Source: Acutalibacteraceae bacterium
Lineage (GTDB): Bacteria; Bacillota; Clostridia; Oscillospirales; Acutalibacteraceae
Direction of reading: 5' to 3'
DNA length: 64,000 bases
NCBI GenBank assembly: GCA_045534895.1
Contig: JAZSKN010000033.1
Span: 890-64,889, forward strand
In this document: in pieces, positions 1 through 64,000 of the stretch
Layout: the number at the start of each line of letters is the position of its first letter
How positions within the stretch are numbered: position 1 is the first letter of the stretch
The notes under the pieces: generated by a model
What the model was told of the DNA's origin: nothing
The model's database searches: none
The model's input: only the letters and a program-made list of their open reading frames with translations
Made by a program: the position numbers and the translations under genes

Positions 1-2247
1 AAGATTACATTGCCAAAGGGACTTACAACAATCGGCTCACAGGCGTTTATGAATTGTACCGGACTTAGCGAGGTTTATATTCCCGAATCTGTTACAAGCA
101 TAAGTAACACTGCGTTCTCTTATCCAGAAAAAACTACAATCTACGGTAAAGCAGGCAGCTACGCCGAAAGCTTTGCAAATGATTACGGCTTTAAATTTGT
201 AGACAATACAGTTCCAACAAGTGGAATTGCTCTTGTTGGTAATGAGAAGTATATTATTGTAGATAGGGGACAGACCTACCGCGCTATTTTTGAAACCGAC
301 CCTCAAAACAGTACCGATGTTATAATACTTACCGCAAGCAACAAGAACGTTTCTATAAACGGTATGGATATTTATGCAAGCGGTACAGGCGATACCGTAA
401 TTACGGCAACTGCCGGCAGTGGTATTACATACCAGTTTACGCTTCATATACGTGATGCAAGAAACGTTACCATAACACAACAACCAAACAAGCTGTCGTA
501 TATATTGGGCGATACACTTGACCTTAGCGGTCTTGTGCTGCAGGTTAATTATGGCGATAATTCTACTAAAGAAGTAACAAACTATACTGCCACAGGCTTT
601 GACAGCAGTGTAGAGGGCAAGTGCACGGTTACTGTTAACTGGGTTTCTGCATACGGCAGTACATACAAAGCCACCTTTACGGTAGACGTTGTAGACCCAA
701 GACCCAAGCTTACCGGTATTATTGTAGATACTATGCCCATAAAAACCGAATATAACTGCCGTGAAGAACTGGATCTTACAGGTCTTGTTATTAAAGCAAC
801 CTATACCGACGGTTCTGCTGTGGCAATAAGCGACTACACAGTTACGGGTTATAACTCTCTTAATGCCGATATGCAAACCCTTACCGTAACGTACGGCGAA
901 TATACCACAAGCTTTAACATTATTGTGGGTATCTGGATTACCGAAATACAGGTAGAAACTTTGCCTAATAATATGCAGTATTACATTGGCGACAACGTAA
1001 ATACACAGGGTCTTACCCTTAAGGCTATTTACAGCAACGGATATACCGAAATATTTGATAGTGGCTACACAATTACCGTAAATACCGAATCGGTTGGTCA
1101 AAAGACGGTTAACGTTAATTATAACGGCTTTACCACAAGTTTTGATGTTAACGTAAGCAAGCCAACAATCACCCTTTCGGGCAATAACAAAACAATAACC
1201 GTTGGCAACAGTGAAACCCTTACCGCTGCCACCACGCCCGAAAATGCGCCTGTTAGTTGGATATCGTCTAACGCCGACATTGTAACCGTAGAAAACGGTG
1301 TTATAACAGCGGTGTCGGTGGGTACCGCAACGGTTACCGCAGTTTTAAACTATAACAACAGGGTTTATCAGGTAAGCTGTAAAATTATTACCGAGCCACA
1401 GGATGCGGTGTATGCTTCCTTAAACGTTGAAAAACTACCCACAAAAACTATTTACAAAATGGGCGAAGCAATCGACTTTGCAGGTCTTACACTTAAACAA
1501 AACTATAGCGACGGTTCATATAACATAATAACCGAAGGCTACACAACCTTAAGCGTTGATACTATGACACCGGGCAAAAAGACGGTGGTTGTTATTTACA
1601 AGGGCATTGCAACAAGCTTTGAAATAACGGTTAGTGAGCCTGAGTTTGATGAAAATTCACCAACCTTTGTTGTACAAAGCGATACTGCCCGTGTGGGAGA
1701 TACCGTTATGGTTGATGTTATGACCAAAAACAATGTTGGTATTGTATCGATGAAGCTATTGGTGGATTATGACATCGATGTTCTTGAATTTGTTGCCATA
1801 AGCGAGGGTGATTTTGCCGATATTACCTTTGGCCCAACCGATGCGCACCCAATTGTTATTAACTGGCTTGATACAATAAGCCCAAATAACACAACCGATG
1901 GCACGGTTGCAACACTTATCTTCAAAATTAAGTCGGAAGCTACAGCCGGCGATACAACAGTAAGCGTTAAATATGATTATGAAGATGTGTATAATTCAGA
2001 CTTTAGTAACGTGTTATTTGCAACACAAGACGGTATTATTACGGTTGTAGAATCTATTAAGGGTGATACAACCGAAGATAATATTATTAACAACAAAGAC
2101 CTTGGCGTACTTATGCAGTACATTAACGGTTGGAATGTTGAAATTGATATTACTGCCGCCGATGTAAACGGTGACGGTGCGGTTAATAACAAAGACTACG
2201 CAGTACTTATACGTTACATAAACGGCTGGAACGTAGAGCTTAAGTGA
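1..2247 (+). CDS. Modular cell-surface protein (5' partial): BspA-type LRR, tandem Ig-like repeats, Big_2-like domain, cohesin-like module, C-terminal dockerin
   Basis: The frame is open to base 1, so the track start at 10 is a nominal TTG. About five ~80-aa repeats carry P.K..Y..G..LDL.GL...Y.DGS. VGNSETLTAATTPENAPVSWISSNADIVTV is Big_2-like. FVVQSD..VGIVSMKLLVDYD resembles cohesin. The duplicated NNKD(L/Y)(G/A)VL..YINGWNVE segment with DVNGDGAVNNKD is a dockerin. Confidence 0.7.
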   Translation, partial: KITLPKGLTTIGSQAFMNCTGLSEVYIPESVTSISNTAFSYPEKTTIYGKAGSYAESFANDYGFKFVDNTVPTSGIALVGNEKYIIVDRGQTYRAIFETDPQNSTDVIILTASNKNVSINGMDIYASGTGDTVITATAGSGITYQFTLHIRDARNVTITQQPNKLSYILGDTLDLSGLVLQVNYGDNSTKEVTNYTATGFDSSVEGKCTVTVNWVSAYGSTYKATFTVDVVDPRPKLTGIIVDTMPIKTEYNCREELDLTGLVIKATYTDGSAVAISDYTVTGYNSLNADMQTLTVTYGEYTTSFNIIVGIWITEIQVETLPNNMQYYIGDNVNTQGLTLKAIYSNGYTEIFDSGYTITVNTESVGQKTVNVNYNGFTTSFDVNVSKPTITLSGNNKTITVGNSETLTAATTPENAPVSWISSNADIVTVENGVITAVSVGTATVTAVLNYNNRVYQVSCKIITEPQDAVYASLNVEKLPTKTIYKMGEAIDFAGLTLKQNYSDGSYNIITEGYTTLSVDTMTPGKKTVVVIYKGIATSFEITVSEPEFDENSPTFVVQSDTARVGDTVMVDVMTKNNVGIVSMKLLVDYDIDVLEFVAISEGDFADITFGPTDAHPIVINWLDTISPNNTTDGTVATLIFKIKSEATAGDTTVSVKYDYEDVYNSDFSNVLFATQDGIITVVESIKGDTTEDNIINNKDLGVLMQYINGWNVEIDITAADVNGDGAVNNKDYAVLIRYINGWNVELK

Positions 2248-2276
2248 TGTTAAGTTAATAATTAATTTTATTTTAA

Positions 2277-2312
2277 ATCAGCACTCGTTGTATTACGGGT
2301 GCTGATTTGCTT
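2277..2312 (+). terminator. Intrinsic terminator after the surface-protein gene
   Basis: The stem atcagcac/gtgctgat (2277-2284 / 2299-2306) is followed by a T-rich tract. Confidence 0.6.
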
Positions 2313-2395
2313 TAAAAAAACGATAACTTTTTTGGTTGACTTATTTTGTCAGTTAATGTAAAATTATAGTACAAATTTTTTAAGGAGACTTTATT

Positions 2396-2806
2396 ATGAG
2401 TAAAAAGATTAAAATTTTAATAATTGTAATAGCGGTTATTATAGTTTTGGGTATTGCGGCAATACCGTTACTTAAATGGTGCAACAACCAAGAGTATAAT
2501 ATTGTTTCTAAAAGCTTTGGTGTAAGTATTAGCAAGGATGCCGATTTAATTTATTTTGATGAAGACGATGCTTATTTGCACGCGGCGTACGGTGTAAGTG
2601 AAGATGCGTATAAAGCCTTAAAAGATGAAATTGAAGCCGCAGGATACCATCAGATGAATTTTGATAATACTAACGTGGGTTTTGAATGGATACCATCGGG
2701 CAAGGTTAAGATAATGTATCGACTCGAAAAATTGGACGAAAGCACAAAAGACATTTACATAACTGCGCCAAACAACGGCTTTGTAGAATTGTATTTTGTA
2801 AAATAA
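2396..2806 (+). CDS. Hypothetical N-terminally membrane-anchored protein
   Basis: A GGAG RBS precedes the ATG. There is a single N-terminal hydrophobic helix (ILIIVIAVIIVLGIAAIPLL). I recognise no family. Confidence 0.55.
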   Translation: MSKKIKILIIVIAVIIVLGIAAIPLLKWCNNQEYNIVSKSFGVSISKDADLIYFDEDDAYLHAAYGVSEDAYKALKDEIEAAGYHQMNFDNTNVGFEWIPSGKVKIMYRLEKLDESTKDIYITAPNNGFVELYFVK

Positions 2807-2948
2807 AGCAAATTGGGTCCTTGCGTTTGCGGGGACCTTGATTTTTAAAGTTATAATTTATCACTCTATCGAACTAAAGTGAATATAACTAAAAATTATA
2901 CACTTTTTTGTGCACATATACAAAAGTGGTAATTTTTATAAAAAACAC

Positions 2949-2977
2949 TTTACAAAACTAAAGTGGTAAAGTATAAT
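2949..2977 (+). promoter_or_regulatory. Sigma-A type promoter for the amino-acid ABC operon
   Basis: TTTACA (2949-2954), a 17-nt spacer, then TATAAT (2972-2977). It lies ~50 nt upstream of the 3025 start. Confidence 0.5.
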
Positions 2978-3024
2978 AGCAACATCAAATAAATCCCGCA
3001 AGGGAATACAAGGAGAAATTTATT

Positions 3025-3828
3025 ATGAAAAAAATTATCGCATTACTTATGGTAGTTGCCATGTTGTTCTGCTTTGCAGGCTGTGGCACAAAAGATGTGG
3101 CAGACAATTCTTCTGAGGCTACAGTTGCTAAATCAGACCTCGAATACATTCAAGACAAGGGTAAGTTGGTTGTTGGTATGACCGAATACGCACCGATGAA
3201 CTACAAGGATGACAATGATGAATGGACCGGCTTTGATACCGAATTTGCCGAGGCTGTTGCCGAAAAGCTTGATGTAGACGTTGAGTTTATTGTTATTGAC
3301 TGGGACAACAAATGGGCAACACTTGAATCAAAGAAGATTGACGTTGTTTGGAACGGTATGACACTTTCTGACGAAGCAAAGGCAAACGCCGCTTGCACCA
3401 ATCCATATGTTCTTAACGCACAGGTTGTTGTAATGAAGGCTGACAAGCTTAACGATTACAAAACCGAAGAATCTTTAAAGGACTTAAGCTTTGCTGTTGA
3501 GGCAGGCTCTGCAGGTAAAGATATCGCCGCTGAAAAAGAATATAACTTTAAAGAATTTGCTGCGCAAAGCGACGCTCTTACCGCTATAAAGACCGGTAAA
3601 GCAGATGCTTGTATCATTGACATTACAATGGCAAAAGCAATGACAGGCGAAGGCACAAACTTTGCTGATTTGGGCGTTGGCATTTCTCTTACCGAAGAAG
3701 AATATGCAATCGCTTGCCGTAAGGGTTCAGACCTTGCAGCCAAGATTAACGAGCTTATGGACGGTATGAAGGCTGACGGTTCATTACAAAAATTGGCTGA
3801 CAAGTACTCATTAACACTTGCTGAATAA
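3025..3828 (+). CDS. Amino-acid ABC transporter substrate-binding lipoprotein (SBP_bac_3 type)
   Basis: Lipobox LFCFAGC after a signal peptide. The polar amino-acid binding protein fold pattern is present (GKLVVGM..YAPMNY..G.D.E). It is the first gene of an SBP-permease-ATPase operon. Confidence 0.85.
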   Translation: MKKIIALLMVVAMLFCFAGCGTKDVADNSSEATVAKSDLEYIQDKGKLVVGMTEYAPMNYKDDNDEWTGFDTEFAEAVAEKLDVDVEFIVIDWDNKWATLESKKIDVVWNGMTLSDEAKANAACTNPYVLNAQVVVMKADKLNDYKTEESLKDLSFAVEAGSAGKDIAAEKEYNFKEFAAQSDALTAIKTGKADACIIDITMAKAMTGEGTNFADLGVGISLTEEEYAIACRKGSDLAAKINELMDGMKADGSLQKLADKYSLTLAE

Positions 3829-3899
3829 TTATATGATATATGTTAAATAGAGGCCTACAAAATAGGTCTCTATTTAATGCTGTTTGAGAGGATATTATA

Positions 3900-4595
3900 A
3901 TGTTTGTTGAAGTAGTAATTAATTTGTTTAAAAACTTTTTAGTTACATTACAGCTTTTTGGGTTTACGCTGCTTTTTTCGTTGCCGCTGGGTTTAATTAT
4001 TTCTTTTGGTTCGATGAGCAGGTTTAAACCGCTTAGTTTTTTGGTTAAAATATTTGTATGGATAATTCGCGGTACGCCGCTTATGCTGCAGCTTATCTTG
4101 TTTTATTTTGGACCCGGTTTGTTGGTAAGCGCGGCAGAATCAAGTGGTATAGAAAACGGATTTATTGATTTTATGAGAACACTTAATATGGCAGACCCAT
4201 TGGTTACTGCAATAATTGCGTTTTCAATAAACTATGCGTGCTATTTTTCAGAAATATTCCGCGGCGGCATACAGGGTGTACCCAAGGGACAGCAAGAGGC
4301 AGGCGAGGTTTTGGGTCTTACCAAAACACAAATATTCTTTAAAATTACGCTTTTGCAAATGATTAAAAGAATTGTGCCCCCAATGTCTAACGAAATTATT
4401 ACCCTTGTAAAAGATACTTCGCTTGCGCGTACAATAACCGTGTACGAGATTATATGGGCAGCCCAAGACTACATAAGAGTAGACGGACTATTATGGCCGT
4501 TGTTCTTTACGGGCGTTTACTATCTTGCGTTTAGCGGATTGTTAACCCTGTTGTTTGGCTTTATTGAAAAGAAATTAAGCTACTTTAAGGTTTAA
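3900..4595 (+). CDS. Amino-acid ABC transporter permease (His/Glu/Gln/Arg/opine family)
   Basis: Multi-TM protein with the EAA-type loop [35 protein letters not shown]. Confidence 0.85.
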
Positions 4596-4609
4596 AAGGG
4601 GGAAGATTT

Positions 4610-5359
4610 ATGCCACTGTTAGAGGTTAAAGATATTAAAAAAAGTTTTGGTAAAACCGAAGTTTTAAAGGGTATAAGTTTTTCTTTAGAAGAAGGCGAGG
4701 TTATATCTATAATCGGATCTTCCGGTAGCGGTAAAACCACACTATTGCGCTGTCTTAATTTTTTAGAAACCGCCGATAGCGGTACAATAAGCGTTGAAGA
4801 TAAGGTCTTGTTTGACGGCGCACAGCTTGGCGATAAGCAAATACGTGAAAATCGTTTGCATTTTGGTCTTGTTTTTCAGTCGTTTAACCTATTTCCGCAA
4901 TATAGCGTTTTAGACAACGTTATGTTGGCACCCAAATTGCTAAAAAAGGGTACCAACGCTCAAATAGAGCAAACAGCGCGCGAGCTGATAGAAAATGTTG
5001 GTCTTACCGAAAAAATAGACAGTTACCCTTGTCAGTTGTCAGGAGGTCAGCAACAGCGTGTGGCAATAGCGCGTGCACTTGCAATGAACCCTGATATACT
5101 TTGCTTTGACGAGCCTACTTCTGCACTTGACCCCGAGCTTACAGGCGAGGTTTTACGCGTTATAAAGGGTCTTAAAGAGCAGGGCAGCACAATGATTGTG
5201 GTAACTCACGAAATGGAATTTGCAAAAAACGTTTCCGATAAAATTATTTTTATGGCTGACGGTGTAATAGAAGAAATGGGTACACCCGAGCAGATTTTTG
5301 AAAATCCAACAAGTGAGAAAACAAAGCACTTTTTGCAAAACTCGTTAGAAAAAATATAA
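4610..5359 (+). CDS. Amino-acid ABC transporter ATP-binding protein (GlnQ-like)
   Basis: Walker [10 protein letters not shown], signature LSGGQQQR, Walker [13 protein letters not shown]. Confidence 0.9.
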
Positions 5360-5365
5360 GAGGGT

Positions 5366-5638
5366 ATGACAATGGCTTTTGATAACAAGGACGTTAAAGA
5401 ACTGTATTCTCTTATACTATCGCTTAATACCTTAGACGATTGTAACGATGTATTCAGCGATTTGTGTACCGAAAAAGAGCTTGAACAAATGGCGCAACGT
5501 GTAAAGGCGGCAAAGCTGTTGATAGATGGTAAAACCTATAATCAGGTTATGGAGCAGTGTGAGATTTCTTCGGCAACGCTTAGCCGTGTATCGCGCTGTG
5601 TTCAATACGGTAAGGGTTATAAAAAATTTATAAAATAA
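5366..5638 (+). CDS. YerC/YecD-family TrpR-related regulator
   Basis: 90 aa. DLCTEKELEQMAQRVKAAKLL..G.TY..V...C.ISSATLSRVSRCVQYG matches the YerC/YecD pattern. Confidence 0.75.
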   Translation: MTMAFDNKDVKELYSLILSLNTLDDCNDVFSDLCTEKELEQMAQRVKAAKLLIDGKTYNQVMEQCEISSATLSRVSRCVQYGKGYKKFIK

Positions 5639-5716
5639 AAATCATGCGATATTTGTTGTAAAATGTAACAAATATCGCAATTTTTGTGCAATTTTTGTCA
5701 AAATTAATAAAAATGC

Positions 5717-5745
5717 TTGACAATATTTAATAAGTAATGTATATT
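5717..5745 (+). promoter_or_regulatory. Sigma-A type promoter upstream of the sigma-factor gene
   Basis: TTGACA (5717-5722), 17 nt, then TATATT (5740-5745). It follows the hairpin gcgatatttgtt..aacaaatatcgc, which terminates the yerC-like gene. Confidence 0.5.
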
Positions 5746-5778
5746 TATTATAATATTTGTGAGTATTATGGAGTTTTA

Positions 5779-6327
5779 ATGCAAGAAAATTTTAGTGATA
5801 ATCAGTTGGTTAAACTAATTAACAGTGGTGAATATAAGTATTTGCAATTACTTATAAACCGATATATGCCGTACATAATTAACGTTGCATCACGTTATAA
5901 TGCCGGCGGCTTTGACACTGAGGATTTTATTCAAGAAGGCATTTTGGCAATTTTTTCTGCAGTTAAGGCCTATGATAGTCAGAAGGCTTCTTTTAAAACA
6001 TTTGTATGTTTATGTATTAACCGCGCAATGTCTTCTGCGCTTGCGCGAGCATCGGGCGGGCAAAAGCATATTCCCGAGGGGTTGATTTCACCCATCGACG
6101 ACGTTGAAATTGCCGATACAAGTGACCCTGAAAGCATTTTTATTGAGAAAGAAAGCTTTAACGATTTAGAGCATTCTTTAAAACAAGATTTATCACAATT
6201 AGAGTATAAAGTATTAAGCGAATTTTTAAGCGGTAAAAGCTATGCAGATATTGCCGCGACGCTTGGTGTTACGCCAAAATCAGTAGATAATGCGCTACGC
6301 CGCATACGTTCCAAAATAAAGCAGTAA
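5779..6327 (+). CDS. Sigma-70 family RNA polymerase sigma factor (regions 2 and 4)
   Basis: DTEDFIQEGILAIFSAVKAYD is region 2. SYADIAATLGVTPKSVDNALRRIRSKI is the region 4 HTH. The start is moved to MQENF (5779), which has a GGAG RBS and lies downstream of the predicted -10. Confidence 0.75.
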   Translation: MQENFSDNQLVKLINSGEYKYLQLLINRYMPYIINVASRYNAGGFDTEDFIQEGILAIFSAVKAYDSQKASFKTFVCLCINRAMSSALARASGGQKHIPEGLISPIDDVEIADTSDPESIFIEKESFNDLEHSLKQDLSQLEYKVLSEFLSGKSYADIAATLGVTPKSVDNALRRIRSKIKQ

Positions 6328-6451
6328 TTATGCGAGATTTATCTCGCTTATATATGCCCTATGTAGTTTAATAAGCAGAGCGTTGTGTTTCACAAAGATG
6401 TCGGTGCGATTCCGTCCGGGGCTAAATAACCAATCAAGAGAGGTAAAAAAA

Positions 6452-6748
6452 ATGTTTGAAGACAAGACCCTAGTTTGCAAAGAATGCGGAGAAGAGTTCG
6501 TATTTACTGCAAGAGAGCAGGAATTTTATGCAGAGAAAGGTTTCGAAAACGAACCGCAGAGATGCAAACCCTGCCGCGACAAGCGTAAAAATGCAGGAAG
6601 GGCACCCCGTGAAATGCATGAAGCTGTTTGTGCAGCATGTGGCGGCGTAGCACGTGTACCATTTACACCACGTGACGATCGTCCTGTTTATTGTAGTGAA
6701 TGCTTTGCAAAAATGAAAGAAGAGGAAGCAGCAACAGACGCTGAATAA
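6452..6748 (+). CDS. CxxC-x17-CxxC zinc-ribbon domain protein
   Basis: CKECGEEFVFTAREQEFYAEKGFENEPQRCKPCR and CAACGG..PVYCSECF. The start is at ATG 6452 after the GAGAGG RBS. The track start at 6383 is upstream read-through. Confidence 0.7.
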   Translation: MFEDKTLVCKECGEEFVFTAREQEFYAEKGFENEPQRCKPCRDKRKNAGRAPREMHEAVCAACGGVARVPFTPRDDRPVYCSECFAKMKEEEAATDAE

Positions 6749-6916
6749 TCTAATGTATTAAGCCACACTAAATTTGGTGTGGCTTTTTATATTATTTTAG
6801 TGTATAATATTAGTGATTTTTGTAACTAATAATTAACATTTTCTTAATACTTAATTGCAAAATATGTTTTATTATAATATTACACCGATTATCTTTTTTG
6901 ATTTGGAGTGAGATAT

Positions 6917-7606
6917 ATGAACGGCAAAAAAATACTTATTGTTGATGATGACACAAATATTTGCGAATTGTTACGTCTTTATCTTGAAAAAGACGGTTTT
7001 ACCACGCTTGTTGCCAATGACGGTGAACAGGCAATTCAGTGCGCGCAAATTAATAATCCCGATTTAATATTGCTTGACATTATGATGCCCGTGCTTGACG
7101 GTTGGCAGGTTTGCCGTGAAATAAGAAAAAATTCAAACGTGCCAATTATTATGCTTACTGCCAAGGGCGAAACCTTTGACAAGGTTTTAGGTCTTGAGTT
7201 GGGAGCCGACGATTACGTTACAAAACCGTTTGATACCAAAGAGGTTATTGCACGCATTAAAGCTGTTCTTCGCCGAATGGGTGAAAATGAAAAATCTGAC
7301 GCTGTTCGCGAAGTTCGTTACGATAGGTTGCGTATAAATATTACAAATTACGAGCTTGAAGTAAACGGTGAGCAGATAGATACTCCACCAAAGGAGCTTG
7401 AGCTTATATATCATTTAGCAAGTAATCCAAACCGTGTCTACACGCGTGATCAATTACTTGATGAGGTATGGGGCTTTGATTACTACGGCGATTCGCGTAC
7501 GGTTGACGTTCACGTAAAAAGACTTCGTGAAAAGCTTGAAGATATATCAGACAAATGGTCACTTAAAACCGTTTGGGGAGTTGGATATAAATTTGAGGTT
7601 AAGTAA
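6917..7606 (+). CDS. OmpR-family response regulator
   Basis: Receiver domain (ILIVDDD..LLDIMMP..DG) plus a winged-helix trans_reg_C domain (ELELIYHLASNPNRVYTRDQLLDEVWG..VDVHVKRLR). Confidence 0.9.
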   Translation: MNGKKILIVDDDTNICELLRLYLEKDGFTTLVANDGEQAIQCAQINNPDLILLDIMMPVLDGWQVCREIRKNSNVPIIMLTAKGETFDKVLGLELGADDYVTKPFDTKEVIARIKAVLRRMGENEKSDAVREVRYDRLRINITNYELEVNGEQIDTPPKELELIYHLASNPNRVYTRDQLLDEVWGFDYYGDSRTVDVHVKRLREKLEDISDKWSLKTVWGVGYKFEVK

Positions 7607-7609
7607 ATT

Positions 7610-9037
7610 ATGCGTCATAGGTTGTTAAAAAAACAGTTTGCGGCAATTGCGCTTATAGTTTTTTTAAGTATTTTTTCAATACTTGTTATACTTACTTTTA
7701 TTTACAACGCTTACATCGCAGATGAAAAGTACGAAACGCTTCAAACATCGTGTGATACAATATGTGATTTTGTTGAAAAGCTTTCTACCAATCAAAGCAA
7801 CATTGACAACGAATACGGTGTTTACTATATTATGAGCAATTTATCGCTCGTTTCTGAATGTGATATTTTTGCAACCGATCAAAACGGTATTATACAGGTT
7901 TGTAGTTGTAAGGATTGGGAAATAGAAAACAACTGTGAGCATTCTGGCACGCAAATTAATGTCGAAAAAATCGAATCAATTATTCAAAATAAATCTAACA
8001 CACTTAGTACGCTTGATTATTACAGCAGTCCGCATTATACCGTTGCAAACAAAATAGAGATTGATAATGTTACCCAAGGCTATGTTGTGGCGGCGGCTTC
8101 TGCCAATGAGGCGCGAAATTTTATGGCGCGTATGGTGCGAATATACATTGTATCGGCAATTATACCGCTTTTGCTAATGTTTGCCGCATTATCGGTAATT
8201 ACCTATCGTCTTACAAAGCCGCTTAAGCTTATGTCAGACGCAGCAAAGGCTATGGCGCGGGGAGATTTTTCACGTCGCATTCCTGTTACCAGTGATGATG
8301 AGATAGGTCAGCTTGCAGTATCTTTTAATCAAATGACCAATTCATTAGCGCGACTTGAGGAAGTGCGTAAAAGCTTTATTGCAAACGTATCACACGAGCT
8401 TAAAACACCAATGACTACCATAAGCGGTTTTATTGACGGCATTATTGACGGTACAATAGACGCCGAAAAACAGCCGTACTATCTTGGTATTGTTCACGAC
8501 GAAGTAAAACGCTTATCGCGAATGGTAGAGGAAATGCTTAACGTATCAAGATTAGAGTCTGACGAATTTGAATTAAAGCGCGAAAGCTTTAATTTTAAGG
8601 ATCAGGTTTTAAGTATTGTTATATCGCAAGAGCAGCGAATTGAGAAAAAGAAAATAGATATTGTTGGACTCGACAGTATTTTAGATGTTAACATTAATGC
8701 CGATAAAGATTTGATACATCGTGTGGTTTATAATCTTGTAGATAATGCTATTAAATTTACCAACGAAGGCGGAAAGATTAGTTTTAAGGTAAATTATAAT
8801 TCAAAGGATTTTACCTTTCGCATAGAAAATACCGGCAAGGGCATTCCGCAAGGCGAATTGCCATATGTGTTTGAACGTTTTTATAAGGTAGATAAGTCGC
8901 GTTCATCAAACAAAGAAAGCACAGGCTTGGGCCTGTATATTGTCAAAACCATTATAAAAAAACACGGTGGCGTAATTTCGGTTTCAAGTATACAAAATCA
9001 GTTTACTGCATTTGAATTTACATTACCCGTTAATTAA
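7610..9037 (+). CDS. Sensor histidine kinase (2 TM, HAMP, HisKA, HATPase_c)
   Basis: H-box FIANVSHELKTPMT, N-box NLVDNAIKFT and G-box GLGLYIV. A HAMP-like segment follows the second TM helix. Confidence 0.9.
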   Translation: MRHRLLKKQFAAIALIVFLSIFSILVILTFIYNAYIADEKYETLQTSCDTICDFVEKLSTNQSNIDNEYGVYYIMSNLSLVSECDIFATDQNGIIQVCSCKDWEIENNCEHSGTQINVEKIESIIQNKSNTLSTLDYYSSPHYTVANKIEIDNVTQGYVVAAASANEARNFMARMVRIYIVSAIIPLLLMFAALSVITYRLTKPLKLMSDAAKAMARGDFSRRIPVTSDDEIGQLAVSFNQMTNSLARLEEVRKSFIANVSHELKTPMTTISGFIDGIIDGTIDAEKQPYYLGIVHDEVKRLSRMVEEMLNVSRLESDEFELKRESFNFKDQVLSIVISQEQRIEKKKIDIVGLDSILDVNINADKDLIHRVVYNLVDNAIKFTNEGGKISFKVNYNSKDFTFRIENTGKGIPQGELPYVFERFYKVDKSRSSNKESTGLGLYIVKTIIKKHGGVISVSSIQNQFTAFEFTLPVN

Positions 9038-9057
9038 CAATTAACATAAATAGGAGT

Positions 9058-10563
9058 ATGAATATGGATGAATTTAATCAAAACTTAAACAATGAGGAAA
9101 CGGGCAAGCACGATACGCCAATGCAACCTGAACCCGACATAACACAACAACCCGAGTCTAATATAACCGAACAACCGCAGATTGATAACGACAAGCAGTC
9201 CAAACCGCAAAATACCATAGGTAACGATGCACCTGTAACGCAGTCTTCTGAGCCTGCTGTTACAGAGCCTTTTATAAACGAAAATAGCACGGTTAATTAC
9301 GGTGGGTATAGTAGTGCGCCGCAGTCAAGCGTGTGGCAAAAGGTAGAGTACAGCCCTGTAGGAAATATAGATGATTATAAGCCGATGGCAAAAGGTATGA
9401 AGGTCTTTTGCTTTATAATGGCAGCGGTTATAGCGCTTACTGCCGCAACAACTACAGGCTATTTTGTGGGTCGCAATAGTGTTTCAAATTCACACATAGG
9501 CAATACGGTTAATGTTGAGCTTGATGCACGCCCTACCAATAAAGAACAAAGCACACCTTCACAGGTTTATAATATGCTTAACGAATCGGTTGTTGGTATA
9601 AGAGTTTATAACGAAGCAGGCCAGCAAAGCGATGCATCGGGCGTATTTTATTCTGAAGACGGTTATATTGTAACAAATGACCACATTTATTCAGAGGTAG
9701 GCGCTGCAAAGTTTAAGGTATTTACCTTTGACGGTACCGAATATGATGCCGACTATGTTGCGGGCGATACGGTAAGCGATCTTGCCGTGCTTAAAATAAA
9801 GGGCAATAAAAAGTTTAAGGTAGCACAGTTTGGCGATTCGAGTCAGCTTATCAACGGAGAAGACGTTGTAGCCATTGGCAGACCTAATGATGCTACCGAC
9901 AGTTCTTCTATTACAAGCGGCATAATTTCTCTTACAAGTCGTCGCGTAAAAACTACATCAAGCTATACTGCACGACTTATTCAAACCGATAGCGCAATAA
10001 ATCCGGGTTCTTCTGGTGGCGCGCTTGTTAATATGTACGGTCAGGTTATTGGTATTACGTCTTCAAAATTGGCGGGTGTAGAGTACGATGCAATAGGTTT
10101 TGCTATTCCTACCAAAACAATGAAGCGTGTTGTAGAGCAATTAATAAAAGACGGCAAGGTTACCGATCGCGCAAAGCTTGGTATAACATATACCGAGGTT
10201 AATTCGGTTACAGCCGAGATTGAAAATTACGCCGCCGTTGGTCTTTTGGTAGTATCTGTTGGTGAAGACAGCGATGTTTACGGCAAATTGGGCGAGGGTG
10301 ATATAATTACCCATGTAAACGGCACACCAATTACCAATGATGAAATAGTGCTTGATGTTATAGAAGACTGCAAGGCGGGCGATACAATTTCGCTAACAGT
10401 GCTACACGCTGACGAAAGCATTAAGGATTATCAGGTAAAGCTTGGCGCTAATATTGGCGAATCAAGCTACTCTAAAGAAATTACACAGCGTGAAAATCCC
10501 TCGGGTAATCAATTGCCCGAAGGTTCAGAGGGTGGAATATTTGATTTTCCGTTCGGCGAATAA
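9058..10563 (+). CDS. HtrA/DegP-like S1C serine protease with PDZ domain
   Basis: Low-complexity N-terminus and one TM helix. Trypsin-fold catalytic residues are present (TNDHI, DLAVLKI, GSSGGALVN), followed by a C-terminal PDZ. Confidence 0.85.
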   Translation: MNMDEFNQNLNNEETGKHDTPMQPEPDITQQPESNITEQPQIDNDKQSKPQNTIGNDAPVTQSSEPAVTEPFINENSTVNYGGYSSAPQSSVWQKVEYSPVGNIDDYKPMAKGMKVFCFIMAAVIALTAATTTGYFVGRNSVSNSHIGNTVNVELDARPTNKEQSTPSQVYNMLNESVVGIRVYNEAGQQSDASGVFYSEDGYIVTNDHIYSEVGAAKFKVFTFDGTEYDADYVAGDTVSDLAVLKIKGNKKFKVAQFGDSSQLINGEDVVAIGRPNDATDSSSITSGIISLTSRRVKTTSSYTARLIQTDSAINPGSSGGALVNMYGQVIGITSSKLAGVEYDAIGFAIPTKTMKRVVEQLIKDGKVTDRAKLGITYTEVNSVTAEIENYAAVGLLVVSVGEDSDVYGKLGEGDIITHVNGTPITNDEIVLDVIEDCKAGDTISLTVLHADESIKDYQVKLGANIGESSYSKEITQRENPSGNQLPEGSEGGIFDFPFGE

Positions 10564-10690
10564 AAATTAATACTAATCGAAGGGGACAGTTGCAAAAAAA
10601 TGCAACTGTTCTTTTTTGTTTTATAAAAAAATTTACCTATATTAAAAATCTTTGTTTTGGGAAAATTAAAAATTAAAGGGAGGTTAAAAA

Positions 10691-11923
10691 ATGAAAAAAT
10701 TTATAAAAATAACCTTTGCGCTTTTATTGTTATTTTGCAGTTACGTATTTACTTCAATATATATAATGAGCGATAATTTTGCGGACAGCTACAAGCTTAA
10801 CCGTGGCGATGTTTTTAAAATGGACACGCCCATACCCATTACGGCAAGCTATAACGGGGTAAAGATAACTAAAGGCTTATCGGGTAAAAACGTGGGAGAT
10901 AATTTTGATATAGATCTTAAAATTTTTGGCGTTATTCCGTTTAGTACCGTAAGCGTAGAAATTGTAGACAGTATGTACGTACAGGTTTTGGGTGAGCCAT
11001 TTGGTATGAAAATATATACCGACGGTGTGCTTGTTGTAGGCAGTACGGATATTTTGACCGGTCAGGGCAAAATTAACCCCGCGTTAAATGCGGGTATAAA
11101 GGTTGGCGATTATATTAAAACGGTAAACGGTAAAACAATTACCTGCAACGAAGATTTATTACAGCTTGTAAGTGAATCACAGGGCAGTACAATGAAGTTT
11201 GAGGTTATTAGAGATGAGAAAATCTCTGTTTATAACGTGGAGCCTCAAAAAGAAAAGGACAGCGGCATTTACCGTATTGGTATATGGGTGCGTGACAGCT
11301 CGGCAGGTATTGGCACACTTACTTTTTATAGCCCGTCAAACAATGTGGTATGCGGCTTGGGGCACGGTATATGCGACACCGATACCGACGATTTATTAAA
11401 GGTATACAAGGGTGAGCTTGTAAAGGCGAGCATAATAGGCGTAGAAAAGGGTTCGTCGGGAAATCCCGGCGCGTTAAAAGGAAAACTAAGCTATGACAGC
11501 ATTGCTAACGTAAGCCTTAATTGCGAATGCGGCGTGTATGGTATTATAGGTGAAAAAGCAACGCAAAACAAATTAACCAAGGTGGCATTAAAGCAAGAAG
11601 TTAAAGACGGCTACGCACAAATTTTATGCACGGTAGAGGGCGAAACGCCTAAATATTATGACTGCGAAATTAAAAAAATTGGCGACAAAACCGCCAAAAC
11701 ACAAAATCTTATAGTAAAAGTAACCGACAAAGCGCTTATTTCAAAAACAGGCGGCATTGTGCAGGGTATGTCGGGCAGTCCTATTTTGCAAGATGGAAAG
11801 TTAGTGGGAGCCTTAACCCACGTGCTTGTGGATGACAGTAAAACGGGGTATGGAATTTATGCCGAGAATATGTTAGAAACGGCAGAGAGTGTGGCAGAGG
11901 AAGAGTTAAAACAAGCATCTTAA
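10691..11923 (+). CDS. spoIVB: SpoIVB peptidase (S55, sigma-K checkpoint protease)
   Basis: Signal anchor, PDZ (GIKVGDYIKTVNGKTI), and an S55 core with GLGHGI and GMSGSPILQDGKLVGALTHV. Confidence 0.85.
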   Translation: MKKFIKITFALLLLFCSYVFTSIYIMSDNFADSYKLNRGDVFKMDTPIPITASYNGVKITKGLSGKNVGDNFDIDLKIFGVIPFSTVSVEIVDSMYVQVLGEPFGMKIYTDGVLVVGSTDILTGQGKINPALNAGIKVGDYIKTVNGKTITCNEDLLQLVSESQGSTMKFEVIRDEKISVYNVEPQKEKDSGIYRIGIWVRDSSAGIGTLTFYSPSNNVVCGLGHGICDTDTDDLLKVYKGELVKASIIGVEKGSSGNPGALKGKLSYDSIANVSLNCECGVYGIIGEKATQNKLTKVALKQEVKDGYAQILCTVEGETPKYYDCEIKKIGDKTAKTQNLIVKVTDKALISKTGGIVQGMSGSPILQDGKLVGALTHVLVDDSKTGYGIYAENMLETAESVAEEELKQAS

Positions 11924-11970
11924 ACATAAACAGCCGTGTATCTGCTCGGCTGTTTATACATATAATAATA

Positions 11971-11999
11971 TTGACAATATCACGATATCGTGATATAAT
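11971..11999 (+). promoter_or_regulatory. Promoter with an embedded 20-bp perfect palindrome (probable autoregulatory operator)
   Basis: TTGACA (11971-11976), 17 nt, then TATAAT (11994-11999). atatcacgat|atcgtgatat (11977-11996) is a perfect inverted repeat that fills the spacer. Confidence 0.6.
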
Positions 12000-12021
12000 G
12001 ATTTTGCAAAGGAGTGATGAT

Positions 12022-12276
12022 ATGCCTGTATTATCAAGATTTTACGGAATAATTATAAGAATGTATTTTCAGCAATCGGAGCATAATCCACCGCATTTTC
12101 ATGCAATTTACGGCGAGCATACAGCAGCGATTTGTATTGAAGACGGTGGTGTTTTGGATGGCGCACTGCCAAAGAAAGCCCTTGAAATGGTGCTTGAATG
12201 GCGCGAAATTCACAAGGCTGATTTACTAAAAATTTGGGAAACTCAGGAGTTTATAGAGCTTAGTCCTTTAGAGTAA
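12022..12276 (+). CDS. DUF4160-family small protein
   Basis: MPVLSRFYGIIIRMYFQQSEHNPPHFHAIYGEH matches the DUF4160 pattern. The AAAGGAG RBS is at 12008-12014. The track start at 11971 is actually the -35 box. Confidence 0.7.
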   Translation: MPVLSRFYGIIIRMYFQQSEHNPPHFHAIYGEHTAAICIEDGGVLDGALPKKALEMVLEWREIHKADLLKIWETQEFIELSPLE

Positions 12277-12288
12277 GGGGGATTTAGA

Positions 12289-12723
12289 ATGTTTCATAAA
12301 GTAAAAAATGTTAATGCCTTACCAAATTATAGGCTATGTGTTCAATTTGCAGAGGGTGTTACAAAAATTTATGATGTGGCGCCGCTTTTTGAGAAATATA
12401 AATTTTTTATGCCATTAAAAGATAATGCCGAACTTTTTAGTTGTGTTACTGTTGACCAAGGTGGTTATGGCATCGTATGGAACGATGATATTGATGTTTC
12501 TTGCGATGAGTTGTGGGCAAATGGCGAAGTTATAGAAACACCGTTTGACGGACTTATGGCATTTAGTGATGCTACTTTTCTTTGGAATTTAAATGAAAGC
12601 ACACTTAGAAAAGCCATAAATTACGGCAAGCTTGTAAACGGTGTCGATGTTTGTAAGTTTGGTAAACAATGGGTAATTTCTATAGATGCAATGATAAGAG
12701 AATACGGAAATCCTGTTAGGTAA
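12289..12723 (+). CDS. DUF2442-domain protein fused to a C-terminal HTH
   Basis: The N-terminal ~75 aa are DUF2442-like (VNALPNYRLCVQFAEGVTKIYD). The C-terminus FLWNLNESTLRKAINYGKL..GKQWVISIDAM resembles an excisionase/MerR-type HTH. Confidence 0.6.
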   Translation: MFHKVKNVNALPNYRLCVQFAEGVTKIYDVAPLFEKYKFFMPLKDNAELFSCVTVDQGGYGIVWNDDIDVSCDELWANGEVIETPFDGLMAFSDATFLWNLNESTLRKAINYGKLVNGVDVCKFGKQWVISIDAMIREYGNPVR

Positions 12724-12740
12724 ATAATCAAAAATAAAAA

Positions 12741-12768
12741 CCTCAAGTCTAACTTTCGAGACTTGAGG
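12741..12768. terminator. Bidirectional intrinsic terminator between convergent genes
   Basis: A 10-bp stem cctcaagtct/agacttgagg is flanked by an A-run and a T-run. Confidence 0.7.
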
Positions 12769-12770
12769 TT

Positions 12771-13016
12771 TTAATCATTTATGCCCAGTAACCAGTTAAC
12801 AGTTACTTTTAATATTTTTGCAAGTTCACGTAGTTCGTAATCGGCGACAAAACGTGTGCCTATTTCTATTCGTGATATACTATCGCGTTCAATTATAATT
12901 CCGTTAATCTGCAGTTGTGCCGCTAAATCGCTCTGCGTAAGGCGCAGTTTACAGCGTGCTTCGTGAATACGTTCGCCGCAAATATTTTTCTTGCCGTTAT
13001 AGTCATAAATCTTCAT
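12771..13016 (-). CDS. XRE-family HTH transcriptional regulator
   Basis: 81 aa. ERIHEARCKLRLTQSDLAAQLQ..ISRIE.G is an HTH_3 motif. The gene is divergent from the SPFH operon. Confidence 0.8.
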   Translation of the reverse strand: MKIYDYNGKKNICGERIHEARCKLRLTQSDLAAQLQINGIIIERDSISRIEIGTRFVADYELRELAKILKVTVNWLLGIND

Positions 13017-13042
13017 ACAATTATTTTCTCCCCTAATATGCT

Positions 13043-13105
13043 AAAGATAAGAAATTATCTTGACTTTAGCATATTTCGACCTTATAATTGTGTTAAAGAT
13101 AAGAA
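13043..13105 (+). promoter_or_regulatory. Promoter of the SPFH operon bracketed by repeated AAAGATAAGAA boxes
   Basis: TTGACT (13060-13065), 17 nt, then TATAAT (13083-13088). The 11-mer AAAGATAAGAA occurs at 13043-13053 (with an inverted partner ttatctt) and at 13095-13105. Confidence 0.55.
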
Positions 13106-13136
13106 TTTTTGATTTTTGCGAATAGGAGGTAATTTT

Positions 13137-14309
13137 ATGGCACAAATTGCTGAAATTATCAAATACGAGGGCGACAATAGTACCTTTATATGGAAACATC
13201 CATGTGAGGATTTTAACAGTTTAACTCAGCTTATTGTGCACGAGAGCCAAGAAGCCATTTTCTTTATGAATGGTCAGGCACTGGATATGTTCGGTCCTGG
13301 ACGGCACACACTTGAAACTCAAAACATCCCGCTTCTCAGGAAGTTTATCAACATTCCCACAGACGGTGAAACACCTTTCCACTGCGAAGTTTATTTTATA
13401 AATAAAACCGAGCAGATGGCTATTAAATGGGGTACTGACAGTAAAGTTCAGTATGTTGAACCTACATATAAGTTCCCGTTATCAATCGGTGCATCCGGTG
13501 AAATGGCACTTAGCGTTGAGGATTCCCGAAAACTGCTTGTAAAACTTGTTGGCACCGAGCGCGTTCTTGATAGAAATCAGCTTACTACTTTCTTCCGTGC
13601 GTTCCTTGTGACAAGGGTTAAAACCTACATCGCACAAGAAATGAAAGCAAGTGCCATCAATATTTTTGAGATTGATGAAAGTCTGGAAGTTTTCTCTAAA
13701 GGGATTCAGGCGCGTTTACTTGGTGATTTTGAAGAATACGGCGTAACACTAAATCGCTTTTTTGTAACTACCATAGTTAAGCCCGACGGAGATCCACAAT
13801 ATGAAAAATTCAAAGAACTGCACTTCCGTCAGTATGCGGATATTGCGGAAGCGAAGTTAAAGCAGCAAACCGACGTTATCTACGCTCAGACTGAAGCTCA
13901 AAAAACCGTTATCGAGTCGCAAGCGTTGGCACAGAAACGTGCTACCGAAGGTTATACCTATCAACAAGAACGCGGCTTTGATGTTGCTGAACACGCCGCA
14001 CAAAACGAAGGCGTTGGCGAGTTCACAAATATGGGTATCGGTCTTGGTGTTATGTCAGGTATCGGAGGCACTGTTGGCGGTATGGTCGGCGGTGTTGTAA
14101 ATGATGCTTTTGCAGGAGTTGCCGTTGGGCCACAAACTATTGGAAATGCCTTCTGCGATAACTGCGGAGCAAAGCTAACACCCGGCGCTGCTTTCTGTGA
14201 TGAGTGTGGCGCACCGCAGTCATCACCGGATACTTGTAGCAACTGCGGATTTAAGTTTATTAAACCCGGCAAATTCTGCCCGAAATGTGGAACGAAAAGG
14301 GAGGGTTGA
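13137..14309 (+). CDS. SPFH/band-7 domain protein with C-terminal double zinc ribbon (YdjI/COG4260-like)
   Basis: The N-terminus IIKYEGDNSTFIWKHP..LIVHESQEAIFFMNGQ is typical of COG4260. A Gly-rich linker follows, then FCDNCGAKL..FCDECG and CSNCG..FCPKCG. The start is at ATG 13137 after an AGGAGG RBS. Confidence 0.7.
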   Translation: MAQIAEIIKYEGDNSTFIWKHPCEDFNSLTQLIVHESQEAIFFMNGQALDMFGPGRHTLETQNIPLLRKFINIPTDGETPFHCEVYFINKTEQMAIKWGTDSKVQYVEPTYKFPLSIGASGEMALSVEDSRKLLVKLVGTERVLDRNQLTTFFRAFLVTRVKTYIAQEMKASAINIFEIDESLEVFSKGIQARLLGDFEEYGVTLNRFFVTTIVKPDGDPQYEKFKELHFRQYADIAEAKLKQQTDVIYAQTEAQKTVIESQALAQKRATEGYTYQQERGFDVAEHAAQNEGVGEFTNMGIGLGVMSGIGGTVGGMVGGVVNDAFAGVAVGPQTIGNAFCDNCGAKLTPGAAFCDECGAPQSSPDTCSNCGFKFIKPGKFCPKCGTKREG

Positions 14310-14312
14310 TAA

Positions 14313-14981
14313 ATGAAGAAAAACAAGGGTATGGCTTATGCCGTATTAGCAATAGCATTTGTTCTTTTTAATATTATTGCCTTTGCAGTTCCAACGGCTA
14401 AAACAGCAACATTCTGGATTGCTTATGCGTTTTCCGTTGTTGCTTTTGCTTCACAAATTGTTATATGGGAATTCGCATTCAAAGGTGCAGATACTCTGAA
14501 AAGTAAATTTCTCGGCATTCCGTTAATCTCTGTTGGGATTACATATTTAGTCATTCAGATTATCGCATTTGCAGTATTTATGGCACTACCTTTAACGGCA
14601 AGTTGGATTGCTATTGTGGTGTGCGCATTAATTCTTGGCATTTCAGCAATTTGCTTGATTGGAACGGAAACCGGAAGAGAAGAGATCAACCGTGTTGAAG
14701 AGAAAGTTGAAAAAAAGGTCTTTTATATCAAGTCGCTTCAGGTTGATGTGGAAATGCTAGCGAGCGCAGAGCAAGATTCCGATACAAAAATGGCACTTAC
14801 AAAACTTGCTGAGAAAATTCGGTTTAGTGATCCAATGAGCGACGAAGCTCTCGTAGACCTTGAAGCAAAAATTACTGCTAAAGTCGAAGAACTCAAAACC
14901 GCAGAAGATAAAGCGGAAATTATTACAGTCCTTGATTCGCTTTTAACTGAGCGTAATAAAAAATGTCGTATACTGAAGTGA
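14313..14981 (+). CDS. Membrane protein (4 TM) with C-terminal coiled-coil
   Basis: Four hydrophobic helices are followed by a charged helical tail. It starts 4 nt after the SPFH gene stop. Confidence 0.55.
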   Translation: MKKNKGMAYAVLAIAFVLFNIIAFAVPTAKTATFWIAYAFSVVAFASQIVIWEFAFKGADTLKSKFLGIPLISVGITYLVIQIIAFAVFMALPLTASWIAIVVCALILGISAICLIGTETGREEINRVEEKVEKKVFYIKSLQVDVEMLASAEQDSDTKMALTKLAEKIRFSDPMSDEALVDLEAKITAKVEELKTAEDKAEIITVLDSLLTERNKKCRILK

Positions 14982-14991
14982 GGATATCGTT

Positions 14992-15228
14992 ATGGATTAT
15001 GAACACTGGTTACAAAAGGCAATGGAAGGTATCAAAAGGACTCCTAATAACACAATTTTCCTTGTAAAAGAACTATTTCAGGGAACAGAGTGGAATGACT
15101 TGCCAAGAGGAGATAAACTGAGATTTGGTGCTTATTTTAAGAATTCGGTGAACGAAGGAACAATTCCAAACATTAATTATGTGGGCAAAGCAGCCAATAA
15201 CTCTGCTCAATATAAAAAATATAAATAG
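14992..15228 (+). CDS. Small soluble protein (DUF1413-like, from memory only)
   Basis: 78 aa. FLVKELFQGTEWNDLPRGDKLRFGAYFKNSVNEG resembles the DUF1413 pattern. It is tightly packed in the operon. Confidence 0.4.
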   Translation: MDYEHWLQKAMEGIKRTPNNTIFLVKELFQGTEWNDLPRGDKLRFGAYFKNSVNEGTIPNINYVGKAANNSAQYKKYK

Positions 15229-15239
15229 GAGACGATAAA

Positions 15240-16526
15240 ATGAAACAATTAACTTGTGAAATGTGCGGCGGAAATGAGATTTTAAAACAAGATGGTGTTT
15301 TTGTTTGTCAGTCTTGTGGAACAAAATATACCGTCGAAGAAGCAAAGAAAATGATGGTTGAGATTGATGGTCCCGTAGAAGTAAAAGGAACGGTAAAGGT
15401 TGACAATTCCCAAAATATAACTAATATGTCAAAAATGGCAGACGATGCATTTAATGGAGGCAATTTTCAACAGGCATATAATCTTTATCAATCTATTCTA
15501 CAAAATGATTACGAAAACGCTCATGCAACTTTTATGCTTGGGCTTAGTAGTGCATATTTGTCAACATTAGCAAATTTAAATGTTAATGAGTTGGTTCAAT
15601 CAATTAAAAAGTCATTTAAAATTATGGAAGCGAACGTAGCAGAAGAGGATTATCATCAGTTTGTTTTTTCCGTTTTACAACTGACAAACACGTTTTGTTG
15701 TTCTTTCCATGATTTAGCAGTTAAGCACCGTAATAAGTATCAAAGTTTAAAATCCACCGCAGAAGATTTTTGGGAACACACAAGAAAACTTTTGTTTTGT
15801 TTAGAAAATCTTTTATTACTATTGCCTGAGAAATTTTTGGCTAATGGTGAAAACGAGCCCGTAATATGGCGTGTCATAAGGAGCGCACAACAGTGTATTG
15901 ATGATATAAATGCCACACTGCAATATGTTAATGGAACTAAGGTTGTAGGCAGAGGTTTGTATGGTGGAGAAATACTTGGTGATAATTGGGTAGAAATTAA
16001 TGCGAGTTATGAAATTATAAAATATGCTGAATCTGCTGAAAATAGAATTAAAGCAATTAAAAATAAATTGCCATCTGTAATTAACCAAAAAAACAAAGAA
16101 AACAAAGCGAAAAAGGCAAGAGAAGAGTTTCTAAAAAATAATCCGGCAATAAAGAATTATCTAGAAAAGAAAATTAAAGATGCAGAAAGCGAGTTAAATA
16201 AAAATGAGAATAGACATACTGCAGCATTTGCGCTTTTAAATTCTATAGTTGCGTTAGGTCTTTTAATATTTTTTATTATATACACACCGCTATGGTGGTG
16301 GTCTCCGGATTCATCAGATATGGTGAGTTTTTTTCTTACGTTTATATGTCTAGTTTCTACATCTATTTTAAGTGTGCACTTTTGGAAAAGATTAAATGAT
16401 GAAAATAAACTAAATACCGAAAACAGAAGTTTATTATTAAAATATCAACCTATGTATCAAAATCCAATTGAATACGAAGAGGCTATAAGGAAAGAAATGT
16501 CAAAGGAGAATAGCGGTGAAGTGTGA
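15240..16526 (+). CDS. N-terminal zinc-ribbon, helical-repeat, C-terminal 2-TM protein
   Basis: CEMCGGNE..VCQSCGTKY zinc ribbon, a TPR-like helical middle, a coiled-coil, then two TM helices (AAFALLNSIVALGLLIFFIIY, FFLTFICLVSTSILSV). Confidence 0.55.
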   Translation: MKQLTCEMCGGNEILKQDGVFVCQSCGTKYTVEEAKKMMVEIDGPVEVKGTVKVDNSQNITNMSKMADDAFNGGNFQQAYNLYQSILQNDYENAHATFMLGLSSAYLSTLANLNVNELVQSIKKSFKIMEANVAEEDYHQFVFSVLQLTNTFCCSFHDLAVKHRNKYQSLKSTAEDFWEHTRKLLFCLENLLLLLPEKFLANGENEPVIWRVIRSAQQCIDDINATLQYVNGTKVVGRGLYGGEILGDNWVEINASYEIIKYAESAENRIKAIKNKLPSVINQKNKENKAKKAREEFLKNNPAIKNYLEKKIKDAESELNKNENRHTAAFALLNSIVALGLLIFFIIYTPLWWWSPDSSDMVSFFLTFICLVSTSILSVHFWKRLNDENKLNTENRSLLLKYQPMYQNPIEYEEAIRKEMSKENSGEV

Positions 16527-16701
16527 ATATAAAAACTGTGGACATAAAATGAAGATTGAACATATGGACAAAGGTGGATACCCACGTACATATAGATGTA
16601 ATGTATGCCAGGCATTTACAATTGTAGATAAAAGCGGTTTGACCAAACGTTATGATCCCGACGGAAAATTATTCACCGCAAAACCTGAAACTTTGAGTTA
16701 A
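16516..16701 (+). CDS. Small Cys-containing protein
   Basis: 61 aa with C..C..H and CNVC. It overlaps the previous gene by 11 nt and is the last gene of the operon. Confidence 0.4.
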   Translation: MKCEYKNCGHKMKIEHMDKGGYPRTYRCNVCQAFTIVDKSGLTKRYDPDGKLFTAKPETLS

Positions 16702-16888
16702 ATAACTAGAGGGACAAGTGACGGTTTTACGTCTTAGCTTATTGGTCCTAATATAACACGTATAAAAAATTTATATTTCCTATAATACAAAGAAATCGTG
16801 CCTAATGGGTGCGATTTCTTAGCGTTTAAGGGGAAATTTAGAAAATAATCGTCAAAAAACGTGTTGTATCTGCCTTGACACACTCGTG

Positions 16889-17053
16889 TCGGGAAGTCCT
16901 ATTTTGCAAGATGGTAAGCTTGTAGGGGCGCTGACACACGTGCTTGTTGATGACAGCAAGACTGGGTATGGAATTTATGCTGAGAATATGTTGGAGGTAG
17001 CAAACAACCTAGGGAACGACCTGCGTGTCATTCCGCAAAAGCAAGCGTCGTAA
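16889..17053 (+). pseudogene. Displaced 3' fragment of spoIVB
   Basis: It translates to SGSPILQDGKLVGALTHVLVDDSKTGYGIYAENMLEVANNLGNDLRVIPQKQAS*. The first 36 aa are identical to the end of the intact spoIVB. There is no start codon and no upstream catalytic part. Confidence 0.8.
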
Positions 17054-17087
17054 AAATGCACAATTCATAATGCATAATTAAAGAGGC

Positions 17088-17359
17088 GGATTGCCACGCC
17101 GATAAGATCGGCTCGCAATGACATCATTCTATATTGTGCTTTGCGTATGTCATTACGAGGCACGGTAGTGCCGTGGTAATCCGTAATACCAAAAATAGAA
17201 AACGGATTGCCACAGGGCTTCGGTCTCGGCTGCCGCCTCGGTCGGTGCTTCTGCTTTGCAGAGGTGTCCACCAGACACCCGCACCCTTCGCAATGACATT
17301 ATTATGTGTATTCTGCTTTATGCGTGTCATTGCGAGGAGCGATAGTGACGAAGCAATCC
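17088..17359. repeat. Cluster of four REP-like hairpin repeats (GTCATTGCGAG-N-GCAATCC family)
   Basis: The copies are 17088-17122 (-), 17149-17182 (+, ATTAC variant), 17204-17297 (-, long insert) and 17326-17359 (+). Each is an ATTGC..GCAAT stem around an inner stem-loop. Confidence 0.8.
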
Positions 17360-17432
17360 GTAATATCAAAAACAAAAACCCCAAGTCTTGAAAGTTAGAC
17401 TTGAGATTTTTGTTTTTTTAGTTTATTATCAT

Positions 17433-19016
17433 TTATCTTTTAAAAACGCTGATTTTTACCTCATCATTAAATCCGTCGCAATCGTAGGATACTATTTTTA
17501 TTTTATATGAGCCTTCAATAAGCTTGAATTGACATACCTCGTGCTCGGAAGAATCAACGCCAAAATAAACCGACTCATACTGCGAGCCGTTGAAAGCAAA
17601 TACCTCGAAATATGGGAGCTTTTCACCCTCGATAATAACGGTATTAAATGGGAAAATTCCGCCAAATTCAATTTCTACTTCGGTTTTATTGTGAATGATT
17701 TTGGCACTTGGTAATTTTGTCAGGTCGAAAATTTCATCATTTTCAAAGCTTTCGACAAAATAGGATTCATCGGCATAAAAAGCGCCAACAAATTTTAAAA
17801 CGGGCGTGCATTCGGCTGTGCCTGATATTCTTATTGCTTTTGCCGTTACGGTATCGAAATATCTTGCAAAGCAATTACCGATAACCTCGCCGCATAAAAG
17901 CTCTTTCCACTCGCCGTCGATTAAAAATTCAACAGTGAAATTATTTATTCGTTGGCCAAGGGCGATATCCTCTTCAATTTTTACACAATTGATTTTTTGA
18001 GGTGTGTCAAATTGATACTCGATAACAAAATTATTTTGAAGTTCGCTTAAATCAATATCTTTTAAGAGATTTTCTTTGAAGATGTCGTTTATTCTATCGT
18101 TCCATTGCTTTAGGCTTTCGATATCTTTATCGCAAAACAGTCCGCGCTTATCGGGTGGAATATTTAACAAAATACCACAGTTTCTTCCAACCGAGGTAAA
18201 CCAATATTTTGTAAGCTCGACGGGTGTTTTAACCAAAACATCTTGCTCCTTATGGTAAAACCAGCCCGGTCTTATTGACATATCACATTCGGCGGGGATG
18301 AAGCGCTCGCCGTCTTTTTTGCCGCAAAAAAGCTCGGGTCCTGTTTCGGTTTCTAAAGAAGAAGCATTAATAGTGGCATAGCAGTTATCAGCCGCTCTGC
18401 CAAGCTCGTTTCCGACCCAACGCACGTCAACAAATTCGGTAGCGCCCAGTGAACCAAAGATAACGCAATCCTCTTGATTTGTTCTTACAATATCTACCCA
18501 TCTTTTCCAGTCATAACAAGCCTCGGTGCTGCCTGCGCCGTCCCACCAACATTCGTAAATGGGGCCGTAGTTTGTCATAAGCTCGGTAAGCTGATTGGCA
18601 TAATAGTCGTTGTATTTTTCGGTTCCCCAATCTTTAAAATTGCGGTCCCACGGTGATAGATAAAGGCCCGGCTTAATGCCGTATTTATGACAAGCATCGA
18701 CAAATTCTTTTACAACATCGCCCTTACCGTTTTTATAGGGGCTGTTTTTAACCGAATGCTCGGTAAATTTACTGGGCCACAAGCAAAAACCGTCGTGATG
18801 CTTGGCGGTAAGTATGGCATTGGTAAAGCCGGCATCGACCAACACTTTCATCCATTGTTCGCAGTCAAGCTCGGTAGGGTTAAAAATTTCGGGAGATTCG
18901 GTACCGTCGCCCCATTCATTGCCTGTAAAGGTATTTACCGTGAAATGAATAAAAGCAGTTTTTCTTTTGTACCAATCAAGCTGTCGTTTGTTAGGAGTTA
19001 GAATTTCATTTGTCAT
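17433..19016 (-). CDS. Alpha-L-fucosidase (GH29), cytoplasmic
   Basis: FIHFTVNTFTG.EWGDG, KHHDGFCLWPSK and YLSPWDR are GH29 hallmarks. A C-terminal beta-sandwich is present and there is no signal peptide. Confidence 0.8.
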   Translation of the reverse strand: MTNEILTPNKRQLDWYKRKTAFIHFTVNTFTGNEWGDGTESPEIFNPTELDCEQWMKVLVDAGFTNAILTAKHHDGFCLWPSKFTEHSVKNSPYKNGKGDVVKEFVDACHKYGIKPGLYLSPWDRNFKDWGTEKYNDYYANQLTELMTNYGPIYECWWDGAGSTEACYDWKRWVDIVRTNQEDCVIFGSLGATEFVDVRWVGNELGRAADNCYATINASSLETETGPELFCGKKDGERFIPAECDMSIRPGWFYHKEQDVLVKTPVELTKYWFTSVGRNCGILLNIPPDKRGLFCDKDIESLKQWNDRINDIFKENLLKDIDLSELQNNFVIEYQFDTPQKINCVKIEEDIALGQRINNFTVEFLIDGEWKELLCGEVIGNCFARYFDTVTAKAIRISGTAECTPVLKFVGAFYADESYFVESFENDEIFDLTKLPSAKIIHNKTEVEIEFGGIFPFNTVIIEGEKLPYFEVFAFNGSQYESVYFGVDSSEHEVCQFKLIEGSYKIKIVSYDCDGFNDEVKISVFKR

Positions 19017-19196
19017 AAGAAACCTCGTGCTTTTTATATCTTTGGTTAAATTGTAGCATACGTGTTTTGGGGTGTCAATGTGTTATAAATTTTGAAATTC
19101 CAAAACAAAAAAATTTACACCATATAGCAAAAAAATTCATTGAAAAAACAACAGAATCATTTTATACTTGTTATATAAAATTTAAGTAGGTGCTTT

Positions 19197-21470
19197 ATGA
19201 ACGTAGGATATTTTAACGACGCACAAAAAGAATATGTGATTACCAATCTTTTAGCGCCAAAAAGACCTTGGTATAACTTTATTTGGAATGACAAGTTTAT
19301 TTCAGATATTGACCAGTTTGGCTTTGGTTTAAGCTTGGTACGCGATAAAAACGATGAGCTGCGCGAGTTTACCAATAAAGGTGATAACCGACACGTTTTT
19401 ATTCGCGACAATATAACGGGTGTAAGTTATTCTGCTAACCGTAATTATAACGATCTACCATTTACTGTTCACGAAACTCACGTTGGTATGGGATATACTA
19501 AAATAATTTCGGAATACAACGGTTTACTTTTTGAGATGACTATTTTTGTTCCTACAGAAGGAACAATGGAATGTTGGGAAGTAAAGCTTGCAAATAAAAC
19601 CGACAAAACCAAATTGCTGTCGGTTTACCCTTATGCGCATTTCTTTTCTACAATTACTTATTATATCGGCTACGTTAGAGGCGATTATTGTGACGCTTTG
19701 AATGGTGTTTTGGTTTCTGAAGAGGGAATGAACATGCCGAGTGATTATATTTACGAATTCTTGGCAAGTGAAGAAAAGCCTGTTGCTTTTGAAGCGGCGG
19801 ACAGATATTTTCTTGGAACTTATGGCAACCTTACAAATCCACAGGGACTTAAAAATGAAAAGCTTTTAAACCGTGGCTCTTGCTTTGATTTTGATAACGG
19901 TGTTGTTTTACAGTTTGATCTTGAACTCGGCGCAGGTGAAGAAAAGATTTACCGCTTTGGTATGGGTGCGGCAAACTCGATAGAGGATGCTACCCGCCAT
20001 AAAGCATTATTGACCGAAGAGGTATTTGCTAAAAATCTTGCATATCAAAAGCAACAAGCCGATATGTACAACGATATAATTTGCGTATCGACAGGTGACG
20101 AAGAGATTGATAGAAGGATTAACATTTGGCTCAAGCGCCAGTTAGAGCTTGGAAAAACCTGGACACGCTTGTGGTTTAGGGGTTCGCGTGATATGATGCA
20201 GGATATCTCCGCCTTTGTTGCAATGGATACTGCTGATGCGCGTGAAAAAATAGTGCACTCGATGCAGTTTATTATGCCTAACGGTAACTACATAAGAGGT
20301 TGGATGCCGATAACCTTAACCGATGCGCGTGACTGCTCTTCTTGGATGCTTTCGACCGTTATTCAGTATATAAAAGAAACCAATGATTACACCATTCTTG
20401 ATGAGGTTTGCCCGTATTATGAATCGGACGAAACAGGCACCGTTTTAGACCATATGTTTAGAGCGGCATCCTTTTTACAAGATGGTGTAGGTGAAAAGGG
20501 CTTTACACTTTGGGGCGGTTCTGACTGGAACGATTCTATCGATGCTTGCGGTATTTTGGGCAAGGGAGAAAGCTTGTGGCTTAGTGAAGCCACCGTTAAA
20601 TTTTGCGGTGAATTTGTTGAACTTTTGAAGCGTCTTAATAAAAGCGAAGAAGCAAATGAAATTCAACGAAAGATTGACGTTATGAAAAACGCTATCTTAG
20701 AACACGGCTGGGATAAAGACCACTTTATTTATGGCTTTAACGACTACGGCGAAAAGGTTGGTTCGTATGATAGTGAGCAGGGTCAAATGTACCTTAACCC
20801 TCAAACATGGGCAATACTTGCCGACATAGTAACGGGTGAAGAAGCCCATAAGCTTATGAATTTTGTTGAAGACAATCTTCAGTGCGAATATGGCTATATT
20901 CAACAGCTACCAAGCTATAGCAAGGGCGATCCACACGTTGGTCGTATGACCTATTTCCAAAAAGGTTGTTACGAAAACGGATCGGTTTATAACCACGGCT
21001 GTGCGTTTAAATTAGTTGCCGATTGCCATTTGGGTAACGGTAATGCCGCTTTAAAAACCTTTAAGAAAATGATGCCTGACAATCCCGATAACCACTATGA
21101 CCATTCGGGTGTTGAGCCGTACGCATTTACCAATATGTTCTTAGGACCCGAAAATGAATTCCGTGCAGGCGAAACCGTTCAGCATTGGGTTACCGGCACT
21201 TGCGGTTGGCTTTTTAAGGGCGTTGTGGAATATATGCTCGGTGTTCAGGCTGATTTTGATGGTCTTGCAATCCGCCCTGTTTTGCCTGATGAATGGACCG
21301 ACGTTAAGGTTCACCGCGTATTTAGAAACGCAACATATGAAATTAGTATTTTAAATCGCAATTCAAAGGGCACAGCAGTCATTACGGTAGACGGTAAGGT
21401 TATTGACGGAGATGTTTTACCCGATTATAATGACGGAAAAACTCATAACGTTTGTGTCGAAATATTGTAA
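19197..21470 (+). CDS. GH94-like glycoside phosphorylase/hydrolase (cellobiose/chitobiose/laminaribiose phosphorylase family)
   Basis: The N-terminus GYFNDAQKEYVIT parallels GFFDDANKEYVIT of cellobiose phosphorylases. WGGSDWNDSID matches the catalytic DWND block. 757 aa with no signal peptide. Confidence 0.6.
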   Translation: MNVGYFNDAQKEYVITNLLAPKRPWYNFIWNDKFISDIDQFGFGLSLVRDKNDELREFTNKGDNRHVFIRDNITGVSYSANRNYNDLPFTVHETHVGMGYTKIISEYNGLLFEMTIFVPTEGTMECWEVKLANKTDKTKLLSVYPYAHFFSTITYYIGYVRGDYCDALNGVLVSEEGMNMPSDYIYEFLASEEKPVAFEAADRYFLGTYGNLTNPQGLKNEKLLNRGSCFDFDNGVVLQFDLELGAGEEKIYRFGMGAANSIEDATRHKALLTEEVFAKNLAYQKQQADMYNDIICVSTGDEEIDRRINIWLKRQLELGKTWTRLWFRGSRDMMQDISAFVAMDTADAREKIVHSMQFIMPNGNYIRGWMPITLTDARDCSSWMLSTVIQYIKETNDYTILDEVCPYYESDETGTVLDHMFRAASFLQDGVGEKGFTLWGGSDWNDSIDACGILGKGESLWLSEATVKFCGEFVELLKRLNKSEEANEIQRKIDVMKNAILEHGWDKDHFIYGFNDYGEKVGSYDSEQGQMYLNPQTWAILADIVTGEEAHKLMNFVEDNLQCEYGYIQQLPSYSKGDPHVGRMTYFQKGCYENGSVYNHGCAFKLVADCHLGNGNAALKTFKKMMPDNPDNHYDHSGVEPYAFTNMFLGPENEFRAGETVQHWVTGTCGWLFKGVVEYMLGVQADFDGLAIRPVLPDEWTDVKVHRVFRNATYEISILNRNSKGTAVITVDGKVIDGDVLPDYNDGKTHNVCVEIL

Positions 21471-21656
21471 TTAATGAAATTGCGATAAAAAGATATAAAA
21501 TCAAACACTCAAGTCGAATTTGACTTGAGTGTTTTTTGAGTTGTTGGCTATTTAATTGTTTTATTGACTTTAATGCGTATAATTGTTAAAATAGTACATA
21601 TAGTTTTGTTTTATTACAAAAAATGACAAGGCTAAAAATTTTTTGGGGGAAAGAAT

Positions 21657-22298
21657 ATGAAAATTTGCAACAAATGCGGCGCACAGATGGATCCAAGCTA
21701 TAATTTTTGCTCGGTTTGCGGCTCGGCAGAATTTACCGTGTATGAGGATACACCCGCACAACAAATTCCAAATCTTAATGATCAGGTGTATAGCGAGCCA
21801 TCTCTTTATAACGCTACACTTCAGCCAAACACTATAGAAAACGGACAGCCTGTTTACGATAACGGTAACATTGTTACCGGTGCAATAGGCGCGGTGCTTT
21901 TTGGCTTGCTTGGCGGCGTTGTTTACTTTTTAATTTACCAGCTTGGAATAATTGCAGGTATTTGCGGCTTGCTTATTTTTATTGCAGCATATTTCGGTTA
22001 TGGCTTGTTTGCAAAAAACAATAAAAAAGATTCTATAGCGGGCTTAATTTGCGCAATTATTACCACAATTGCGGTAATCTATTTTGCCGAGTATTTTTCG
22101 GTTAGCTTTGAGGTGTTTAAGGCGTACAAGGCGGATGGCATTACGCTTTCACAGGTTTTTGACGCAATGCCCGAAATACTTGCCGAGCCTGAGGTAAGCG
22201 AAGCATTTGCAGGTGACCTTGCTTTTGCATATATTTTTGGCGCTGTGGCTTCAGCAAGCAGAATAATTGCTATTGTAAAAGGACGTAAACAAAAATGA
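21657..22298 (+). CDS. Zinc-ribbon membrane protein
   Basis: N-terminal CNKCG..CSVCG zinc ribbon followed by about four TM helices. Confidence 0.55.
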   Translation: MKICNKCGAQMDPSYNFCSVCGSAEFTVYEDTPAQQIPNLNDQVYSEPSLYNATLQPNTIENGQPVYDNGNIVTGAIGAVLFGLLGGVVYFLIYQLGIIAGICGLLIFIAAYFGYGLFAKNNKKDSIAGLICAIITTIAVIYFAEYFSVSFEVFKAYKADGITLSQVFDAMPEILAEPEVSEAFAGDLAFAYIFGAVASASRIIAIVKGRKQK

Positions 22299-23041
22299 TA
22301 GGCGAGCTTATTGCTAAAAAAAGTAAATCTTTAAAAATATTTCTTGTATTCTTTGTTTTCTTTATTGCGCTCTTTTTTGTATTATTGTTTATGCTACCGT
22401 CTTTTGAAACCGAGACAATGATTACTCCGCTTATGATTACGGTATGGACAAATATTATATTTGTTGTTGTATATTTTGCGGCCTTTCATCCTTTTAAAGT
22501 GAGTATGTCTTTACTAAAACAAAAGGGAATAGAGCATATAGCAGACGATATTAATCTACAACAGCCTACACTTCCAAGCTCGAAAATATATTGCGGGCAA
22601 TATGCGCTTTTTTGCAAAAAACCGTTTATTATTATTCCATATTCCGAGATGGCGTGGGTTTATTTGTATGAGAGAAAAACCTATGGCATTACGGTAGAAA
22701 AGGCAATAATTGTACATACTAAAACAGGCAAAAGATTTGCGCTAAAATCTAACGTAGATGAGTTTCAATGGTTGCTTCAAAATTTTGTTGCCGCGCAATC
22801 GCCTAATATTATTATTGGTTATGGCAAGCAACAAAAGAAACGTTATTTAGAGCTTAACCCACGTGCTAAATCGTCGAACAATAAGGTGAAAACAATAACC
22901 GGTATAGTGTTAATGTGTATTGGCGGACTATTTTCGGTTGTTGGCATAGTAAATAAAACGGTCGACGGGTTTGGTCTGGCAATACTGTTGGCGATTTTGG
23001 GCGTAGGTTTAATTTTGTTTTTATTTGGTAAGAAGAAATAA
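22295..23041 (+). CDS. Hypothetical membrane protein
   Basis: Two N-terminal and two C-terminal TM helices flank a soluble middle. The start overlaps the previous stop (ATGA). Confidence 0.5.
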   Translation: MIGELIAKKSKSLKIFLVFFVFFIALFFVLLFMLPSFETETMITPLMITVWTNIIFVVVYFAAFHPFKVSMSLLKQKGIEHIADDINLQQPTLPSSKIYCGQYALFCKKPFIIIPYSEMAWVYLYERKTYGITVEKAIIVHTKTGKRFALKSNVDEFQWLLQNFVAAQSPNIIIGYGKQQKKRYLELNPRAKSSNNKVKTITGIVLMCIGGLFSVVGIVNKTVDGFGLAILLAILGVGLILFLFGKKK

Positions 23042-23067
23042 TTTAAAACCCCTCAGTGATGAGGGGT

Positions 23068-23286
23068 TTATATATTTGTGTTTGAATTATTAGTTCGATT
23101 TAAAAGGTAGTCAATCGAAACCTTGTGAAAGTCGGCAATTTTTATGAGTGTTGTAGTAGGTATATCTATATCACCGCGTTCATAGTTACTATATACACGC
23201 TGACTACAGGAAAGTATTTTACCCATATCGGTTTGGGTTAAGTCTTTGTCTTCGCGTAAGTTACGTATTCTTTCATATAACGGCAT
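23068..23286 (-). CDS. XRE-family HTH transcriptional regulator
   Basis: 72 aa. IRNLREDKDLTQTDMGKILSCSQRVYSNYERG is an HTH_3 motif. Confidence 0.8.
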   Translation of the reverse strand: MPLYERIRNLREDKDLTQTDMGKILSCSQRVYSNYERGDIDIPTTTLIKIADFHKVSIDYLLNRTNNSNTNI

Positions 23287-23427
23287 ATAAACATCACCTA
23301 AATTATTATATGCATTTATTATAATTTAGCGAATTATCCGCTATTGACTTTTAGAGGAAAATCCGCTAAAATAAGGGTGGACGTAATTTTTAAAACGTTA
23401 CATATTTTAATTGAGAAGGGGATTATT

Positions 23428-23937
23428 ATGACCGAACAAAATTATGAATACGAATTAAACACAACCGAAAATGAATCTCTTGATAAATTGAGCCATGGAC
23501 TTAAAGAAATTTGGAAGATCATTATTTTTTGCTGTATTGGTTGGTTGATGGTTTGTATTGGTATGAAAACTAATCCTATATTTGCGGTGATAGGTGCACT
23601 TATTGTTTCGATTCCATCGGTAATATCGGTTAAACGTTATGGTTTTAAGAACATTTTTAACTATGACTATCAAATTGAAACTACATATAGTGATGGTAAC
23701 AAAAGGTATGATGCCGATCTAGGCGGCAAGCTTGGAATGTTGTTTATACAGTTAATTTTGACAATATTTATTGGCGTTGTTGTTACACCGATAAGATATA
23801 TTGCGTACTGCATACAATTTAATGCCAATTGTAAAAAGCTTAATTGGAAGCCCGAATTCAAATTTGGTGTTTTGTTACCGACAATAGTTGGCGTTGCTGC
23901 TTTTGTTTTAGGAATAATTTTAACGTCTGTAATATAA
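23428..23937 (+). CDS. Hypothetical membrane protein (4-5 TM)
   Basis: The start is moved to MTEQNYEY (23428). The track start at 23344 coincides with a TTGACT -35 (23344-23349), followed by 17 nt and TAAAAT (23367-23372). Confidence 0.5.
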   Translation: MTEQNYEYELNTTENESLDKLSHGLKEIWKIIIFCCIGWLMVCIGMKTNPIFAVIGALIVSIPSVISVKRYGFKNIFNYDYQIETTYSDGNKRYDADLGGKLGMLFIQLILTIFIGVVVTPIRYIAYCIQFNANCKKLNWKPEFKFGVLLPTIVGVAAFVLGIILTSVI

Positions 23938-23993
23938 TACAGCTAAAAAATCTCCCCTATAAAAAGGGGAGATTTTTATGATATTAGAATATT

Positions 23994-25073
23994 TTATCTA
24001 TAAACTCTAAGCCAGTCGACCATCATTGATTGTGGTAGGTCTTGGTCTTTAACCTCGCCCCAAAATGCGCCGCTGCCTTCGGGTCCGAGGTAGCAGGTGT
24101 AAAGAATGTAGGCGGGGAATACGTTTTCTACAGGCTCAATTTTATCGTTCACCTTTACAAGTGTACCGTTTACGTAGTAGTAAAGAGCATACTCATTCCA
24201 AACACAAGCGTATTCCTGGTATTCGCCATCCTTGTAGCCCGGAATGGTGTAGTCGTAACCGAGAGAGCTTTTGGTAATCGGCTGTGTTTTTGGGTCCCAA
24301 CCGGGTTCCCAATAATGCTCGGTATGGGCGCTGCCACGGGTGGCAGGGTAGTGGAAAATTTCCATAATATCTATTTCGCTGCAGCCGTGAAATTCATCGC
24401 CTGTATCGGTACGTTTAAAGAAATAGTCTTCGCGATATCTGCCCTGTGGCATTAGCCAAAATGCCGAGAAAATACCCGTTGGTGTAGCAGGCACTCTCAT
24501 ACGGGTGCTGAAACAACCGTATTTTTGAGAAAATTTATCTTTTGTGCTTACACCTGCATCGGAATAATAACATTCAATACCGTTATGAACGATAGGTGTT
24601 TCGCATTTTTCAAAATCGAGGCAAAGCTTGTTGTCACGAACATAGTTTTCTTTTGCTCGTCTATATACCATCGGCTTTTTTGATACACCTGAAAGGGCGT
24701 TCCAAATGTCAGTGTTGAAGGTTTCAAAATTATCTTCGAGAGTAATTTCATATTTGCGAAGCTTTATTTTAAGCTTTGCGGTATAGTCGGGATCTTCGGC
24801 ACAGTGAAGGTCAACGGTCATCCAACCACCCATTTGACGAGTAGCATCGGGTATGATAATTTCGTCGGACTTGAAGTAAACATCAGGGTAGTCGGCACGA
24901 ATGTTACAGCCGCGTGGGCTTATACGTTCACCCTTAAATACAATGTAATACTTGTACGATACCGAATAACCCGGTACACCGGGGTGATAGCTTTCGAGAT
25001 GAATCATAAAATCGTCGCAGGGTTCGTCTTTATAAAAGCCTTCTTCTTTTACGTTTAGTTCAAAATCGGTCAT
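23994..25073 (-). CDS. GH16 glycoside hydrolase paralogue A (unknown ~125-aa N-domain + GH16), no signal peptide
   Basis: The GH16 catalytic motif EIDIME lies in HGCSEIDIMEIF. The start is moved to MTDFELNV because the longer track ORF reads through the upstream hairpin repeat. Confidence 0.8.
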   Translation of the reverse strand: MTDFELNVKEEGFYKDEPCDDFMIHLESYHPGVPGYSVSYKYYIVFKGERISPRGCNIRADYPDVYFKSDEIIIPDATRQMGGWMTVDLHCAEDPDYTAKLKIKLRKYEITLEDNFETFNTDIWNALSGVSKKPMVYRRAKENYVRDNKLCLDFEKCETPIVHNGIECYYSDAGVSTKDKFSQKYGCFSTRMRVPATPTGIFSAFWLMPQGRYREDYFFKRTDTGDEFHGCSEIDIMEIFHYPATRGSAHTEHYWEPGWDPKTQPITKSSLGYDYTIPGYKDGEYQEYACVWNEYALYYYVNGTLVKVNDKIEPVENVFPAYILYTCYLGPEGSGAFWGEVKDQDLPQSMMVDWLRVYR

Positions 25074-25099
25074 AATATAATCTCCTTCAATTAAAGAAC

Positions 25100-25133
25100 G
25101 GATTGCCACGCGATTTACATCGCTCGCAATGAC
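25100..25133 (-). repeat. REP-like hairpin repeat (same family as 17088-17359) between GH16 B and A
   Basis: ggattgccacgcgatttacatcgctcgcaatgac. Confidence 0.75.
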
Positions 25134-25138
25134 AATTT

Positions 25139-26218
25139 TTATTTATAAACTCTAAGCCAGTCAACTTCCATTGTTTGTGGTAGGTCTTTATCATCAACCT
25201 CGCCCCAGGATGCACCACTGCCTTTGGGTCCTATGTAACAGGTGTAAAGAATGTAAGCGGGGAACACCTTTTCAACAGGAGCAATTTTATCGTTAACCTT
25301 TGCGAGTGAACCGTTTACATAGTAGTAAAGAGCGTATTCATTCCAAACGCAAGCGTACTCGATAAACTGGCCGTCTTTGTAACCCGGAATGGTGTAGTTG
25401 TAACCGAGTGAGCTTTTGGTAGTACCTTGTGTTGCCCAGTCCCAACCGGGTTCCCAATAATGCTCGGTATGAGCAGAACCAAGAGTAGCAGGATGGTGGA
25501 AGATTTCCATAATATCTATTTCGCTACAACCGTGAAAATCATCGCCCGTATCGGTGCGCTTAAAGAAATAATCATCACAATATTTACCTTCGGGTAGTAG
25601 CCAAAAAGCCGAGAAAATACCGGTAGGTGTAGCAGGAACCTTGATGCTTGAAGCAAAGCAACCGTATTTTTGTGAGAACTTGCCTTTTGTTATAAGGCCT
25701 GCGTCAGAATAGTAGCATTCGTTGCCGTTACGGATAACAGGTTCTTCGTTCTTTTCAAAATCGAGGCATAACTTGCCATTGCGAACATAATTATCCTTAA
25801 CCTTGGTGTAAGCCATAGCCACCTTTGCACCATCGTGGCGTGGAGTCCAAAGGTCTTTGTTATATGTTTCAAAGTTATCTTCGAGGGTTAGTTCGTATTT
25901 ACGAAGCTTTATTTTAAGCTTTGCGGTATAGTCGGGATCCTCGGCACAGTGAAGGTCAACGGTCATCCAGCCACCCATTTGACGAGTAGCATCGGGTATA
26001 ATAATTTCGTCGGCCTTAAAGTAGACATCGGGATAGTCGGCACGAATATTACAGCCGCGTGGGCTTATGCGCTCACCCTTAAACATAATGTAGTACTTAT
26101 ATACTACAGAGTAGCCCGGTACACCGTGGTGATAGCTTTCGAGATGAATTTTAAAATCATCGCAGGGTTCGCCTTTGTAAAAGCCTTCTTCTTTTACGTT
26201 TAGTTCAAAATCAGTCAT
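25139..26218 (-). CDS. GH16 glycoside hydrolase paralogue B
   Basis: Same architecture and the same EIDIME motif. The N-domain is ~90% identical to A by eye, and the central catalytic block is closest to C. Confidence 0.8.
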   Translation of the reverse strand: MTDFELNVKEEGFYKGEPCDDFKIHLESYHHGVPGYSVVYKYYIMFKGERISPRGCNIRADYPDVYFKADEIIIPDATRQMGGWMTVDLHCAEDPDYTAKLKIKLRKYELTLEDNFETYNKDLWTPRHDGAKVAMAYTKVKDNYVRNGKLCLDFEKNEEPVIRNGNECYYSDAGLITKGKFSQKYGCFASSIKVPATPTGIFSAFWLLPEGKYCDDYFFKRTDTGDDFHGCSEIDIMEIFHHPATLGSAHTEHYWEPGWDWATQGTTKSSLGYNYTIPGYKDGQFIEYACVWNEYALYYYVNGSLAKVNDKIAPVEKVFPAYILYTCYIGPKGSGASWGEVDDKDLPQTMEVDWLRVYK

Positions 26219-26278
26219 ATGGATAACCTCCTTGAAAATATATTGGTTGTACAAAATTATTATATAAGTTTAAGAAAC

Positions 26279-26312
26279 GGATTGCCACGCGACTTACTTC
26301 GCTCGCAATGAC
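26279..26312 (-). repeat. REP-like hairpin repeat between GH16 C and B
   Basis: ggattgccacgcgacttacttcgctcgcaatgac. Confidence 0.75.
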
Positions 26313-26320
26313 AATTTTTC

Positions 26321-27406
26321 TTATTTATACACTTTAAGCCAGTCGATAACAAATTCTTGCGGGAGGAGTTCGTCGGGTACTCCGCACCAGTGTCTTTCTT
26401 TTTCGAAATCTTTAGGACCAATGTAGCAAGTAAACTTGATATATGCCGCCTTTACATCATCGACAGGGGCGATATTAGTGTTTGCTTTTGCAAGCTCACC
26501 GTTTACATAGTAGTAAATGCCGTATTCATTCCATACACAAGAATATTCTTGGTATTCACCGTATTTAAATCCGGGGATTATGTAATTTTTACCTAATGAG
26601 CTTTTTGTAGTGCCCTGTGTTGCCCAGTCCCAACCGGGTTCCCAATAATGCTCGGTGTGGGAAGAACCCAATGTGTCGGGGTGACAGAAAATTTCCATAA
26701 TATCGATTTCACTGCAACCGTGAAAATCGTCGCCTGTGTCGGTGCGTTTAAAGAAGTACTCGTCACAGTATTTTCCTTCTGGCATAAGCCAAAATGCAGT
26801 AAATAGACCTTTACGGTAGCTTGGATGCTTGCATTTAGCAGTAAAGCAACCATATTTTTGAGAGAATTTGCCTTTGGTGCGAACGCCTGAATCGGTATAC
26901 CAATACTCTTTGCCGTCTTTTATGATTGGTTTATCAAGCTTTTTAAACTCAAGGCACAGCTTGCCGTCTTTAACGTAATTATCTTGAACGGGGGTTATAG
27001 ACAATGGCGTTTTGGCACCGTATGGCATACCCTCCCATAGATTAGTATTATATGTTTCAAAATTATCTTCAAGTGTTTGCTCGTATTTGCGCATTTTTAT
27101 GTGAATGGTAGAGCGGTACTCTTTAAACTCTTTGTGGGTTACGGTAATTGTAAGTGTTTCACCACGTTGACGGATCTCATCGGGAATGACTATCCTATCG
27201 GCAATAATCCACACCATAGGAAGATTAAAATCTACATCATAATCTTCAAAGGCTAATTTTTTACCCTTGAAGGTTACAAAATAATCGTATTTTAATGCGT
27301 AGCCCGGAATACCGGGATGGTATTGTTTGAGATGAAACTGCATATCATCGCAAGGTGTGTCACCACAAAAGCTTTCAACTTTTACATTTAACTCATAATC
27401 GGTCAT
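26321..27406 (-). CDS. GH16 glycoside hydrolase paralogue C (divergent N-domain)
   Basis: EIDIME motif. The start MTDYELNV has an AAGGTGG RBS 8 nt upstream. Confidence 0.8.
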   Translation of the reverse strand: MTDYELNVKVESFCGDTPCDDMQFHLKQYHPGIPGYALKYDYFVTFKGKKLAFEDYDVDFNLPMVWIIADRIVIPDEIRQRGETLTITVTHKEFKEYRSTIHIKMRKYEQTLEDNFETYNTNLWEGMPYGAKTPLSITPVQDNYVKDGKLCLEFKKLDKPIIKDGKEYWYTDSGVRTKGKFSQKYGCFTAKCKHPSYRKGLFTAFWLMPEGKYCDEYFFKRTDTGDDFHGCSEIDIMEIFCHPDTLGSSHTEHYWEPGWDWATQGTTKSSLGKNYIIPGFKYGEYQEYSCVWNEYGIYYYVNGELAKANTNIAPVDDVKAAYIKFTCYIGPKDFEKERHWCGVPDELLPQEFVIDWLKVYK

Positions 27407-27552
27407 AAGTATCGCCACCTTAAAATTTTGTGGAAATTATATCCACTTAAAATATAGCACATTTGTGTCTGGGGGTCAAGGTTATATTGGGAGTAATTTT
27501 GTGTGTTGACCGATATATTTTTATATGCTAATATAAAAGCGTGGTGATATAT

Positions 27553-28371
27553 ATGGCAAGAAAATTGTTTTGTGAAATTAGTTCTTTTACATATAATCTT
27601 TCCGTAATAAAATGCCGTGTGATTAGAAAAATTGTAGATTTATTAAGTCGTGACCATTTTGCAAAGAATAAGCAAAAAGAAAAACTACCTTTCATTGTCT
27701 ATAAGCATAATTCGCTTATACGAAGGCAGCTTGGTAATGCAGATATGGTACTGCAAGAGAATAAGGCGGTTAATTTGTCTATAGCGGCACCAAAAATTAA
27801 TGAAATTATAATCAAACCCGGTGAAACCTTTTCTTTTTGGAAACTGGTTGGTAATACAAGTGCTAAAAAGGGATATAAGGAAGGTCTTACCATTTCAAAT
27901 GCGCAAACCAAAGCAGGTATTGGCGGCGGTATGTGCCAGATGACAAATTTAATACATTGGATGGTATTGCATACTCCGCTAAAAATAGTAGAGCATCATC
28001 ATCACGATGGGTTTGACCTTTTTCCTGATTTTAACCGTCAGGTGCCTTTTGGAACAGGAACATCCATTATGTACAATTACTTGGACTACCGTTTTAAGAA
28101 CGAATCTGATATTATGTATCAGCTTATAGTTTACGTGACCGATACCCATCTATGCGGAGAGTTACGCGCTGACAAAGAGCTTGATGTAAAATATCATATA
28201 CAAACCGAAGACGAACACTTTGTAAGGCAGGGTAATGACGTGTATCGCAAGGGATTGGTTTACCGTAGCTGTATAGATAAAATTACCGGTAAAGTTATTT
28301 CGCGCAAGCTACTAAAGCAAAACAATGCAAAGGTAATGTATGATACTTCAAATTTAGAAATAAAAGAATAA
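27553..28371 (+). CDS. VanW-family protein
   Basis: GYKEGLTISN...GIGGGMCQMTNLIHWMVLHTPL is the characteristic VanW core. Confidence 0.8.
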   Translation: MARKLFCEISSFTYNLSVIKCRVIRKIVDLLSRDHFAKNKQKEKLPFIVYKHNSLIRRQLGNADMVLQENKAVNLSIAAPKINEIIIKPGETFSFWKLVGNTSAKKGYKEGLTISNAQTKAGIGGGMCQMTNLIHWMVLHTPLKIVEHHHHDGFDLFPDFNRQVPFGTGTSIMYNYLDYRFKNESDIMYQLIVYVTDTHLCGELRADKELDVKYHIQTEDEHFVRQGNDVYRKGLVYRSCIDKITGKVISRKLLKQNNAKVMYDTSNLEIKE

Positions 28372-28374
28372 AAA

Positions 28375-28402
28375 ATCCGCAGTTTTAATCTGCGGATTTT
28401 TT
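28375..28402. terminator. Bidirectional intrinsic terminator (VanW / GH4 convergent)
   Basis: The stem atccgcag/ctgcggat has flanking A- and T-runs. Confidence 0.7.
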
Positions 28403-28404
28403 GT

Positions 28405-29724
28405 TTAGTGATATTTTGGTAGCCAGTTGCCGTGGGTGTCAATAAGGTCGTCAACCATCTTCTTGATGGTGTCTATATCAAGTTCACTAGCGGTATGTGG
28501 GTCAAGCATTGCCGCTTGATAGATATGCTCTTTTTTGAGCGTAACGGCAGCTTCAATTGTAAGCAACTGAACGTTGATATTTGTCATATTCATAGCGGCG
28601 CATTGAACGGGTAGTTCGCCTACAAAACAAGGATTTATGCCGTTGCGGTTAACAAGACAGGGAACCTCAACACAAGCGTTTTCGGGCAGGTTGGTGATAA
28701 GGTGACCTGTATTTAACACGTTGCCGCCGATTTGGTAGGCTTTGTTTGTAACAACCGCTTCCATAATGTGCGAAGCGTATTCAAGACTACGCGTGTGATC
28801 TTTTATACCGGTTTCAAGAATGTTTTTATAATCTTCTTTCCAACGTTCAATTTGGTTTATACAACGACGCGGGTATTCGTCAAGCGGAATGTTATATTTT
28901 TGGATAAGCTCGGGATATTTTGACTTGATATAGAAAGGATTATACTCTGCGTTGTGCTCACTTGATTCGGTGCAGTAGTATCCAAAATGTTTAATATATT
29001 CAAGTCGTACTTTGTTATTGCAGTTTGGATTATCAATTTCAGCATCAATTTTTGACTTGATTTCGGGGTAGAGGTCGCGGCCGTTTTTATCCTTAATTTC
29101 AAGCAACCACGCCATATGGTTAATGCCTGCGATAAGCTCGGTGCATTCCTCCGGCTTGTAGTCCATTTTAAGCGTTTCAAAGAGTGATTTTGTGCATACC
29201 TGAACACTGTGACAAAGACCGACGGTTTTTATGGGAGTGTAGCGTAGCATGAAGCCTGTAAGCATTGCCATTGGGTTTGTGTAGTTAAGGAATAATGCAT
29301 CGGGACAAACCTCTGCCATATTGTCGGCAAAATCTTTCATTACAGGAATTGTGCGAAGGGCTCGCATTATGCCGCCGATACCAAGTGTATCGCCGATTGT
29401 TTGTTGCAAACCGTATTTTTTAGGCACTTCAAAATCAATAATGGTGCAAGGGTCATAAAGGCCTACTTGAATTGCATTTACAACAAAGTTAGCGCCGCGA
29501 AGAGCATCCTTGCGATTTTCTACTCCGCAATAGCATTCAATTTGTGCCTTGCAACCCTTTTGTTCTCGCATAGCTTCTAATATAATACGGCTTTCTTCAA
29601 GTCGTTCGGCATCGATATCATAAAGAGCGAAGACGCTGTCGCGCAGAACTTCACTGCACATACAGTCGCCGATAACGTTTCTGGCAAATACGGTGCTACC
29701 TGCACCCATAAAGGTAATCTTCAT
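28405..29724 (-). CDS. GH4 family alpha-galactosidase/alpha-glucosidase (NAD+/Mn2+ dependent)
   Basis: MKITFMGAGSTVFARNVIGD is a Rossmann N-terminus typical of MelA-type GH4. The start is moved to this Met. Confidence 0.85.
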   Translation of the reverse strand: MKITFMGAGSTVFARNVIGDCMCSEVLRDSVFALYDIDAERLEESRIILEAMREQKGCKAQIECYCGVENRKDALRGANFVVNAIQVGLYDPCTIIDFEVPKKYGLQQTIGDTLGIGGIMRALRTIPVMKDFADNMAEVCPDALFLNYTNPMAMLTGFMLRYTPIKTVGLCHSVQVCTKSLFETLKMDYKPEECTELIAGINHMAWLLEIKDKNGRDLYPEIKSKIDAEIDNPNCNNKVRLEYIKHFGYYCTESSEHNAEYNPFYIKSKYPELIQKYNIPLDEYPRRCINQIERWKEDYKNILETGIKDHTRSLEYASHIMEAVVTNKAYQIGGNVLNTGHLITNLPENACVEVPCLVNRNGINPCFVGELPVQCAAMNMTNINVQLLTIEAAVTLKKEHIYQAAMLDPHTASELDIDTIKKMVDDLIDTHGNWLPKYH

Positions 29725-29835
29725 AAAAACACCTCGTTCGAATATTATAATTTTATTGTATATTGACAAGTATTTATTGTAAATGATAAAATGTTGTTAT
29801 AATTTGTCATTTTGTTGTTTTTTGGAGAATTATTT

Positions 29836-30591
29836 ATGGTTATTTATAATGAAGCAATTATCAATAAAGGATATAAGGATGTAAACCCAATGCAGTTTGG
29901 CAGTGAAATATGTAGCCCTTCACATAGCTTTGGCCCTGCGCTGCGTACATATTGGCTTTTGCATTATGTTGTAAGAGGAAAGGGTGTTTTTAAAATTGAG
30001 GGACGTGAATACAAGGTAAATGCCGGCAATATATTTGTTATTCCGCCGTTTATTGAAACTTTTTATGAGGCTGATAAGGACGAACCATGGGAATATATAT
30101 GGGTGGGATTTACTTCTGACAGTAAAATTGATTTTGGATTTAGTGATGTAATGTATATTCCGCACGCTTACCATATTTTTGAAAGTATGAAAAAATGCAG
30201 CAATATGGGTAAAGGAAAAACCGAATTTTTGTGTTCTAAAGTCTGGCAATTATTGTCTCTTATATTTGATGCACAAAGCGAAAAAATTGATTATATTGAA
30301 CAGGCGGTTAATATTATTAATGCGGAATATATGAATGGTATAAGTGTGCAAAATATTGCCGATAGAATAGGACTTGAGCGTACATATTTTTCTAATGCTT
30401 TTAAAACTCGTATGGGACTTTCACCAAAGCGATATTTGCTTAAAATACGTATGGAACAGGCAGCGGTGTTTTTACGTGATTACCGTTATAGCGTGTCGGT
30501 AACTGCACTTTCGGTAGGATATAGTGATGTTTATACTTTTTCAAAAATGTTTAAGCAATATTTTGGAATTTCACCGTCGAAATTTAATTAA
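29836..30591 (+). CDS. AraC-family transcriptional regulator (cupin + HTH_18)
   Basis: The C-terminus ISVQNIADRIGLERTYFSNAFKTRMGLSPKRY..SVTALSVGYSDVYTFSKMFKQYFG.SPS is an AraC dual HTH. The gene is divergent from the GH4 gene. Confidence 0.85.
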   Translation: MVIYNEAIINKGYKDVNPMQFGSEICSPSHSFGPALRTYWLLHYVVRGKGVFKIEGREYKVNAGNIFVIPPFIETFYEADKDEPWEYIWVGFTSDSKIDFGFSDVMYIPHAYHIFESMKKCSNMGKGKTEFLCSKVWQLLSLIFDAQSEKIDYIEQAVNIINAEYMNGISVQNIADRIGLERTYFSNAFKTRMGLSPKRYLLKIRMEQAAVFLRDYRYSVSVTALSVGYSDVYTFSKMFKQYFGISPSKFN

Positions 30592-30655
30592 AAGGGCTTT
30601 TTGTATTGCTTTTTGTTAAAGCGAGTGATATAATTTTAAAAATTGAGGTGATATT

Positions 30656-31987
30656 TTGAAAAAGAGATTGTTTTTTCTTGCAAATATTATCTATATTTTG
30701 TTTTTTAGCATAATTGCGAATAGTTATATTTTGGTGAAAAATAATATAAATTTTCTATTTTTTGCTATACCTGTTTTTGCTTTTATAAATTTATTTGCCG
30801 GTATTTTTTGTATAAAGGTTAAATCCATACGATTAAGGATATGTTATCACGGGGCCGTGATGTTGTCTTTTTTTGTGCCATCGGTTATAATTTCGGTAAT
30901 ATATCATATTGTTATTGCGGTTGTTACTATACCAGACAATTATATGACACTTGTATGGAGTGCGGTTGTGTGTATATGTGTACAGTCGGTTTTGTTTTGG
31001 AACGGTATTATTTGTGTTTATTTGACGTCATATCAAATGGGAATTAAGCAACGTGTAATAGGCGCGTTGTGTGGAATGATACCGATAGTTAATCTTATTG
31101 TTTTACGCAAAATTATAAAAACCGTACTTTTAGAGGTTGAAATTGAATGCGAAAAAGAGCGGGTAAATATAGCGCGTGAAGCAAATCAACTTTGCAAAAC
31201 GAGGTATCCGCTGCTTTTGGTGCATGGAGTATTTTTTAGAGATAATAAGTTTTTTAACTACTGGGGAAGGATACCTAAAGAGCTTATAAGAAACGGCGCC
31301 GTAATTTTTTACGGAAATCATCAATCGGCGGCATCAATAGCAGACAGTGCAAATGAACTTGCCCAGCGTATAAAGCAAATAGTCGAAGAAACAGGATGTG
31401 AGAAACTAAATATAATTGCACATTCAAAGGGCGGTCTTGATTGTAGATATGCACTTGACAAGCTGAATGTTTCACAGTATGTGGCATCTCTTACCACGGT
31501 TAATACGCCGCATAGAGGGTGCTTGTTTGCTGATTATTTACTTGAAAAAATTGATGATGATTTTAAAAATAAGGTAGCTGCTACATATAATAGAGCATTA
31601 AAGAAATTAGGGGACAAGAATCCTGACTTTTTAGCGGCAGTTAATAATCTAACCGATGAGTTTTGTCAAAAGTTTGATGATGAAACGCCTTTGCCTGATG
31701 GTGTTTATTGTCAAAGTATAGGTTCAGTTATGAAAAAGGGTAGCAGTGGTAGTTTTCCGCTTAATTTTACCTATCACCTTGCAAAATTTTTTGACGGTGA
31801 AAATGACGGACTTGTAAGCGAGCAGTCATTTAAATGGAGCGAAAATTACATATTGGTTACCAACGAACAAAAAAAGGGTATTTCGCACGCAGATATTATT
31901 GATTTGTCACGTGAGAATATAGATGGCTTTGATACCAGAGAGTTTTATGTTGAATTAGTGAACGATTTAAAGGAGAGGGGCTTATAA
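30656..31987 (+). CDS. Membrane-anchored alpha/beta hydrolase (triacylglycerol lipase-like)
   Basis: About five N-terminal TM helices, then YPLLLVHGVFFRD and the nucleophile elbow AHSKGG. Confidence 0.65.
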   Translation: MKKRLFFLANIIYILFFSIIANSYILVKNNINFLFFAIPVFAFINLFAGIFCIKVKSIRLRICYHGAVMLSFFVPSVIISVIYHIVIAVVTIPDNYMTLVWSAVVCICVQSVLFWNGIICVYLTSYQMGIKQRVIGALCGMIPIVNLIVLRKIIKTVLLEVEIECEKERVNIAREANQLCKTRYPLLLVHGVFFRDNKFFNYWGRIPKELIRNGAVIFYGNHQSAASIADSANELAQRIKQIVEETGCEKLNIIAHSKGGLDCRYALDKLNVSQYVASLTTVNTPHRGCLFADYLLEKIDDDFKNKVAATYNRALKKLGDKNPDFLAAVNNLTDEFCQKFDDETPLPDGVYCQSIGSVMKKGSSGSFPLNFTYHLAKFFDGENDGLVSEQSFKWSENYILVTNEQKKGISHADIIDLSRENIDGFDTREFYVELVNDLKERGL

Positions 31988-32727
31988 TGAAAATACTAAG
32001 CATTGGTAACAGCTTTTCACAGGATGCGCACAAGTGGCTATATGATGTTTGTAAAAGTGCGGGTAAAGAAATATATAATGTTAACCTTTATTATGGTGGT
32101 TGCAGTCTTTACGGTCATTGGAATTTTTACACAAACAACAGTGAAGCATATGACTATGAAATAAAAGGGGAACCTGTAAGAAAAATAGGTTTGCGCGAGG
32201 CATTAAAGGCTGAAAAATGGGATGTTATTACCTATCAACAGGCAAGTCACGACAGTGGCTTTTACGATAAATATCAGCCGTTTTTATGTGATTTGCACAG
32301 GGTGGTTAAAGAGGTTTGTCCCGACGCCAAGTTTTACATACACAAAACATGGGCGTATGAGATTGATGCTACACATGATTGTTTTGTACTTTATAATAAT
32401 GACCAAAAATATATGTATGAGTGTCTTTGCGATGCTTATGATAAAGCGGCGCAAAGTATTGATGTAGAAATTATTCCAAGCGGTGATGTGGTTCAGTATT
32501 TACGCGATAACACAAAGGAATTTGATTATAAAAACGGTGGGCTTTCACTTAACCGTGACGGATTTCATTTGTCACTTGGTTATGGCAGATATGCGGCGGC
32601 GCTTACGTGGTATTGTAAGATGTTTGGCGGCAATGCAAACGACGTTTCGTTTGTACCGGAATTGTGTGATGATGAAAATATAATAAATGTTGTTAAAGCG
32701 GCAGTAAATAAGATCGTTTTTAAATAA
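31987..32727 (+). CDS. DUF4886-family SGNH-like hydrolase, paralogue 1
   Basis: MKILSIGNSFSQDA is a GDSL/SGNH block I-like N-terminus. A conserved LNRDGFHL block is present. Confidence 0.65.
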   Translation: MKILSIGNSFSQDAHKWLYDVCKSAGKEIYNVNLYYGGCSLYGHWNFYTNNSEAYDYEIKGEPVRKIGLREALKAEKWDVITYQQASHDSGFYDKYQPFLCDLHRVVKEVCPDAKFYIHKTWAYEIDATHDCFVLYNNDQKYMYECLCDAYDKAAQSIDVEIIPSGDVVQYLRDNTKEFDYKNGGLSLNRDGFHLSLGYGRYAAALTWYCKMFGGNANDVSFVPELCDDENIINVVKAAVNKIVFK

Positions 32728-32744
32728 TACTACGGAGTAATAAG

Positions 32745-33488
32745 ATGAAATTATTAAGTATTGGAAATAGTTTTTCAGAAGATGCACACGGTTATCTTTA
32801 TGACTTATTTAAAAGCGCAGGCGAAGATATGTATCTTGTTAATGCGTGTATTCCCGGTTGCACATTAGAGATGCACCGGAATAGTTTAATTGGTAATGAA
32901 GAAAATTATCTTTATCAGTTTAAGGGTGTAACAACCAAAGAAAATGCTGTGTTGAGAGACATTTTGACAAGCGAAAAGTGGGATGTTATAACATTACAGC
33001 AGGTAAGTCATTATAGCGGTAAATACGAAACGTATCAACCGTTTTTAGTTGACTTATACCGTGAGATAAAAGCAATTTGCCCGGATGCTAAATTTTACAT
33101 ACATAAGACTTGGGCGTATGAACACGATTTTGTAAGTTCAAATTTTGAAATGTATAACAACGATCAAAAGTATATGTACAAATGTTTGTGCGACGCAAAC
33201 AATAAAGCGGCTGAAAGCATTGGCGCAGACATTATACCGGCGGGCGACGTAATACAGTATTTGCGTGAGAACACAAAAGAGTTTGATTACAAGAACGGTG
33301 GATTATCTTTTAACCGAGACGGTTTTCACTTAACGCTTGATTACGGTCGCTATGCGGCGGCGCTTACGTGGTGCTGTAAGATTTTGGGTGTTGATGCTTT
33401 TGATGTTAAGTTTACGCCGGATGCTTGCAGTGACGAAAAATTAGTTATTATTAAAAATGCGGTTAATACCGTGCTTAAAGGAGAATAA
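32745..33488 (+). CDS. DUF4886-family SGNH-like hydrolase, paralogue 2
   Basis: MKLLSIGNSFSEDA. It is collinear with the preceding gene, with roughly two-thirds identity by eye. Confidence 0.65.
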   Translation: MKLLSIGNSFSEDAHGYLYDLFKSAGEDMYLVNACIPGCTLEMHRNSLIGNEENYLYQFKGVTTKENAVLRDILTSEKWDVITLQQVSHYSGKYETYQPFLVDLYREIKAICPDAKFYIHKTWAYEHDFVSSNFEMYNNDQKYMYKCLCDANNKAAESIGADIIPAGDVIQYLRENTKEFDYKNGGLSFNRDGFHLTLDYGRYAAALTWCCKILGVDAFDVKFTPDACSDEKLVIIKNAVNTVLKGE

Positions 33489-33493
33489 TTTTT

Positions 33494-33802
33494 ATGGAAA
33501 TTTTAGCACTTGTTTTAGAAACAGCAATGATTGCATTATTTGGTTTTTCATGGCCAAACAATATTATGAAGACATTACAAAATAAATCAACCAAGGGAAA
33601 AAGCCTTTTGTTTTTACTGCTTATTGATACCGGTTATGTGGCAGGTATTGCAAGTAAGTTTATTACTCTTGCTATTGGTGGAACAAAACCATGGATTTTT
33701 TATTTTGGTTTAGCGGTTTATATACTTAATTTTGTTATGGTAACTACCGACCTAATACTTTATTTTTACTACCGTTCAAAAGAGAAAAAGGCGAATCAAT
33801 GA
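33494..33802 (+). CDS. Small 3-TM membrane protein, SemiSWEET/PQ-loop-like
   Basis: 102 aa. TM1 is followed by WPNNIMKTLQNKSTKGKS, which parallels the SemiSWEET LPQ..K.K...IS segment. Confidence 0.4.
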   Translation: MEILALVLETAMIALFGFSWPNNIMKTLQNKSTKGKSLLFLLLIDTGYVAGIASKFITLAIGGTKPWIFYFGLAVYILNFVMVTTDLILYFYYRSKEKKANQ

Positions 33803-34584
33803 TTGTTGATAAATTATGCAAGTCCGATTTGCATTTACATACAAATTTATCTTGTTGCGCACCTAAAACTACTGCGGTGGAGTCTTATCTGTCACTTTGC
33901 GAGGCTGAGGGTGTTGAACTTTTAGGGGTATCAAATCATTTGTATGATTGGGGTGGTGTTGATCACACCCTACAGATAAAGCACGAAATTGATAAGTTGC
34001 GCAATCAAACGGATATCCAATTTCTTGTGGGCTGTGAAGCTGAAATTTTTTACGGTAAAGAGCTGTATTTAACTTGTGAAATGGCACATAATTTTGACTA
34101 CGTATTGCTAGCGCCGAGTCATATTTTTAATTTCAGGGATAGGTATCGTGATTTTGATTTGTCTACGCCTGACAAGGCGCGGAAGATAATGATTGAAAAT
34201 TTTAAGGTAGCGTGCAAATTGAATTTTGGGATGCCTACGGGCTTTGCGCACCCGCTTTATCCGATATGCGCGCCGTGGCAGCAGGAAGTACTTGACGGTA
34301 TAAGCGACGAAACCTTGAGAGAGTGCTATACATTGGCGGCCGAAAATAATAAAAGTATCGAAATTCACGCTTGCGTTTACCGAAATACAGTAGAACTTGA
34401 CGATGAGGGTTTGTCACCTATATATATAAAAATGTTGCGGGTAGCAAAGGAATGCGGATGCAAATTCCACTTTGGCTCTGATGCACACGAGCCGTCTATG
34501 TTTATAGGCTCGCACGCAAAGCTTGAAAGAGCGGCTGAGCGTGCAGGGATAACGCGTGATGATTTGTGGGAGATTGTTAAATAA
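33799..34584 (+). CDS. PHP-domain metal-dependent phosphoesterase
   Basis: The N-terminal DLHLHT motif with later H/E/D ligands (HPLY, IEIHA, GSDAH) fits the PHP fold. Confidence 0.65.
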   Translation: MIVDKLCKSDLHLHTNLSCCAPKTTAVESYLSLCEAEGVELLGVSNHLYDWGGVDHTLQIKHEIDKLRNQTDIQFLVGCEAEIFYGKELYLTCEMAHNFDYVLLAPSHIFNFRDRYRDFDLSTPDKARKIMIENFKVACKLNFGMPTGFAHPLYPICAPWQQEVLDGISDETLRECYTLAAENNKSIEIHACVYRNTVELDDEGLSPIYIKMLRVAKECGCKFHFGSDAHEPSMFIGSHAKLERAAERAGITRDDLWEIVK

Positions 34585-34616
34585 TTAAAGCGGCATCGGG
34601 TGATGCCGCTTTTTTA

Positions 34617-34904
34617 TCAGTCAAAGTCTTCAAGGTAGGCTTCGGCAGCGGTTTGGGTTGTGACCGATATGCCGCTGTTGAAGCTTTGTATATCTTTTTC
34701 AGGCAAGGTATTGAGGACTATATGGTCGTAGGTTTGAATCAGTTGGTCGTTTTTATATAGTGCTACTGTGTTTCTGTAGGATTTGAGCATATAGGCGGTG
34801 CTGTCTTCTGTATTCTGATAATCGCTAATGAAAAACAAAATTAAGATAAACACGGATATAAAAATTAAAGTGGGGAATAGAACTCTTTTAATAAAAAACT
34901 GCAT
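34617..34904 (-). CDS. Small membrane-anchored protein (possibly BofC-N-like)
   Basis: One N-terminal TM helix. YMLKSYRNTVALYKNDQLIQTY..LNTLPEKDIQSFNSGISV..AEAYLEDFD resembles the small proteins often found beside PBP genes. Confidence 0.4.
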   Translation of the reverse strand: MQFFIKRVLFPTLIFISVFILILFFISDYQNTEDSTAYMLKSYRNTVALYKNDQLIQTYDHIVLNTLPEKDIQSFNSGISVTTQTAAEAYLEDFD

Positions 34905-35052
34905 TAAATCACCTCATATTTACTGTAATTTAGTATGCCCTTAATAGTTTATTAATATTAGTTAAAAAATTGTAACTACCCAAAATGAAAATTATGGTGT
35001 ATAATGTGATTGTATTATGAAAAGTATGTCCATTTTTACGGAGGTGTTTATA

Positions 35053-37479
35053 ATGGATGATAAAGATATATTTAGCTTCAGTGAGCCTGAAGAGCAAAAA
35101 AGCGAAGCGTTAGACCTTAACAGCTTTTCTTCGGGCGCGGTTGATGACGCCCGACAAAAGAAGGCAAAGAAAAAACGTGGCAAACAAAAATTTTTAAAAA
35201 TGTTTCTTACGGTAATGCTGGTGGGCATTATTACCGTAAGCTTGGTTGCAGGTACGTTTTTGGTTTATGCCTTTACTATGGTTGACGGTAAAATTGACTA
35301 TGACCTTAACGATTTAGAGTTAAACTTTACCACTACAATTTACGTAGAAGATAAGGCTAAGGGCGAATGGGTAGAGTACCAACGCTTGCACGGTGAGTTT
35401 AATCGAATATGGGTACCGTATGATGAAAAAGCAGCCAAGGATAAAGAAAATACAACCTATGACGGTATTCCTCAAAAGCTTTTGGACGCCTTTGTTGCAA
35501 TAGAAGACAAACGCTTTTATACGCATTACGGTGTAGACTGGAAAAGAACCTTTGGTTCTCTTGTTAACGTATTTATACCGATTTATTCTTCAAAACAGGG
35601 TGGTTCTACCATAACGCAACAGTTGGTTAAAAACCTTACCAATGACCGCGACCAAAGCGCAATGCGTAAGGTTCGCGAAATTATGAGAGCGCGTTATCTT
35701 GAAAGCAACTACTCAAAAAATACTATAGTTGAATGTTATTTAAACACAATACCAATGGGTCACGGTACCTATGGTGTAGAGGTTGCGTCGAACTATTATT
35801 TTGGCAAAAGCGTTAATGAGCTTACTTTGCTTGAATGTGCGAGCCTTGCCTCTATTACAAAAGGACCGTCTATATACGACCCTGAAAATAATCCCGAAAA
35901 CAATAAAGATAGACGCGAAATAGTGCTTAGCTTTATGCTTGAGCAAAAGCTTATTACTAAAGAAGAATACGATGCCGCTCTTAAAGAAGAGCTTAATGTT
36001 GTGGCTTCAAGAGAAGAGCTTAACGAAGAAGAGGTTAACAACTATTTTGTTGACGCGTTAATTGTTGAGGTTACAAATGACCTTGCCAAAAAATACGGCT
36101 GGGACGATGCTCATGCGGCAGAAAATTTTTACACCGGTGGATACAAAATTTATGCAACACTTGATACACAAATACAGGCAACTGTAGATGAAGTATTCTC
36201 AGATGCAGAAAAATACGGTATAAAGGGTAAAAACGGCGAGCAATTGCAGGGCTCGTTTACCATTATGGACTACAAGGGCAGAATACGCGGCCTTGCTGGC
36301 GGAATTGGTAAAAAGACTACCAATTTGGGACTTACAGGCTTTAACCGTGCTACCGATGCGTTGCGTCAACCCGGTTCTACAATGAAACCAATTGCGGCAT
36401 ATGCACCCGCGATTGAAAACAGAATAATTAATTATTCATCAATAGTTAATGATACTGCAACCAACTATAACGGTTGGACGCCTAAAAACTGGTATGGCTC
36501 GTACTGGGGCGGTGTAACTGCGCAATATGCGCTTGAACGCTCTATAAACACAATACCGGTATATCTTGTAAATAAGTTAGGCCCGCAAGTAAGCTATGAT
36601 TTCTTGACTCAAAAGCTTGGTATTACTACACTTAATAAAAACGATATAGACCTTTCTCCTTTAGGAATGGGTGGTACCAACGGCGGTATAACTACCAAGG
36701 AATCTGCGGCGGCATACGCTATATTTGGTAACGGCGGTAAGTATTATAAACCAACGTTTTATTATGCTGTGTATGATCAACACAATGATGTTGTGCTTTC
36801 GTATGAGCAGGTTAAACCGGTGGTAGCCATAAGCGAAGATACAGCTACTGTAATGAACAAAATGCTACAGCAGGTTGTTTATGGTGCGAACGGTACAGGT
36901 AAGGGCGCGGCAGGCTTTATTAAAAATATGAAAATATACGCAAAAACAGGTACCTCTAACAATGCTAACGACCTGTGGTTTGTTGGCGGTTCGCCATATT
37001 ATGTGGCGTCTTGCTGGTGCGGTTATGATAATCAGCAGGGTGTATCTGATAGCGCTATTGCCCGTAAAATGTGGGGCGCCGTTATGTCTAAGGTGCATTC
37101 AGGTCTTGCCGCGAAAGAGTTTGAAGAAAGCAGCTACGCTGTTGATAGATATTATTGCACATCTACAGGTTTGCTTGCTACAAACGCTTGTGAATCAAAG
37201 GCAATTGGTTGGTATACAAAGGGTAATATACCTTCTGTATGTAAACAGCATTCGGGTACTGTGCTTGGCACACCTGAAGAGGTAGCAAAGCAGGAGGAAG
37301 CTAAAAAGGAAGAAGAAAACAAAAAGGCTGAAGAAACTTCAAAACCTGCAGAAACCTCTAAGCCGGCTGAAACATCAAAACCTGAAGAAACTTCTAAGCC
37401 CGAGGAAACCAGCAAACCCGAAGAAACATCTAAACCCGAAGAGGGCGGAACTGCAACTGAGGGTGAAAATGCCGAATAA
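35053..37479 (+). CDS. Class A penicillin-binding protein (PBP1A family; glycosyltransferase + transpeptidase)
   Basis: GT51 motifs EDKRFYTHYGVD and GGSTITQQ. Transpeptidase motifs STMKP, SIN and KTGT. The start is moved to MDDKD after a GGAGGTG RBS. Confidence 0.9.
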   Translation: MDDKDIFSFSEPEEQKSEALDLNSFSSGAVDDARQKKAKKKRGKQKFLKMFLTVMLVGIITVSLVAGTFLVYAFTMVDGKIDYDLNDLELNFTTTIYVEDKAKGEWVEYQRLHGEFNRIWVPYDEKAAKDKENTTYDGIPQKLLDAFVAIEDKRFYTHYGVDWKRTFGSLVNVFIPIYSSKQGGSTITQQLVKNLTNDRDQSAMRKVREIMRARYLESNYSKNTIVECYLNTIPMGHGTYGVEVASNYYFGKSVNELTLLECASLASITKGPSIYDPENNPENNKDRREIVLSFMLEQKLITKEEYDAALKEELNVVASREELNEEEVNNYFVDALIVEVTNDLAKKYGWDDAHAAENFYTGGYKIYATLDTQIQATVDEVFSDAEKYGIKGKNGEQLQGSFTIMDYKGRIRGLAGGIGKKTTNLGLTGFNRATDALRQPGSTMKPIAAYAPAIENRIINYSSIVNDTATNYNGWTPKNWYGSYWGGVTAQYALERSINTIPVYLVNKLGPQVSYDFLTQKLGITTLNKNDIDLSPLGMGGTNGGITTKESAAAYAIFGNGGKYYKPTFYYAVYDQHNDVVLSYEQVKPVVAISEDTATVMNKMLQQVVYGANGTGKGAAGFIKNMKIYAKTGTSNNANDLWFVGGSPYYVASCWCGYDNQQGVSDSAIARKMWGAVMSKVHSGLAAKEFEESSYAVDRYYCTSTGLLATNACESKAIGWYTKGNIPSVCKQHSGTVLGTPEEVAKQEEAKKEEENKKAEETSKPAETSKPAETSKPEETSKPEETSKPEETSKPEEGGTATEGENAE
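37328..37446 (+). repeat. Six 18-nt in-frame repeats encoding (A/E)ETSKP in the PBP1A tail
   Basis: AEETSKP AETSKP AETSKP EETSKP EETSKP EETSKP. Codons vary between units, so this is not a recent slippage product. Confidence 0.8.
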
Positions 37480-37590
37480 ACATACAAAAGTTGTAATTTA
37501 TACATTGACAACTCGTTTATATGTGGTAAAATTATAAGGGTTTTTAATAATTAAAACTTTAATATTTTCTTGTAAAGGCAGGAATAAATA

Positions 37591-38229
37591 ATGGAAAATT
37601 TAATTAAAAAAATTAGTGATATTGGCGTCGTGCCTGTTATCAAGATCGACAATGCAAAAGACGCGGTGCCACTTGCTGCCGCACTTAAAAAAGGCGGTTT
37701 GTGCTGTGCTGAAGTAACATTCAGAACCGATGCCGCAGAAGAGGCTATTCGCCTTATAGCGAGCGAGTATCCCGACTTTTTGGTTGCTGCAGGTACTGTA
37801 CTTACACCAAAACAGGCAGATGCTGCGATGGCCGCCGGTGCATCATTTATTGTAAGTCCGGGTCTTAATCCTGTTGTTGTTAAACACTGTATCGAAAAAG
37901 GCTATCCCGTAATTCCCGGTGTTTGCACTCCAAGCGAGGTTGAAATGGGAATGTCATTAGGCTTAAGCTATCTTAAATTCTTCCCTGCAGAAGCTGCGGG
38001 CGGTGTTAAGATGATTAAGGCAATGGCGGCTCCATATACTAAAATTAAATTTATGCCTACAGGTGGCATTGGTCCTAAAAACCTTGCAGAATACCTAAAC
38101 TGTAAAGCAATTTTTGCTTGCGGCGGTAGCTGGATGGTTCCCGGCGATATGATTACCGATGGTAAATTTGATGAAATTGAAAAGCTTACACGTGAAGCTG
38201 TAGAACTTTTAAAGGAGATTAGAGGATAA
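37591..38229 (+). CDS. eda: KDPG/KHG aldolase
   Basis: VPVIKID....A..LA.AL..GG....EVTFRT and the Schiff-base context LKFFPAE are typical of Eda. It is paired with kdgK. Confidence 0.85.
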   Translation: MENLIKKISDIGVVPVIKIDNAKDAVPLAAALKKGGLCCAEVTFRTDAAEEAIRLIASEYPDFLVAAGTVLTPKQADAAMAAGASFIVSPGLNPVVVKHCIEKGYPVIPGVCTPSEVEMGMSLGLSYLKFFPAEAAGGVKMIKAMAAPYTKIKFMPTGGIGPKNLAEYLNCKAIFACGGSWMVPGDMITDGKFDEIEKLTREAVELLKEIRG

Positions 38230-39251
38230 TGGCAAGAATTATTACTTTTGGTGAAATTATGTTGCGTTTGGCACCTAACGGTTATTATCGTTTTTTTCAA
38301 AATGACCAAATGCAAGCAACCTTTGGCGGTGGCGAAGCAAACGTTGCTGTTTCGCTTGCAAACTATGGTATGGACAGCGCTTACGTAACCAAGCTTCCTA
38401 AGCACGCTATAGGTCAGGCTGCTGTTGATTCGCTTCGCAGTTTCGGTGTTGATACTTCAAACATTACTCGCGGTGGCGAGCGCGTTGGTATTTATTATCT
38501 TGAAAAAGGCGCATCACAGCGTGGCTCTGTATGCATTTATGACCGTAAGTATTCTGCTATTCAGCAGGCTACTAAAGAAGATTTTGACTGGGATAAGATT
38601 TTTGACGGTGCTGACTGGTTCCACTTTACAGGCATTACACCGGCCCTTGGTCCCAATGTTGTAGAAATTTGCCGTGAGGCTTGTATCGCAGCTAAAGCAA
38701 AGGGTGTTAAGATTTCTTGTGACCTTAACTACCGCGGTAAGCTTTGGACACGTGATGAAGCTCGCGCTGCAATGACCGACCTTTGCCAATATGTTGATGT
38801 TTGCATTTCTAATGAAGAGGATGCTAAGGACGTATTTGGCATTGAGGCAGAAGGTACCGATATTTATGGCGGTAAGCTTAATCACGAGGGATATAAATCG
38901 GTTGCTAAGCAGCTTGCTGACAAGTTCGGCTTTGAAAAGGTTGCAATAACACTTCGTTCTTCTATATCTGCGAGTGACAATGACTGGGCAGGTATGCTTT
39001 ACGACGGCGAAAACTATTGCTTCTCTAAATCATATCACTTGCACATTGTTGACCGTGTTGGCGGCGGTGATTCTTTTGGCGGTGGACTTATTTATTCAAT
39101 ACTTACAGGTAAGTCTACACAAGAGGCTATCGAATTTGCTGTTGCAGCATCGGCTCTTAAGCATTCTATTGAAGGCGACTACAACCGTGTTAGCGTTTCT
39201 GAGGTTGAAAAACTTGCAGGCGGCGACGGTTCAGGTCGTGTACAGCGATAA
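38229..39251 (+). CDS. kdgK: 2-dehydro-3-deoxygluconokinase (PfkB family)
   Basis: The PfkB motifs GGGEANVAV and VDRVGGGDSFGGGLIY are present. The start overlaps the eda stop. Confidence 0.85.
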   Translation: MARIITFGEIMLRLAPNGYYRFFQNDQMQATFGGGEANVAVSLANYGMDSAYVTKLPKHAIGQAAVDSLRSFGVDTSNITRGGERVGIYYLEKGASQRGSVCIYDRKYSAIQQATKEDFDWDKIFDGADWFHFTGITPALGPNVVEICREACIAAKAKGVKISCDLNYRGKLWTRDEARAAMTDLCQYVDVCISNEEDAKDVFGIEAEGTDIYGGKLNHEGYKSVAKQLADKFGFEKVAITLRSSISASDNDWAGMLYDGENYCFSKSYHLHIVDRVGGGDSFGGGLIYSILTGKSTQEAIEFAVAASALKHSIEGDYNRVSVSEVEKLAGGDGSGRVQR

Positions 39252-39266
39252 AAAAATATAATTAAT

Positions 39267-39305
39267 CGGCGGTCTTACTTTATCGTAAGACCGCCGAATT
39301 TTTGT
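39267..39305. terminator. Bidirectional intrinsic terminator (kdgK / prophage repressor)
   Basis: A 12-bp stem cggcggtcttac/gtaagaccgccg has flanking A- and T-runs. Confidence 0.75.
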
Positions 39306-39313
39306 TTTATAAC

Positions 39314-39928
39314 TTATAATATTACACTTGTAAAGCCTACCGCCTTGCCCAAAATGCGAATTTGGTTTAACTGCTCGCCGGTGTATACAAACGGTTGATA
39401 TTTTGAATTGCAGGCAACAAGTGTAATTGTGTTATCGGATATATAAACACGCTTTAACGTTGCCTCTTCATCAATAAGTACAGCGGCAATTTCACCGTTT
39501 TCTACTGTAGGCTGTTGACGTATATAAACAATATCGCCGTTATGAATACGAGCATCGATCATACTGTCACCTTTACATCGCAGTGCAAAGTCAGCGCATA
39601 TATTTTCGGGTACGGTAACTTCGCCTTCAAGATTTTCATTTGCAAGCACAGGTGTACCGCAAGCAATGGTACCCACAATTGGAATACGGTTCATTTTTGG
39701 AAAAGAAATAACATTGGTATATGATAAATAATCATCATCTATAAAAGAAGATGGGGGAACGTTAAAAATCTCAGACAGTTTTTTTATGGTTTCTCTTTTA
39801 AGGTTTTTTACTGTACCACACTCCCACTTTTGAACTGCGGCGCGTTGAACGCCAAGCATAGAACCAAGCTCTTCTTGTGAAAAGCCGTGTTCGGTACGTA
39901 GTTTTTTAATAAGAGCGCCTATATTCAT
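39314..39928 (-). CDS. Phage CI-like repressor (XRE HTH + S24 LexA-type peptidase)
   Basis: N-terminal HTH_3 (LIKKLRTEHGFSQEELGSMLGVQRAAVQKWE). The C-terminal S24 domain has a CKGDSM Ser and a ATLKRVY Lys. Confidence 0.8.
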   Translation of the reverse strand: MNIGALIKKLRTEHGFSQEELGSMLGVQRAAVQKWECGTVKNLKRETIKKLSEIFNVPPSSFIDDDYLSYTNVISFPKMNRIPIVGTIACGTPVLANENLEGEVTVPENICADFALRCKGDSMIDARIHNGDIVYIRQQPTVENGEIAAVLIDEEATLKRVYISDNTITLVACNSKYQPFVYTGEQLNQIRILGKAVGFTSVIL

Positions 39929-39951
39929 AATATCAGTCCTTTCTGCTTGTA

Positions 39952-40149
39952 TTGTATCTTAAATTTATCACAATGTCAAGGAAAAGATAAATAAATCTAA
40001 AAAAAAGATACAAAACGCTTGACAAGAATAAAAATTTGTGTTATTATTGTATCGCAAAAAGATACAAGAGGTTGTTTTTTTAAAGAAAATTGTACATAAA
40101 ATGCGCGCAAATATTTTTTTAATCTCTTTGTATCTTCAAAAGATACAAA
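39952..40149. promoter_or_regulatory. Divergent immunity region: six AAGATACAA half-sites and a rightward promoter
   Basis: Half-sites are at 39952-39960 (rc), 40005-40013, 40047-40053 (rc) with 40059-40067, and 40128-40136 (rc) with 40140-40148 (10-3-10 palindrome). The promoter is TTGACA 40019-40024, 17 nt, TATTAT 40042-40047. Confidence 0.6.
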
Positions 40150-40174
40150 TGTATTATATACATCCAAGGAGGAA

Positions 40175-40585
40175 TTGAAAATTAGCAAAGTATATAGATG
40201 TATTAATTGTGATACATATTTTAAAAATGCAAAAATTTATGAGGAAAGGCATGGCTTTGATGCACCGCCATATGAAAGGGTAGCATATTGCCCTAAATGT
40301 AAGCAAGCAAATTTTGTGGAATTTAATTTAAAGGCTGACAAGCTTGAGTTTGCAGATCGTTTACTTGCAGCAATAATGTTTTTTAACGCTTTTAAAAGTG
40401 AGTTAACCGACCTTTTAGGTGTTGGGTGCAATAATGAGAATTTTAATAACGGATTAGACATACTGTGCGAAATTATAACAGAGATGTTTGAATTTACTTC
40501 TTTAAGTATGCAACAAAAAATTTTGACTATGACAACGCGCAATGATTTTGAAAGGATATTAATTTATTTAAAGGGTGGATTATGA
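40175..40585 (+). CDS. Phage early protein with CxxC..CxxC zinc ribbon
   Basis: TTG start after an AAGGAGG RBS. CINCD...CPKCK. No family recognised. Confidence 0.5.
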   Translation: MKISKVYRCINCDTYFKNAKIYEERHGFDAPPYERVAYCPKCKQANFVEFNLKADKLEFADRLLAAIMFFNAFKSELTDLLGVGCNNENFNNGLDILCEIITEMFEFTSLSMQQKILTMTTRNDFERILIYLKGGL

Positions 40586-40842
40586 AAACTATAGAAAAAT
40601 GCATATGTTCAAAAGAAATTTCAGCACATGGCTTGTGCGAAGAATGTCTTATGCTTTTGAAGGTAAAAAAGTGTAAAAGCATTGCCTTAATTGAAAAAAT
40701 ACGAGCCAATTACAACAAGACACACAGTCAGTATAAAACATACGGTCAATTTGTTGCTATGGTTGAGGAAATTAGTAGGAGGAAAAAGAATTTTGACAAT
40801 AGAAGAAAAAAAGCAAATACTACGAAAATACGGACAAATTGA
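40582..40842 (+). CDS. Small Cys-rich basic phage protein
   Basis: ATGA overlap with the previous gene. CICS..HGLCEEC and a basic tail. Confidence 0.45.
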   Translation: MKTIEKCICSKEISAHGLCEECLMLLKVKKCKSIALIEKIRANYNKTHSQYKTYGQFVAMVEEISRRKKNFDNRRKKANTTKIRTN

Positions 40843-41254
40843 CGAGCGTATTGAACAGCTGCGAAGATCTAAAGAGGAAAGCAAATATTGCGAAAAATAT
40901 CACAGTGTTGATTTTGAAGAAAAGATAAAGGGTAGTAAAAACAAAGGCTCTATTGTTGAGGTTACTGCTGAAAAGCGCGCAGAGAATTGGGATATGCTTA
41001 TAAAAAAAGAACTTGATATTCTTTATGATTTACGTATGAAAATTGAACTTGCAATTAACGCGCTCACCGATTTTACACAGCAACAGCTTTTAAGACTTTT
41101 ATATTTAGGCGAGATTGATGAATACGGTGACAGAAGCCGTTTTTCATTTTTAGAAATATCGGAAAAGCTTAATTACAGTGAACGGCAAATATATCGCATA
41201 TATAAAAAGGCGTTAATTAATCTGCCTGATATATGTGTCAGTGAATGTCAGTAA
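40793..41254 (+). CDS. Phage late transcriptional regulator, sigma-70 region-4-like (DUF1492/ArpU-RinA class)
   Basis: The C-terminus LLRLLYLGE....SFLEISEKLNYSERQIYRIYKKALINL is sigma r4-like. It sits directly upstream of terS. The start is set to TTG 40793 after AGGAGG, so the track start at 40691 is probably too long. Confidence 0.55.
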   Translation: MTIEEKKQILRKYGQIDERIEQLRRSKEESKYCEKYHSVDFEEKIKGSKNKGSIVEVTAEKRAENWDMLIKKELDILYDLRMKIELAINALTDFTQQQLLRLLYLGEIDEYGDRSRFSFLEISEKLNYSERQIYRIYKKALINLPDICVSECQ

Positions 41255-41354
41255 AAAGTGTGATATCATATCAATGTGGAAAAATAACCCAATTCCACTA
41301 AAAGCGTATGTTGTACTCATACGCTTTTAATTTTGACAACAAGGAGGTGATTTT

Positions 41355-41711
41355 ATGGCAAATAAAAAGAATACAACCCTGCCGCCTAAAATGATTAAAT
41401 GCGCCAAAAGACTTGTAAGTCCGGACTTTGACGGTAATATAAGCAGGTTATGCGAACAATTAGGTATATCGCGCTCGACTTTTTATAAATGGCACGAAAA
41501 AAAAGAATTTAAAGATTATATAAAGCATTTAATAAAAGATTATACCGAAAGTGAGCTTGTAGGTGTATGGAAAGCGGTTGTTGAATCGGCTAAAAAGGGA
41601 AATGCTCAGGCGTTAAAACTGTTTTTTGACCTAAAAAACCTACAAAATCAAGACAGTGAACAAAGTGGTGGGGTAGTATTTATATCGGGTGAAGACGAAA
41701 TTGAAGAGTAA
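41355..41711 (+). CDS. terS: Terminase small subunit (HTH type)
   Basis: RLCEQLGISRSTFYKWHEKKEFKDYI is an HTH. The gene is immediately upstream of terL and overlaps it. Confidence 0.65.
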   Translation: MANKKNTTLPPKMIKCAKRLVSPDFDGNISRLCEQLGISRSTFYKWHEKKEFKDYIKHLIKDYTESELVGVWKAVVESAKKGNAQALKLFFDLKNLQNQDSEQSGGVVFISGEDEIEE

Positions 41712-43059
41712 TGTTTTTTATCTGCCCAACATTGTGGGCAGAGGATATAAAAAGTTTTGGTTTGACCAAAACCGTTACCGTGTACTTAAAGGCGGTAAAG
41801 GCAGTAAAAAAAGCACCACTACGGCGCTTAATTATATTTGTAGAATTATGAAGTATCCTGACAGCAATTTGCTTGTAGTACGCGCGGTGCTTAACACTCA
41901 TCGTGACAGTACCTTTGCACAGCTTAAATGGGCGCAACAAAAATTAGGTGTATCACATTTATGGCAAAATACAATTTCGCCTATGGAGATGACCTATAAG
42001 CCAACGGGGCAAAAGATACTGTTTAGAGGTCTTGACGACGTACTAAAATTAGCGTCAACCACCGTTTCAAAGGGATACTTATGTTGGGTATGGCTTGAAG
42101 AGGCTTTTGAAATAGGCAGTGAAGCCGATTTTGACAAGCTGGACCTTTCGGTTCCGCGTGGTGTTGTACCATCGCATTTGTTTAAGCAAACAACAATTAC
42201 CTTTAATCCTTGGAGTGAAAGTCATTGGCTTAAAAAACGTTTTTTTGACACACAAAAAAGCGGAGTTTCGTGTTACTCTAAAAACTATTTATGTAACGAA
42301 TTTTTAGATGAAACCGACCGACAAATCTTTGAACAAATGAAAAAAACTAACTATAGGCGTTATTTGGTAGCCGGACTTGGCGAATGGGGGGTATCCGACG
42401 GACTTGTTTATGAAAATTTTGAGCCTTTAGATTTTAAATTTGATAACAAGGGTAACTTGCAGTTTATAAAAGACAATACTCCTCACACAATAGATTACTG
42501 GAAAATTAAGCACTTTTTTGGGCTTGACTACGGTTATACAAATGACCCGACTGCTTTTATTGCATTTGCTGTTGAACCAACGCTTAAAGAGATTTATATA
42601 TATGACGAGCATTATGAGACCAAGATGCTTAACAGTGATATCGCAAAAATGATAAAACAAAAGGGCTTTGCCAAAGAAAGAATACGAGCCGACTGCGCCG
42701 AGCCAAAATCTAACGAAGATTTAAAGAGAATGGGCATATCACGAATAATGCCAAGCGTTAAGGGAAAGGATTCGATTTTAAATGGCATATCACAAATACA
42801 AGAGTATAAAATTTATGTATCACCACGCTGTAAAAATACTTTTGCCGAGTTATCAAGCTACTGTTGGAAGCAAGACAAGGCTGAAAATGGTTTAAATACA
42901 GTAGAGGACAAAAATAATCATCTTATGGATGCGCTGCGATACGCCTTTTATGACGTTAGATATTTTAGACCTCAAAATCCTAACATTAACGCAAATAAAA
43001 AAACAACGCACACAAGCATTTTACAAAAAAATGCTCTTAAAATAGAAGATATAATTTGA
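41689..43059 (+). CDS. terL: Terminase large subunit (PBSX/Terminase_3-like)
   Basis: Walker A-like RVLKGGKGSKKST, a Walker B-like WLEEAFE, and a C-terminal nuclease with GLDYGYTNDP and NHLMDALRY. Confidence 0.85.
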   Translation: MKTKLKSNVFYLPNIVGRGYKKFWFDQNRYRVLKGGKGSKKSTTTALNYICRIMKYPDSNLLVVRAVLNTHRDSTFAQLKWAQQKLGVSHLWQNTISPMEMTYKPTGQKILFRGLDDVLKLASTTVSKGYLCWVWLEEAFEIGSEADFDKLDLSVPRGVVPSHLFKQTTITFNPWSESHWLKKRFFDTQKSGVSCYSKNYLCNEFLDETDRQIFEQMKKTNYRRYLVAGLGEWGVSDGLVYENFEPLDFKFDNKGNLQFIKDNTPHTIDYWKIKHFFGLDYGYTNDPTAFIAFAVEPTLKEIYIYDEHYETKMLNSDIAKMIKQKGFAKERIRADCAEPKSNEDLKRMGISRIMPSVKGKDSILNGISQIQEYKIYVSPRCKNTFAELSSYCWKQDKAENGLNTVEDKNNHLMDALRYAFYDVRYFRPQNPNINANKKTTHTSILQKNALKIEDII

Positions 43060-43066
43060 ATTAAGG

Positions 43067-43318
43067 ATGATAAATATGAGTAATACAACCTTTATGATTT
43101 TGGTTATTATTTGCTTTTTATTGTTTGCATTAATAACCTTTTCACTTTTTGCAATAGGGTTTTTAATTGGCTATAAAGCCGAGGACATTCGCGAAAAGAA
43201 AAATCTGCAGCTTCGCAGTAATAAAATTATTGAAGAAACTATTGAAGAAAAAAAGGCAAAAAAAGAATGGAAAAGATTTTTAGAATATGATGGCAGTGCG
43301 CCGCAAATTGATAATTAA
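43067..43318 (+). CDS. Small single-pass membrane protein
   Basis: One TM helix (FMILVIICFLLFALITFSLFAIGFLIGY) followed by a charged tail. Confidence 0.45.
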   Translation: MINMSNTTFMILVIICFLLFALITFSLFAIGFLIGYKAEDIREKKNLQLRSNKIIEETIEEKKAKKEWKRFLEYDGSAPQIDN

Positions 43319-43368
43319 ATAAAATAATTAATCCCTTTACCATAGGGCTTTAATATAAAGGAGAAAAA

Positions 43369-44181
43369 ATGGAAAACATTGAAAACAACAGCGCTAAGGT
43401 CACCACGCCTTACTGCGAAGAAACACAACCCCAAAATATTGACTGTGATACAGAACAACCCGTTACACCAAACGATGAAACCTGTACCGCACAAGATATT
43501 GCGCGAGATACCGGCGAGCCGGCGGCACAGAGTACGGTATCAGAAAACTTAACTGCACCGGAGCCTTTTATTACAGTGCAGTATAATCACCAAAACAGAA
43601 ACTTTACAAAGCAAGAGGCAATAAACCTTATACAAAAGGGTATGCACACCGAATCGCTGCGAGCCAAGCTTGAATATCTGGCTAAGATAAAAAACACAGA
43701 CGTTAATTCTCTTGTAGAAAATATAGTATCCGCTCCCGAAGCGGATTATAAAAATATGCTTGAAAAAATGTATGGCAGTGGTAGTGACGAGGTTGAGATA
43801 GGTTTAAAAATATATCGCGAAAAACAATCCGATGAATATAAAAAATTAATTACCGAACAAGAAAAGGGTAAATTGGCGGCGGATAGTAATGCAGATATAA
43901 ATTTAAAATTGGCAGATCAATATATAAATTTAAAACAAGAAATGCCCAATGCGCCTGATTATTGTAATCTTCCGAATGAGGTGATTATTGAGGCGGCAAG
44001 CGGAAAAAAGGATTTATTTTCGGCTTATCTGTGCTATTTATACAAAGAACAAAATAAAATTAATGCCGCGCAAAAAACGCAAAAAACGGCAAGCGAAGCA
44101 AGCTTGGGCGAAATGCGAAGCGGCGGTGACACAATGTCATCGGCCGAAAAAAGCTTTCTAAACGGCTTGTGGAGCAAATAA
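43369..44181 (+). CDS. Putative scaffolding protein
   Basis: Acidic, helical and low-complexity, and located immediately upstream of the capsid gene. This is a positional inference. Confidence 0.4.
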   Translation: MENIENNSAKVTTPYCEETQPQNIDCDTEQPVTPNDETCTAQDIARDTGEPAAQSTVSENLTAPEPFITVQYNHQNRNFTKQEAINLIQKGMHTESLRAKLEYLAKIKNTDVNSLVENIVSAPEADYKNMLEKMYGSGSDEVEIGLKIYREKQSDEYKKLITEQEKGKLAADSNADINLKLADQYINLKQEMPNAPDYCNLPNEVIIEAASGKKDLFSAYLCYLYKEQNKINAAQKTQKTASEASLGEMRSGGDTMSSAEKSFLNGLWSK

Positions 44182-44203
44182 AGAAAGAAAAGGATGAAAA
44201 ATT

Positions 44204-45091
44204 ATGACAAATACAATTCAACACGCAAGTAAATATGCAAACGAACTTGATAAGATGATAGTTCAGGAATCTAAGACAGGCTTTTTGGCCGACGGTAAGT
44301 TTAAGGCGCGCTTCACAGGCGCAAAAACGGTAAATATGCCACAGATTGACTTTGACGGTCTGGGTGACTATAGCCGAAAGGACGGTTACTCTAAGGGTGG
44401 CACAAACTTTACATACACCGCTTACGAGCTTAATCAGGAACGCAGTAAGCAGTTAATTATTGATGCGCAGGATGCTGACGAAATGGGTGTTTCCTCGCTT
44501 GTGGGTAAAATGGTTGGCGAATACACTCGAACAAAGGTGAATCCCGAAATAGATGCCTATGTGCTTTCAAAGCTTTACAACGTTGCAAACGAAAAGAACC
44601 ATGTAGATACCTATGACAGCACTGCAGTGGTTGAAACAATGCTTGAATGCATTAATAAGGCTGAGGCGGCAAGCGGCTACACAAACGAAAAAATGGTGGC
44701 TTTTGTAGACCCTGTTATGTATGCCGCGCTTATGACAAGCGACAAGCTTCAGCACAGCATTACCGTAAACGAATTTGAGCAGGGCGCTGTAAACGTTAAG
44801 GTAAAAGAGCTTAACGGTTGCGCTATTATTCCTGTAGCGGCAGACCGTATGCGTACCGAGTACAGCTTTAATGATACGGGCTTTGCGGCAAGTGCTGATG
44901 CGGGCTATATTAAGGCTATTGTAATGCCAAAGGGTGCGGCATCACTTGTAAAAAAGGTAGATAAGGTAGACATCTACACACCCGATATGGTACAGGATAT
45001 GGATGCATATAAGATTAACTTTAGACTATATTATGATCTATTTGTTACCGAAAATAAAAAGGACCTTGTTTTTGCAATTAGTGGCGAATAA
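44204..45091 (+). CDS. Putative major capsid protein
   Basis: 295 aa with a strong RBS, followed by a strong terminator and positioned after the scaffold-like gene. The family was not identified from sequence alone. Confidence 0.5.
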   Translation: MTNTIQHASKYANELDKMIVQESKTGFLADGKFKARFTGAKTVNMPQIDFDGLGDYSRKDGYSKGGTNFTYTAYELNQERSKQLIIDAQDADEMGVSSLVGKMVGEYTRTKVNPEIDAYVLSKLYNVANEKNHVDTYDSTAVVETMLECINKAEAASGYTNEKMVAFVDPVMYAALMTSDKLQHSITVNEFEQGAVNVKVKELNGCAIIPVAADRMRTEYSFNDTGFAASADAGYIKAIVMPKGAASLVKKVDKVDIYTPDMVQDMDAYKINFRLYYDLFVTENKKDLVFAISGE

Positions 45092-45101
45092 GATGTTAAA
45101 A

Positions 45102-45133
45102 AAGCGGTTGCCGTGTGGCGACCGCTTTTTTAA
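45102..45133 (+). terminator. Intrinsic terminator after the capsid gene
   Basis: aagcggttgccgtgtggcgaccgctt followed by TTTTTT. A near-copy of the hairpin lies at 52114-52140. Confidence 0.75.
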
Positions 45134-45254
45134 ATGAAAAATGAAAAATGAAGAATTGTTGTGTTCGCCGTAGGCGAACGAGGGTAAAAGGGTATTGTCG
45201 GTTGTTTCGTGGTGAGGTAGCTCGCAACGACACCTCATCCGTCACTATGTGACA

Positions 45255-45281
45255 CCTTCTCCTCAAGGAGAAGGCTTTTTT
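45255..45281 (+). terminator. Second intrinsic terminator, 24 nt upstream of the toxin gene
   Basis: The stem ccttctcc-tcaa-ggagaagg is followed by cTTTTTT. Confidence 0.6.
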
Positions 45282-45304
45282 AGAGAGGATGAAGATATGT
45301 AGTA

Positions 45305-48058
45305 ATGGGAAAAGAGAAGAAAAAATGGTATCAAACAGGAGAGTTTGAAGATGGATATCAGTTTGGTGATATTTTTAGGACAGTAAAAAACAGTATAAGC
45401 GGTAAAGAGGAAGAAGTAGAAAAGGTTAAGAATATTACAGAAAAAAGTGGAACGAGTGCACAAATTCCTTTTGCGGCGGTTAAGGATGGTAGATTATCGG
45501 TTGATGTACCGGCACAGACTTTTGGATGGAAAAATGATGCTGAACGTGCGAGATTTAAAGCAGAGCACCCAATGGAGTATGCGGCTACAGGTGGTGTGAA
45601 GCTTGATACAAATGTTTTGTCGAAAAATAATATTCAACTGACTACAGAGCAACAAAATATTTTAGAAGAAGCACGGAAAAAAGATGAATATATCAAAAGC
45701 TTACAATATAAACTTGATGTTATAAATGTGAAAAACATAGAGAAAAAACGCAAGAACAGTCATTTGATTGCAGATAGCGAAATAGAATCCGAATTGAGAA
45801 TTAAATGGCTCAATGGCGTTGTGAATATGGATGAGCTTGCAACACAACTAAAAAAAGAGAATGATATTTATAATGCAAAAATTAAATTTGATAACGGTGA
45901 TGCGATAAGTCTAAATGAACGATTGTTGTTAACAGAAAACGGCGGAGAAAATTATACGGAAGGAAACACGAATAAAATTATTGACTTTTTGGCGCAAGAT
46001 AATCCAGAGAATATAAATGCTCGCGATACTGCAGAGAAAGCAAGAAAAAAGCAAAAAAATAATATACCGCTGACTCAAGAGGAAAAAACAGATATTTCTA
46101 ATTATGAAACGCGACGGCACATACAAAAAAGCATTCTTGAAAATAAATATGCTTTGGGTAGCGATATAAAGAAAAACAAAGAAAATATGAATACAATCGC
46201 CGCAATATCCTTATATAATGATGCGATATACGATACTGGAATTAATAAAACATTTAATCAAATGCAGTTATATATCAACACCGGATTCACAAGATATTTC
46301 CAAGATAGCATTAATACTGCAGAGATTTTCTTAACCGAGGACGCATATCACAAGGGTTTGACCGGTAACCGAGGGTCTAATGTAATTAAAAATGAACCCA
46401 AAAGCATGTACGAAATTGCGAATAGTGCTGTTGGTGAATATTTTGTGCAAAATGATATGAAGTTTAATAAGTTTGTACAGGACACAACAGTAAATCTGGC
46501 CAATAATACTATACCAATGTTGTTAAGCGGTGTAAGTGGTGGCGCTTCTATGGTGGCTAGTGGCTTGTCCGTTTTTGGAAGTTCGTATCGTGAAGCAGTG
46601 GAAATGGCACCGGATGTTGAAGAATGGCGATATTGGCTATACGCCGGAATGAATACCTCGGTTGAGTTGTGTATGGAAAAACTTTTGAGTGGTGATAAGA
46701 ATATTGCGGCGAATACGGGAAGTGAATTTACCGATGCTATGTTTAAGATGTTAACCAAAAACATCTCCAACAAAATGCTATTGGGCGGAGTGTATATACT
46801 GTCAAATAGCACGGGAGAGTTTGTTGAGGAAACTATACAAGGGCTTTTATCACCAGTTATGCAAGAATTAATTTTAGGCGTAGATGCTACATCTATATTG
46901 TCATCAAATAAAAATGAGCAATTAAACGCAATGAAAAATGCATTGTATGATGGTATGGTTGGGTTTGTATCGGCAGGTGTAACAACCGGTATGTTTATAA
47001 ACAGTACCATAGAGGGTATAGAACAAAGAAGAATAGTTGGAGAGTATTATAATAAATTATTTAACAATCTAAACATTGACTCAAAAAATGTTGCATTGTA
47101 TTTAAAAGAAATTTCGAATGGCGAAGGCATAAGATTATATAAATCGGCAAAAAAAGTTTTACAAGGCGATACTTCTAATGATGCAGTAGCAAATATGATG
47201 ATAGACGGTTTCGAACAAAGTCTTGAATCACAAAGGTTTATATATACAAAAATAGGTGAACAGTTAAATCGAAATAATAGGTATATAGTGTATAGTCTTA
47301 TAAAACAATATGACAAATTAAGTCAAAGTGAAATAGAACTTTCGAAAAGTATACATAAAACATATAATGAACTGATTAATACAAGTGAAAATACGAGCAG
47401 AGAGACATTTAATTATTTGGTAGGAAAACTTTCGACAACGATGGATGCTGTGTTGCCGAGAACTATTATGGCGTCGGAGATTAAGAAAAAAATTAATGCT
47501 GACATTAAAGAAAACCAAATGAAAAATAATAACAGTTCAATTGATGAAGTAGCAGTTGTTGATGGGATTTGGGAGGATTCACCAAATAAATCGAAAAATG
47601 TTGTCGAAAAAGGGCAGTTGGAAAGTGTTGAAAAGACAAAAGAAAATGGTATAATAGAGAAAACAAAGGTTCTAACGCTTGATGATTTGACAAAAGATGT
47701 TTTGAAAACAAAGCCATTGTATTCTCCTGTGCCAGAGAGGTGGATGCAAAATGGCGGAATTATAGAAATTGCAAATGATGGAAATTGGATATATACAAAC
47801 ACTGATGGAATAAGTGTTAAATATGTAGATGGATATCCAGATTTTAAGGGAGCAGGCTTAGTTATTCAAGAAGTCGATGTTGGAGAATTTGTAAGTCGCG
47901 AAGCAGACAAGAAAAAAGCAAAAGAATTAGTGCAGCAAAACCCAAATACAGAATGGCATCACCCGGCAAACAGTAATAAACTTCAAGAAATAGATGCAAA
48001 TATTCATAAACAATTTACTCATATTGGTGCAATTTCAAAAAATAAAAAAGGAGATTAG
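45305..48058 (+). CDS. Phage polymorphic toxin: 917-aa trunk with C-terminal WHH (HNH/EndoVII-fold) nuclease tip
   Basis: The C-terminus GYPDF...EVDVGEF..READKKKAKEL..NTEWHHPANSNKLQEIDANIHKQFTHIG fits the WHH toxin family. The tip follows the GIWEDSPNKSKNVVEKGQLE junction, and a SUKH immunity gene is 3 nt downstream. Confidence 0.7.
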   Translation: MGKEKKKWYQTGEFEDGYQFGDIFRTVKNSISGKEEEVEKVKNITEKSGTSAQIPFAAVKDGRLSVDVPAQTFGWKNDAERARFKAEHPMEYAATGGVKLDTNVLSKNNIQLTTEQQNILEEARKKDEYIKSLQYKLDVINVKNIEKKRKNSHLIADSEIESELRIKWLNGVVNMDELATQLKKENDIYNAKIKFDNGDAISLNERLLLTENGGENYTEGNTNKIIDFLAQDNPENINARDTAEKARKKQKNNIPLTQEEKTDISNYETRRHIQKSILENKYALGSDIKKNKENMNTIAAISLYNDAIYDTGINKTFNQMQLYINTGFTRYFQDSINTAEIFLTEDAYHKGLTGNRGSNVIKNEPKSMYEIANSAVGEYFVQNDMKFNKFVQDTTVNLANNTIPMLLSGVSGGASMVASGLSVFGSSYREAVEMAPDVEEWRYWLYAGMNTSVELCMEKLLSGDKNIAANTGSEFTDAMFKMLTKNISNKMLLGGVYILSNSTGEFVEETIQGLLSPVMQELILGVDATSILSSNKNEQLNAMKNALYDGMVGFVSAGVTTGMFINSTIEGIEQRRIVGEYYNKLFNNLNIDSKNVALYLKEISNGEGIRLYKSAKKVLQGDTSNDAVANMMIDGFEQSLESQRFIYTKIGEQLNRNNRYIVYSLIKQYDKLSQSEIELSKSIHKTYNELINTSENTSRETFNYLVGKLSTTMDAVLPRTIMASEIKKKINADIKENQMKNNNSSIDEVAVVDGIWEDSPNKSKNVVEKGQLESVEKTKENGIIEKTKVLTLDDLTKDVLKTKPLYSPVPERWMQNGGIIEIANDGNWIYTNTDGISVKYVDGYPDFKGAGLVIQEVDVGEFVSREADKKKAKELVQQNPNTEWHHPANSNKLQEIDANIHKQFTHIGAISKNKKGD
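47564..47633 (+). repeat. Trunk/tip junction repeat, copy 1 (in the expressed toxin gene)
   Basis: gggatttgggaggattcaccaaa...ttgtcgaaaaa...cagttggaaagtgttgaaaa shares identical runs of 23, 11 and 20 bp with copy 3. Confidence 0.8.
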
Positions 48059-48060
48059 TT

Positions 48061-48657
48061 ATGGCTTTTAATAAGTATGGAAAATTAGATGTTTCTATGG
48101 TTAATCAATTGGATGGAATATTAGGTTTTCAAGTGCCACAAGAATATAAAGATTTTTTGATTAATACAAATGGCGGACGTTTTGATTTTGAAGATGAACA
48201 TTATATAGTTGTAAAAAATAAAAAAATATGGATAGACGTTCTTTATGGGAACCAAAAAAATAAACGTTCAAGTTTGTTATTTTGGAATAATGAATATGGT
48301 GATGAAATTCCTGAGAATTCCATCATAATAGGTGATACACAAGATCATAACTTTTTAGTATATCTGTGCGCAGGTGAACAAAAAGGTATTTATTTGTGGG
48401 ATGATACAATGTGTGTTTGTGGTTTATCAGGTGATGGTAGGAATGCTTATTTTATTGCGAATGATATGAATGAATTTTTTAATATGTTTAATATTCAAAC
48501 CAAATTATTTTCTTCAAATGCTACTATATCAAATATAGATAAAAAAATCGGAGAAAGTAACATATTGTATAAGGCGCCAAACGAAAAGAAAATGCAAGTT
48601 ATAGACGCGATAACATTTAAGCGATTTATGCATCGTTGTGAGGATTTTATAATTTAA
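48061..48657 (+). CDS. SUKH/SMI1-KNR4 family immunity protein
   Basis: QVPQEYKDFLINTNGGRF...IIIGD....FLVY......GIYLWD is the SMI1/KNR4 pattern. It lies directly after the WHH tip. Confidence 0.75.
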   Translation: MAFNKYGKLDVSMVNQLDGILGFQVPQEYKDFLINTNGGRFDFEDEHYIVVKNKKIWIDVLYGNQKNKRSSLLFWNNEYGDEIPENSIIIGDTQDHNFLVYLCAGEQKGIYLWDDTMCVCGLSGDGRNAYFIANDMNEFFNMFNIQTKLFSSNATISNIDKKIGESNILYKAPNEKKMQVIDAITFKRFMHRCEDFII

Positions 48658-49064
48658 TATAATTGTTGGATTTTTAATGAAAAAGATTTGGATATAATAG
48701 TTATGTATTATCCAGAGTAGGAGTAATTATTGAAATAATAAGAGACAATGTTGATAAATTAATTGATAAAACAGATTACGAATATAAAAATGAATTTTCT
48801 GATAAAAAGGTGAATACTTTTTTTAATTATTGGCTATTTTTTGATCAAAAAGAATCAGAAATTGTTAAAATGTTAGGTATACCGTTAGATGTTGTGGTGT
48901 ATAGTAAATGGTATTGGAGCGAGCGATATAGGGTGAGTTATGAAGAATTATATAACGAGGAAATTCCAGGTGATCTTTAGGACACAAGGGGACGGTTCTA
49001 TTGTGCCTGCCCTTGTGTCTGTTGGGGTGGTATTAACTGGGCCGACGTAACATATTCTGCTTTA

Positions 49065-49769
49065 TTGGGCGGATTATCTTCTGGTGTATTTGAGTTATCG
49101 CCGAGTGTTTCATCAAATATTAAAAATAATAAGCTTAATCCAAATGAAGTTATTGAAGGTATTTGGGAGGATTCACCAAAAAGAGATAAAAATATTGTCG
49201 AAAAAAGTCAGTTGGAAACATTTGACAACAATAGTAATGATTTGTATAATAACAGTGAAATAAGATTATTAACGAGCGGAAATAGTGGCGGAAAAGCCAA
49301 ACCATATTCTGCAGATAATATTCCGCAATTTATAAATCAATATCTATACAAATTAAAAGATTATGGTGAGATTTTAGAAGTGAAAGAACCACCAAGTTTT
49401 TCTGATATCAGTTTAATGTCAAGGCAATCAGGAACTGAATTTGCATCAATAACCATAGGAGATAATAACTACATTATAAAGGGAGACAATAAAGGTACGC
49501 CAATTTCTAGTGAAATGTTTAAAAAAATTAGAGAAAACAAAGGAATATTAAATTGCCATTCACATCCTTTTATTGATGATTTTAGGGTTTCAAAAGAGGA
49601 TATTAATTTAGCCAAGCAGATGTATTGGCAAAAACAATTTTATATTGTTTCTCCCGATGGTAAATTTGCAACATATAATAGTAACGGAATCATTGATATA
49701 GATATTATAAGAAAAGAACTTGATGATTTGGATTTGGAATTTTATGCGGAATTACTCAGGGAGGATTAA
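49065..49769 (+). CDS. Orphan toxin module 2 (trunk end + junction + JAB/MPN-like tip); no credible start
   Basis: The frame is open from 48981 and the nominal TTG has no RBS. It encodes ..TYSALLGGLSSGVFELSPSVS..NPNEVIEGIWEDSPKRDKNIVEKSQLE, then a tip with CHSHPFIDDFRVSKED (H.H.x8.S..D, JAMM-like). Confidence 0.55.
   Translation: MGGLSSGVFELSPSVSSNIKNNKLNPNEVIEGIWEDSPKRDKNIVEKSQLETFDNNSNDLYNNSEIRLLTSGNSGGKAKPYSADNIPQFINQYLYKLKDYGEILEVKEPPSFSDISLMSRQSGTEFASITIGDNNYIIKGDNKGTPISSEMFKKIRENKGILNCHSHPFIDDFRVSKEDINLAKQMYWQKQFYIVSPDGKFATYNSNGIIDIDIIRKELDDLDLEFYAELLRED
49158..49218 (+). repeat. Trunk/tip junction repeat, copy 2
   Basis: 58 bp (49161-49218) are identical to 50878-50935. Confidence 0.85.
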
Positions 49770-49770
49770 T

Positions 49771-50049
49771 ATGCTAAGTGAAGATGTAGCAATTATTAAA
49801 GGTTTAAAGAAAATTGCTGAGATTTTTGGAATTGAGTATGTAAAAAAACATAAAGATGCGCCTATATGTAGGAGAAGAGAAGGTGATAAACTCATTTTTT
49901 CGTGTCTATATGAAGATGAAGATCAAAGGCCTGATTTAAAACCCGATCACTTAGGGTGGACGGTTTTTGCTGTGGTTGAAGTGAATTTAAAAAAAGAAAC
50001 AGTTAATATTATAGATTATGTTTTACCGGATGGAACCTCAAAACGATAG
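49771..50049 (+). CDS. Putative immunity protein for module 2
   Basis: 92 aa with a GGGAGGA RBS. The ATG lies 1 nt after the toxin-module stop. No family recognised, so the call is positional. Confidence 0.5.
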   Translation: MLSEDVAIIKGLKKIAEIFGIEYVKKHKDAPICRRREGDKLIFSCLYEDEDQRPDLKPDHLGWTVFAVVEVNLKKETVNIIDYVLPDGTSKR

Positions 50050-50114
50050 AATATTAGTAACACAGGGGATTAACACGCTAACCGTCCTCCGTGTTACCTG
50101 AACAAGCATTTTAA

Positions 50115-50176
50115 AAAAAGACAGGGTGGAAGCCTTGTCTTTTAATTTTGGGATTCAAAAAGTGCGACGAGTGTTA
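50115..50176 (+). repeat. 62-bp direct repeat, left copy (contains a terminator hairpin)
   Basis: aaaaagacagggtggaagccttgtcttttaattttgggattcaaaaagtgcgacgagtgtta has one mismatch to 51903-51964. Confidence 0.85.
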
Positions 50177-50304
50177 AGTCGTTTTTAAATTCTGTTGATA
50201 GTGAATTAAATGATTTTGTTGCTCGTGTAAAAAACGGTAGTAAGAAATTTGAACGCTATAAGATTTCAGAGGTAAGCGCACGCGAAGCGGATGATATTAA
50301 AAAT

Positions 50305-51426
50305 TTGCTTGGTATTGATGTTCAGGGTTACACACATAATATAAACAGTGATGGGATAAGGCATATACTTAAACGACATGGCGAAAAGGGACAGCAAGAT
50401 AATACGATGTCGAATGTTGACGATGTAGCTCGTATTGGTTGGGTTATAAATAATTACGATGCGGTTGAATTGATAATAGAAGATGGCAAGCAATCTTATA
50501 GTACGGGATTTGCAAATAAAAACAATAGTCCGGCACCGCAAATAAGATATAGCAAAAAAATAAACGGCACCTACTATGTAGTAGAAGCCATTTTTGAAAA
50601 CAAAAACAATAAACTATGGGTACAATCTGCATATTTGAGTAAAAATAGAGAAGACGTTACGCAAGTCCCCGATGCAGCAGATAAGCCCCCCGAGGTAACG
50701 GCTAAAACCGACCTTCCTTCTCCGTCTTCCAAATTTAGTTTATCACAGGACGTAAAAAAAGTCAATAATGATTACATAAGTAAAGAAGCAAGCTCGCAAG
50801 AAGAGAATGCTTCTTTTTTTGATTATAATTTAGAAAAAACCACACCAAAAATTAATCCCGATGAAGTGATTTCGGGGATTTGGGAGGATTCACCAAAAAG
50901 AGATAAAAATATTGTCGAAAAAAGTCAGTTGGAAAGTGTTGAAAATGTTGGGGATAACTGGTATAATGACAATAATATAATAACTGATGGTAGCCATTTG
51001 GTTAATGACAAGTTAAAGCCGAATGTAAAATATAAGTCCGGTGAGTATGACTATATTTATGCAACCGATCAATCAGGAAGAATAGTCGATTTACATACTG
51101 ATGAATTACAATATACTGAAAGAGATGAGCGCTTAAAACATAATGCTAATTCGCTTGGTAAAGAAATTGGCGATCATGCCGGTCATTTGATAGGAGATCG
51201 ATATGGTGGTTCACCGGATATAGATAATATTGTTTCGCAGTCAGGACTTGTAAATTTAAGCGAATATAAAAAAATAGAAAACATTTGGGCTAGAGCGTTA
51301 GATAGCGGACAAAAAGTTGGCGTCGATATTAAAGTACAATATGAAGGTAATAGTATGAGGCCGTCCTCATTTATTGTTAATTACACTATTGACGGAATTA
51401 AAACGCAAACAACCATAGAGAATTGA
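50305..51426 (+). CDS. Orphan toxin module 3: PBECR-like domain + junction + EssD/YeeF-type (Endonuclease_NS_2) nuclease tip; no credible start
   Basis: The frame is open from 50146 with no RBS. READDIKNLLGIDVQGYTHNINSDGIRHILKRHGEKG is typical of PBECR domains in polyvalent proteins. It is followed by GIWEDSPKRDKNIVEKSQLE and then GDHAGHLIGDRYGGSPDIDNIVSQ...W..AL..G..V.V.I...Y.G.S.RP. Confidence 0.6.
   Translation: MLGIDVQGYTHNINSDGIRHILKRHGEKGQQDNTMSNVDDVARIGWVINNYDAVELIIEDGKQSYSTGFANKNNSPAPQIRYSKKINGTYYVVEAIFENKNNKLWVQSAYLSKNREDVTQVPDAADKPPEVTAKTDLPSPSSKFSLSQDVKKVNNDYISKEASSQEENASFFDYNLEKTTPKINPDEVISGIWEDSPKRDKNIVEKSQLESVENVGDNWYNDNNIITDGSHLVNDKLKPNVKYKSGEYDYIYATDQSGRIVDLHTDELQYTERDERLKHNANSLGKEIGDHAGHLIGDRYGGSPDIDNIVSQSGLVNLSEYKKIENIWARALDSGQKVGVDIKVQYEGNSMRPSSFIVNYTIDGIKTQTTIEN
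50875..50945 (+). repeat. Trunk/tip junction repeat, copy 3
   Basis: See copies 1 and 2. Confidence 0.85.
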
Positions 51427-51440
51427 TGGAGGAAATAGAT

Positions 51441-51887
51441 ATGGCTAAAGTTTTTGAAGATTATTTTTCGGAATTGCAAGCGGATATGGTGGGCATCTGT
51501 ATGGAATACGTAGAGTATCAGGCAGATACAATATACATATATTGTTGTTGTGAAGGTAGAATGATTCATAGTGATTATTTTTATGAGATTGATGGACGAA
51601 TTGTACAAAAACAGCAAGTTAATGATGTTTCTTTTAGAAGCACTGCTATTCCTCAAAATGAAAGCACGTGTTTAAATATATTGATAAACGATGTGCGTGA
51701 ATTAAAAAAGCTTTGCATCGAATACGATAGACCAATGCCAACTCAAATTAAGATGATATATAACGTCAAGCAAAATTCACTTGATGCTAAGTATAAATAC
51801 GACAATCAATGGTTGAATCATAAAACTAAATCATCACCTGATATTTTTGTTGAGTGGTATGAGGAAGTTAAAAATTCAAAGAATTAA
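51441..51887 (+). CDS. DUF600/YezG-like immunity protein for module 3
   Basis: 148 aa with a TGGAGGA RBS. FSELQADMVGICMEYVEYQADTIYIYCCCEG...SDYFYEI resembles the DUF600 immunity proteins that pair with YeeF/EssD nucleases. Confidence 0.5.
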   Translation: MAKVFEDYFSELQADMVGICMEYVEYQADTIYIYCCCEGRMIHSDYFYEIDGRIVQKQQVNDVSFRSTAIPQNESTCLNILINDVRELKKLCIEYDRPMPTQIKMIYNVKQNSLDAKYKYDNQWLNHKTKSSPDIFVEWYEEVKNSKN

Positions 51888-51902
51888 ATATGTGTGATAT
51901 TG

Positions 51903-51964
51903 AAAAAGACAGGGTGGAAGCCTTGTCTTTTAATTTTGGGATTTAAAAAGTGCGACGAGTGTTA
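51903..51964 (+). repeat. 62-bp direct repeat, right copy
   Basis: See 50115-50176. Confidence 0.85.
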
Positions 51965-52107
51965 CATATTCTGCGTTGCTTGGTGGATTGTCTTCGGGTA
52001 TATTTGAGCTTTCGCCAAGTGTTTCGACAAATAATCAAAACAATAAACTAAATCCAAATGAAGTGATTTCGGGGATTTATAACCATATAACAATTAAACA
52101 GTATTAG
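51964..52107 (+). pseudogene. Tip-less trunk-end remnant
   Basis: It encodes TYSALLGGLSSGIFELSPSVSTNNQNNKLNPNEVISGI and then breaks exactly where WEDSP should start (..GIYNHITIKQY*). Confidence 0.65.
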
Positions 52108-52164
52108 TCAAATAAGCGGTTGTCAATTGGGCGACCGCTTATAATTTTTAAAAAGGATGATTAA

Positions 52165-54018
52165 ATGAACAATATTAAATTAAATGTAAAAACAATTTGG
52201 TCAGAGTATGAAAACGGTCAGCAATACAAAAACAGTATTGGCGACAAGGGTATTCACGACCAAGCAAGAATAAACGAGCGATTTTTTGTTGGTGATCAGT
52301 GGCACGGTGTAACCGCCGGAAACGAAAAGCCGCTTACGCGAAGAAATATAATTAAAAGAATTGGTGAATATAAAATGGCGACCGTAGGTAGCGCTCCTAT
52401 CGCAGTAAATTATAGCGCAGAGGGTGTGCCCGATGTTACAGATATTGAGGCAATATCGGATGTAAAAGCGCAAATGATGCAAGGCAATTTACCCGAAGAA
52501 AAAGTAAACGATACCGAAATATCGGTTATTATGGGCGCATTAACCAATTATTTTAAAATAACTGCCGAACGCCTTAAATATGACGATAAAAAGGATATGA
52601 TGCTTAAAAATGCGTATATTTCGGGCACGGGTATTTTGTATACATATTGGGACAGCAAAATTAAAACCGGTCTTTATGCCGATATGGAAAGAAAGGTGGC
52701 AATTACGGGTGATATTGCCTGTGAGGTTTTAGATATTGAAAACGTGGTTTTTGGTGACCCTAATAATGAGGACGTTGAAAGTCAGCCATATATTATAATT
52801 GCGCGTCGATTAGACGTAGATGCGGTAAGGCGCGAGGCAGAGCTTTACGGTCAGCCTATAGAGAATATTTTACCCGACGGCACAGACGGTTATTACCGCA
52901 ATGCTGGTGATCGCGGCGAGGACGAGCCAAATGATTCAAACCGAGTTACTGTTATTACAAAGCTGTACAAAAAATATGATGATAACGGCAACCATACCGT
53001 TTACGGTAAAACCGTAACAAAAAACGCCGTTGTAAGACCCGAATGGAATTTGCTGATACACCGTTACCCAATAGCAAAATTTGTTTGGGAAAGAAGAAAA
53101 AGCTGTGCATATGGTGACAGTGAGGTAAGTTACCAAATACCAAACCAAATCGCGCTAAATCAGGCGCATTCGATATCGGTGTGGGCTATGCAAAATACCG
53201 GCATGCCAAAAACCATTATTAACGGTGATCTTATACCCGACGGTATTTCAAATGATCCCGCCGAGGTTATAAAAATTTACGGTAACGCCGAGGATATGGT
53301 GAGCGCAATAAGATATGTTACGCCGCCGAATTATGGCGCGGCATTTATTAATTTTACCGATGCATTTGCTCAAAACATTCTTTTTGATAACGGCGCAAAC
53401 GATGCGGCGCTTGGTAATTTGCGTCCTGACAATGCAACGGCTATTGTACAGGCGCGCGAAGCGGCGCTTGCACCCATGCAGATGTATCAAAACCGTTTTT
53501 ACAGCGCAAACGAGGACGTTGCGCGCATATGGGCGGATTTTTGGATAACTATGTACGGAAAAAGATCGATAAAAATTAATGACAATGGCAACATAAGCTA
53601 CATAGTTTTCGATGCTGACCGCTATAAAGACTTGGTTATTACCGCTAAAATAGATGTTGGCGCATCAACTCTTTGGAGCGAGGCTGTGTCGATATCTAAT
53701 TTAGGTAATTTGTTGGCAAGTGGCATGATAAGCTTTACCGAGTATCTTGAACGTTTGCCAAAAGGATTAATTCCCGACGTTAATGGTCTTATAAACGCAA
53801 GAAAACAACAAGAACAGCAGGCACAGGCAATAAATATGCCGCAAGAGGCAACGACCAATAGTATAACCAACGGTGAATTGCTTGCTGATTTACAGGCAAA
53901 TAACCCGCAAATATATGAGCAATTAATGAATCTACCGCCGGAGGATCAAGAATATGCTATGCAAATGATACGCGACAGCGCAAACATTAATACGCAAGAA
54001 GCATTTAAAATGAATTAA
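52165..54018 (+). CDS. Putative portal protein
   Basis: 617 aa with an acidic C-terminus and an N-terminal ERFFVGDQWHG-type block. The call rests on size and position and was not verified by profile search. Confidence 0.5.
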   Translation: MNNIKLNVKTIWSEYENGQQYKNSIGDKGIHDQARINERFFVGDQWHGVTAGNEKPLTRRNIIKRIGEYKMATVGSAPIAVNYSAEGVPDVTDIEAISDVKAQMMQGNLPEEKVNDTEISVIMGALTNYFKITAERLKYDDKKDMMLKNAYISGTGILYTYWDSKIKTGLYADMERKVAITGDIACEVLDIENVVFGDPNNEDVESQPYIIIARRLDVDAVRREAELYGQPIENILPDGTDGYYRNAGDRGEDEPNDSNRVTVITKLYKKYDDNGNHTVYGKTVTKNAVVRPEWNLLIHRYPIAKFVWERRKSCAYGDSEVSYQIPNQIALNQAHSISVWAMQNTGMPKTIINGDLIPDGISNDPAEVIKIYGNAEDMVSAIRYVTPPNYGAAFINFTDAFAQNILFDNGANDAALGNLRPDNATAIVQAREAALAPMQMYQNRFYSANEDVARIWADFWITMYGKRSIKINDNGNISYIVFDADRYKDLVITAKIDVGASTLWSEAVSISNLGNLLASGMISFTEYLERLPKGLIPDVNGLINARKQQEQQAQAINMPQEATTNSITNGELLADLQANNPQIYEQLMNLPPEDQEYAMQMIRDSANINTQEAFKMN

Positions 54019-54025
54019 AGAAAGG

Positions 54026-54400
54026 ATGAAGATTATGAAAGCGAGCGAATTATTAAATAATGCGCTTAAAATGCTTGGCTACAGCGATAGCGACGGTAAT
54101 GCTGAGTTGACCCAGCGTGTGATAAACGGTGCGATTGTTATTTTGAATTTGGTTTACAGTGATTTATGGCACGTATTTAATACGGGCGATTTTAAGCCCA
54201 TAAAAACCCTTGAGGATGATATCGATATACCGCAAAACGCTTTGCAGGATACCTTTTTATACGGCGTTGCAATGCATATTTCACGCAGTGAAAATGATGG
54301 TGATCAACAGCAGTATTTTGCTTCGTTATATAATGCCAAAAGGGCAAGTCTTACACGGTATGACAAGGTAAAAAACGTTTTACCGCGTCCCGAAATATAA
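54026..54400 (+). CDS. Phage structural-module protein (possible head-tail adaptor)
   Basis: 124 aa, directly after the portal-like gene. Positional inference only. Confidence 0.35.
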   Translation: MKIMKASELLNNALKMLGYSDSDGNAELTQRVINGAIVILNLVYSDLWHVFNTGDFKPIKTLEDDIDIPQNALQDTFLYGVAMHISRSENDGDQQQYFASLYNAKRASLTRYDKVKNVLPRPEI

Positions 54401-54419
54401 TTGAATAGGAAGTGAAAAA

Positions 54420-56588
54420 ATGAAATATCCCCCAATTAACAAACAGCCACGTCGCGAGGTAAACATACCGCAATTATCGGGCGGTCTTAATTTGCGTGAC
54501 GGTTTAAGCGGCATAAAAGATAACCAAATGACCGACTGTGTTAATATGTGGTTTAAAGACGGTATGCTTAAAACGAGACCATCGTTTTATTGTGATAAAG
54601 ATATGAATGGTCCGATTATTGGTAACAGTGATTATGTGATAGACGGTATTAAGGTTCATTCAGAAATATGTAATAATAATGCTGTTCTTGTAAGCTTGAA
54701 GGTAAGTCTTTTTGGTAACACTATAATAGAGTTTTGGTGGCAAAAAGACAACGCCGCATTTGATATGAGTGAGATTGGAAAAGAGGGTGAGTGTAATTAT
54801 TTTTTAACCGAAAAGGACGGCGTGATTTACTGCTATATGTCTGATTACAGTATATATACGCTTAATTATAAAAACGGTGAAAAGATTTGGCAATTGCTTA
54901 GCGATGCAGATTATTATATTCCAACAATTATAACTCATTGCAAGGCCATAAATAACGGGCTTGAATATACAGGCACTATGCTTGAAGGGTACAATATGTT
55001 AACCGAATCGTATAAGATGGTGTATTCTACGGTTAATTTGTCAGATGCCGAAGATAACGTTACACCAATGAGATATGCCTTGATTAAAGAATTGCCTTCT
55101 GATAAAGGTATTATTATTAAAGCGCGTGTTACAACCCCAAGCGGTGTAACACAAGAGCACACTGTAAGTTTTAATAATAATACTTGTTACGAGCAGGTGC
55201 AAAATACACCTAATGACAATATGTATTTGGCAGCGACATCAAAATATATATTTTTTACGGGTGAAAAAAACAGTAACACACCATTAAATATTAGAACTGA
55301 TGACTATGTTGAAGATAATCTTGAAATAACGGTTATTTACCCTAAAAATAATGAAAATGAAAATCTAAAAAAGATATTTAATATGACTCGCAGTATATGG
55401 TTTGGCGGCGCGGCAAACGGCATAGGTAGCGGGTCAAGGTTGTTTTTATGTGGCAACACCAACAGTCAAGAGCAGGCGTTGGTGGTTTGGTCTGCGCTTA
55501 AAAATCCTCTCTACTTTAATGAGAATAACTATGTATACGTTGGTAACAAATCGCACGCGGTTACGGCGTTTGGTCAACAAGGTGAAAAGCTGATTATATT
55601 TAAAAGCAGCGAGATTTATTACTCTTATTATGATTATAACACGGGCATTACATCCGACGACTTAATAAATCAGACTGTAGTGGATTATGAATCAAGCAGT
55701 GTGGTGTTTCCTGTTGTTTTGTTGCATTCTACCGTGGGGTGCGATTGCCCCGATACTATACAGTTATGCCGCAACCGTTTGGTATGGTTAAACAGCGAAG
55801 GCAGGGTTTATACGTTGGTATCGGCTAATCAGTACAGCGAAATGAACGTTTATTTTGTTTCAGAAACGATAGAGAATAAGATTAAAAAGCATGTCAGAAA
55901 CGACTTAATTAAAGCCGTATCACAGGATTTTGACGGTCATTATATGCTGATAATTAATTCGGATGCGTACTTGATGGACTATAACAGCTACGGTTACACG
56001 CACGTATACAGCTATACCAAGAACGAAGATGCAAACGCGCTTATCCCTTGGTATTACTGGACACTTTTACCTAATGAGGCGTTTACTAATGAAACACTTT
56101 GCTATGGCGCAGTTGACGGAAATGTTATTGCGATATATTTATGGCGACCTACCGATGCAAAATGCAGAGCACAATATAGCATTTTAAAAAGCGGCAACAA
56201 CAATTATGCCGATAGTTTTATGAAGTACGATGCTCAAAATGACGCGATAATAGAATCAAAAAACATTTGCTCGGTAATGCAAAGCAAACTATTTGATTTT
56301 TCGTTGTCGGCGTATTTAAAAAAAATAGAAGATATATCGGTGGCGTTTGGCAATAATGGTGGATTGCCTATAAGCGTTACATTTGTTAGCAACGTTGGTA
56401 ACACAAGCAACACAGTTGAACTTTTAGGTAACGCAACCGATAAATTTGACGCAGCATTTATTAGTGTTAAACGCTTTTATCCCAAATTAAGCGCGATACG
56501 CGTTTTTGGTATAAATATTTGCTGTGACGGACCGCTTTTTATAGACGGAATAACTATGAAATACAGATTATTGGGGAGGGTAAAATAA
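54420..56588 (+). CDS. Large virion structural protein (tail/nozzle-like), unassigned
   Basis: 722 aa and translationally coupled to the next gene. No recognisable enzymatic motif. Confidence 0.4.
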   Translation: MKYPPINKQPRREVNIPQLSGGLNLRDGLSGIKDNQMTDCVNMWFKDGMLKTRPSFYCDKDMNGPIIGNSDYVIDGIKVHSEICNNNAVLVSLKVSLFGNTIIEFWWQKDNAAFDMSEIGKEGECNYFLTEKDGVIYCYMSDYSIYTLNYKNGEKIWQLLSDADYYIPTIITHCKAINNGLEYTGTMLEGYNMLTESYKMVYSTVNLSDAEDNVTPMRYALIKELPSDKGIIIKARVTTPSGVTQEHTVSFNNNTCYEQVQNTPNDNMYLAATSKYIFFTGEKNSNTPLNIRTDDYVEDNLEITVIYPKNNENENLKKIFNMTRSIWFGGAANGIGSGSRLFLCGNTNSQEQALVVWSALKNPLYFNENNYVYVGNKSHAVTAFGQQGEKLIIFKSSEIYYSYYDYNTGITSDDLINQTVVDYESSSVVFPVVLLHSTVGCDCPDTIQLCRNRLVWLNSEGRVYTLVSANQYSEMNVYFVSETIENKIKKHVRNDLIKAVSQDFDGHYMLIINSDAYLMDYNSYGYTHVYSYTKNEDANALIPWYYWTLLPNEAFTNETLCYGAVDGNVIAIYLWRPTDAKCRAQYSILKSGNNNYADSFMKYDAQNDAIIESKNICSVMQSKLFDFSLSAYLKKIEDISVAFGNNGGLPISVTFVSNVGNTSNTVELLGNATDKFDAAFISVKRFYPKLSAIRVFGINICCDGPLFIDGITMKYRLLGRVK

Positions 56589-57562
56589 TGAGTTATTATT
56601 CAACCGATTATAATAAAATTTTAGAAGAAGAAAATCAAAAGCTTAATAAGGCGAAAGCTCAAAAGAAGGATGCTGTTAATAAAACGTATGATATGCAGGC
56701 TAATACGGTTAAGGATGAGTACAAAACTGCAATCGACGACCTCGAAATTTCATACGAGGATGAATATGAGCGAAATGCCGTGCAAAAGCTTATCAATCAA
56801 AAAATGATTGCCGAAAAAAATGCAAATTTAGGTTTAACTGACAGCGGACTAAATCGCACACAGCAAACAGCGGCACAGCTTTCGTATTCGAATGCTAAGG
56901 GAAATATAGATTTATCGCGACGCAAAGCGTTAGATGCTTTATCGCAAAATCTTAAATCCGCAATTTCGACCATAGAGCAAAACCGAATTGCAAGTCTTGC
57001 CGATTTGGATGATAAATTTGATGCGCAGGCACAAAGCAATGCAATAAACCGATATAACACCAACATTGAAGCCAATACAAAGATATATCAAGCACAGCAA
57101 AGCGCAAAGCAACCAAGCGCGACAAATGCAAAAAGTGCGGGCAACGAGCAACAAAAAATTTACTGGTTCAGAGGTGTGTCAGATAAAAACGGAAATTATT
57201 TGTACTATAATACACAAACCGGAAAAAATGAAGAAGTGCCGCAATTTATGAATCCATACACGTCAAACGATAACCGCATTGCATATAGAGCAGAGTACAA
57301 CGATAAAAACATAGGATTTTTTAATCTTGCAGACGGAAGTGTCGGTTATCAGCCCAGAGGTCTTAAAAGCGAGGGCGGTAAGTTTATAAGGGTAGAAATA
57401 GACGGTAAACCGTTACAGTTTGATTTGTACGGCAACGGTAAATACAATTCAATTTGGTTTTCGCCATCAAGACATTATTGGATATGGGACGACTTGAGTA
57501 ACAGCTATAAAAATATGGATAAACAAGTAATTGCATATATGTCGCAACAAAAGGGTGGTTAA
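56588..57562 (+). CDS. Phage structural-module protein with N-terminal coiled-coil
   Basis: 324 aa. The start overlaps the previous stop (ATAATG). The N-terminal half is Q/K/A-rich and helical. Confidence 0.4.
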   Translation: MSYYSTDYNKILEEENQKLNKAKAQKKDAVNKTYDMQANTVKDEYKTAIDDLEISYEDEYERNAVQKLINQKMIAEKNANLGLTDSGLNRTQQTAAQLSYSNAKGNIDLSRRKALDALSQNLKSAISTIEQNRIASLADLDDKFDAQAQSNAINRYNTNIEANTKIYQAQQSAKQPSATNAKSAGNEQQKIYWFRGVSDKNGNYLYYNTQTGKNEEVPQFMNPYTSNDNRIAYRAEYNDKNIGFFNLADGSVGYQPRGLKSEGGKFIRVEIDGKPLQFDLYGNGKYNSIWFSPSRHYWIWDDLSNSYKNMDKQVIAYMSQQKGG

Positions 57563-57564
57563 TA

Positions 57565-60500
57565 ATGGATGATATTAATATATCAAAATTTCGTCTTGGT
57601 GGCGATACTGCTTTAAGTAAAGAGTCACCGGTAAATTTAGATAAATTTAGGGTATTAGATACCAAAAGTTATGATTATTATACAAAGCAAAATCAAATAA
57701 ATGCCGTGGGTATGGATACGCTTAAGGATGACTTGCTTAAGGTCAATAACAGCATACAAAGCGCGTATAGTAATTGGCAAACTAAAGAACAAATGAAAAA
57801 TACGCAGTCTGATATAAAGTCAATGTACACAAGGCTTACGACCTTACAAAACCTTTGTAAAACAAATGGTATTACAGACGGCGAAAAAGAGCTTTCTGAA
57901 GTGGTAGAGGCTTATAAGTCGACACTCGACGGTTGGAACGATTTAGCATCGTACTATAATAAGTTTAAAACGGCTGATGCATATAATAAGAACAACTTGC
58001 AAATTAAAAAACTTAATGATGAATATAATAAGGCGAAAAATGATGACGTTAATGCCGTAAAAGGTGAACTTAATGCTTGGGAAAAAGAATTAGAAAAAAT
58101 ACTTAACGGTAAAGAATGGTTGTCAAATGACGAATGGCGAACAAACAACGATGGTAGCTTTACTATACCGTACAGCGCTACGCATTTGCCCGAGGTGTTT
58201 GCCGGCAAAACCCTTTCACAAGCAGAAGAAATTGTAAAAAACAAAAGGGCATATCTTGAAAAGGCAATAAGAATTCAAGAAGATGAAAAATATTCTAAGC
58301 TTGTTGAGTCGGGCGAAGGCGAAAAGGGTTATAAAAAATGGCTTGAATATGCTAAAGATACAAATGATTATAAATATAATAACGCTACAAAAAAACGGAC
58401 GACCTTTGCGTTGAGCAAGCCTATTCGCGCTGTGTCTGATAATATTATTTTTAATAAAATGCTTGATACAAGCCACGAGCGACCTAAAGATGATTGGACT
58501 AAGAAGGAGCTTTATCAATTTGGGGCAAGATGGGATGAAAATAACCCCGATATTGCTTACAATTATGCAATTCGAGTTAATAACGAAAATGCAATAGAGC
58601 AAAAAAATATAGCCAAACAAAAGGCGGCGGATTTTGCTACCAAAAATTTTGCTACAGGTGCAATTGCAACCATTGGCAGTATTTTGGCAAAAACGCTTGC
58701 GGTATCAGACTATGTTGACGACCTTACCGATAAAGCGGCACATAGAAACGCAATTGTTGAAGAACCTAATTTAACGCCTTTTGAATGGGCAACCGCATCT
58801 ACGGGTGCTATTAGTGAAAAACTTAATCAAATGGGTACGCTTGACAGCAACATACCCATTATAGGCGGTAAGGGTTGGGGTGACCTTTATGCTTTGGGCG
58901 GAAGCATAGCCCAAAGCGCCGCGCTTACTGCAATTGGAGGACCTTGGCTTACTGCTGTTTCGTTTTTTGGTCAAGGCGCTGCAGATGCGGTTAACGATGC
59001 TACCGAACGAGGCGCTACAATTGACGAGGCTTTGTGTTACGGTACAATTGTTGGTGCGGCAGAAATGGTATCGGAATATATTGGCGCCGACAAGCTGTTA
59101 AAGGTTGGCAAGGGTGAAATACTGTCTGCGTTTAAAGAAATTTTAAAGCAGGCGGGCGCAGAAGGCATAGAAGAAATGTTTTCTGAAACAATAAATAATA
59201 TTGCCGATAACGTTATTATGGGTGACAAAAGTAGGTTTAATCAATTGGTAAATCAGTATAAAGCGCAAGGCTTTAGCGAGCAAGCGGCGGCAAGTATGGC
59301 ATGGACAAAGACAATAGAAGAAATTGCCTACAGCGGATTAAGCGGTATGTTATCTGGCGGCGTGCACGCGGCACCCGTCGTTATATTTAATAAAATAAAT
59401 AAAGCTTACCTCGATATGCCCTTAACAAACGGTTATGTGGACGTATCGGTTATAGATTTTTCTAACACAGTTACTAATACCGTTAAAACAAACAACGGCA
59501 ATCAAGTTAATTGGAATGATTTGGATTTTGATCAGCAAACAGCAATAATTGGTGTAAGTAACTTTGCCAAGAATATGGGGTTAAACGTTACCTGGATTTC
59601 CGACGGCGCTAAGCGCGGTATGAACGGCGCTTATGAAATTACCGGCAACAAAATGCTAATTGATGTTAACGCCGGCAAAACTAAGCTTAACGGCAATTCT
59701 TTTGAAAGCACCATAATACCTACAGCCTCGCATGAGATGGTACACTGGGTTAAAAATAAATCACCCGAAATTTATGCAAAACTTGAGAATTTTGTATTTG
59801 AAACATTTGCGTTACAGGGAATAAGCAATGAAAGCGTAGTCGCCAAGCGAAGAACATTAATGGAAAAAGCGCATAAAGATGTTGCTTATACCAATGAAGA
59901 TGTAATAGAAGAAGTAGTAGCAAGAGCCTGTGAAGATATGCTACAAGACAGCAAAAAATTTAAAAAGTGTTTATACACAATGAATACCCTGCAACAAAAA
60001 ACGGTTTTAGGTAAGCTTACAGAGACCTTTAACAGCATTAAAAGATGGATTAATAATTTTTCGTCCGAATCGCATTCAAATTCTGACGAAGCACAAATAA
60101 TCCGCAAAGATATGGTCAGGTTTAAACAACAAATTAATCTTTACGAAAAAATGCTCATTGATGCTTCACAACTTGGTGAGTATAATGATTTTTACGACAC
60201 ATCAAGCACAAACTCGACACAAATTAACAAAATTAAATATTCAGACATAAGTACCGACGGTTTAACAAAACCTAATATATACGAATATGCAAAAAGAATA
60301 AAGCAGAAATATAATTCAAATATAGACGAAGGTGTAATAATGGATAGACTTAAAGCAATTACAAACAATAAGAATTTGCCACAAGATTCATTACTGCAGG
60401 CAGTTTATAATTATAGTGAGAACGAGATAGGCAGGCTTAACCAAACACAACGGTTAATTAATGAATTAGCGGTCGAAATAGCGCAAGGCATTAAACCTGT

Positions 60501-63500
60501 TTATGATGAATATGCCAACGAGGTGTTATCATTTATAAAAGGAGATAATTTATATCTTGACCGAAACCAACGTTTAAAAATAAAGTATATGTACGGTTCG
60601 CTTACCGATTACCATAACAGAGTTGGTATAAAGTTAAGCAATCCTAAAAATCCTTCGTTAGATGAAGACTGGGTTGCGCTTACTGATGCGTGGCAATATT
60701 GGTCAGACGGTTATCCTGAATTATTTAGCAATAAAATCGCGACCGAAGATATGCCGGCACGTCTTGCCGAGGTAATGGAATATCTTAACAGCCAAAGTAT
60801 TGAAACTGATTATGACGAGCAGGCGCAAAACATAGCGCGCGAATTGTACGAGGAAATATACGGTTTGGATTACTATGAGCAAAACAAAGAAACAATTAAA
60901 TGCTATATTGAGTATTTTGCTCAACTTTACCGTGAAAAGCAAATAACAAGCAATAAGTATTCATCGGGAAATGTATACGACGATTTGCTTACTTTAAAAG
61001 AGAGACTTGTAGCCAAAAAACACAGTATAAATGAATATGAGTGCTTTGCTTGGGTTTTGTTTAATGATATATTAAGCAAAGAAAATGTAGAAACACTTTT
61101 TGGCTGTTATGCAGATTATAAAAATAAAAAAATACAGTTTTCACAAACAAAATTTGGTGAAGCCATTGTGTTTTTTGAAGAATGTCCCGATGTTTTGGTT
61201 TATATAAAAGGACCGGCAATAAATCCTGTTGTTACACAAATTGTACAAATAAATAACCAAGATAACGAAATGCTAAGCAAAATCAAAAATATGATTTTGT
61301 TAAACGAAAAAGAGCAAAATATTTTTTCGATGCAGACTGTCAAAAAAGCATTTGGCGAAAATGCCATTACCGTTCATAAACTTGAGAACTATAAATCTTA
61401 TTGGGATTATCAGCGTTGGTTGACCAACAAAAAGAAAAAGCCTGTTAAGATAAAAAATGAAGACGCGGTCGATAAGTCAAAAATAGATGAAGAGGTCGAT
61501 TACGCCGAGCTGCCGAGCAGTCGACAGGCGTGCTTTGTAAAATGCACGGACGAACAGGCTATTGCAAGGGCCGAAAAAATGGAGTTGCAGGGCAAAAGAC
61601 CACTCGATATTTGGCGCGAGTTAAAAATAGTAAGAGGAATTTTTGGAGATTGGGTAACAACAATTGCGGCAGACGGTATTAGGCTTTATGCTAACGGAAC
61701 GGCAAAAACCGATAGCCATACCAGAAATATACGACTTAAAAGAACAGGCGGTAATATTGAGGGTAAATTATCAGACTTTTTAATGTGGAAGCAGCTGTAC
61801 AAAAAATTTCCGCATTTTAAGGATGTGTCAGTATTATTAACCGATGCTAAATATAGCTATGATACCGTAAAATATCTACCCATAAGAAATACCATAGTAG
61901 TAGATAAAAAATTGTGCGAGGAATTTTTAAAAAAGAAAAACCGCGATTTAATTGCTTATATGTTGCGCGAAGTACAAAGAATGATTCAGATTGAAGAAGG
62001 TAAGTATATTGGCAAAAACCGCGATTATTGGGTTGACCAAGAACGTGCCGGTAAATTACCTTTTTCTAAATTATTAAATCGATACTTAACTGCTGATGAT
62101 ATGATGAAATATTTTATAGACAATTATGAGGCAGAAATGGTTGCTAAAATGCAAATTGTAAGCGACCTTATTTATCGTACGGCGCATCACGCGTATCCTG
62201 ATTTTAGTGAGATTATGTTAATTTCACCCGACGTCGAACCCGATAAGGCATTAACCTTTGATAAAGACGAAAATCTGGTAAGTGTTAAAGAAAAAGACGC
62301 TATTGATGGCAATAACTTTTTTAAAGATTATAAAACAACCGAAAAATACACTAAAGAGCCTTATCAAAAAGACGAGACTTTAAAAGATAATAGCAGCATT
62401 AATGAAGCACCCACGAAAAATGAGGGCGACTTTTTTACATCTGCCAATAATCGACAAAATTTGCTTGATAAAGACAACTTTAGCAAATATAATGATAACA
62501 GTTTAAACAAAGGAGAAAAATATAATGGTGAAAACGCCGAGTTACTGGCAAGAGGAGCAATATCAGCCGCTAATAGAGGAGACGACATATTACGGCAACC
62601 CGGTTCTAATTCCAAAACGCTCGCAGAGTGCTTGGGAATGCCGAAAGGAACAAATGAGCCGCATATCGAAGCAATACGGGCAGGAGAATGCGGTTGGTTG
62701 GTTAAAAAATCGAATTCCGCAAGTAAAGAAACACGGAAGAGTTTTAATAGCGGTATTCTTAGAAGAATACGAGGAATAAAACTAAGCGGTAAAGATACTG
62801 TTGGCGGTATAGTAAGTCCGCAAATTTTAGATGAGTTTAAAGATACAATTTGTAAAGATGAAAACGGCAATTTAATTTCACTATATCATTGGACTACTGA
62901 AATTTTCGAAACGTTCAAAAAGGGTGAATTTGGCTTTCATTTTGGAACGCTAAATGCCGCGCGTGACAGATATTTACAATTAAAAGAAGAAACCCCCGAC
63001 ATATCCGCAGGAGTTTTTAAAGAGGTTATTTTAAATATTACAAATCCAATTGAAATAAATGATGAGATGGGAGAGTGGAATGCAAATTGGGTTGCATTCC
63101 ATCTGCTACAAAAAGGTATTATTGATGAGCAACAATATAATGATTTGTCAAAACTATCGGGATTTAACAAGAATACCTATGATAATCCTGCGGCTAAAGC
63201 TGTACGAGAAATTTTGGCTAAAAACGGTTATGACGGTATAATTTATGAAAACTTAAGTGAGGATGTTGGTAGTTATTCGCTGATAGTGTTATATCCGGAA
63301 CAAATTATTACCGTTTCAGAAAACGGAGTTTTAAAAGAGAATAGTGGTATAAGCCGAGCAACCTTAGAAACACAGGTAACTTCTTTAAATTCAGAAGACA
63401 AATCAGCCAATATAATTAATGCGGACGAGGTTATCGAAGGTATTCGCGGTGAAGATAAACGTAGTTTGGGTGATGAGCAAGATACAACCAAAACAAGAGC

Positions 63501-64000
63501 TATACCAGAGCTTGTTGATTTAATAGAGCGTTTGTCAAACGGAGAAGATATAAATATTGATGAGGTAAATGCTCTATCCATTGTTAAAAAGTTAGAGTGT
63601 GAATCTGATTTAAACACAAGTACGCACAAAAATAACTCTAATGAACGTCAGGAGATAAGAAAAGAAATTATAGAAAACCTGTTGAGAAACGGTAGTGCGG
63701 TTATTGACAGGCATAGAAGAGTTACCTATAATGGTAATGTAAAGCAAGAATATCGTGCAGATATTGTAATAGGTTTGCCGGGCTCAGGTAAATCGAGCAC
63801 GTTAGCAGAACCATTATCAGCATTTTACTCATCAAGAGTAATTGACAGCGATATGGTAAAGAAAATGCTGCCGGAATATAATGGCGGTATAGGCGCCGGT
63901 GTTGTACATAAAGAAAGTGTAGATATAAATAATATTATACTTCAAAATGCTTTAGAAAAAGGCGATAATATTGTTTATCAAATGATTGGCGGTGGCAAGG
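57565..64000 (+). CDS. Giant phage polyvalent protein (at least 2145 aa, 3' end outside the window): trunk, HExxH zincin-like, LPD-like, ART-PolyVal-like and zeta-toxin-like P-loop kinase
   Basis: Not in the ORF track. I read every codon from ATG 57565 (RBS AAGGGTGG) to base 64000 and found no stop. Motifs: SHEMVH (59731-59745), LYHWT..FGFHFGT..GYDGIIYEN..SYSLIVLYPEQI (62881-63310), and Walker A GLPGSGKS (63772-63795). Confidence 0.85.
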   Translation, partial: MDDINISKFRLGGDTALSKESPVNLDKFRVLDTKSYDYYTKQNQINAVGMDTLKDDLLKVNNSIQSAYSNWQTKEQMKNTQSDIKSMYTRLTTLQNLCKTNGITDGEKELSEVVEAYKSTLDGWNDLASYYNKFKTADAYNKNNLQIKKLNDEYNKAKNDDVNAVKGELNAWEKELEKILNGKEWLSNDEWRTNNDGSFTIPYSATHLPEVFAGKTLSQAEEIVKNKRAYLEKAIRIQEDEKYSKLVESGEGEKGYKKWLEYAKDTNDYKYNNATKKRTTFALSKPIRAVSDNIIFNKMLDTSHERPKDDWTKKELYQFGARWDENNPDIAYNYAIRVNNENAIEQKNIAKQKAADFATKNFATGAIATIGSILAKTLAVSDYVDDLTDKAAHRNAIVEEPNLTPFEWATASTGAISEKLNQMGTLDSNIPIIGGKGWGDLYALGGSIAQSAALTAIGGPWLTAVSFFGQGAADAVNDATERGATIDEALCYGTIVGAAEMVSEYIGADKLLKVGKGEILSAFKEILKQAGAEGIEEMFSETINNIADNVIMGDKSRFNQLVNQYKAQGFSEQAAASMAWTKTIEEIAYSGLSGMLSGGVHAAPVVIFNKINKAYLDMPLTNGYVDVSVIDFSNTVTNTVKTNNGNQVNWNDLDFDQQTAIIGVSNFAKNMGLNVTWISDGAKRGMNGAYEITGNKMLIDVNAGKTKLNGNSFESTIIPTASHEMVHWVKNKSPEIYAKLENFVFETFALQGISNESVVAKRRTLMEKAHKDVAYTNEDVIEEVVARACEDMLQDSKKFKKCLYTMNTLQQKTVLGKLTETFNSIKRWINNFSSESHSNSDEAQIIRKDMVRFKQQINLYEKMLIDASQLGEYNDFYDTSSTNSTQINKIKYSDISTDGLTKPNIYEYAKRIKQKYNSNIDEGVIMDRLKAITNNKNLPQDSLLQAVYNYSENEIGRLNQTQRLINELAVEIAQGIKPVYDEYANEVLSFIKGDNLYLDRNQRLKIKYMYGSLTDYHNRVGIKLSNPKNPSLDEDWVALTDAWQYWSDGYPELFSNKIATEDMPARLAEVMEYLNSQSIETDYDEQAQNIARELYEEIYGLDYYEQNKETIKCYIEYFAQLYREKQITSNKYSSGNVYDDLLTLKERLVAKKHSINEYECFAWVLFNDILSKENVETLFGCYADYKNKKIQFSQTKFGEAIVFFEECPDVLVYIKGPAINPVVTQIVQINNQDNEMLSKIKNMILLNEKEQNIFSMQTVKKAFGENAITVHKLENYKSYWDYQRWLTNKKKKPVKIKNEDAVDKSKIDEEVDYAELPSSRQACFVKCTDEQAIARAEKMELQGKRPLDIWRELKIVRGIFGDWVTTIAADGIRLYANGTAKTDSHTRNIRLKRTGGNIEGKLSDFLMWKQLYKKFPHFKDVSVLLTDAKYSYDTVKYLPIRNTIVVDKKLCEEFLKKKNRDLIAYMLREVQRMIQIEEGKYIGKNRDYWVDQERAGKLPFSKLLNRYLTADDMMKYFIDNYEAEMVAKMQIVSDLIYRTAHHAYPDFSEIMLISPDVEPDKALTFDKDENLVSVKEKDAIDGNNFFKDYKTTEKYTKEPYQKDETLKDNSSINEAPTKNEGDFFTSANNRQNLLDKDNFSKYNDNSLNKGEKYNGENAELLARGAISAANRGDDILRQPGSNSKTLAECLGMPKGTNEPHIEAIRAGECGWLVKKSNSASKETRKSFNSGILRRIRGIKLSGKDTVGGIVSPQILDEFKDTICKDENGNLISLYHWTTEIFETFKKGEFGFHFGTLNAARDRYLQLKEETPDISAGVFKEVILNITNPIEINDEMGEWNANWVAFHLLQKGIIDEQQYNDLSKLSGFNKNTYDNPAAKAVREILAKNGYDGIIYENLSEDVGSYSLIVLYPEQIITVSENGVLKENSGISRATLETQVTSLNSEDKSANIINADEVIEGIRGEDKRSLGDEQDTTKTRAIPELVDLIERLSNGEDINIDEVNALSIVKKLECESDLNTSTHKNNSNERQEIRKEIIENLLRNGSAVIDRHRRVTYNGNVKQEYRADIVIGLPGSGKSSTLAEPLSAFYSSRVIDSDMVKKMLPEYNGGIGAGVVHKESVDINNIILQNALEKGDNIVYQMIGGGK

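Follow-up and report, generated by a model that had tools for sequence, protein, structure and literature searches.

The question raised by this locus is on what carrier a prophage can build a polymorphic toxin when no MuF head protein is evident in it. The window, by which is meant the whole 64,000-nucleotide stretch that was analysed, belongs to a gut member of the Clostridia (an Acutalibacteraceae/Ruminococcus MAG), and its features are collected in Table 1.

The toxin, its immunity gene and their prophage setting

The gene for the 917-residue polymorphic toxin belongs to the head genes of an SOS-type prophage, in a block that runs capsid, toxin island, portal. The genes for TerS, TerL, head and portal adjoin host genes behind a LexA-like repressor, such that the left end of the element is seen; the element occupies one chromosomal site behind this repressor, and the repressor arrangement is alike in L001 and L002. 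From annotated genes, the toxin gene stands after the gene for the major head protein and before that for the portal in the window, L001, L002 and L016, and the order and sizes of the open reading frames indicate the same capsid–toxin–portal layout in L003 and L006. Because two terminator-like hairpins lie between the capsid and toxin genes, co-expression of the two genes is assumed.

Table 1. Features of the toxin island and its surroundings, in window coordinates
Feature	Position	Strand	Basis or detail
LexA/CI-like repressor (HTH and S24 peptidase), left end of element, beside host gene pfkB	39314..39928	-	NCBIfam lexA, 3.9e-29
Major head protein, left border of toxin island	44204..45091	+	phrog_422, E 1.3e-69
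Two terminator-like hairpins between capsid and toxin genes (~45100-45130 and 45255-45274)	45100..45274	+	terminator scan
Polymorphic toxin gene, full-length	45305..48058	+	ATG start, 917 aa, intact (ORF list)
Invariant N-terminal motif, residues 1-30	45305..45394	+	MGKEKKKWYQTGEFEDGYQFGDIFRTVKN
Second conserved N-terminal block, ~residues 54-100	45464..45604	+	alignment consensus FAAVKDGRL..GW.N..ER..F..HP.EY..GGVK
Gly/Ala/Ser-rich helical core, residues 398-570 (~170 aa)	46496..47014	+	hhalign, core profile
Pre-toxin motif, residues 744-775 (~32 aa)	47534..47629	+	IDEVAVVDGIWEDSPNKSKNVVEKGQLESVEK; alignment columns, motif HMM
WHH-type HNH/EndoVII toxin domain (predicted), residues 787-917	47663..48055	+	Pfam, alignment, AF2 model
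Cognate SUKH-1 (SMI1/KNR4) immunity gene	48061..48657	+	Pfam; ATG 2 nt past toxin stop codon
Open frame, no start codon until GTG at 48810	48681..48980	+	direct reading; ORF list
Orphan cassette 2: last helix of P0009/P0010-type core, pre-toxin motif, toxin	49050..49769	+	blastp
Cassette 2 immunity gene, 92 aa	49771..50049	+	75% identity to 96-aa gene behind P0005 in L016
Orphan cassette 3, 5'-truncated: PBECR3, linker, pre-toxin motif, Endonuclea_NS_2 toxin	50146..51426	+	
Presumed cassette 3 immunity gene, 154 aa, overlaps toxin stop codon	51423..51887	+	assigned by position only
Toxin-less stub, LLGGLSSGIFELSPSVS..NPNEVISGIYNHITIKQY and stop	51976..52107	+	3' end of P0009-type trunk, cut just inside pre-toxin motif
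Terminator-like hairpin before portal gene	52112..52142	+	similar to first hairpin after capsid gene
Portal protein, right border of toxin island	52165..54018	+	phrog_156, E 2.8e-23
Giant polyvalent protein, first 2,145 of 3,334 aa in window	57565..64000	+	Pfam ART-PolyVal, Zeta_toxin

The C-terminal ~130 residues are assigned, on the grounds of sequence, to a WHH-type HNH/EndoVII nuclease domain with predicted DNase activity. The Pfam WHH profile (PF14414) matches residues 881-916 with an E-value of 1.2e-4 at 22.1 bits, just below the gathering score of 25.1 bits, and is matched by four family members, the best at 1.5e-9. The relatives first gathered comprise P0001, identical to the window protein, and 18 others found alongside it; two of the four WHH-matching members, P0003 and P0008, carry a precomputed PF14414 flag and are both 50-55% identical to the window protein over the toxin domain. 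The codons TGG CAT CAC for W884-H885-H886 stand at 47954-47962, with IHKQFTHIG next, and these three residues, together with H901 and H906, are invariant in an alignment of the four WHH-type members. An AF2 model of the domain (pLDDT 85) ends in a strand-strand-helix arrangement with the WHH residues on the first strand. A Foldseek search with this model returned no PDB match at E<1 and no HNH structure, the sole link to solved structures being weak sequence similarity to C-terminal toxins of the Rhs type (8bd1, E 0.02; 8h8a, E 0.12). Beyond this single effector domain, the Pfam scan finds no known translocation or receptor domain in the protein; hydropathy reveals no N-terminal hydrophobic signal or signal peptide, and the HExxH zincin motif is absent from the translation.

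The product of the neighbouring gene at 48061-48657 matches SMI1_KNR4 (PF09346) at 47.6 bits, against a cut-off of 25.4, and SUKH_6 at 36.8 bits, against 27. This immunity gene appears to be translationally coupled to the toxin gene, and its product is predicted to neutralise the toxin. Both parts of the pair had been named in the first-pass annotation: the position that it gave for TEWHH is exact, its reading of a C-terminal WHH signature is borne out by the PF14414 match, the four matching relatives and the invariant residues, and its SMI1/KNR4 (SUKH) neighbour stands above the curated Pfam threshold. Behind the SUKH gene, the frame at 48681-48980 may be what is left of another immunity gene.

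The trunk and the giant polyvalent proteins

The same annotation could find no MuF in the trunk, and profile searches agree. Neither PF04233 nor PF06152 matches the 917-residue protein at E<=0.1, any of 19 relatives at E<=0.01 or any of 39 wider members at E<=0.001; in other words, the window protein and 57 relatives, 58 family members in all, are without them. Its accompanying premise, that phage polymorphic toxins are built only on MuF, is outdated, since T7SS-dependent polymorphic toxins are known in prophages; the available text of two sources places them in mycobacterial prophages and in a Streptococcus phage (PMC8092301, PMC9503650). It might still be argued that the trunk is a highly divergent MuF-type head protein, and the whole hence an ordinary MuF toxin: MuF3 and MuF4 of Jamet et al. 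(2017) lie outside Pfam, the search having covered PF04233 and PF06152, and a MuF_C domain occurs in one of 17 sampled giant relatives, with a faint MuF_C match in the giant ORF of L002. MuF_C, however, is a PBECR nuclease domain and not the MuF head domain, and muf genes lie immediately downstream of the portal gene, whereas here the toxin gene comes after the capsid gene and ahead of the portal gene. With none of the 58 members matched by the two head-domain families, this reading is very improbable.

The trunk begins with a 30-residue motif (MGKEKKKWYQTGEFEDGYQFGD...), in which K6 to D22 are invariant across 14 proteins with otherwise differing trunks. Giant polyvalent proteins from IMG/VR contigs have the motif close to their N-terminus too, and on one of these contigs the giant protein adjoins tail-like and internal-virion-like genes; the motif also occurs in 76 of 147 representatives. 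Its proposed role is that of a signal for capsid targeting or ejection. The second conserved block also opens P0168, a protein with a trunk similar to the L002 giant ORF. Further along lies the helical core, which holds an E-x-x-E-E acidic helix; by hydropathy, the helices at its borders are the only ones in the protein that are moderately hydrophobic, and no Pfam family covers the core in the toxin relatives and wider members scanned. A structure model of the trunk is poor (pLDDT 56) and gave no structural match.

It is the core that ties the toxin to the giant polyvalent ORF at 57565, the N-terminal part of which had been noted at first reading as akin to the trunk. BLASTP detects the kinship only weakly (E 0.034), but a profile comparison confirms it, hhalign giving a probability of 96.6% and an E-value of 5.5e-10 for toxin residues 421-563 against 465-604 of the giant ORF. 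In the latter, which over its window part is 100% identical to P0020, the core lies at 58882-59424 and a zincin motif, HEMVH, at residue 723. Across a wider search, the core profile finds 6,757 cluster representatives, mostly of 2,000-3,500 residues with the core at residues ~170-400, and the matches carry ART-PolyVal, LPD38, PBECR5, LPD3 and LPD23. In thousands of giant polyvalent proteins of the phage type, among them the one of 3,334 residues in this element, the N-terminal motif and the core together make up the conserved front end. It is, in our estimation, very probable that the 917-residue protein is a polymorphic toxin whose trunk is of the polyvalent type and not MuF.

A search of 50,697 deposited phage genomes gave no match to the carrier module, so the idea of packaging is unsupported by any cultured system. 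The virion RNA polymerase of phage N4, gp50, offers a comparison, its long alpha-helical N-terminal region being reported, in the available account, as needed for injection of this capsid-packaged giant protein. The core and gp50 have a colinear weak similarity in E-x-V-E-E-G and G-F-x-S-A-G segments, for which hhalign gives 55.8% with a 13-sequence profile but only 5.4% with a 164-sequence profile, and homology is not established.

Exchange of toxins and the orphan cassettes

Between trunk and toxin stands the pre-toxin motif. Conserved motifs that demarcate the toxin in this way are a feature of Rhs/CdiA-type toxins, and the present one is comparable to their VENN or PxxxxDPxGL. The motif HMM matches at 47540-47629, 49134-49220 and 50851-50940, and the motif is also seen as a DNA repeat family, D1. 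The motif marks the trunk/toxin boundary and the point at which toxins are swapped, and it is likely to be a site of recombination, of cleavage, or of both. It also recurs in the co-resident giant protein, as a linker between domains, where a copy stands at 63418-63447: over the 320,331 residues scanned, the pattern N[PA]x[DE]V[IS]xGI[WYR] is confined to the toxin family and this element's giant ORF (P0020). The copy within the window scores weakly on the motif HMM (-1.3), a better one lying outside the window.

Among the relatives, at least five trunk types are combined with at least seven C-terminal toxins. One trunk (53-74% identity) bears a WHH, Ntox50, cassette-2-type or uncharacterised toxin, and the same toxins are found on other trunks too; behind one common pre-toxin motif lie WHH, GH-E, Ntox50 and Endonuclea_NS_2 domains, as well as toxins of no known family. 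In P0007 and P0011, Pfam places PBECR3 or LPD3 upstream of the toxin. P0007 has a trunk unrelated to that of the window protein, a toxin domain 78% identical to the window WHH toxin and, behind it, a SUKH gene 75% identical to that at 48061-48657; toxin/immunity pairs move as units among at least five different trunks. A second island, L016, contains two full-length toxins, an Ntox50 orphan, Imm33 and two SUKH genes, one of the latter being 75% identical to the window SUKH, and no WHH toxin domain matching it was found within 15.8 kb of L016.

The window has displaced modules of its own, in that two 5'-truncated cassettes with immunity genes, and one toxin-less stub, lie between the capsid and portal genes. 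By blastp, residues 24-234 of cassette 2 are 67% identical to the C-terminal end of P0005, a full-length toxin, and residues 1-59 of the cassette are 76-78% identical to residues 575-633 of P0009 and P0010. The toxin of this cassette has no Pfam match; by eye it contains an HSHP...S.ED motif resembling JAB/MPN domains. Cassette 3 is open from 50146, with its first start codon a TTG at 50305, and Pfam identifies PBECR3 (6e-16) and Endonuclea_NS_2 (3e-29) in it; it has 74% identity to residues 739-897 of P0014 and 64-67% to the C-termini of P0019 and P0021. The 154-residue product of the gene that follows has no family match in profile searches. A DNA repeat, D2, links the start of cassette 2 to the stub, 49047-49164 being ~80% identical to 51961-52078. 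The cassettes are earlier 3' ends of the toxin gene that were left downstream. The orphan array (49050-52107), the N-terminal motif and the shared pre-toxin/linker motif, all three absent from the first-pass annotation, are the strongest evidence for a polymorphic system, and the 917-residue protein is, as judged from its sequence, a true polymorphic toxin.

Delivery and the closest known systems

Several known systems share parts of this design. Like the MuF toxins (Jamet et al. 2017, PMC5576092), the gene belongs to a head/packaging module in Firmicutes prophages, its product has a conserved N-terminal part and a variable C-terminal toxin with a small immunity gene downstream, and virion delivery is presumed; unlike them, the protein has no MuF domain, lies between capsid and portal, and has its own N-terminal motif, core and pre-toxin motif, while the window has an explicit orphan cassette array (the word 'orphan' is absent from PMC5576092). 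With the phage-type polyvalent proteins (Iyer et al. 2017, PMC5512222) the toxin shares the homologous core, the N-terminal motif, the inter-domain linker and a place among virion genes. Those proteins, however, combine two or more disparate effectors, usually with a zincin, whereas the toxin has a single effector and no zincin motif; the effector is of the classical polymorphic-toxin kind, has an immunity gene of its own and is accompanied by orphan cassettes, features that Iyer et al. do not report for polyvalent proteins. The Rhs/CdiA-type toxins (Zhang et al. 2012, PMC3482391) likewise have displaced 5'-truncated toxin/immunity cassettes downstream and use WHH, GH-E, Ntox50 and SUKH parts, but their trunk is unrelated, as is the presumed phage-capsid route, and the sequence of the pre-toxin motif is new. 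The T7SS toxins of prophages are also prophage-borne, non-MuF toxin/immunity pairs; as far as the available text of PMC9503650 and PMC8092301 goes, they are accessory genes whose products leave by the host type VII system and not in the virion, whereas the present toxin sits in the structural operon and has its carrier in common with a virion-type giant protein.

That the trunk is a different virion-packaging carrier may reasonably be inferred from gene position and homology. The best overall explanation, to which we assign a probability of roughly 0.6, is that of a prophage head-block polymorphic toxin on a polyvalent-type carrier, injected by the virion. The protein would be made together with the late structural proteins, its N-terminal module would load it into the capsid, and it would be ejected into the target cell along with the DNA. 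Polyvalent proteins are themselves predicted to be packaged in the capsid, injected and processed by their own zincin peptidase (PMC5512222). The nuclease would then be freed by a cut at the pre-toxin motif, perhaps made by the zincin peptidase of the giant protein packaged alongside, and would degrade the DNA of cells without the matching SUKH protein; lysogens would survive, as would cells that hoard orphan immunity genes. Taken separately, the odds that the toxin is injected virion cargo are about even, and its cleavage at the motif is a more tentative suggestion. The explanation has the drawback that a non-specific DNase, once injected, could also attack the phage DNA that is entering the cell.

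The toxin might alternatively act outside the virion in the manner of a soluble bacteriocin, released as the induced prophage lyses the cell or exported by an unrecognised route, with the long helical trunk serving for receptor binding and translocation. How MuF toxins themselves are released is not settled, packaging is here a prediction from gene position and homology, the moderately hydrophobic helices of the trunk could insert into membranes, and the hairpins upstream would permit independent regulation. Such a role is nonetheless unlikely: the protein is without a signal peptide and without known translocation or receptor domains, its gene lies between the capsid and portal genes in every one of the layouts given above, and its N-terminal motif and core are common to thousands of giant proteins whose enzymatic domains are intracellular and whose genes stand among virion genes. 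Somewhat less probable again is that the protein is packaged and injected but serves the phage, as an effector of host takeover, anti-defence or superinfection exclusion in the manner of the domains of polyvalent proteins, the SUKH protein doing no more than protecting the producer and the phage genome up to lysis. Polyvalent early effectors have the same carrier module (PMC5512222), and some relatives have the typical polyvalent domains PBECR3 or LPD3 upstream of the toxin; against this, the hallmarks of kin-discrimination systems are present in the combinatorial exchange of toxins, in toxin cassettes left as orphans and, most of all, in orphan immunity genes that are kept with no toxin to match them in the examined sequence (L016). 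The tight coupling of the toxin and SUKH genes could also be that of an addiction (toxin-antitoxin-like) module that stabilises the prophage, a suggestion that is scarcely credible in the face of a 790-residue conserved carrier, a pre-toxin motif, orphan arrays and placement in a late structural operon, all of which are atypical of toxin-antitoxin modules.

With virion injection retained as the preferred explanation, a polymorphic DNase toxin built on a polyvalent front-end module, and not on MuF, suggests a second way in which phage particles carry bacterial weapons.

Composition of the toxin and its immunity partner

The first-pass annotation had assigned a WHH-type nuclease to the C-terminus of the 917-aa protein and a SMI1/KNR4 (SUKH) immunity function to the next gene, and both assignments hold. 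The codons for W884-H885-H886 fall exactly at 47954-47962, where the signature had been placed, with IHKQFTHIG next, and residues 881-916 match the Pfam WHH family with an E value of 1.2e-4 and 22.1 bits, slightly under the 25.1-bit gathering score. W-H-H, H901 and H906 are invariant in the toxin-domain alignment of the 917-aa protein with two relatives, P0003 and P0008, both of which carry a precomputed PF14414 flag and share 50-55% toxin-domain identity with it; WHH is matched by four family members (best E 1.5e-9), these two among them. In an AF2 model the last 140 aa are placed with confidence (pLDDT 85) and end in a strand-strand-helix arrangement whose first strand bears WHH. This toxin-domain model had no PDB match by Foldseek, and a sequence-profile search of the PDB reached only Rhs C-terminal toxins, weakly (8bd1, E 0.02). 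With the whole protein as a tblastn query against GenBank phages, only the toxin domain matched. The immunity gene begins 2 nt past the toxin stop codon and encodes a clear SMI1_KNR4/SUKH protein, with a score of 47.6 bits (cut-off 25.4).

When 19 relatives are aligned, the 917-aa protein falls into six parts, which are listed below with the other features of the locus. The pre-toxin motif reads IDEVAVVDGIWEDSP...SVEK in this protein. Hydropathy gives no hydrophobic N-terminal signal, the edges of the core being the sole moderately hydrophobic stretches. The full-length AF2 model is poor (pLDDT 56) and Foldseek returned nothing below E 0.5 for it from the PDB; the core profile gave only chance-level matches to PDB sequences, and the trunk had no PHROGs or NCBIfam match.

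Features of the toxin locus and of the 917-aa protein (positions in the window unless marked as residues)
Feature	Position	Strand	Description
Host chromosome	1-39251		about the first 39 kb
Early region	39314-41711		LexA-like S24 repressor (- strand), 136-aa ORF, 187-aa protein, then directly TerS/TerL
Hairpin after capsid gene	45100-45130		terminator-like, stems AAGCGGTTG..GGCGACCGCTT
Toxin ORF	45305-48058	+	917 aa
N-motif	residues 1-30		nearly invariant, MGKEKKKWYQTGEFEDGYQFGDIFRTVKN
Second conserved block	residues ~54-100
Trunk			predicted to be all-helical (full-protein AF2 model)
Core	residues ~398-570		Gly/Ala/Ser-rich; invariant G413, E454, G463 and an E-x-x-E-E helix
Pre-toxin motif	residues 744-775		consensus IDExAFVEGLWEDSPNxSKNIVEKSQLESVEN
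Toxin	residues ~787-917
SUKH immunity gene	48061-48657	+
Open frame	48681-48980		~100 codons; no ATG/GTG/TTG before GTG at 48810
Cassette 2	49050-49769		begins in last helix of P0009/P0010-type core (76-78% identity); has pre-toxin motif
Cassette 3	from 50146		open frame; first start codon 50305
Stub	51976-52107		repeats trunk end of cassette 2, ends within pre-toxin motif
Hairpin before portal gene	52112-52142		terminator-like, stems as for the hairpin after the capsid gene
Portal to giant ORF	54026-57562		ORFs of 124, 722 and 324 aa
Giant polyvalent protein	57565-64000	+	continues outside the window; full length P0020, 3,334 aa

Homology of the carrier with polyvalent proteins

None of the 58 members scanned by profile matched a MuF family (PF04233, PF06152), and the trunk is thus probably not of the MuF type; the first-pass annotation had likewise seen no MuF-like motifs in it. 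The further suggestion, that the trunk resembles the N-terminal part of the giant ORF at 57565, is borne out by hhalign (96.6%, E 5.5e-10, over ~130 core columns), BLASTP being marginal only. The homology of the carrier is established. Between the trunk of another toxin, P0168, and the N-terminus of a giant ORF of 4,068 aa the identity is 57%, so that there is direct sequence sharing between toxin trunks and giant ORFs. In IMG/VR contigs the N-motif opens two giant proteins, 2,789 aa and >3,380 aa long, and one of them adjoins tail-like and internal-virion-like genes.

At E<=1e-3 the core profile reaches 6,757 cluster representatives, of which 2,169 pass E<=1e-10; most are proteins of 2,000-3,500 aa in which the core lies at residues ~170-400; a G-x-F-x-D-G-Y-x-x-G-D motif stands upstream of it in 76 of 147 representatives. 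Sampled members carry ART-PolyVal, LPD38, PBECR5, LPD3 and LPD23, and are thereby phage-type polyvalent proteins (PMC5512222). Since LPD38 sits near the C-terminus of these members, the core is covered by no Pfam family. When one representative N-module was run by tblastn against 50,697 deposited phage genomes and against 72,556 plasmids, nothing matched; given this and its absence from Pfam, the carrier module is a sizeable piece of unannotated sequence. The N-motif plus core is seen in ~6,750 metagenome protein clusters, among them the IMG/VR contigs L010 and L011 and proteins P0020-P0166, and its carriers are a large, unnamed, uncultivated group. Homology to the injection domain of the N4 virion RNA polymerase was rejected as not robust, the comparison giving 1% with a single sequence, 55.8% profile to profile and 5.4% with a deeper core alignment.

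The giant ORF of the window is the first 2,145 aa of P0020, at 100% identity. P0020 holds two copies of the linker that it shares with the toxin family, INADEVIEGIRGEDKR at residue 1952 (window 63418) and INPADVSEGIWGKDER at residue 2229, which bracket a kinase-like Zeta/AAA_33 domain; among 320,331 residues scanned, the linker pattern is confined to the toxin family and the giant ORF of the element. At residue 723 there is a zincin HEMVH motif, and zincin peptidases have been proposed to cut polyvalent proteins into units (Iyer et al., PMC5512222). We infer cleavage at the pre-toxin motif. By eye, the giant protein has four ART-PolyVal-like repeats, of which Pfam reports one, and its C-terminus shows a His/Cys pair (VIHGD...LISCESG) that looks cysteine-peptidase-like. 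The inter-domain linker of typical giant polyvalent proteins, NPTSDxDIR[YF]S, differs from that of the window lineage, NPxEVIxGIW, and may be its counterpart; it recurs between the ART domains of the L010 giant ORF (translation from 9941).

Exchange of toxins and immunity genes

On the strength of their sequences, the 917-aa protein and its relatives are a polymorphic toxin system. One trunk type (53-74% identity) carries WHH in P0003, Ntox50 in P0004, a toxin of the cassette-2 type in P0005 and unknown toxins in P0002 and P0006, and the N-motif and pre-toxin motif are common to at least four other trunk types, whose C-termini are WHH, GH-E, Endonuclea_NS_2 or unknown toxins. Conversely, P0007 has a trunk unrelated to that of the window protein, yet its toxin domain is 78% identical and the SUKH protein encoded behind it 75% identical. 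The component parts and their modular exchange are thus established, and the immunity genes travel with the toxins. The toxin island of a related locus, L016, contains two full-length toxins, an Ntox50 orphan, Imm33 and, side by side at 12199-13335, two SUKH genes, one of which is 75% identical to that of the window. A WHH toxin domain to match it was not found in the 15.8-kb L016 locus, and this SUKH gene is accordingly an orphan, or 'hoarded', immunity gene.

The window island itself has three remnants, which lie downstream of the SUKH gene and ahead of the portal gene. The toxin of cassette 2 is 67% identical to the C-terminus of full-length P0005, and the 92-aa product of its partner gene shares 75% identity with that of the gene behind P0005. 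Cassette 3, behind which lies a 154-aa gene, comprises PBECR3 (74% identical to residues 739-897 of P0014), the pre-toxin motif and a toxin of the Endonuclea_NS_2 family that shares 64-67% identity with the C-termini of P0019 and P0021. The pre-toxin motif is present in the window as a 129-nt DNA repeat in three copies, its HMM scoring 50-54 bits at all three sites. The open frame between the SUKH gene and cassette 2 may be a remnant of a second immunity gene; in L002, a related locus, an Imm33 gene occupies the equivalent position. The two terminator-like hairpins, whose stems are near-identical, flank the entire toxin island; a search for this flanking repeat in L001, L003 and L006, which are related loci, did not find it.

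The element and its possible route of delivery

Along the locus, host PBP, aldolase and PfkB are followed by the LexA-like repressor (- strand), a 136-aa ORF, a 187-aa protein, TerS and TerL. After a membrane protein of 83 aa and a putative scaffold protein come the major head protein, the toxin island and the portal, and then the ORFs of 124, 722 and 324 aa that precede the giant ORF. The scaffold protein is proposed from its position, without a family match, and the 187-aa protein has weak ArpU/sigma-70 region-4 matches (E ~3e-3). The three ORFs after the portal, which have no Pfam, PHROG or NCBIfam match and diverge fast (33-68% identity between related elements), may contribute to a podovirus-like particle, as tail or connector proteins. 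L001 and L002 have the site and gene order of the window element, and ORF sizes and order indicate the same for L003 and L006; all of these are in MAGs of Acutalibacteraceae or 'uncultured Ruminococcus'. Across five loci the identity of the host flank proteins is 92-100%, against only 74-86% for TerL, the head protein and the portal, which weakens the idea of a domesticated, vertically inherited element; the loci therefore look like diverged elements at one site, not one ancient resident. The host chromosome belongs to a spore-forming Clostridia bacterium with cellulosome parts, and its genes include a cohesin/dockerin/Big_3 protein, SpoIVB, an HtrA-like protease, the glycoside hydrolases GH94 and GH4, a fucosidase, PBP, KDPG aldolase and PfkB. 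tRNA and Rfam scans of the window gave no match.

What defines a polymorphic toxin family is its N-terminal part, which sets the delivery route, and to our knowledge MuF is the only carrier described for phage-particle delivery. Functionally, MuF toxins come closest to the present system, from which they differ in the two defining features that were compared, the MuF domain and the gene position, whereas the closest relatives of the carrier are polyvalent proteins. We tentatively propose, with a probability of about 0.3, that the N-motif and core are a portable module for loading into the capsid and ejection, present in the ~6,750 giant-polyvalent clusters of uncultivated phages and here turned into a carrier of interbacterial polymorphic toxins. 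The particle would serve as a contact-independent injector, its payload freed at a linker that the co-packaged giant protein also contains and perhaps processes, and kin would be shielded by prophage-borne and hoarded immunity genes. In the reading that we favour, packaging, injection and cleavage are inferred: the toxin protein would be made late, loaded into the capsid by its N-terminal module, ejected together with the DNA and cut at the pre-toxin motif, after which the DNase would kill cells without the SUKH protein.

The same protein might instead be a soluble toxin set free by lysis, an early effector serving the phage, a divergent MuF protein or part of an addiction module. Kin discrimination is favoured by the presence of orphans among both the toxins and the immunity genes. 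A sharper version of the injector proposal is that the element may be a non-replicating, PBSX-like killer particle. A LexA-like repressor and a weak ArpU/sigma-like activator are followed at once by the terminase genes, with no replication or integrase genes on the repressor side (39314-41711), which is the visible one; this minimal early region recalls the PBSX layout.

The premise that temperate-phage polymorphic toxins are MuF-based needs correcting, because prophage polymorphic toxins that depend on T7SS and lack MuF are already known (PMC8092301, PMC9503650). What we rate as new is the carrier family for phage-borne polymorphic toxins, so far ~25 protein clusters in one bacterial family. 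Polyvalent proteins have been described as having very few domains in common with polymorphic toxins (PMC5512222), and the window locus joins two fields that have been treated as nearly separate, that of polyvalent early-injected effectors and that of polymorphic kin-discrimination toxins, while defining a second candidate carrier for delivery by phage particles. With the short invariant motif and the core of ~170 aa there are concrete, testable handles on the loading and ejection of giant proteins in a very large uncultivated phage group and, if the module is portable, it could serve for loading cargo into phage heads.

Follow-up and report, generated by a model that had tools for sequence, protein, structure and literature searches.

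The host of the locus is a prophage-like element from gut Acutalibacteraceae, and within the window (the whole 64-kb stretch of DNA analysed) a cluster of toxin and immunity genes lies between the major capsid protein (MCP) gene and the portal gene (Table 1). In nine related loci this slot is empty, and a single hairpin of the MCP-terminator type stands directly between the MCP and portal genes. Because the slot is empty there, the toxin gene is dispensable. That the whole region occupies an accessory slot, empty in many relatives, had been overlooked in the preliminary description of the sequence. The same element encodes a giant ART-PolyVal/Zeta protein, and the stretch from the repressor to the giant gene shows no recombinase gene.

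Table 1. Features of the MCP-portal region, in window coordinates.
Feature	Position	Strand	Remarks
MCP gene	44204..45091	+	phrog_422, 1.3e-69; left flank of slot
MCP terminator hairpin	45104..45131	+	GCGGTTGCCGTGTGGCGACCGC and T-run; left edge of variable slot
Structured leader of toxin gene	45132..45304	+	several hairpins; fold z-score -5.5
Terminator-like stem in leader	45255-45274	+	T-run after stem; match in terminator scan
Full-length polymorphic toxin	45305..48058	+	917 aa; N-terminal peptide, trunk, junction, nuclease tip
Junction copy 1	47525..47659	+	GIWEDSP from 47564; 33-mer 47603-47635, 3 mismatches; HMM 1.2e-22
Promoter-like site P1	47628..47655	+	TTGAAA-16-TGgTATAAT; embedded in junction copy 1
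Tip 1	47660..48058	+	Colicin-DNase/WHH (HNH-type) nuclease domain; 27.4 and 25.6 bits, above Pfam cut-offs when the tip is scanned alone
Immunity gene 1	48061..48657	+	SUKH-1 / SMI1_KNR4; GGAG(G) 7-8 nt before ATG
Small open frame ending cassette 1	48810..48980	+	weak homologues in same position, L013 and L020
Hairpin closing cassette 1	48981..49019	+	GACACAAGGG...CCCTTGTGTC; read from sequence
Orphan 2 trunk stub	49023..49157	+	45 codons, start-less; foreign trunk end, P0009/P0010 type
Junction copy 2	49119..49253	+	GIWEDSP from 49158; 15-nt core of 33-mer at 49197-49211
Promoter-like site P2	49222..49250	+	TTGACA-17-TATAAT (12/12); in junction copy 2
Tip 2	49254..49769	+	toxin domain; 68% identical to C-terminus of full-length P0005
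Immunity gene 2	49771..50049	+	92 aa; GGAGG 7 nt before ATG
Cassette terminator, copy 1	50115..50176	+	AAGACAGGG-loop-CCTTGTCTTTTAATTTTG and 30-nt tail; repeat D3
Orphan 3 trunk end with PBECR3	50177..50835	+	about 220-230 codons, start-less; Pfam PBECR3 6.3e-16
Junction copy 3	50836..50970	+	GIWEDSP from 50875; exact consensus 33-mer 50914-50946
Promoter-like site P3	50939..50967	+	TTGAAA-17-TGgTATAAT; in junction copy 3
Tip 3	50971..51426	+	Endonuclea_NS_2 nuclease; Pfam 3.1e-29
Immunity gene 3	51441..51887	+	148 aa; GGAGG 8 nt before ATG
Cassette terminator, copy 2	51903..51964	+	repeat D3; 98% identical to copy 1
Fragment 4	51961..52078	+	stub of P0009-type trunk end; breaks just before WEDSP
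Pre-portal hairpin	52112..52142	+	near copy of MCP terminator (45104..45131); right edge of slot
Portal gene	52165..54018	+	phrog_156, 2.8e-23; right flank of slot

Of the toxin genes in the region only the 917-aa one is complete, with two 5'-truncated foreign copies and a further stub behind it. Its product begins with a conserved N-terminal peptide (aa 1-30), and aa ~175-740 of the trunk are homologous to the N-terminal ~600 aa of proteins of 2000-3000 aa; the trunk would be of the type found N-terminally in giant polyvalent virion proteins. From the position of the gene, and by analogy with MuF and polyvalent proteins, we infer that the toxin is packaged into capsids and delivered by them. 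Tip 1 is 77% identical to the tip of P0007, whose trunk differs, and homologues of immunity gene 1 (75-77%) occur after a toxin in L012 and as a lone gene in L029. Upstream, the leader contains a mini-ORF (ATG-TAG) 2 nt from the toxin ATG; in L013, L016 and L020 its equivalent, ATGGAGTAATG, overlaps the toxin ATG. The leader is kept in L016, L020 and L026 and matches no Rfam family, and the hairpin closing cassette 1 resembles the second hairpin type of L016 and L020.

The stub of orphan 2 is 78-80% identical to aa 561-606 of P0009/P0010, and the trunk end of orphan 3 matches P0014 at 74% identity and the L006 trunk at 73%, identities that show the stubs to be of foreign origin. The preliminary description had held that the two downstream modules are orphan tip/immunity cassettes with open frames lacking a ribosome-binding site (RBS) or plausible start, each tip being followed by its own small ORF with a strong RBS, and all of this was upheld: no start codon preceded by a Shine-Dalgarno sequence occurs in 48981-49769 or 50146-51426, GGAG(G) stands 7-8 nt before the ATG of all three immunity genes, and both pairs recur behind full-length genes. 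Tip 2 and immunity gene 2 do so in L029 (68% and 75%), where the immunity homologue directly follows the P0005 toxin, and tip 3 and immunity gene 3 in L014 (68% and 60%), where the immunity homologue again follows the toxin; full-length P0019 and the L014 gene have tips 66-68% identical to tip 3. The two orphan frames and their immunity genes are all intact in the window, with the RBS kept. Pfam and PDB searches with tip 2 were empty, apart from a faint DUF4329 hint. Orphan 3 is a foreign trunk end with PBECR3 and not a tip alone, which adds to the earlier observation.

Relatives of the toxin

Judged by sequence, the locus is a member of a polymorphic-toxin family that has not been described before and that occurs in prophage-like elements of gut Acutalibacteraceae. 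Nineteen relatives have the N-terminal peptide and the junction in common and differ in trunk and tip. A database search with the junction and a look for the motif in other prophages, both suggested in the preliminary description, located the junction in related loci of prophage-like elements: among 42 junction-bearing sequences, whose relatedness makes copy counts overstate independent events, the tips after it fall into 11 unrelated clusters and the trunks before it into at least five unrelated types, which supports the earlier claim that it bounds a delivery part and interchangeable tips. For example, the tip of P0002/P0006/P0009 is found on different trunk types.

Arrays take several forms. 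Start-less arrays also occur in L015, L025, L027 and L029, the last with lone immunity genes; in L026, two complete toxin genes stand in tandem, the second preceded by a duplicated MCP 3' end, terminator and leader. In L025 the trunk is deleted and junction copies are interrupted by in-frame stops, and tip-less stubs are common among the loci.

The junction as peptide and as DNA

The junction copies form repeat family D1 (47541-47669, 49135-49263 and 50852-50980). A recount exactly reproduced their earlier positions (47564, 49158 and 50875) and the identical runs of 58 nt between copies 2 and 3 and of 23, 20 and 11 nt between copies 1 and 3; between copies 1 and 2 the identical runs measure 20, 11 and 10 nt. 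Their peptides read GIWEDSPNKSKNVVEKGQLESVEK, GIWEDSPKRDKNIVEKSQLETFDN and GIWEDSPKRDKNIVEKSQLESVEN, and the three tips have no mutual similarity beyond the junction, as expected from the earlier statement that a different toxin domain follows each copy. Two further repeats were found, D2 (49047-49164 with 51961-52078, 80%), which includes fragment 4, and D3 (50115-50176 with 51903-51964, 98%). Fragment 4 follows copy 3 to ...GTGATTTCGGGGATTT and the alignment diverges at 52078/52079, which agrees with the break at WEDSP described before. In an AF2 model of low confidence (shallow alignment, mean pLDDT 57), aa ~738-787 lack secondary structure (pLDDT 25-31) and lie between the helical trunk end and the folded tip; as protein, the junction may be a disordered linker at the module boundary.

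Codons for the same amino acid are identical at a frequency of 0.97 in the junction 33-mer GTCGAAAAAAGTCAGTTGGAAAGTGTTGAAAAT versus 0.58 in the MCP gene, where the highest 11-codon window reaches 0.79, and codon usage predicts 0.44; a Val codon with 1% usage, GTC, is invariant. Among same-trunk genes the value stays near 0.55 except at two places, the first 15 codons (0.83) and the junction (0.96). Between species with trunk identities of only ~55%, the 33-mer and the -10 are retained, whereas neighbouring synonymous sites are not. This pattern indicates that the junction is under constraint at the DNA level. Neither the 33-mer nor its 15-nt core occurs in the rest of the window, and shuffles expect 0-0.14 matches.

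Each copy holds a site that, by consensus match and conservation, looks like a promoter and is presumably active as one. In a promoter scan of the + strand from 44.9 to 52.3 kb, the top three matches were the three junction copies (0.26 expected, P~0.002), and in the rest of the window the same scan picked sites mostly just upstream of genes. Elsewhere, TTGAAA-16/17-TATAAT or TATACT is present in 16 of the 22 junction copies of other loci. The -10 is coded as NGII, [SN]DII, [SN]WYN, DLYN or SSIM, so that its reading frame and spacing differ between copies, and the spacer varies as well. Stubs without tips are also without a -10, the GLLDDQ... tip family (L001, L025) has a poor one (TTTGAT), and in P0006 the VEKSQLESVEN block is absent altogether. 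UP elements are usually conserved less strictly than the 5' half of the 33-mer (GTCGAAAAAAGTCAG), so another DNA-level function, such as an operator or a recombination site, may be involved. At the other end of the cassette, the terminator AAGACAGGG-loop-CCCTGTCTTTTAATTTTG was found only after immunity genes, in the window and in 12 other loci. The nucleotide-level conservation of the junction, its near-consensus promoter and the conserved cassette terminators had all escaped the preliminary description.

Origin and use of the orphan cassettes

The reading that we favor, and hold as a whole to be probable by a modest measure, is that a polymorphic-toxin locus fills this region, an accessory and hypervariable slot flanked by the capsid and portal genes, that a cassette is a promoter-tip-immunity-terminator unit, and that the orphans are 5'-truncated foreign copies with expressed immunity genes and a reservoir of tips. 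As DNA, the junction would be a transcription start unit comprising A-rich upstream tracts, a -35 TTGAAA, a 16-17 nt spacer and TGnTATAAT, so that each cassette would read promoter, tip, immunity gene and conserved terminator; with a promoter in each cassette, the immunity genes, those of the orphans included, could be transcribed at times when the late (virion) operon is off. Immunity expression may be the selected function of the orphans. Homology for exchange would come from conserved sequence at both ends, the junction to the left and the terminator/portal side to the right, and incoming DNA from related elements would probably be added or exchanged through it, building arrays and occasionally swapping the expressed tip. 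The foreign trunk ends on the orphans and the duplicated capsid-gene 3' end in L026 point to additive integration of foreign fragments and not to a designed switch.

Such a switch was proposed in the preliminary description, in the form of a deletion between direct junction copies that would put either tip 2 or tip 3 on the 917-aa trunk. On this view the array would serve RecA-dependent deletions of this kind, altering the toxin that is deployed, in line with the Rhs orphans of evolved Salmonella. Deletion-based switching is possible, and several points favor it: the junction copies are in-frame direct repeats, the orphans have intact tips and immunity genes, another strain has a full-length protein with the same trunk type and tip 2 (P0005), and a precedent exists (PMC3967940). 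As a program, however, we consider it rather unlikely, given that perfect runs between the expressed copy and the orphans measure only 20-23 nt, the 58-nt run joining two orphans, and that deletion is irreversible and removes immunity gene 1. No recombinant is on record, in a search that is powerless here as the strain's protein is recorded once only; and the foreign trunk-end stubs here, together with the decayed stubs and lone immunity genes of many loci, have the look of accretion and decay and not of a switch. Pure decay, with the orphans as non-functional leftovers of past replacements and the junction conserved only by recency of copying, would suit the L025 copies and the common tip-less stubs, but is improbable in light of the intact orphan frames and immunity genes with their RBS, the promoter and terminator kept at each cassette, and the conservation of the 33-mer and -10 across diverged species.

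The invariance of the 33-mer at the nucleotide level, rare codon included, and the breaking of several stubs right after ...GTTGAAAAT could also mean that a dedicated system of site-specific recombination or nicking acts on the 33-mer to exchange tip cassettes, much as at an integron or shufflon site. We judge this decidedly improbable: the 33-mer is not palindromic, orphan left ends fall at arbitrary trunk positions, the visible gene content between repressor and giant gene lacks a recombinase, and a promoter accounts for the pattern of -35, variable spacer and -10. A promoter-like site upstream of each tip would likewise allow orphan tips to be translated from internal non-canonical starts on junction-initiated transcripts, acting with their immunity genes in a toxin-antitoxin-like manner, for which Salmonella Rhs provides a precedent (PMC7043789); this is very improbable, as tips 2 and 3, read from sequence, have no in-frame Shine-Dalgarno start downstream of the predicted transcription starts. 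Finally, since the family is polymorphic and the sequence probably comes from a metagenome-assembled contig, strain variants of one toxin gene might have been chained into a false tandem array. This is barely credible: at 58-62 nt the repeats fall short of the 141-nt k-mer that several related contig names show, every cassette comes with a terminator, a stub and an immunity gene of its own, and five independent assemblies (L015, L025, L026, L027 and L029) contain arrays of a comparable kind.

Comparison with known systems

Phage-head polymorphic toxins of the MuF type are already known (PMC3482391, PMC5576092), and the MuF paper makes no mention of orphan arrays (PMC5576092). In both systems a polymorphic toxin gene with a downstream immunity gene lies in the DNA-packaging/head module of a prophage, and loading into the capsid and delivery with the DNA are presumed. 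In contrast, no MuF domain was detected in the toxin described here, and its dispensable gene lies between the capsid and portal genes and not directly after the portal gene. As with polyvalent proteins of phages and conjugative elements (PMC5512222), relatives of the toxin carry PBECR3 or LPD3 domains, and the trunk is homologous to the N-terminal part of the 2000-3000-aa proteins, which have Zeta, PBECR1 or Endonuclea_NS_2 domains. The toxins differ in following polymorphic-toxin logic: each pairs a single toxin at the C-terminus with a cognate immunity gene and has a conserved junction, which is absent from the giant polyvalent relatives.

The arrangement of a full-length gene followed by 5'-truncated orphan toxin/immunity modules, with a conserved motif at the boundary of delivery part and polymorphic tip, resembles the main and orphan rhs loci of Salmonella (PMC3967940, PMC7043789), in which internal promoters (P2) lie next to PxxxxDPxGL (PMC7043789). 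Unlike these, the present locus lacks YD/Rhs repeats, PAAR/T6SS and PxxxxDPxGL, and stands in a phage head-gene cluster of a Gram-positive host with a promoter that is a predicted one. Orphan cdiA-CT/cdiI arrays of CDI systems (PMC3150448) also consist of start-less modules that retain a short upstream conserved stretch, with tips exchanged between strains; here, however, the VENN motif, the CdiB partner and filamentous haemagglutinin repeats are absent, and the stubs come from several unrelated trunk types. In the V. cholerae T6SS, effector-internal promoters serve immunity genes (PMC3857813), so that a promoter inside the toxin ORF uncouples immunity from toxin expression, as the junction may do here, and in orphan immunity arrays (PMC5361080) immunity genes accumulate via sequential displacement, as they appear to in the present arrays. 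Those systems use another delivery system in another host, whereas in the family described here the putative promoter would itself be the recombination boundary, kept across many unrelated tips.

A toxin array between capsid and portal genes

The preliminary description took the three junction copies, at 47564, 49158 and 50875, for a shared boundary that joins one expressed trunk and two start-less cassettes (orphans 2 and 3) to different toxin tips, and repeat, tip and start-codon checks agree in confirming this observation. An exact recount returned the claimed 58-nt identical run between copies 2 and 3 and the runs of 23, 20 and 11 nt between copies 1 and 3; our own count for copies 1 and 2 gave 20, 11 and 10 nt. 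Within the window the motif is confined to these three copies, with a shuffled-sequence expectation of essentially zero, and fragment 4, a further trunk stub, matches copy 3 up to ...GGGATTT at 52078 and diverges thereafter, as had been noted. Past the junction the three tips proved mutually unrelated in our own comparison, tip 2 matching no Pfam family and no solved structure. Each tip is followed by the small gene described, with GGAG(G) 7-8 nt 5' of its ATG, the first encoding a SUKH/SMI1_KNR4 immunity protein (imm1), and no start codon with a Shine-Dalgarno sequence was found for either orphan frame. An assembly artefact was considered and rejected. A small open frame lies 3' of imm1 in the stretch 48700-48980, open further upstream than the mechanically called ORF, behind a GGAG at 48720, with weak homologues at the same position in two related loci (L013 and L020).

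Features of the window array and of related loci (coordinates refer to the window unless a locus is named)
Feature	Position	Strand	Description
Repressor-gene promoter-like site	39951-39979	-	divergent pair
Repressor-gene promoter-like site	40019-40047	+	divergent pair
Major capsid protein gene (MCP)	44204-45091		phrog_422
Slot-edge terminator hairpins	45104-45125 and 52112-52142		near copies of capsid terminator
Toxin-gene leader	45132-45307		strongly structured, z = -5.5; terminator-like stem just 5' of RBS
Main toxin gene	45305-48058	+	917 aa
Tip 1			Colicin-DNase/WHH nuclease
Repeat family D1	47541-47669 / 49135-49263 / 50852-50980		repeat finder
Promoter-like site, copy 1	47628-47655	+	TTGAAA-16-TGgTATAAT
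Small open frame 3' of imm1	48810-48980
Orphan 2 frame	48981-49769		no start codon with Shine-Dalgarno found
Repeat family D2	49047-49164 ~ 51961-52078		80% identity; repeat finder
Promoter-like site, copy 2	49222-49250	+	TTGACA-17-TATAAT
Repeat family D3	50115-50176 ~ 51903-51964		62 nt, 98% identity; repeat finder
Orphan 3 frame	50146-51426		no start codon with Shine-Dalgarno found
Promoter-like site, copy 3	50939-50967	+	TTGAAA-17-TGgTATAAT
Tip 3			Endonuclea_NS_2
Portal gene	52165-54018		phrog_156
Giant frame	57565-64000, runs past window end		at least 2145 aa; ART-PolyVal and Zeta-toxin/P-loop domains
L015 array			complete gene and stub fused to pre-portal hairpin
L025 array			three decayed copies with in-frame stops; trunk deleted
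L026 array			two complete toxin genes in tandem
L027 array			WHH with SUKH, AHH with Imm43, stub, portal gene
L029 array	L029 3331-13596		10.3 kb: two complete toxins, Ntox50 orphan, five junction remnants, lone SUKH/Imm33 genes

The array lies between the MCP and portal genes, with both terminase genes (small and large) and a scaffold-like gene on its 5' side. A capsid-gene search recovered 21 loci in species-representative genomes, all Acutalibacteraceae, "Ruminococcus" or Clostridia gut MAGs, with the element at one common chromosomal site wherever the contig includes the left flank, directly 3' of PBP-aldolase-PfkB (window 38229-40600, L001-L022). The gene order is PBP, aldolase, PfkB, a CI-like HTH/S24 repressor gene on the minus strand, where strong promoter-like sites diverge, small genes, TerS, TerL, scaffold, MCP and portal, and then three further genes and a giant gene. 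The CI-like S24 repressor hints at SOS control. The giant frame of the window encodes a polyvalent-type protein; its counterparts in L017 and L015 begin with a stretch resembling the toxin trunk. Between genomes PfkB is 96-100% identical, whereas TerL and MCP are only 70-87% identical, and the part of the element in view shows neither an integrase gene nor replication genes (38229-40600; L001-L022). The element may be a family of site-specific prophages or else a particle system that has become domesticated.

The toxin region is accessory. In six loci the slot is empty, with 62-98 nt from the capsid terminator to the portal RBS, and in another three its sole content is a small unrelated ORF; six slot-spanning loci (L002, L012, L013, L015, L016 and L020) carry 2.7-4.4 kb there, and the window carries 7.07 kb. 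In five further loci a toxin gene directly follows MCP before the contig ends, and three others end at MCP. The terminator copies at the slot edges, identical in L015, look as if insertions duplicate or carry their own copy. The toxin-gene leader, conserved in L016, L020 and L026, may exert antitermination or attenuation control of toxin expression; no Rfam family reached its gathering score in the window, and no credible one emerged for this leader. A two-codon mini-ORF (ATG TAG) ends 2 nt 5' of the toxin ATG, and its equivalent in L013, L016 and L020, ATGGAGTAATG, overlaps the toxin ATG.

The toxin family and the origin of its cassettes

Polymorphic toxins, as delineated by Zhang et al. 2012 (PMC3482391), combine a conserved N-terminal/central part with unrelated C-terminal toxin domains, a cognate immunity gene directly 3', stand-alone or 5'-truncated toxin cassettes nearby and a dedicated trafficking route to another cell. 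Using the 917-aa protein as query gave 19 proteins. Nearly all begin MGKEKKKWYQTGEFEDGYQFGD(I/V)FRT(V/I)KN; then come trunks of five or more unrelated types, a junction that reads (A/E)(F/V)(V/I)(E/D)G(I/L/M)WEDSPN.SKN.VEKSQLESVEN, and C-terminal tips of 105-190 aa. The supposition that this junction precedes alternative domains was borne out by 11 unrelated tip clusters among 42 junction-bearing sequences (proteins and loci pooled), including WHH/Colicin-DNase, Endonuclea_NS_2, GH-E, AHH and Ntox50; one tip is found on differing trunks and one trunk with differing tips. Because tips and trunks vary around a shared junction, the family falls within the definition of polymorphic toxins. A SUKH gene lies 3' of tip 1, the putative cognate immunity genes imm2 and imm3 vary together with their tips (2 and 3) in L029 and L014, and truncated cassettes are found in the window, L015, L025, L027 and L029. 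In one related protein (P0006) GLWDND... is joined straight to the tip without the VEKSQLESVEN block. The toxin genes at L012 10983- and L015 10983- have the usual trunk and junction and a different N-terminus lacking WYQTGEFEDGYQ, so the shared N-terminal peptide is not universal.

Trunk and junction are recognised neither by Pfam nor by PHROGs. A full HMMER scan of 1.8 billion representatives returned only 47 trunk relatives, with trunk residues ~175-740 aligning to the N-terminal ~600 aa of 2000-3000-aa proteins that carry Zeta, PBECR1 or Endonuclea_NS_2 domains and lack the junction. Polyvalent proteins (Iyer et al. 2017) are polypeptides of phages or conjugative elements that unite several effector domains and are encoded among virion genes. 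The window protein, its trunk common to the giant multi-domain proteins, has one recognisable effector domain; in its relatives this is joined by PBECR3 or LPD3, both of which were defined in phage proteins of the polyvalent kind (PMC5512222). Phage GenBank records gave no DNA match and protein matches at tip level only, IMG/VR no junction match and a single capsid-gene fragment, and JGI metagenomes one short locus; in a look-up the exact sequences of imm2, imm3 and the 917-aa protein were not on record, and the look-up yielded no alternative contexts for the window strain. Short junction and N-terminal profiles run against a large protein collection recovered short fragments only, which serve as examples of stubs, not as a census.

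Both orphan stubs belong to trunk types other than the window's own: the stub of orphan 2 shares 78-80% identity with the trunk end of P0009 and P0010, and the stub of orphan 3 shares 73-74% with the PBECR3-bearing trunk end found in P0014 and L006. The full-length toxin P0005, which has the window trunk type and an imm2 homologue (75%) behind it, ends in a tip 68% identical to tip 2; for tip 3 the counterpart, also at 68%, is the tip of a gene in L014, where a 60% imm3 homologue follows. Recurrence of the motif in related elements had been proposed as a check, and a junction HMM indeed finds arrays in L015, L025, L026, L027 and L029, the last larger than that of the window; one lone immunity gene of L029 is a 75% homologue of imm1 without a toxin. 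In L026 (3690-3987) the last ~93 codons of the capsid gene are duplicated, with terminator and leader, between the two complete toxin genes; since this duplicated end stands 5' of the second toxin, the incoming DNA was added with its own upstream flank, which directly documents that foreign DNA was integrated additively. On the left, the orphans end at arbitrary trunk positions just 3' of a terminator, and the right side is constant. Taken jointly, these array features indicate that fragments of related elements were added by integration and later underwent 5' truncation and decay.

The junction as DNA

In the VEKSQLESVEN block of 19 junction copies from different loci, same-amino-acid codons are identical in 1644/1692 comparisons (0.97), a proportion predicted from codon usage to be 0.44 and found to be 0.67 in the GxWEDSP block, 0.68 in the N-terminal motif and 0.58 in the capsid gene, where no 11-codon window exceeds 0.79. 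The valine codon GTC, which makes up 1% of the valine codons used, is invariant in the block. In alignments of genes of the same trunk type, codon identity lies near 0.55, except over the first 15 codons (0.83) and aa 768-782 (0.96). An AF2 model (shallow alignment, mean pLDDT 57) gives aa ~738-787 no secondary structure (pLDDT 25-31); the stretch connects a helical trunk end to a folded tip (pLDDT about 76), in line with a linker under little protein-level constraint.

A consensus scan of 44.9-52.3 kb placed its three best plus-strand promoter-like sites at the three junction copies, where simulation led us to expect 0.26 such sites (P about 0.002); elsewhere in the window equally strong sites lie mostly just 5' of genes, including the divergent pair at the repressor gene. 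Scored as sigma-A (sigma-70 type) hexamers, that is, a TTGACA-like -35 and a TATAAT-like -10, 16-18 nt apart and conserved at homologous positions, the three copies match at 11-12/12. TTGAAA, a variable 16-17 nt spacer, TATAAT/TATACT and usually an upstream TG recur in 16/22 junction copies from other loci, where the -10 is encoded as NGII, [SN]DII, [SN]WYN, DLYN or SSIM and therefore occurs in different reading frames and spacings. The -10 is kept 5' of nine of the ten tip families with DNA available and is missing from tip-less stubs; the GLLDDQ tip family (L001 12092, L025 285) has only a poor -10, TTTGAT. Such a pattern would be expected of a promoter, whereas neither a conserved peptide nor a tract simply transferred in recent times would be expected to show it, and the conserved "junction peptide" appears to be largely a translated promoter.

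The 5' half of the 33-mer that forms the conserved DNA core of the junction, GTCGAAAAAAGTCAG (47603-47617, 49197-49211 and 50914-50928), is invariant across species and more strictly conserved than expected of an UP element; candidate roles are those of an UP-like element, an operator and a recombination signal. A group II intron (prompted by GTGCG in repeat D3), an integron, a shufflon and a DGR were rejected because no reverse transcriptase, integrase or invertase lies nearby and the repeats are direct and coding. At its other end every cassette closes with a conserved hairpin, AAGACAGGG-loop-CCCTGTCTTTTAATTTTG, found only 3' of immunity genes, both in the window and in 12 further loci, its loop varying by locus and its stem nearly constant.

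Proposed function and known systems

We propose that each cassette would be a transcription unit comprising a predicted promoter, a tip, an immunity gene and a terminator. In a lysogen the late operon would be expected to be off, and the toxin gene sits 3' of the capsid terminator and of a structured leader with another terminator-like stem; the predicted promoter embedded in the junction would keep the immunity genes on, those of the orphans included. Embedded expression of this kind would account for intact orphan immunity genes behind terminators, for the accumulation of lone immunity genes and for the constraint on synonymous sites of the junction, and the same conserved cassette ends may provide homology for exchange and deletions. 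The deletion predicted in the preliminary description, fusing the trunk to tip 2 or tip 3, is possible and would be in frame; however, the perfect runs shared by the expressed copy and the orphans measure only 20-23 nt. No trunk-tip recombinant is on record, in a search without power since the strain is represented once.

Three considerations lead us to infer capsid loading via the shared N-terminal peptide: the position of the gene, the trunk it has in common with giant polyvalent proteins, and how MuF and polyvalent proteins are viewed in the literature. The features that bear on a possible delivery to another cell are the head-module position of the gene and the trunk homology to giant polyvalent proteins. 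Should the toxins indeed be carried in capsids, phage particles would be tied through these loci to strain-level warfare and to immunity repertoires in the gut. A more far-reaching reading, which we regard as improbable, is that the element is a resident SOS-inducible particle system rather than an ordinary prophage, its capsids loaded through the shared N-terminal peptide with interchangeable nuclease toxins and fired at competitors, and the 33-mer/promoter serving as a dedicated site of cassette exchange and immunity expression. Were it true, it would amount to contact-independent, capsid-based polymorphic-toxin delivery, in which strains could reprogram payload and immunity repertoire through the 33-mer/promoter.

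The family adds polymorphic toxins missing from Pfam and PHROGs, in the head-gene cluster of prophage-like elements whose hosts are abundant, poorly studied gut Clostridia, and its junction is a clean dual-coding example. Given a junction peptide that is apparently translated promoter, conservation of boundary motifs in polymorphic toxins may more generally reflect transcription or recombination signals, not protein function.

Like MuF toxins, these are phage-borne polymorphic toxins, but Pfam and PHROGs find no PF04233/PF06152 MuF domain in the 917-aa protein, and the gene stands between MCP and portal, 5' of the latter, whereas MuF genes lie directly 3' of portal; the family thus differs from MuF toxins in both features that could be tested, domain match and gene position. 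The MuF paper (PMC5576092) mentions neither orphans nor recombination, and, in keeping with the preliminary description, the literature searched contained no description of such arrays within phage head operons. CDI orphans (PMC3150448), effector-internal immunity promoters of V. cholerae (PMC3857813) and immunity arrays built by displacement (PMC5361080) offer further analogues; unlike CDI (CdiA/CdiB), the present system has no VENN in the junction, no TPS domain and no CdiB neighbour. As an analogy, the closest functional counterpart is the Salmonella rhs main/orphan pair, in which conserved internal promoters adjoin the PxxxxDPxGL boundary in both copies, with different toxins (PMC7043789), and orphan activation via recombination has been selected experimentally (PMC3967940); YD/Rhs repeats and PxxxxDPxGL are absent here (no Rhs Pfam match). 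The family shows the orphan-cassette logic of CDI and Rhs at work in phage morphogenesis operons too, and what is new relative to these systems is the trunk/junction family and its genomic setting, together with an unusually clear dual-coding boundary.

What the first reader, a model, noticed from the sequence alone, without database searches (positions are those of the whole stretch)
50115..51964. Cassette 3 is a 1.79-kb unit flanked by 62-bp direct repeats and combines a PBECR domain with an EssD/YeeF-type nuclease and DUF600-like immunity
The repeats (50115-50176 and 51903-51964, one mismatch) each contain a terminator hairpin and end in GTGCGACGAGTGTTA. After the right copy the sequence continues CATATTCTGCG..., which is the trunk end, as it does at the left border of cassette 2 (49043). 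After the left copy a different frame opens with no start codon. It encodes a PBECR-type domain (..DGIRHILKRHGEKG, 50350-50382), a linker, the GIWEDSP junction, and a nuclease with DHAGHLIGDRYGG (51172-51186). The immunity candidate 51441-51887 is DUF600/YezG-like, the usual partner of that nuclease family in type VII secretion toxin loci. The unit therefore looks like a piece of a polyvalent protein captured into the array by recombination at the repeat.
Basis: partly seen in the sequence, partly recalled or inferred. Interest (0 to 1): 0.65.

Follow-up and report, generated by a model that had tools for sequence, protein, structure and literature searches.

The report
Orphan toxin-immunity cassette in a prophage
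This is a silent spare toxin tip (an RNase-like domain plus a DNase) with its antidote gene, parked behind the active toxin gene of a prophage in an uncultured gut or rumen Clostridia bacterium. The cassette is an ordinary kind of spare part, but its family carries a promoter inside the coding sequence that probably keeps every antidote gene switched on.

Summary
Two 62-bp direct repeats (50115-50176 and 51903-51964, 61/62 identical) flank a 1.73-kb segment. That segment holds an ORF with no start codon: PBECR3 (Pfam E 3e-18), a linker, the GIWEDSP junction and an EssD/EsaD-type nuclease (Pfam E 4e-29; PDB 8GUO E 5e-20). A 148-aa gene follows. It misses the Pfam DUF600 model, but its high-confidence model matches EsaG and the DUF600 protein BH3703.

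The interpretation needs correcting. PBECR3-linker-junction-toxin is the normal 3' end of full-length alleles of this same phage gene (P0212, P0211). A near-identical nuclease/immunity pair is the active tip of the main gene in another prophage (L009). Cassette 3 is therefore a displaced (orphan) 3' module, not a foreign capture.

The repeat is composite. About 35-41 bp are the transcription terminator that follows many immunity genes in related arrays. The other 20 bp are a spacer found nowhere else. Both downstream joints share only GTTA. No empty single-site array was found.

One further finding: a near-consensus promoter lies 64 nt after the junction in 16 of 18 junction copies. Its -10 hexamer is 100% conserved inside variable sequence. 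Each cassette is probably a self-contained immunity transcription unit.

The parts
50115..50176 (+). Left 62-bp direct repeat: terminator hairpin 50116-50143 plus T-tract (conserved part to about 50155), then the 20-nt spacer AAAAAGTGCGACGAGTGTTA (50157-50176). It ends the cassette 2 / old imm131 transcription unit.
   Evidence: The upstream flank 50099-50114 resembles the 3' flank of imm131 in L002/L013.
50146..51426 (+). Orphan toxin ORF of 426 codons, open from inside the left repeat, with no start codon or RBS: PBECR3, linker, junction, EssD-type nuclease.
   Evidence: No stop codons. dN/dS is 0.07 (nuclease) and 0.135 (PBECR3) against relatives.
50275..50649 (+). PBECR3 domain (predicted BECR-fold RNase) with the HILKRHGE motif.
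   Evidence: Pfam PF18812, E 3.2e-18, profile positions 4-111 of 115. 75% aa identity to the PBECR3 of the full-length main gene in L011.
50650..50874 (+). Low-complexity linker (..EDVTQVPDAADKPP..DVKKVNNDYISKEASSQEENASFF..KINPDEVIS). Related versions (there ..EKVNNDYISKEASSQ..) occur in orphans and in full-length genes that carry PBECR3 or LPD3.
   Evidence: P0002, P0061, P0066, P0207.
50875..50895 (+). GIWEDSP junction, the core of the conserved block 50852-50980 shared with the main gene (47541-47669) and cassette 2 (49135-49263).
   Evidence: D1; exact runs of 23 nt to the main gene and 58 nt to cassette 2.
50939..50967 (+). Predicted internal sigma-A promoter: TTGAAA, 17 nt, TGgTATAAT. 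Predicted transcription start near 50975.
   Evidence: Present at the same offset in 16 of 18 junction copies. Mean pairwise identity: -10 100%, -35 93%, spacer 48%, downstream 38%.
51019..51396 (+). Endonuclease_NS_2 / EssD-EsaD-YeeF-type nuclease domain with DHAGHLIGDRYGG.
   Evidence: Pfam PF13930, E 4.3e-29, full profile. PDB 8guo_B, E 5e-20.
51441..51887 (+). Immunity gene (148 aa, EsaG/YezG/DUF600 fold), with RBS GGAGG at 51427-51431.
   Evidence: 93% identical to the immunity gene next to the active nuclease tip in L009.
51903..51964 (+). Right 62-bp direct repeat: the terminator of the cassette 3 immunity unit, plus the same spacer.
   Evidence: The upstream flank matches the flank after the homologous immunity gene in L009.
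51961..52107 (+). Trunk-end remnant (..V|TYSALLGGLSSGIFELSPSV..NPNEVISGI|YNHITIKQY*), cut exactly at the junction. It is followed by the terminator 52112-52142 and the portal gene at 52165.
   Evidence: (D2). L002 has an analogous cut remnant before its portal gene.
45305..48058 (+). Context: the active main gene (917 aa). Conserved N-terminus, helical trunk, junction at 47564, internal promoter 47628-47655, WHH-type C-terminal toxin.
48061..48657 (+). Context: SUKH/SMI1-KNR4 immunity gene of the main toxin.
   Evidence: PF09346, E 3e-12.
48673..48977 (+). Context: decayed cassette remnant. It holds the last codons of a toxin plus the 5' two-thirds of the imm131 gene, with ATG changed to ATT.
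   Evidence: 99.3% identical to L002 11474-11778.
49021..50049 (+). Context: orphan cassette 2. Trunk-B end, junction at 49158, promoter 49222-49250, a toxin of unknown family, and a 92-aa immunity candidate at 49771-50049. Hairpin elements flank it at 48978-49020 and 50057-50098.

Best explanation
Cassette 3 is an orphan (displaced) 3' module of the prophage's polymorphic toxin gene. That gene lies between the major head and portal genes. It encodes a protein with a conserved N-terminus, a variable helical body, optional polyvalent-protein domains (PBECR3 or LPD3), a linker, the GIWEDSP junction, and an exchangeable toxin followed by its immunity gene.

Cassette 3 keeps the last 426 codons of a PBECR3-type allele (PBECR3, linker, junction, EssD/EsaD-type DNase) but has no start codon. 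The toxin part is therefore silent (inferred).

The EsaG/DUF600-fold immunity gene has its own RBS. It is probably transcribed from a sigma-A promoter embedded 64 nt downstream of the junction and terminated by the hairpin in the right repeat (inferred from sequence and conservation). This would protect the lysogen against relatives armed with this nuclease.

The roughly 90-nt conserved junction block allows homologous recombination with the main gene. Such an event would swap the nuclease onto the active trunk (inferred by analogy with CDI/Rhs orphans).

Each 62-bp repeat is the family's cassette terminator plus a 20-nt spacer. One copy ends the upstream unit and the other ends cassette 3. 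Their near-identity, including a lineage-specific T in the stem, shows that one copy derives from the other. The likely routes are unequal or Campbell-type recombination through the shared terminator, or an illegitimate join at the GTTA microhomology. The repeats now allow cassette 3 to be lost by looping out.
For: Shown:
- Domain assignments and the immunity fold.
- Full-length alleles with PBECR3 + linker + junction + toxin: P0212 and P0211. The LPD3 equivalent is P0207.
- The same prophage backbone and integration site in L011 and L014.
- Homology to the L011 main gene starts at 50174.
- The nuclease/immunity pair sits at the tip of the main gene in L009, 91% nt identical over 50756-51944.
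- There is no decay: zero stops, dN/dS 0.07 for the nuclease, 0.20 for the immunity gene and 0.135 for PBECR3.
- The ORF has no start codon with an RBS, while the immunity gene has GGAGG 8 nt before its ATG.
- The promoter is at a fixed offset in 16 of 18 junction copies, with an invariant TATAAT in three codon contexts (GII/DII, WYN, LYN) inside variable sequence.
- The terminator is conserved after at least five different immunity genes in 7 contigs.
- The flanks of the two repeat copies match the 3' flanks of two different immunity genes.
- Junction homology has exact runs of 23-58 nt.

Precedent: internal promoters next to the conserved motif of main and orphan rhs genes (PMC7043789).
Against: - No expression data exist. 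The promoter and terminator are predictions, and the terminator was not listed by the simple consensus scan.
- No relative with a single 62-bp site or with the 20-nt spacer was found, so the event that made the repeats is not resolved.
- Virion packaging and injection of the trunk protein is inferred only from gene position and from the polyvalent-protein literature. The trunk model was too poor to test it (pLDDT 46.7).
- The window comes from a metagenome-assembled contig, so a chimeric join across a 62-bp repeat cannot be fully excluded.
- Low-level translation of the nuclease from a non-canonical start is not excluded.
Confidence: 0.7

Rival explanations
1. A fragment of an unrelated polyvalent protein, for example from the phage's giant polyvalent gene, was captured into the array by recombination at a dedicated 62-bp site. 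PBECR3 plus nuclease would then be a new chimera.
For: The cassette is exactly bounded by the repeats. The phage does encode a giant polyvalent ORF (57523 to beyond 63999; ART-PolyVal and Zeta_toxin), and its L014 equivalent carries a PBECR3. A looped-out circle integrating by a single crossover at the repeat would give exactly this structure.
Against: PBECR3-linker-junction-toxin is native to full-length alleles of the same gene (P0211, P0212). tblastn found no other PBECR3-like sequence in the window. Related orphans carry PBECR3 tails joined to several different toxins (P0002, P0065; L002, L004, L006). The conserved part of the repeat is a terminator, and the spacer is unique.
Confidence: 0.12
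2. Cassette 3 is an expressed, self-contained toxin-antitoxin-like module. The internal transcript yields a small amount of active nuclease from a non-canonical start, together with the immunity protein, as reported for Salmonella Rhs main and orphan C-terminal toxins. It would then act in addiction or host physiology rather than as a silent spare.
For: Strong purifying selection on the nuclease (dN/dS 0.07). The promoter lies just upstream of the nuclease domain. There is an in-frame TTG at 50998 at the start of the domain. Rhs precedent in PMC7043789.
Against: No RBS-like sequence precedes any in-frame start after the promoter. The low dN/dS is equally explained by recent or recurrent residence at the tip of a main gene, as in L009.
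Confidence: 0.1
3. The arrangement is an assembly artefact. The metagenome assembler joined strain variants across the 62-bp repeat, so the two repeat copies and cassette 3 do not coexist in one genome.
For: The source is a MAG contig of 103 kb. A 62-bp repeat is longer than some assembler k-mers. The arrays are clearly polymorphic between samples.
Against: An independent assembly (L004) shows the homologous nuclease/immunity cassette flanked by direct repeats of at least 118 bp that contain the same terminator, in the same gene order (imm131, terminator, PBECR-nuclease-imm148, terminator). The flanks of each window copy are the ones expected for their neighbours.
Confidence: 0.05

Closest known systems
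Orphan CT/immunity modules of CDI (cdiA-CT/cdiI) and Rhs systems, including the internal promoters of Salmonella rhs main and orphan genes (PMC3150448, PMC3967940, PMC7043789)
   Same: A full-length gene with a conserved trunk, a short conserved junction motif and a variable toxin tip with its immunity gene. Downstream are start-less fragments that keep some trunk, the junction, another toxin and another immunity gene. The junction homology allows swapping. A promoter next to the conserved motif is present in both the main and the orphan copies.
   Different: The carrier here is a phage structural-module gene in a Gram-positive anaerobe, not a type V or type VI secretion substrate. The junction motif is GIWEDSP rather than VENN or PxxxxDPxGL. 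The promoter lies downstream of the motif rather than upstream. The retained trunk piece can be a whole enzymatic domain (PBECR3). Nothing here has been tested experimentally.
MuF polymorphic toxins of temperate phages (Jamet et al. 2017, PMC5576092)
   Same: A prophage-encoded multidomain protein in the head-morphogenesis region, with a variable C-terminal toxin and an adjacent immunity gene. Delivery with the virion contents is presumed.
   Different: No MuF (Phage_Mu_F) domain is detected in the trunk. That paper mentions neither orphans nor promoters. Here there are multi-cassette orphan arrays and a promoter embedded at the junction.
EsaD(EssD)/EsaG of S. aureus and YeeF/YezG of B. subtilis (type VII secretion nuclease toxins with DUF600 immunity; PDB 8GUO; PMC9484751)
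   Same: The toxin domain is the same family (E 5e-20 to EssD). The immunity protein has the EsaG/DUF600 fold (TM 0.75). The immunity gene lies immediately downstream.
   Different: There is no LXG/WXG or other type VII targeting domain. The nuclease is fused to a phage trunk. The immunity sequence lies outside the Pfam YezG-like model. There is one immunity gene, not a string of esaG paralogues.
Polyvalent proteins of phages and conjugative elements (Iyer et al. 2017, PMC5512222)
   Same: PBECR3 and LPD3 are signature domains of that class. The genes are encoded among virion genes. The same prophage also has a classical giant polyvalent ORF (ART-PolyVal, Zeta toxin).
   Different: Polyvalent proteins were described as not following the polymorphic-toxin plan. 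Here a polyvalent-type body ends in a classical exchangeable toxin tip, with immunity genes and orphan cassettes.

Membership tests
Endonuclease_NS_2 / EssD-EsaD-YeeF nuclease toxins | Match to PF13930 above the gathering score over the whole domain | tested here: met
   101.8 bits against cutoff 27, profile positions 1-132 of 132. EssD 8guo_B, E 5e-20.
Endonuclease_NS_2 / EssD-EsaD-YeeF nuclease toxins | Conserved His-containing active-site motif (DHxGHLI..GG) | tested here: met
   GDHAGHLIGDRYGG at 51169-51210, shared with all close homologues. Catalysis itself was not tested.
PBECR3 (phage BECR-fold RNase of polyvalent proteins) | Match to PF18812 above the gathering score | tested here: met
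   66.1 bits against cutoff 30, profile positions 4-111 of 115.
PBECR3 (phage BECR-fold RNase of polyvalent proteins) | [quoted passage not shown] 2017) | tested here: inconclusive
   HILKRHGE is conserved in the window and in P0005, P0006, P0211 and P0212. Residue-level mapping onto the published alignment was not done.
YezG-like / DUF600 / EsaG immunity proteins | Match to PF04634 | tested here: not met
   No hit for the window protein even at E 10. A profile of 32 homologues finds no PDB sequence. Only 3 of 32 homologues hit PF04634 (best E 7.8e-6).
YezG-like / DUF600 / EsaG immunity proteins | EsaG/BH3703 fold | tested here: met
   Model pLDDT 93.8. Foldseek: 8guo_A and 8gup_A (EsaG), E 2.4e-7, TM 0.75-0.76; then 2ia1 and 3i0t (DUF600), E about 1e-5. 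The next hits are at E > 0.07.
YezG-like / DUF600 / EsaG immunity proteins | Encoded immediately downstream of an EssD-type nuclease, which it neutralises | tested here: inconclusive
   Adjacency is met in the window, L004, L006 and L009 and in the fused read-through P0008. Neutralisation cannot be tested with these tools.
Polymorphic toxin system with orphan modules | Full-length genes that share an N-terminal trunk and a junction motif but carry different C-terminal toxins, each followed by an immunity gene | tested here: met
   Eighteen trunk homologues carry WHH, GH-E, NS_2 and unknown tips. The loci show SUKH, Imm33 and DUF600-type immunity genes downstream.
Polymorphic toxin system with orphan modules | The orphan lacks the N-terminal trunk and a start codon, but keeps junction homology to the main gene | tested here: met
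MuF polymorphic toxins | N-terminal MuF (Phage_Mu_F) domain | tested here: not met
   No Pfam, NCBIfam or PHROG hit in the trunk of the 917-aa protein. The trunk structure model was too poor for a fold test.
Type VII secretion (LXG/WXG100) toxins | N-terminal LXG or WXG100 targeting domain | tested here: not met
   Absent from the cassette and from the main gene. These domains are present only in distant nuclease homologues from Bacillus.
Integron-type gene cassette | An attC-like recombination site at each cassette end and an adjacent integrase | tested here: not met
   The conserved part of the repeat is a hairpin with a T-tract that follows immunity genes. No integrase was seen among the array genes scanned (44.2-56.6 kb) or in the gene tables of the related loci. 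Cassette 5' ends differ between relatives.

The most novel reading that the evidence does not exclude
These Oscillospiraceae prophages carry an undescribed family of virion-associated toxins that are both polyvalent and polymorphic, and that lack a MuF domain. In this reading the conserved junction acts at the DNA level as a portable promoter. Every cassette, active or orphan, would then be an autonomous immunity-expression unit: promoter, untranslated toxin remnant, RBS, immunity gene, terminator. The shared terminator and junction blocks would serve as the homology that shuffles, adds and deletes cassettes without a dedicated recombinase. Lysogens would accumulate a constitutively expressed immunity repertoire against toxins injected by rival phages. 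An incoming genome would express its antidote at once from host RNA polymerase.
Probability: 0.3. Interest if true: 0.72.

Novelty: new variant of a known kind. Interest (0 to 1): 0.5.

Why it matters
Orphan toxin/immunity cassettes are well known for contact-dependent inhibition, Rhs and type VII systems. Arrays of them inside the structural module of temperate phages of gut or rumen Clostridia, on a trunk that mixes polyvalent-protein domains with an exchangeable toxin tip, did not turn up in the papers searched here.

If the junction-embedded promoter is real, it explains how silent orphans still pay their way: their immunity genes stay on while the late operon is repressed. It also gives a simple, testable rule for where the variable part of a cassette begins, namely at the transcription start.

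The result links two literatures that were treated as separate: polyvalent proteins and polymorphic toxins.

Tried and rejected
- Megablast of 44.0-54.1 kb against GenBank phages gave no match. tblastn of the trunk and of cassette 3 against phages gave only distant toxin-tip hits.
- The IMG/VR scan with the trunk found no relatives. The scan with a portal alignment found one short contig, L015.
- Exact scans for the spacer part of the repeat: viral contigs 0; genome contigs only two chance hits in cyanobacteria; JGI metagenomes 0. The terminator pattern gave 0 in viral contigs and one JGI contig, L013.
- I tested whether the 27 nt after the hairpin are a diverged trunk fragment, because W and V lie in the same register as YWGGIDWENV. 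By hand count only about 12 of 28 nt match, so I dropped the idea. Only the last 3-4 nt (GTTA) are shared with either continuation.
- An integron-like reading was rejected (see the membership table).
- Rfam found nothing in 44-53 kb.
- The AlphaFold model of the 772-aa trunk reached only pLDDT 46.7 and was all-helical, so it was not used for fold search.
- Exact look-ups of the window's own cassette proteins found no other contigs.
- tblastn with cassette 3's PBECR3 found no second copy in the window.
Full report
Setting. The window holds a prophage of an uncultured Clostridia/Oscillospiraceae bacterium. The host's sugar kinase and a 757-aa host protein fall in 90%-identity clusters whose named members come from such MAGs. 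The prophage starts after aldolase and PfkB genes with a LexA-like repressor at 39314-39928. The same insertion site and gene order occur in L011 and L014. The structural module reads: terminase; major head 44204-45091 (phrog_422, E 1e-69); a 917-aa gene at 45305-48058; an array of short genes; portal 52165-54018 (phrog_156). A giant ORF runs from 57523 beyond the end of the window. It is at least 2159 aa and carries ART-PolyVal and Zeta_toxin domains.

The observation. The two 62-bp repeats are real (61/62 identical, spacing 1788) and far beyond chance. Each folds into a 12-bp hairpin followed by AATTTT, although the simple terminator scan did not list it. Identity ends sharply on both sides. 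The frame after the left copy is open from 50146 to 51426 and has no start codon with a ribosome-binding site. It contains PBECR3 (PF18812, E 3e-18) and Endonuclea_NS_2 (PF13930, E 4e-29). The nuclease matches S. aureus EssD in PDB 8GUO/8GUN at E 5e-20.

The immunity candidate. The gene at 51441-51887 has GGAGG 8 nt before its ATG. It hits no Pfam, NCBIfam or PHROG model. It has 275 homologues at E <= 0.001. A few of them are named DUF600, and 3 of 32 sampled reach PF04634 YezG-like. Its AlphaFold model (pLDDT 93.8) matches EsaG first (8guo_A, the partner chain of EssD in that entry; E 2.4e-7, TM 0.75) and then the DUF600 protein BH3703. Nothing else scores below E 0.07. The DUF600 assignment is therefore right by fold and wrong by the Pfam threshold.

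What the ORF is. Homologues of the trunk share the N-terminus MGKEKKKWYQTGEFEDGYQFGD and then differ in body and tip.
- P0212 (1156 aa, NCBI MAG) reads N-terminus, body, PBECR3, linker, junction, then the same WHH toxin as the window's main gene.
- P0211 (926 aa, the main gene of L011/L012) has a PBECR3 75% identical to that of cassette 3, then a frameshift in an A-run, and continues into linker, junction and toxin.
- P0207 and the L009 main gene carry LPD3 in the same position.
- Nucleotide homology between the L011 main gene and the window starts at 50174, three bases before the repeat ends.
- The nuclease/immunity pair is the active tip of the main gene in L009, 91% nt identical over 50756-51944, with 93% immunity protein identity.
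- Related arrays (L002-L006, L013) contain many orphans that start with a shorter PBECR3 tail (from KKINGTYYVVEA, window equivalent 50551) joined to GH-E, WHH or NS_2 tips.

Cassette 3 is therefore the displaced 3' end of a PBECR3-type allele of this gene. It is unusual only in keeping the whole PBECR3 domain. It shows no decay: there are no stops, and dN/dS is 0.07 for the nuclease, 0.20 for the immunity gene and 0.135 for PBECR3.

What the repeat is. Positions 50116 to about 50150-50155 are a terminator module that follows imm148, imm131, imm135, Imm33 and other immunity genes in seven related contigs. Downstream of it the relatives carry other spacers: a 40-nt one before PBECR3 tails, and another before linker-only orphans. 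The window's 20-nt spacer AAAAAGTGCGACGAGTGTTA was found in none of 12 related loci and in none of three public collections.

The flank upstream of the left copy resembles the 3' flank of imm131. The flank upstream of the right copy resembles that of imm148 in L009. Each copy thus sits where a cassette terminator belongs. Both copies share a T in the stem (GCCTTGTC) where all relatives have C, so one copy was recently derived from, or converted by, the other. The trunk-type homology of the right copy starts at 51961 (D2) and the PBECR-type homology of the left copy at 50174. The two joints therefore share only GTTA.

These facts fit three routes: unequal crossing-over between related arrays, Campbell-type insertion of a looped-out cassette through the terminator, or an illegitimate join at the microhomology. 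The data do not decide between them. In L004 the homologous cassette is flanked by direct repeats of at least 118 bp (terminator, spacer, PBECR tail) in the same gene order. Repeat-flanked cassettes are therefore normal in this family.

How it probably works. The three best promoter matches on the + strand of 44.9-52.3 kb lie just after the three junctions: 47628-47655, 49222-49250 and 50939-50967, scoring 11-12 of 12, two of them with an extended -10. Across the window and its relatives, 16 of 18 distinct junction copies carry TTGAAA or TTGACA, 16-17 nt, then TATAAT at offset +64. Mean pairwise identity is 93% for the -35, 48% for the spacer, 100% for the -10 and 38% downstream. The hexamer is kept in different codon contexts and phases (GGT ATA ATA, GAT ATA ATA, TGG TAT AAT, TTG TAT AAT). 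This points to selection on the DNA rather than on the protein.

After this promoter, cassette 3 has no in-frame start with an RBS until the immunity gene. I therefore propose that each cassette is an immunity transcription unit ended by the hairpin. The toxin part is expressed only when it sits on a full trunk in the late operon. The junction block (exact runs of 23 nt to the main gene and 58 nt to cassette 2) is the substrate for tip swapping. All of these steps are inferred. The nearest experimental precedent is the internal promoters of Salmonella rhs main and orphan genes (PMC7043789).

Delivery of the trunk with the virion is inferred from gene position and from the arguments made for polyvalent and MuF proteins (PMC5512222; PMC5576092). 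The trunk has no MuF domain, and its model was too poor to test a fold.

Array history. Positions 48673-48977 are a 99.3% copy of the end of a toxin plus the first two-thirds of imm131, with ATG mutated to ATT. The 3' flank of imm131 reappears at 50099-50150. Cassette 2, bounded by hairpin elements at 48978-49020 and 50057-50098, thus interrupts an older cassette. The last remnant before the portal gene is cut exactly at GI|W in both the window and L002.

Comparison and novelty. The parts are known families, and the logic is that of CDI/Rhs orphans. Three things did not turn up in the papers I searched: a polyvalent-type trunk with exchangeable toxin tips, orphan arrays inside a prophage head module, and a junction-embedded promoter conserved across toxin types. 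The finding as stated is an ordinary orphan cassette. The family it belongs to is a new variant of a known kind.

Noticed in passing
window 47628-47655, 49222-49250, 50939-50967; also L001, L002, L004, L006, L009, L011, L013, L014: A near-consensus sigma-A promoter lies at a fixed offset (+64 nt) after the GIWEDSP junction in 16 of 18 junction copies. TATAAT is invariant within variable sequence and is kept in different codon phases.
   Followed up: yes
window 48978-49020 and 50057-50098; L011 13816-13831, 14466-14481, 14492-14507; L015 3250-3267: A family-specific hairpin element (core ACACAAGGGGACGGTTCT, or its complement) sits at cassette borders and deletion joints in three different prophage backbones. 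It flanks cassette 2 in inverted orientation. In L015 it joins a truncated trunk directly to the pre-portal region. It is not found elsewhere in the window or in IMG/VR. Its role is unexplained.
   Followed up: partly
window 48673-48977: A decayed cassette remnant, 99.3% identical to L002 11474-11778: a toxin tail plus the imm131 gene with its start codon changed from ATG to ATT, truncated by the cassette 2 insertion. Such high identity in an otherwise 75-80% identical backbone implies very recent exchange.
   Followed up: partly
window 57523 to beyond 63999: A giant ORF of at least 2159 aa with ART-PolyVal and Zeta_toxin domains. Its equivalent in L014 is 4068 aa with PBECR3 and a faint MuF_C hit. 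It is a classical polyvalent protein in the same prophage.
   Followed up: partly
window 51961-52107; L002 about 12025-12450; L009 2293-2460: The last array element before the portal gene is always a trunk or linker remnant. It is cut at the junction codons GI|W in the window and in L002, and just after the -35 hexamer in L009. The right-hand breakpoints therefore differ between phages.
   Followed up: partly
L011 about 12680-12700 (same in L012): The PBECR3-type main gene has a -1 frameshift in an A7-8 run between PBECR3 and the linker, seen in two assemblies. It could be a pseudogene, a sequencing error or a slippery site.
   Followed up: no
window 49047-49769 and 49771-50049: The cassette 2 toxin tip (with ..NCHSHPF..) and its 92-aa partner match no Pfam, NCBIfam or PHROG family. 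They are a possible new toxin/immunity pair.
   Followed up: no
L015 2851-3290: An IMG/VR relative in which the toxin gene is reduced to about 140 N-terminal codons (frameshifted) and joined to the pre-portal region. The toxin locus is therefore dispensable for at least some members.
   Followed up: partly
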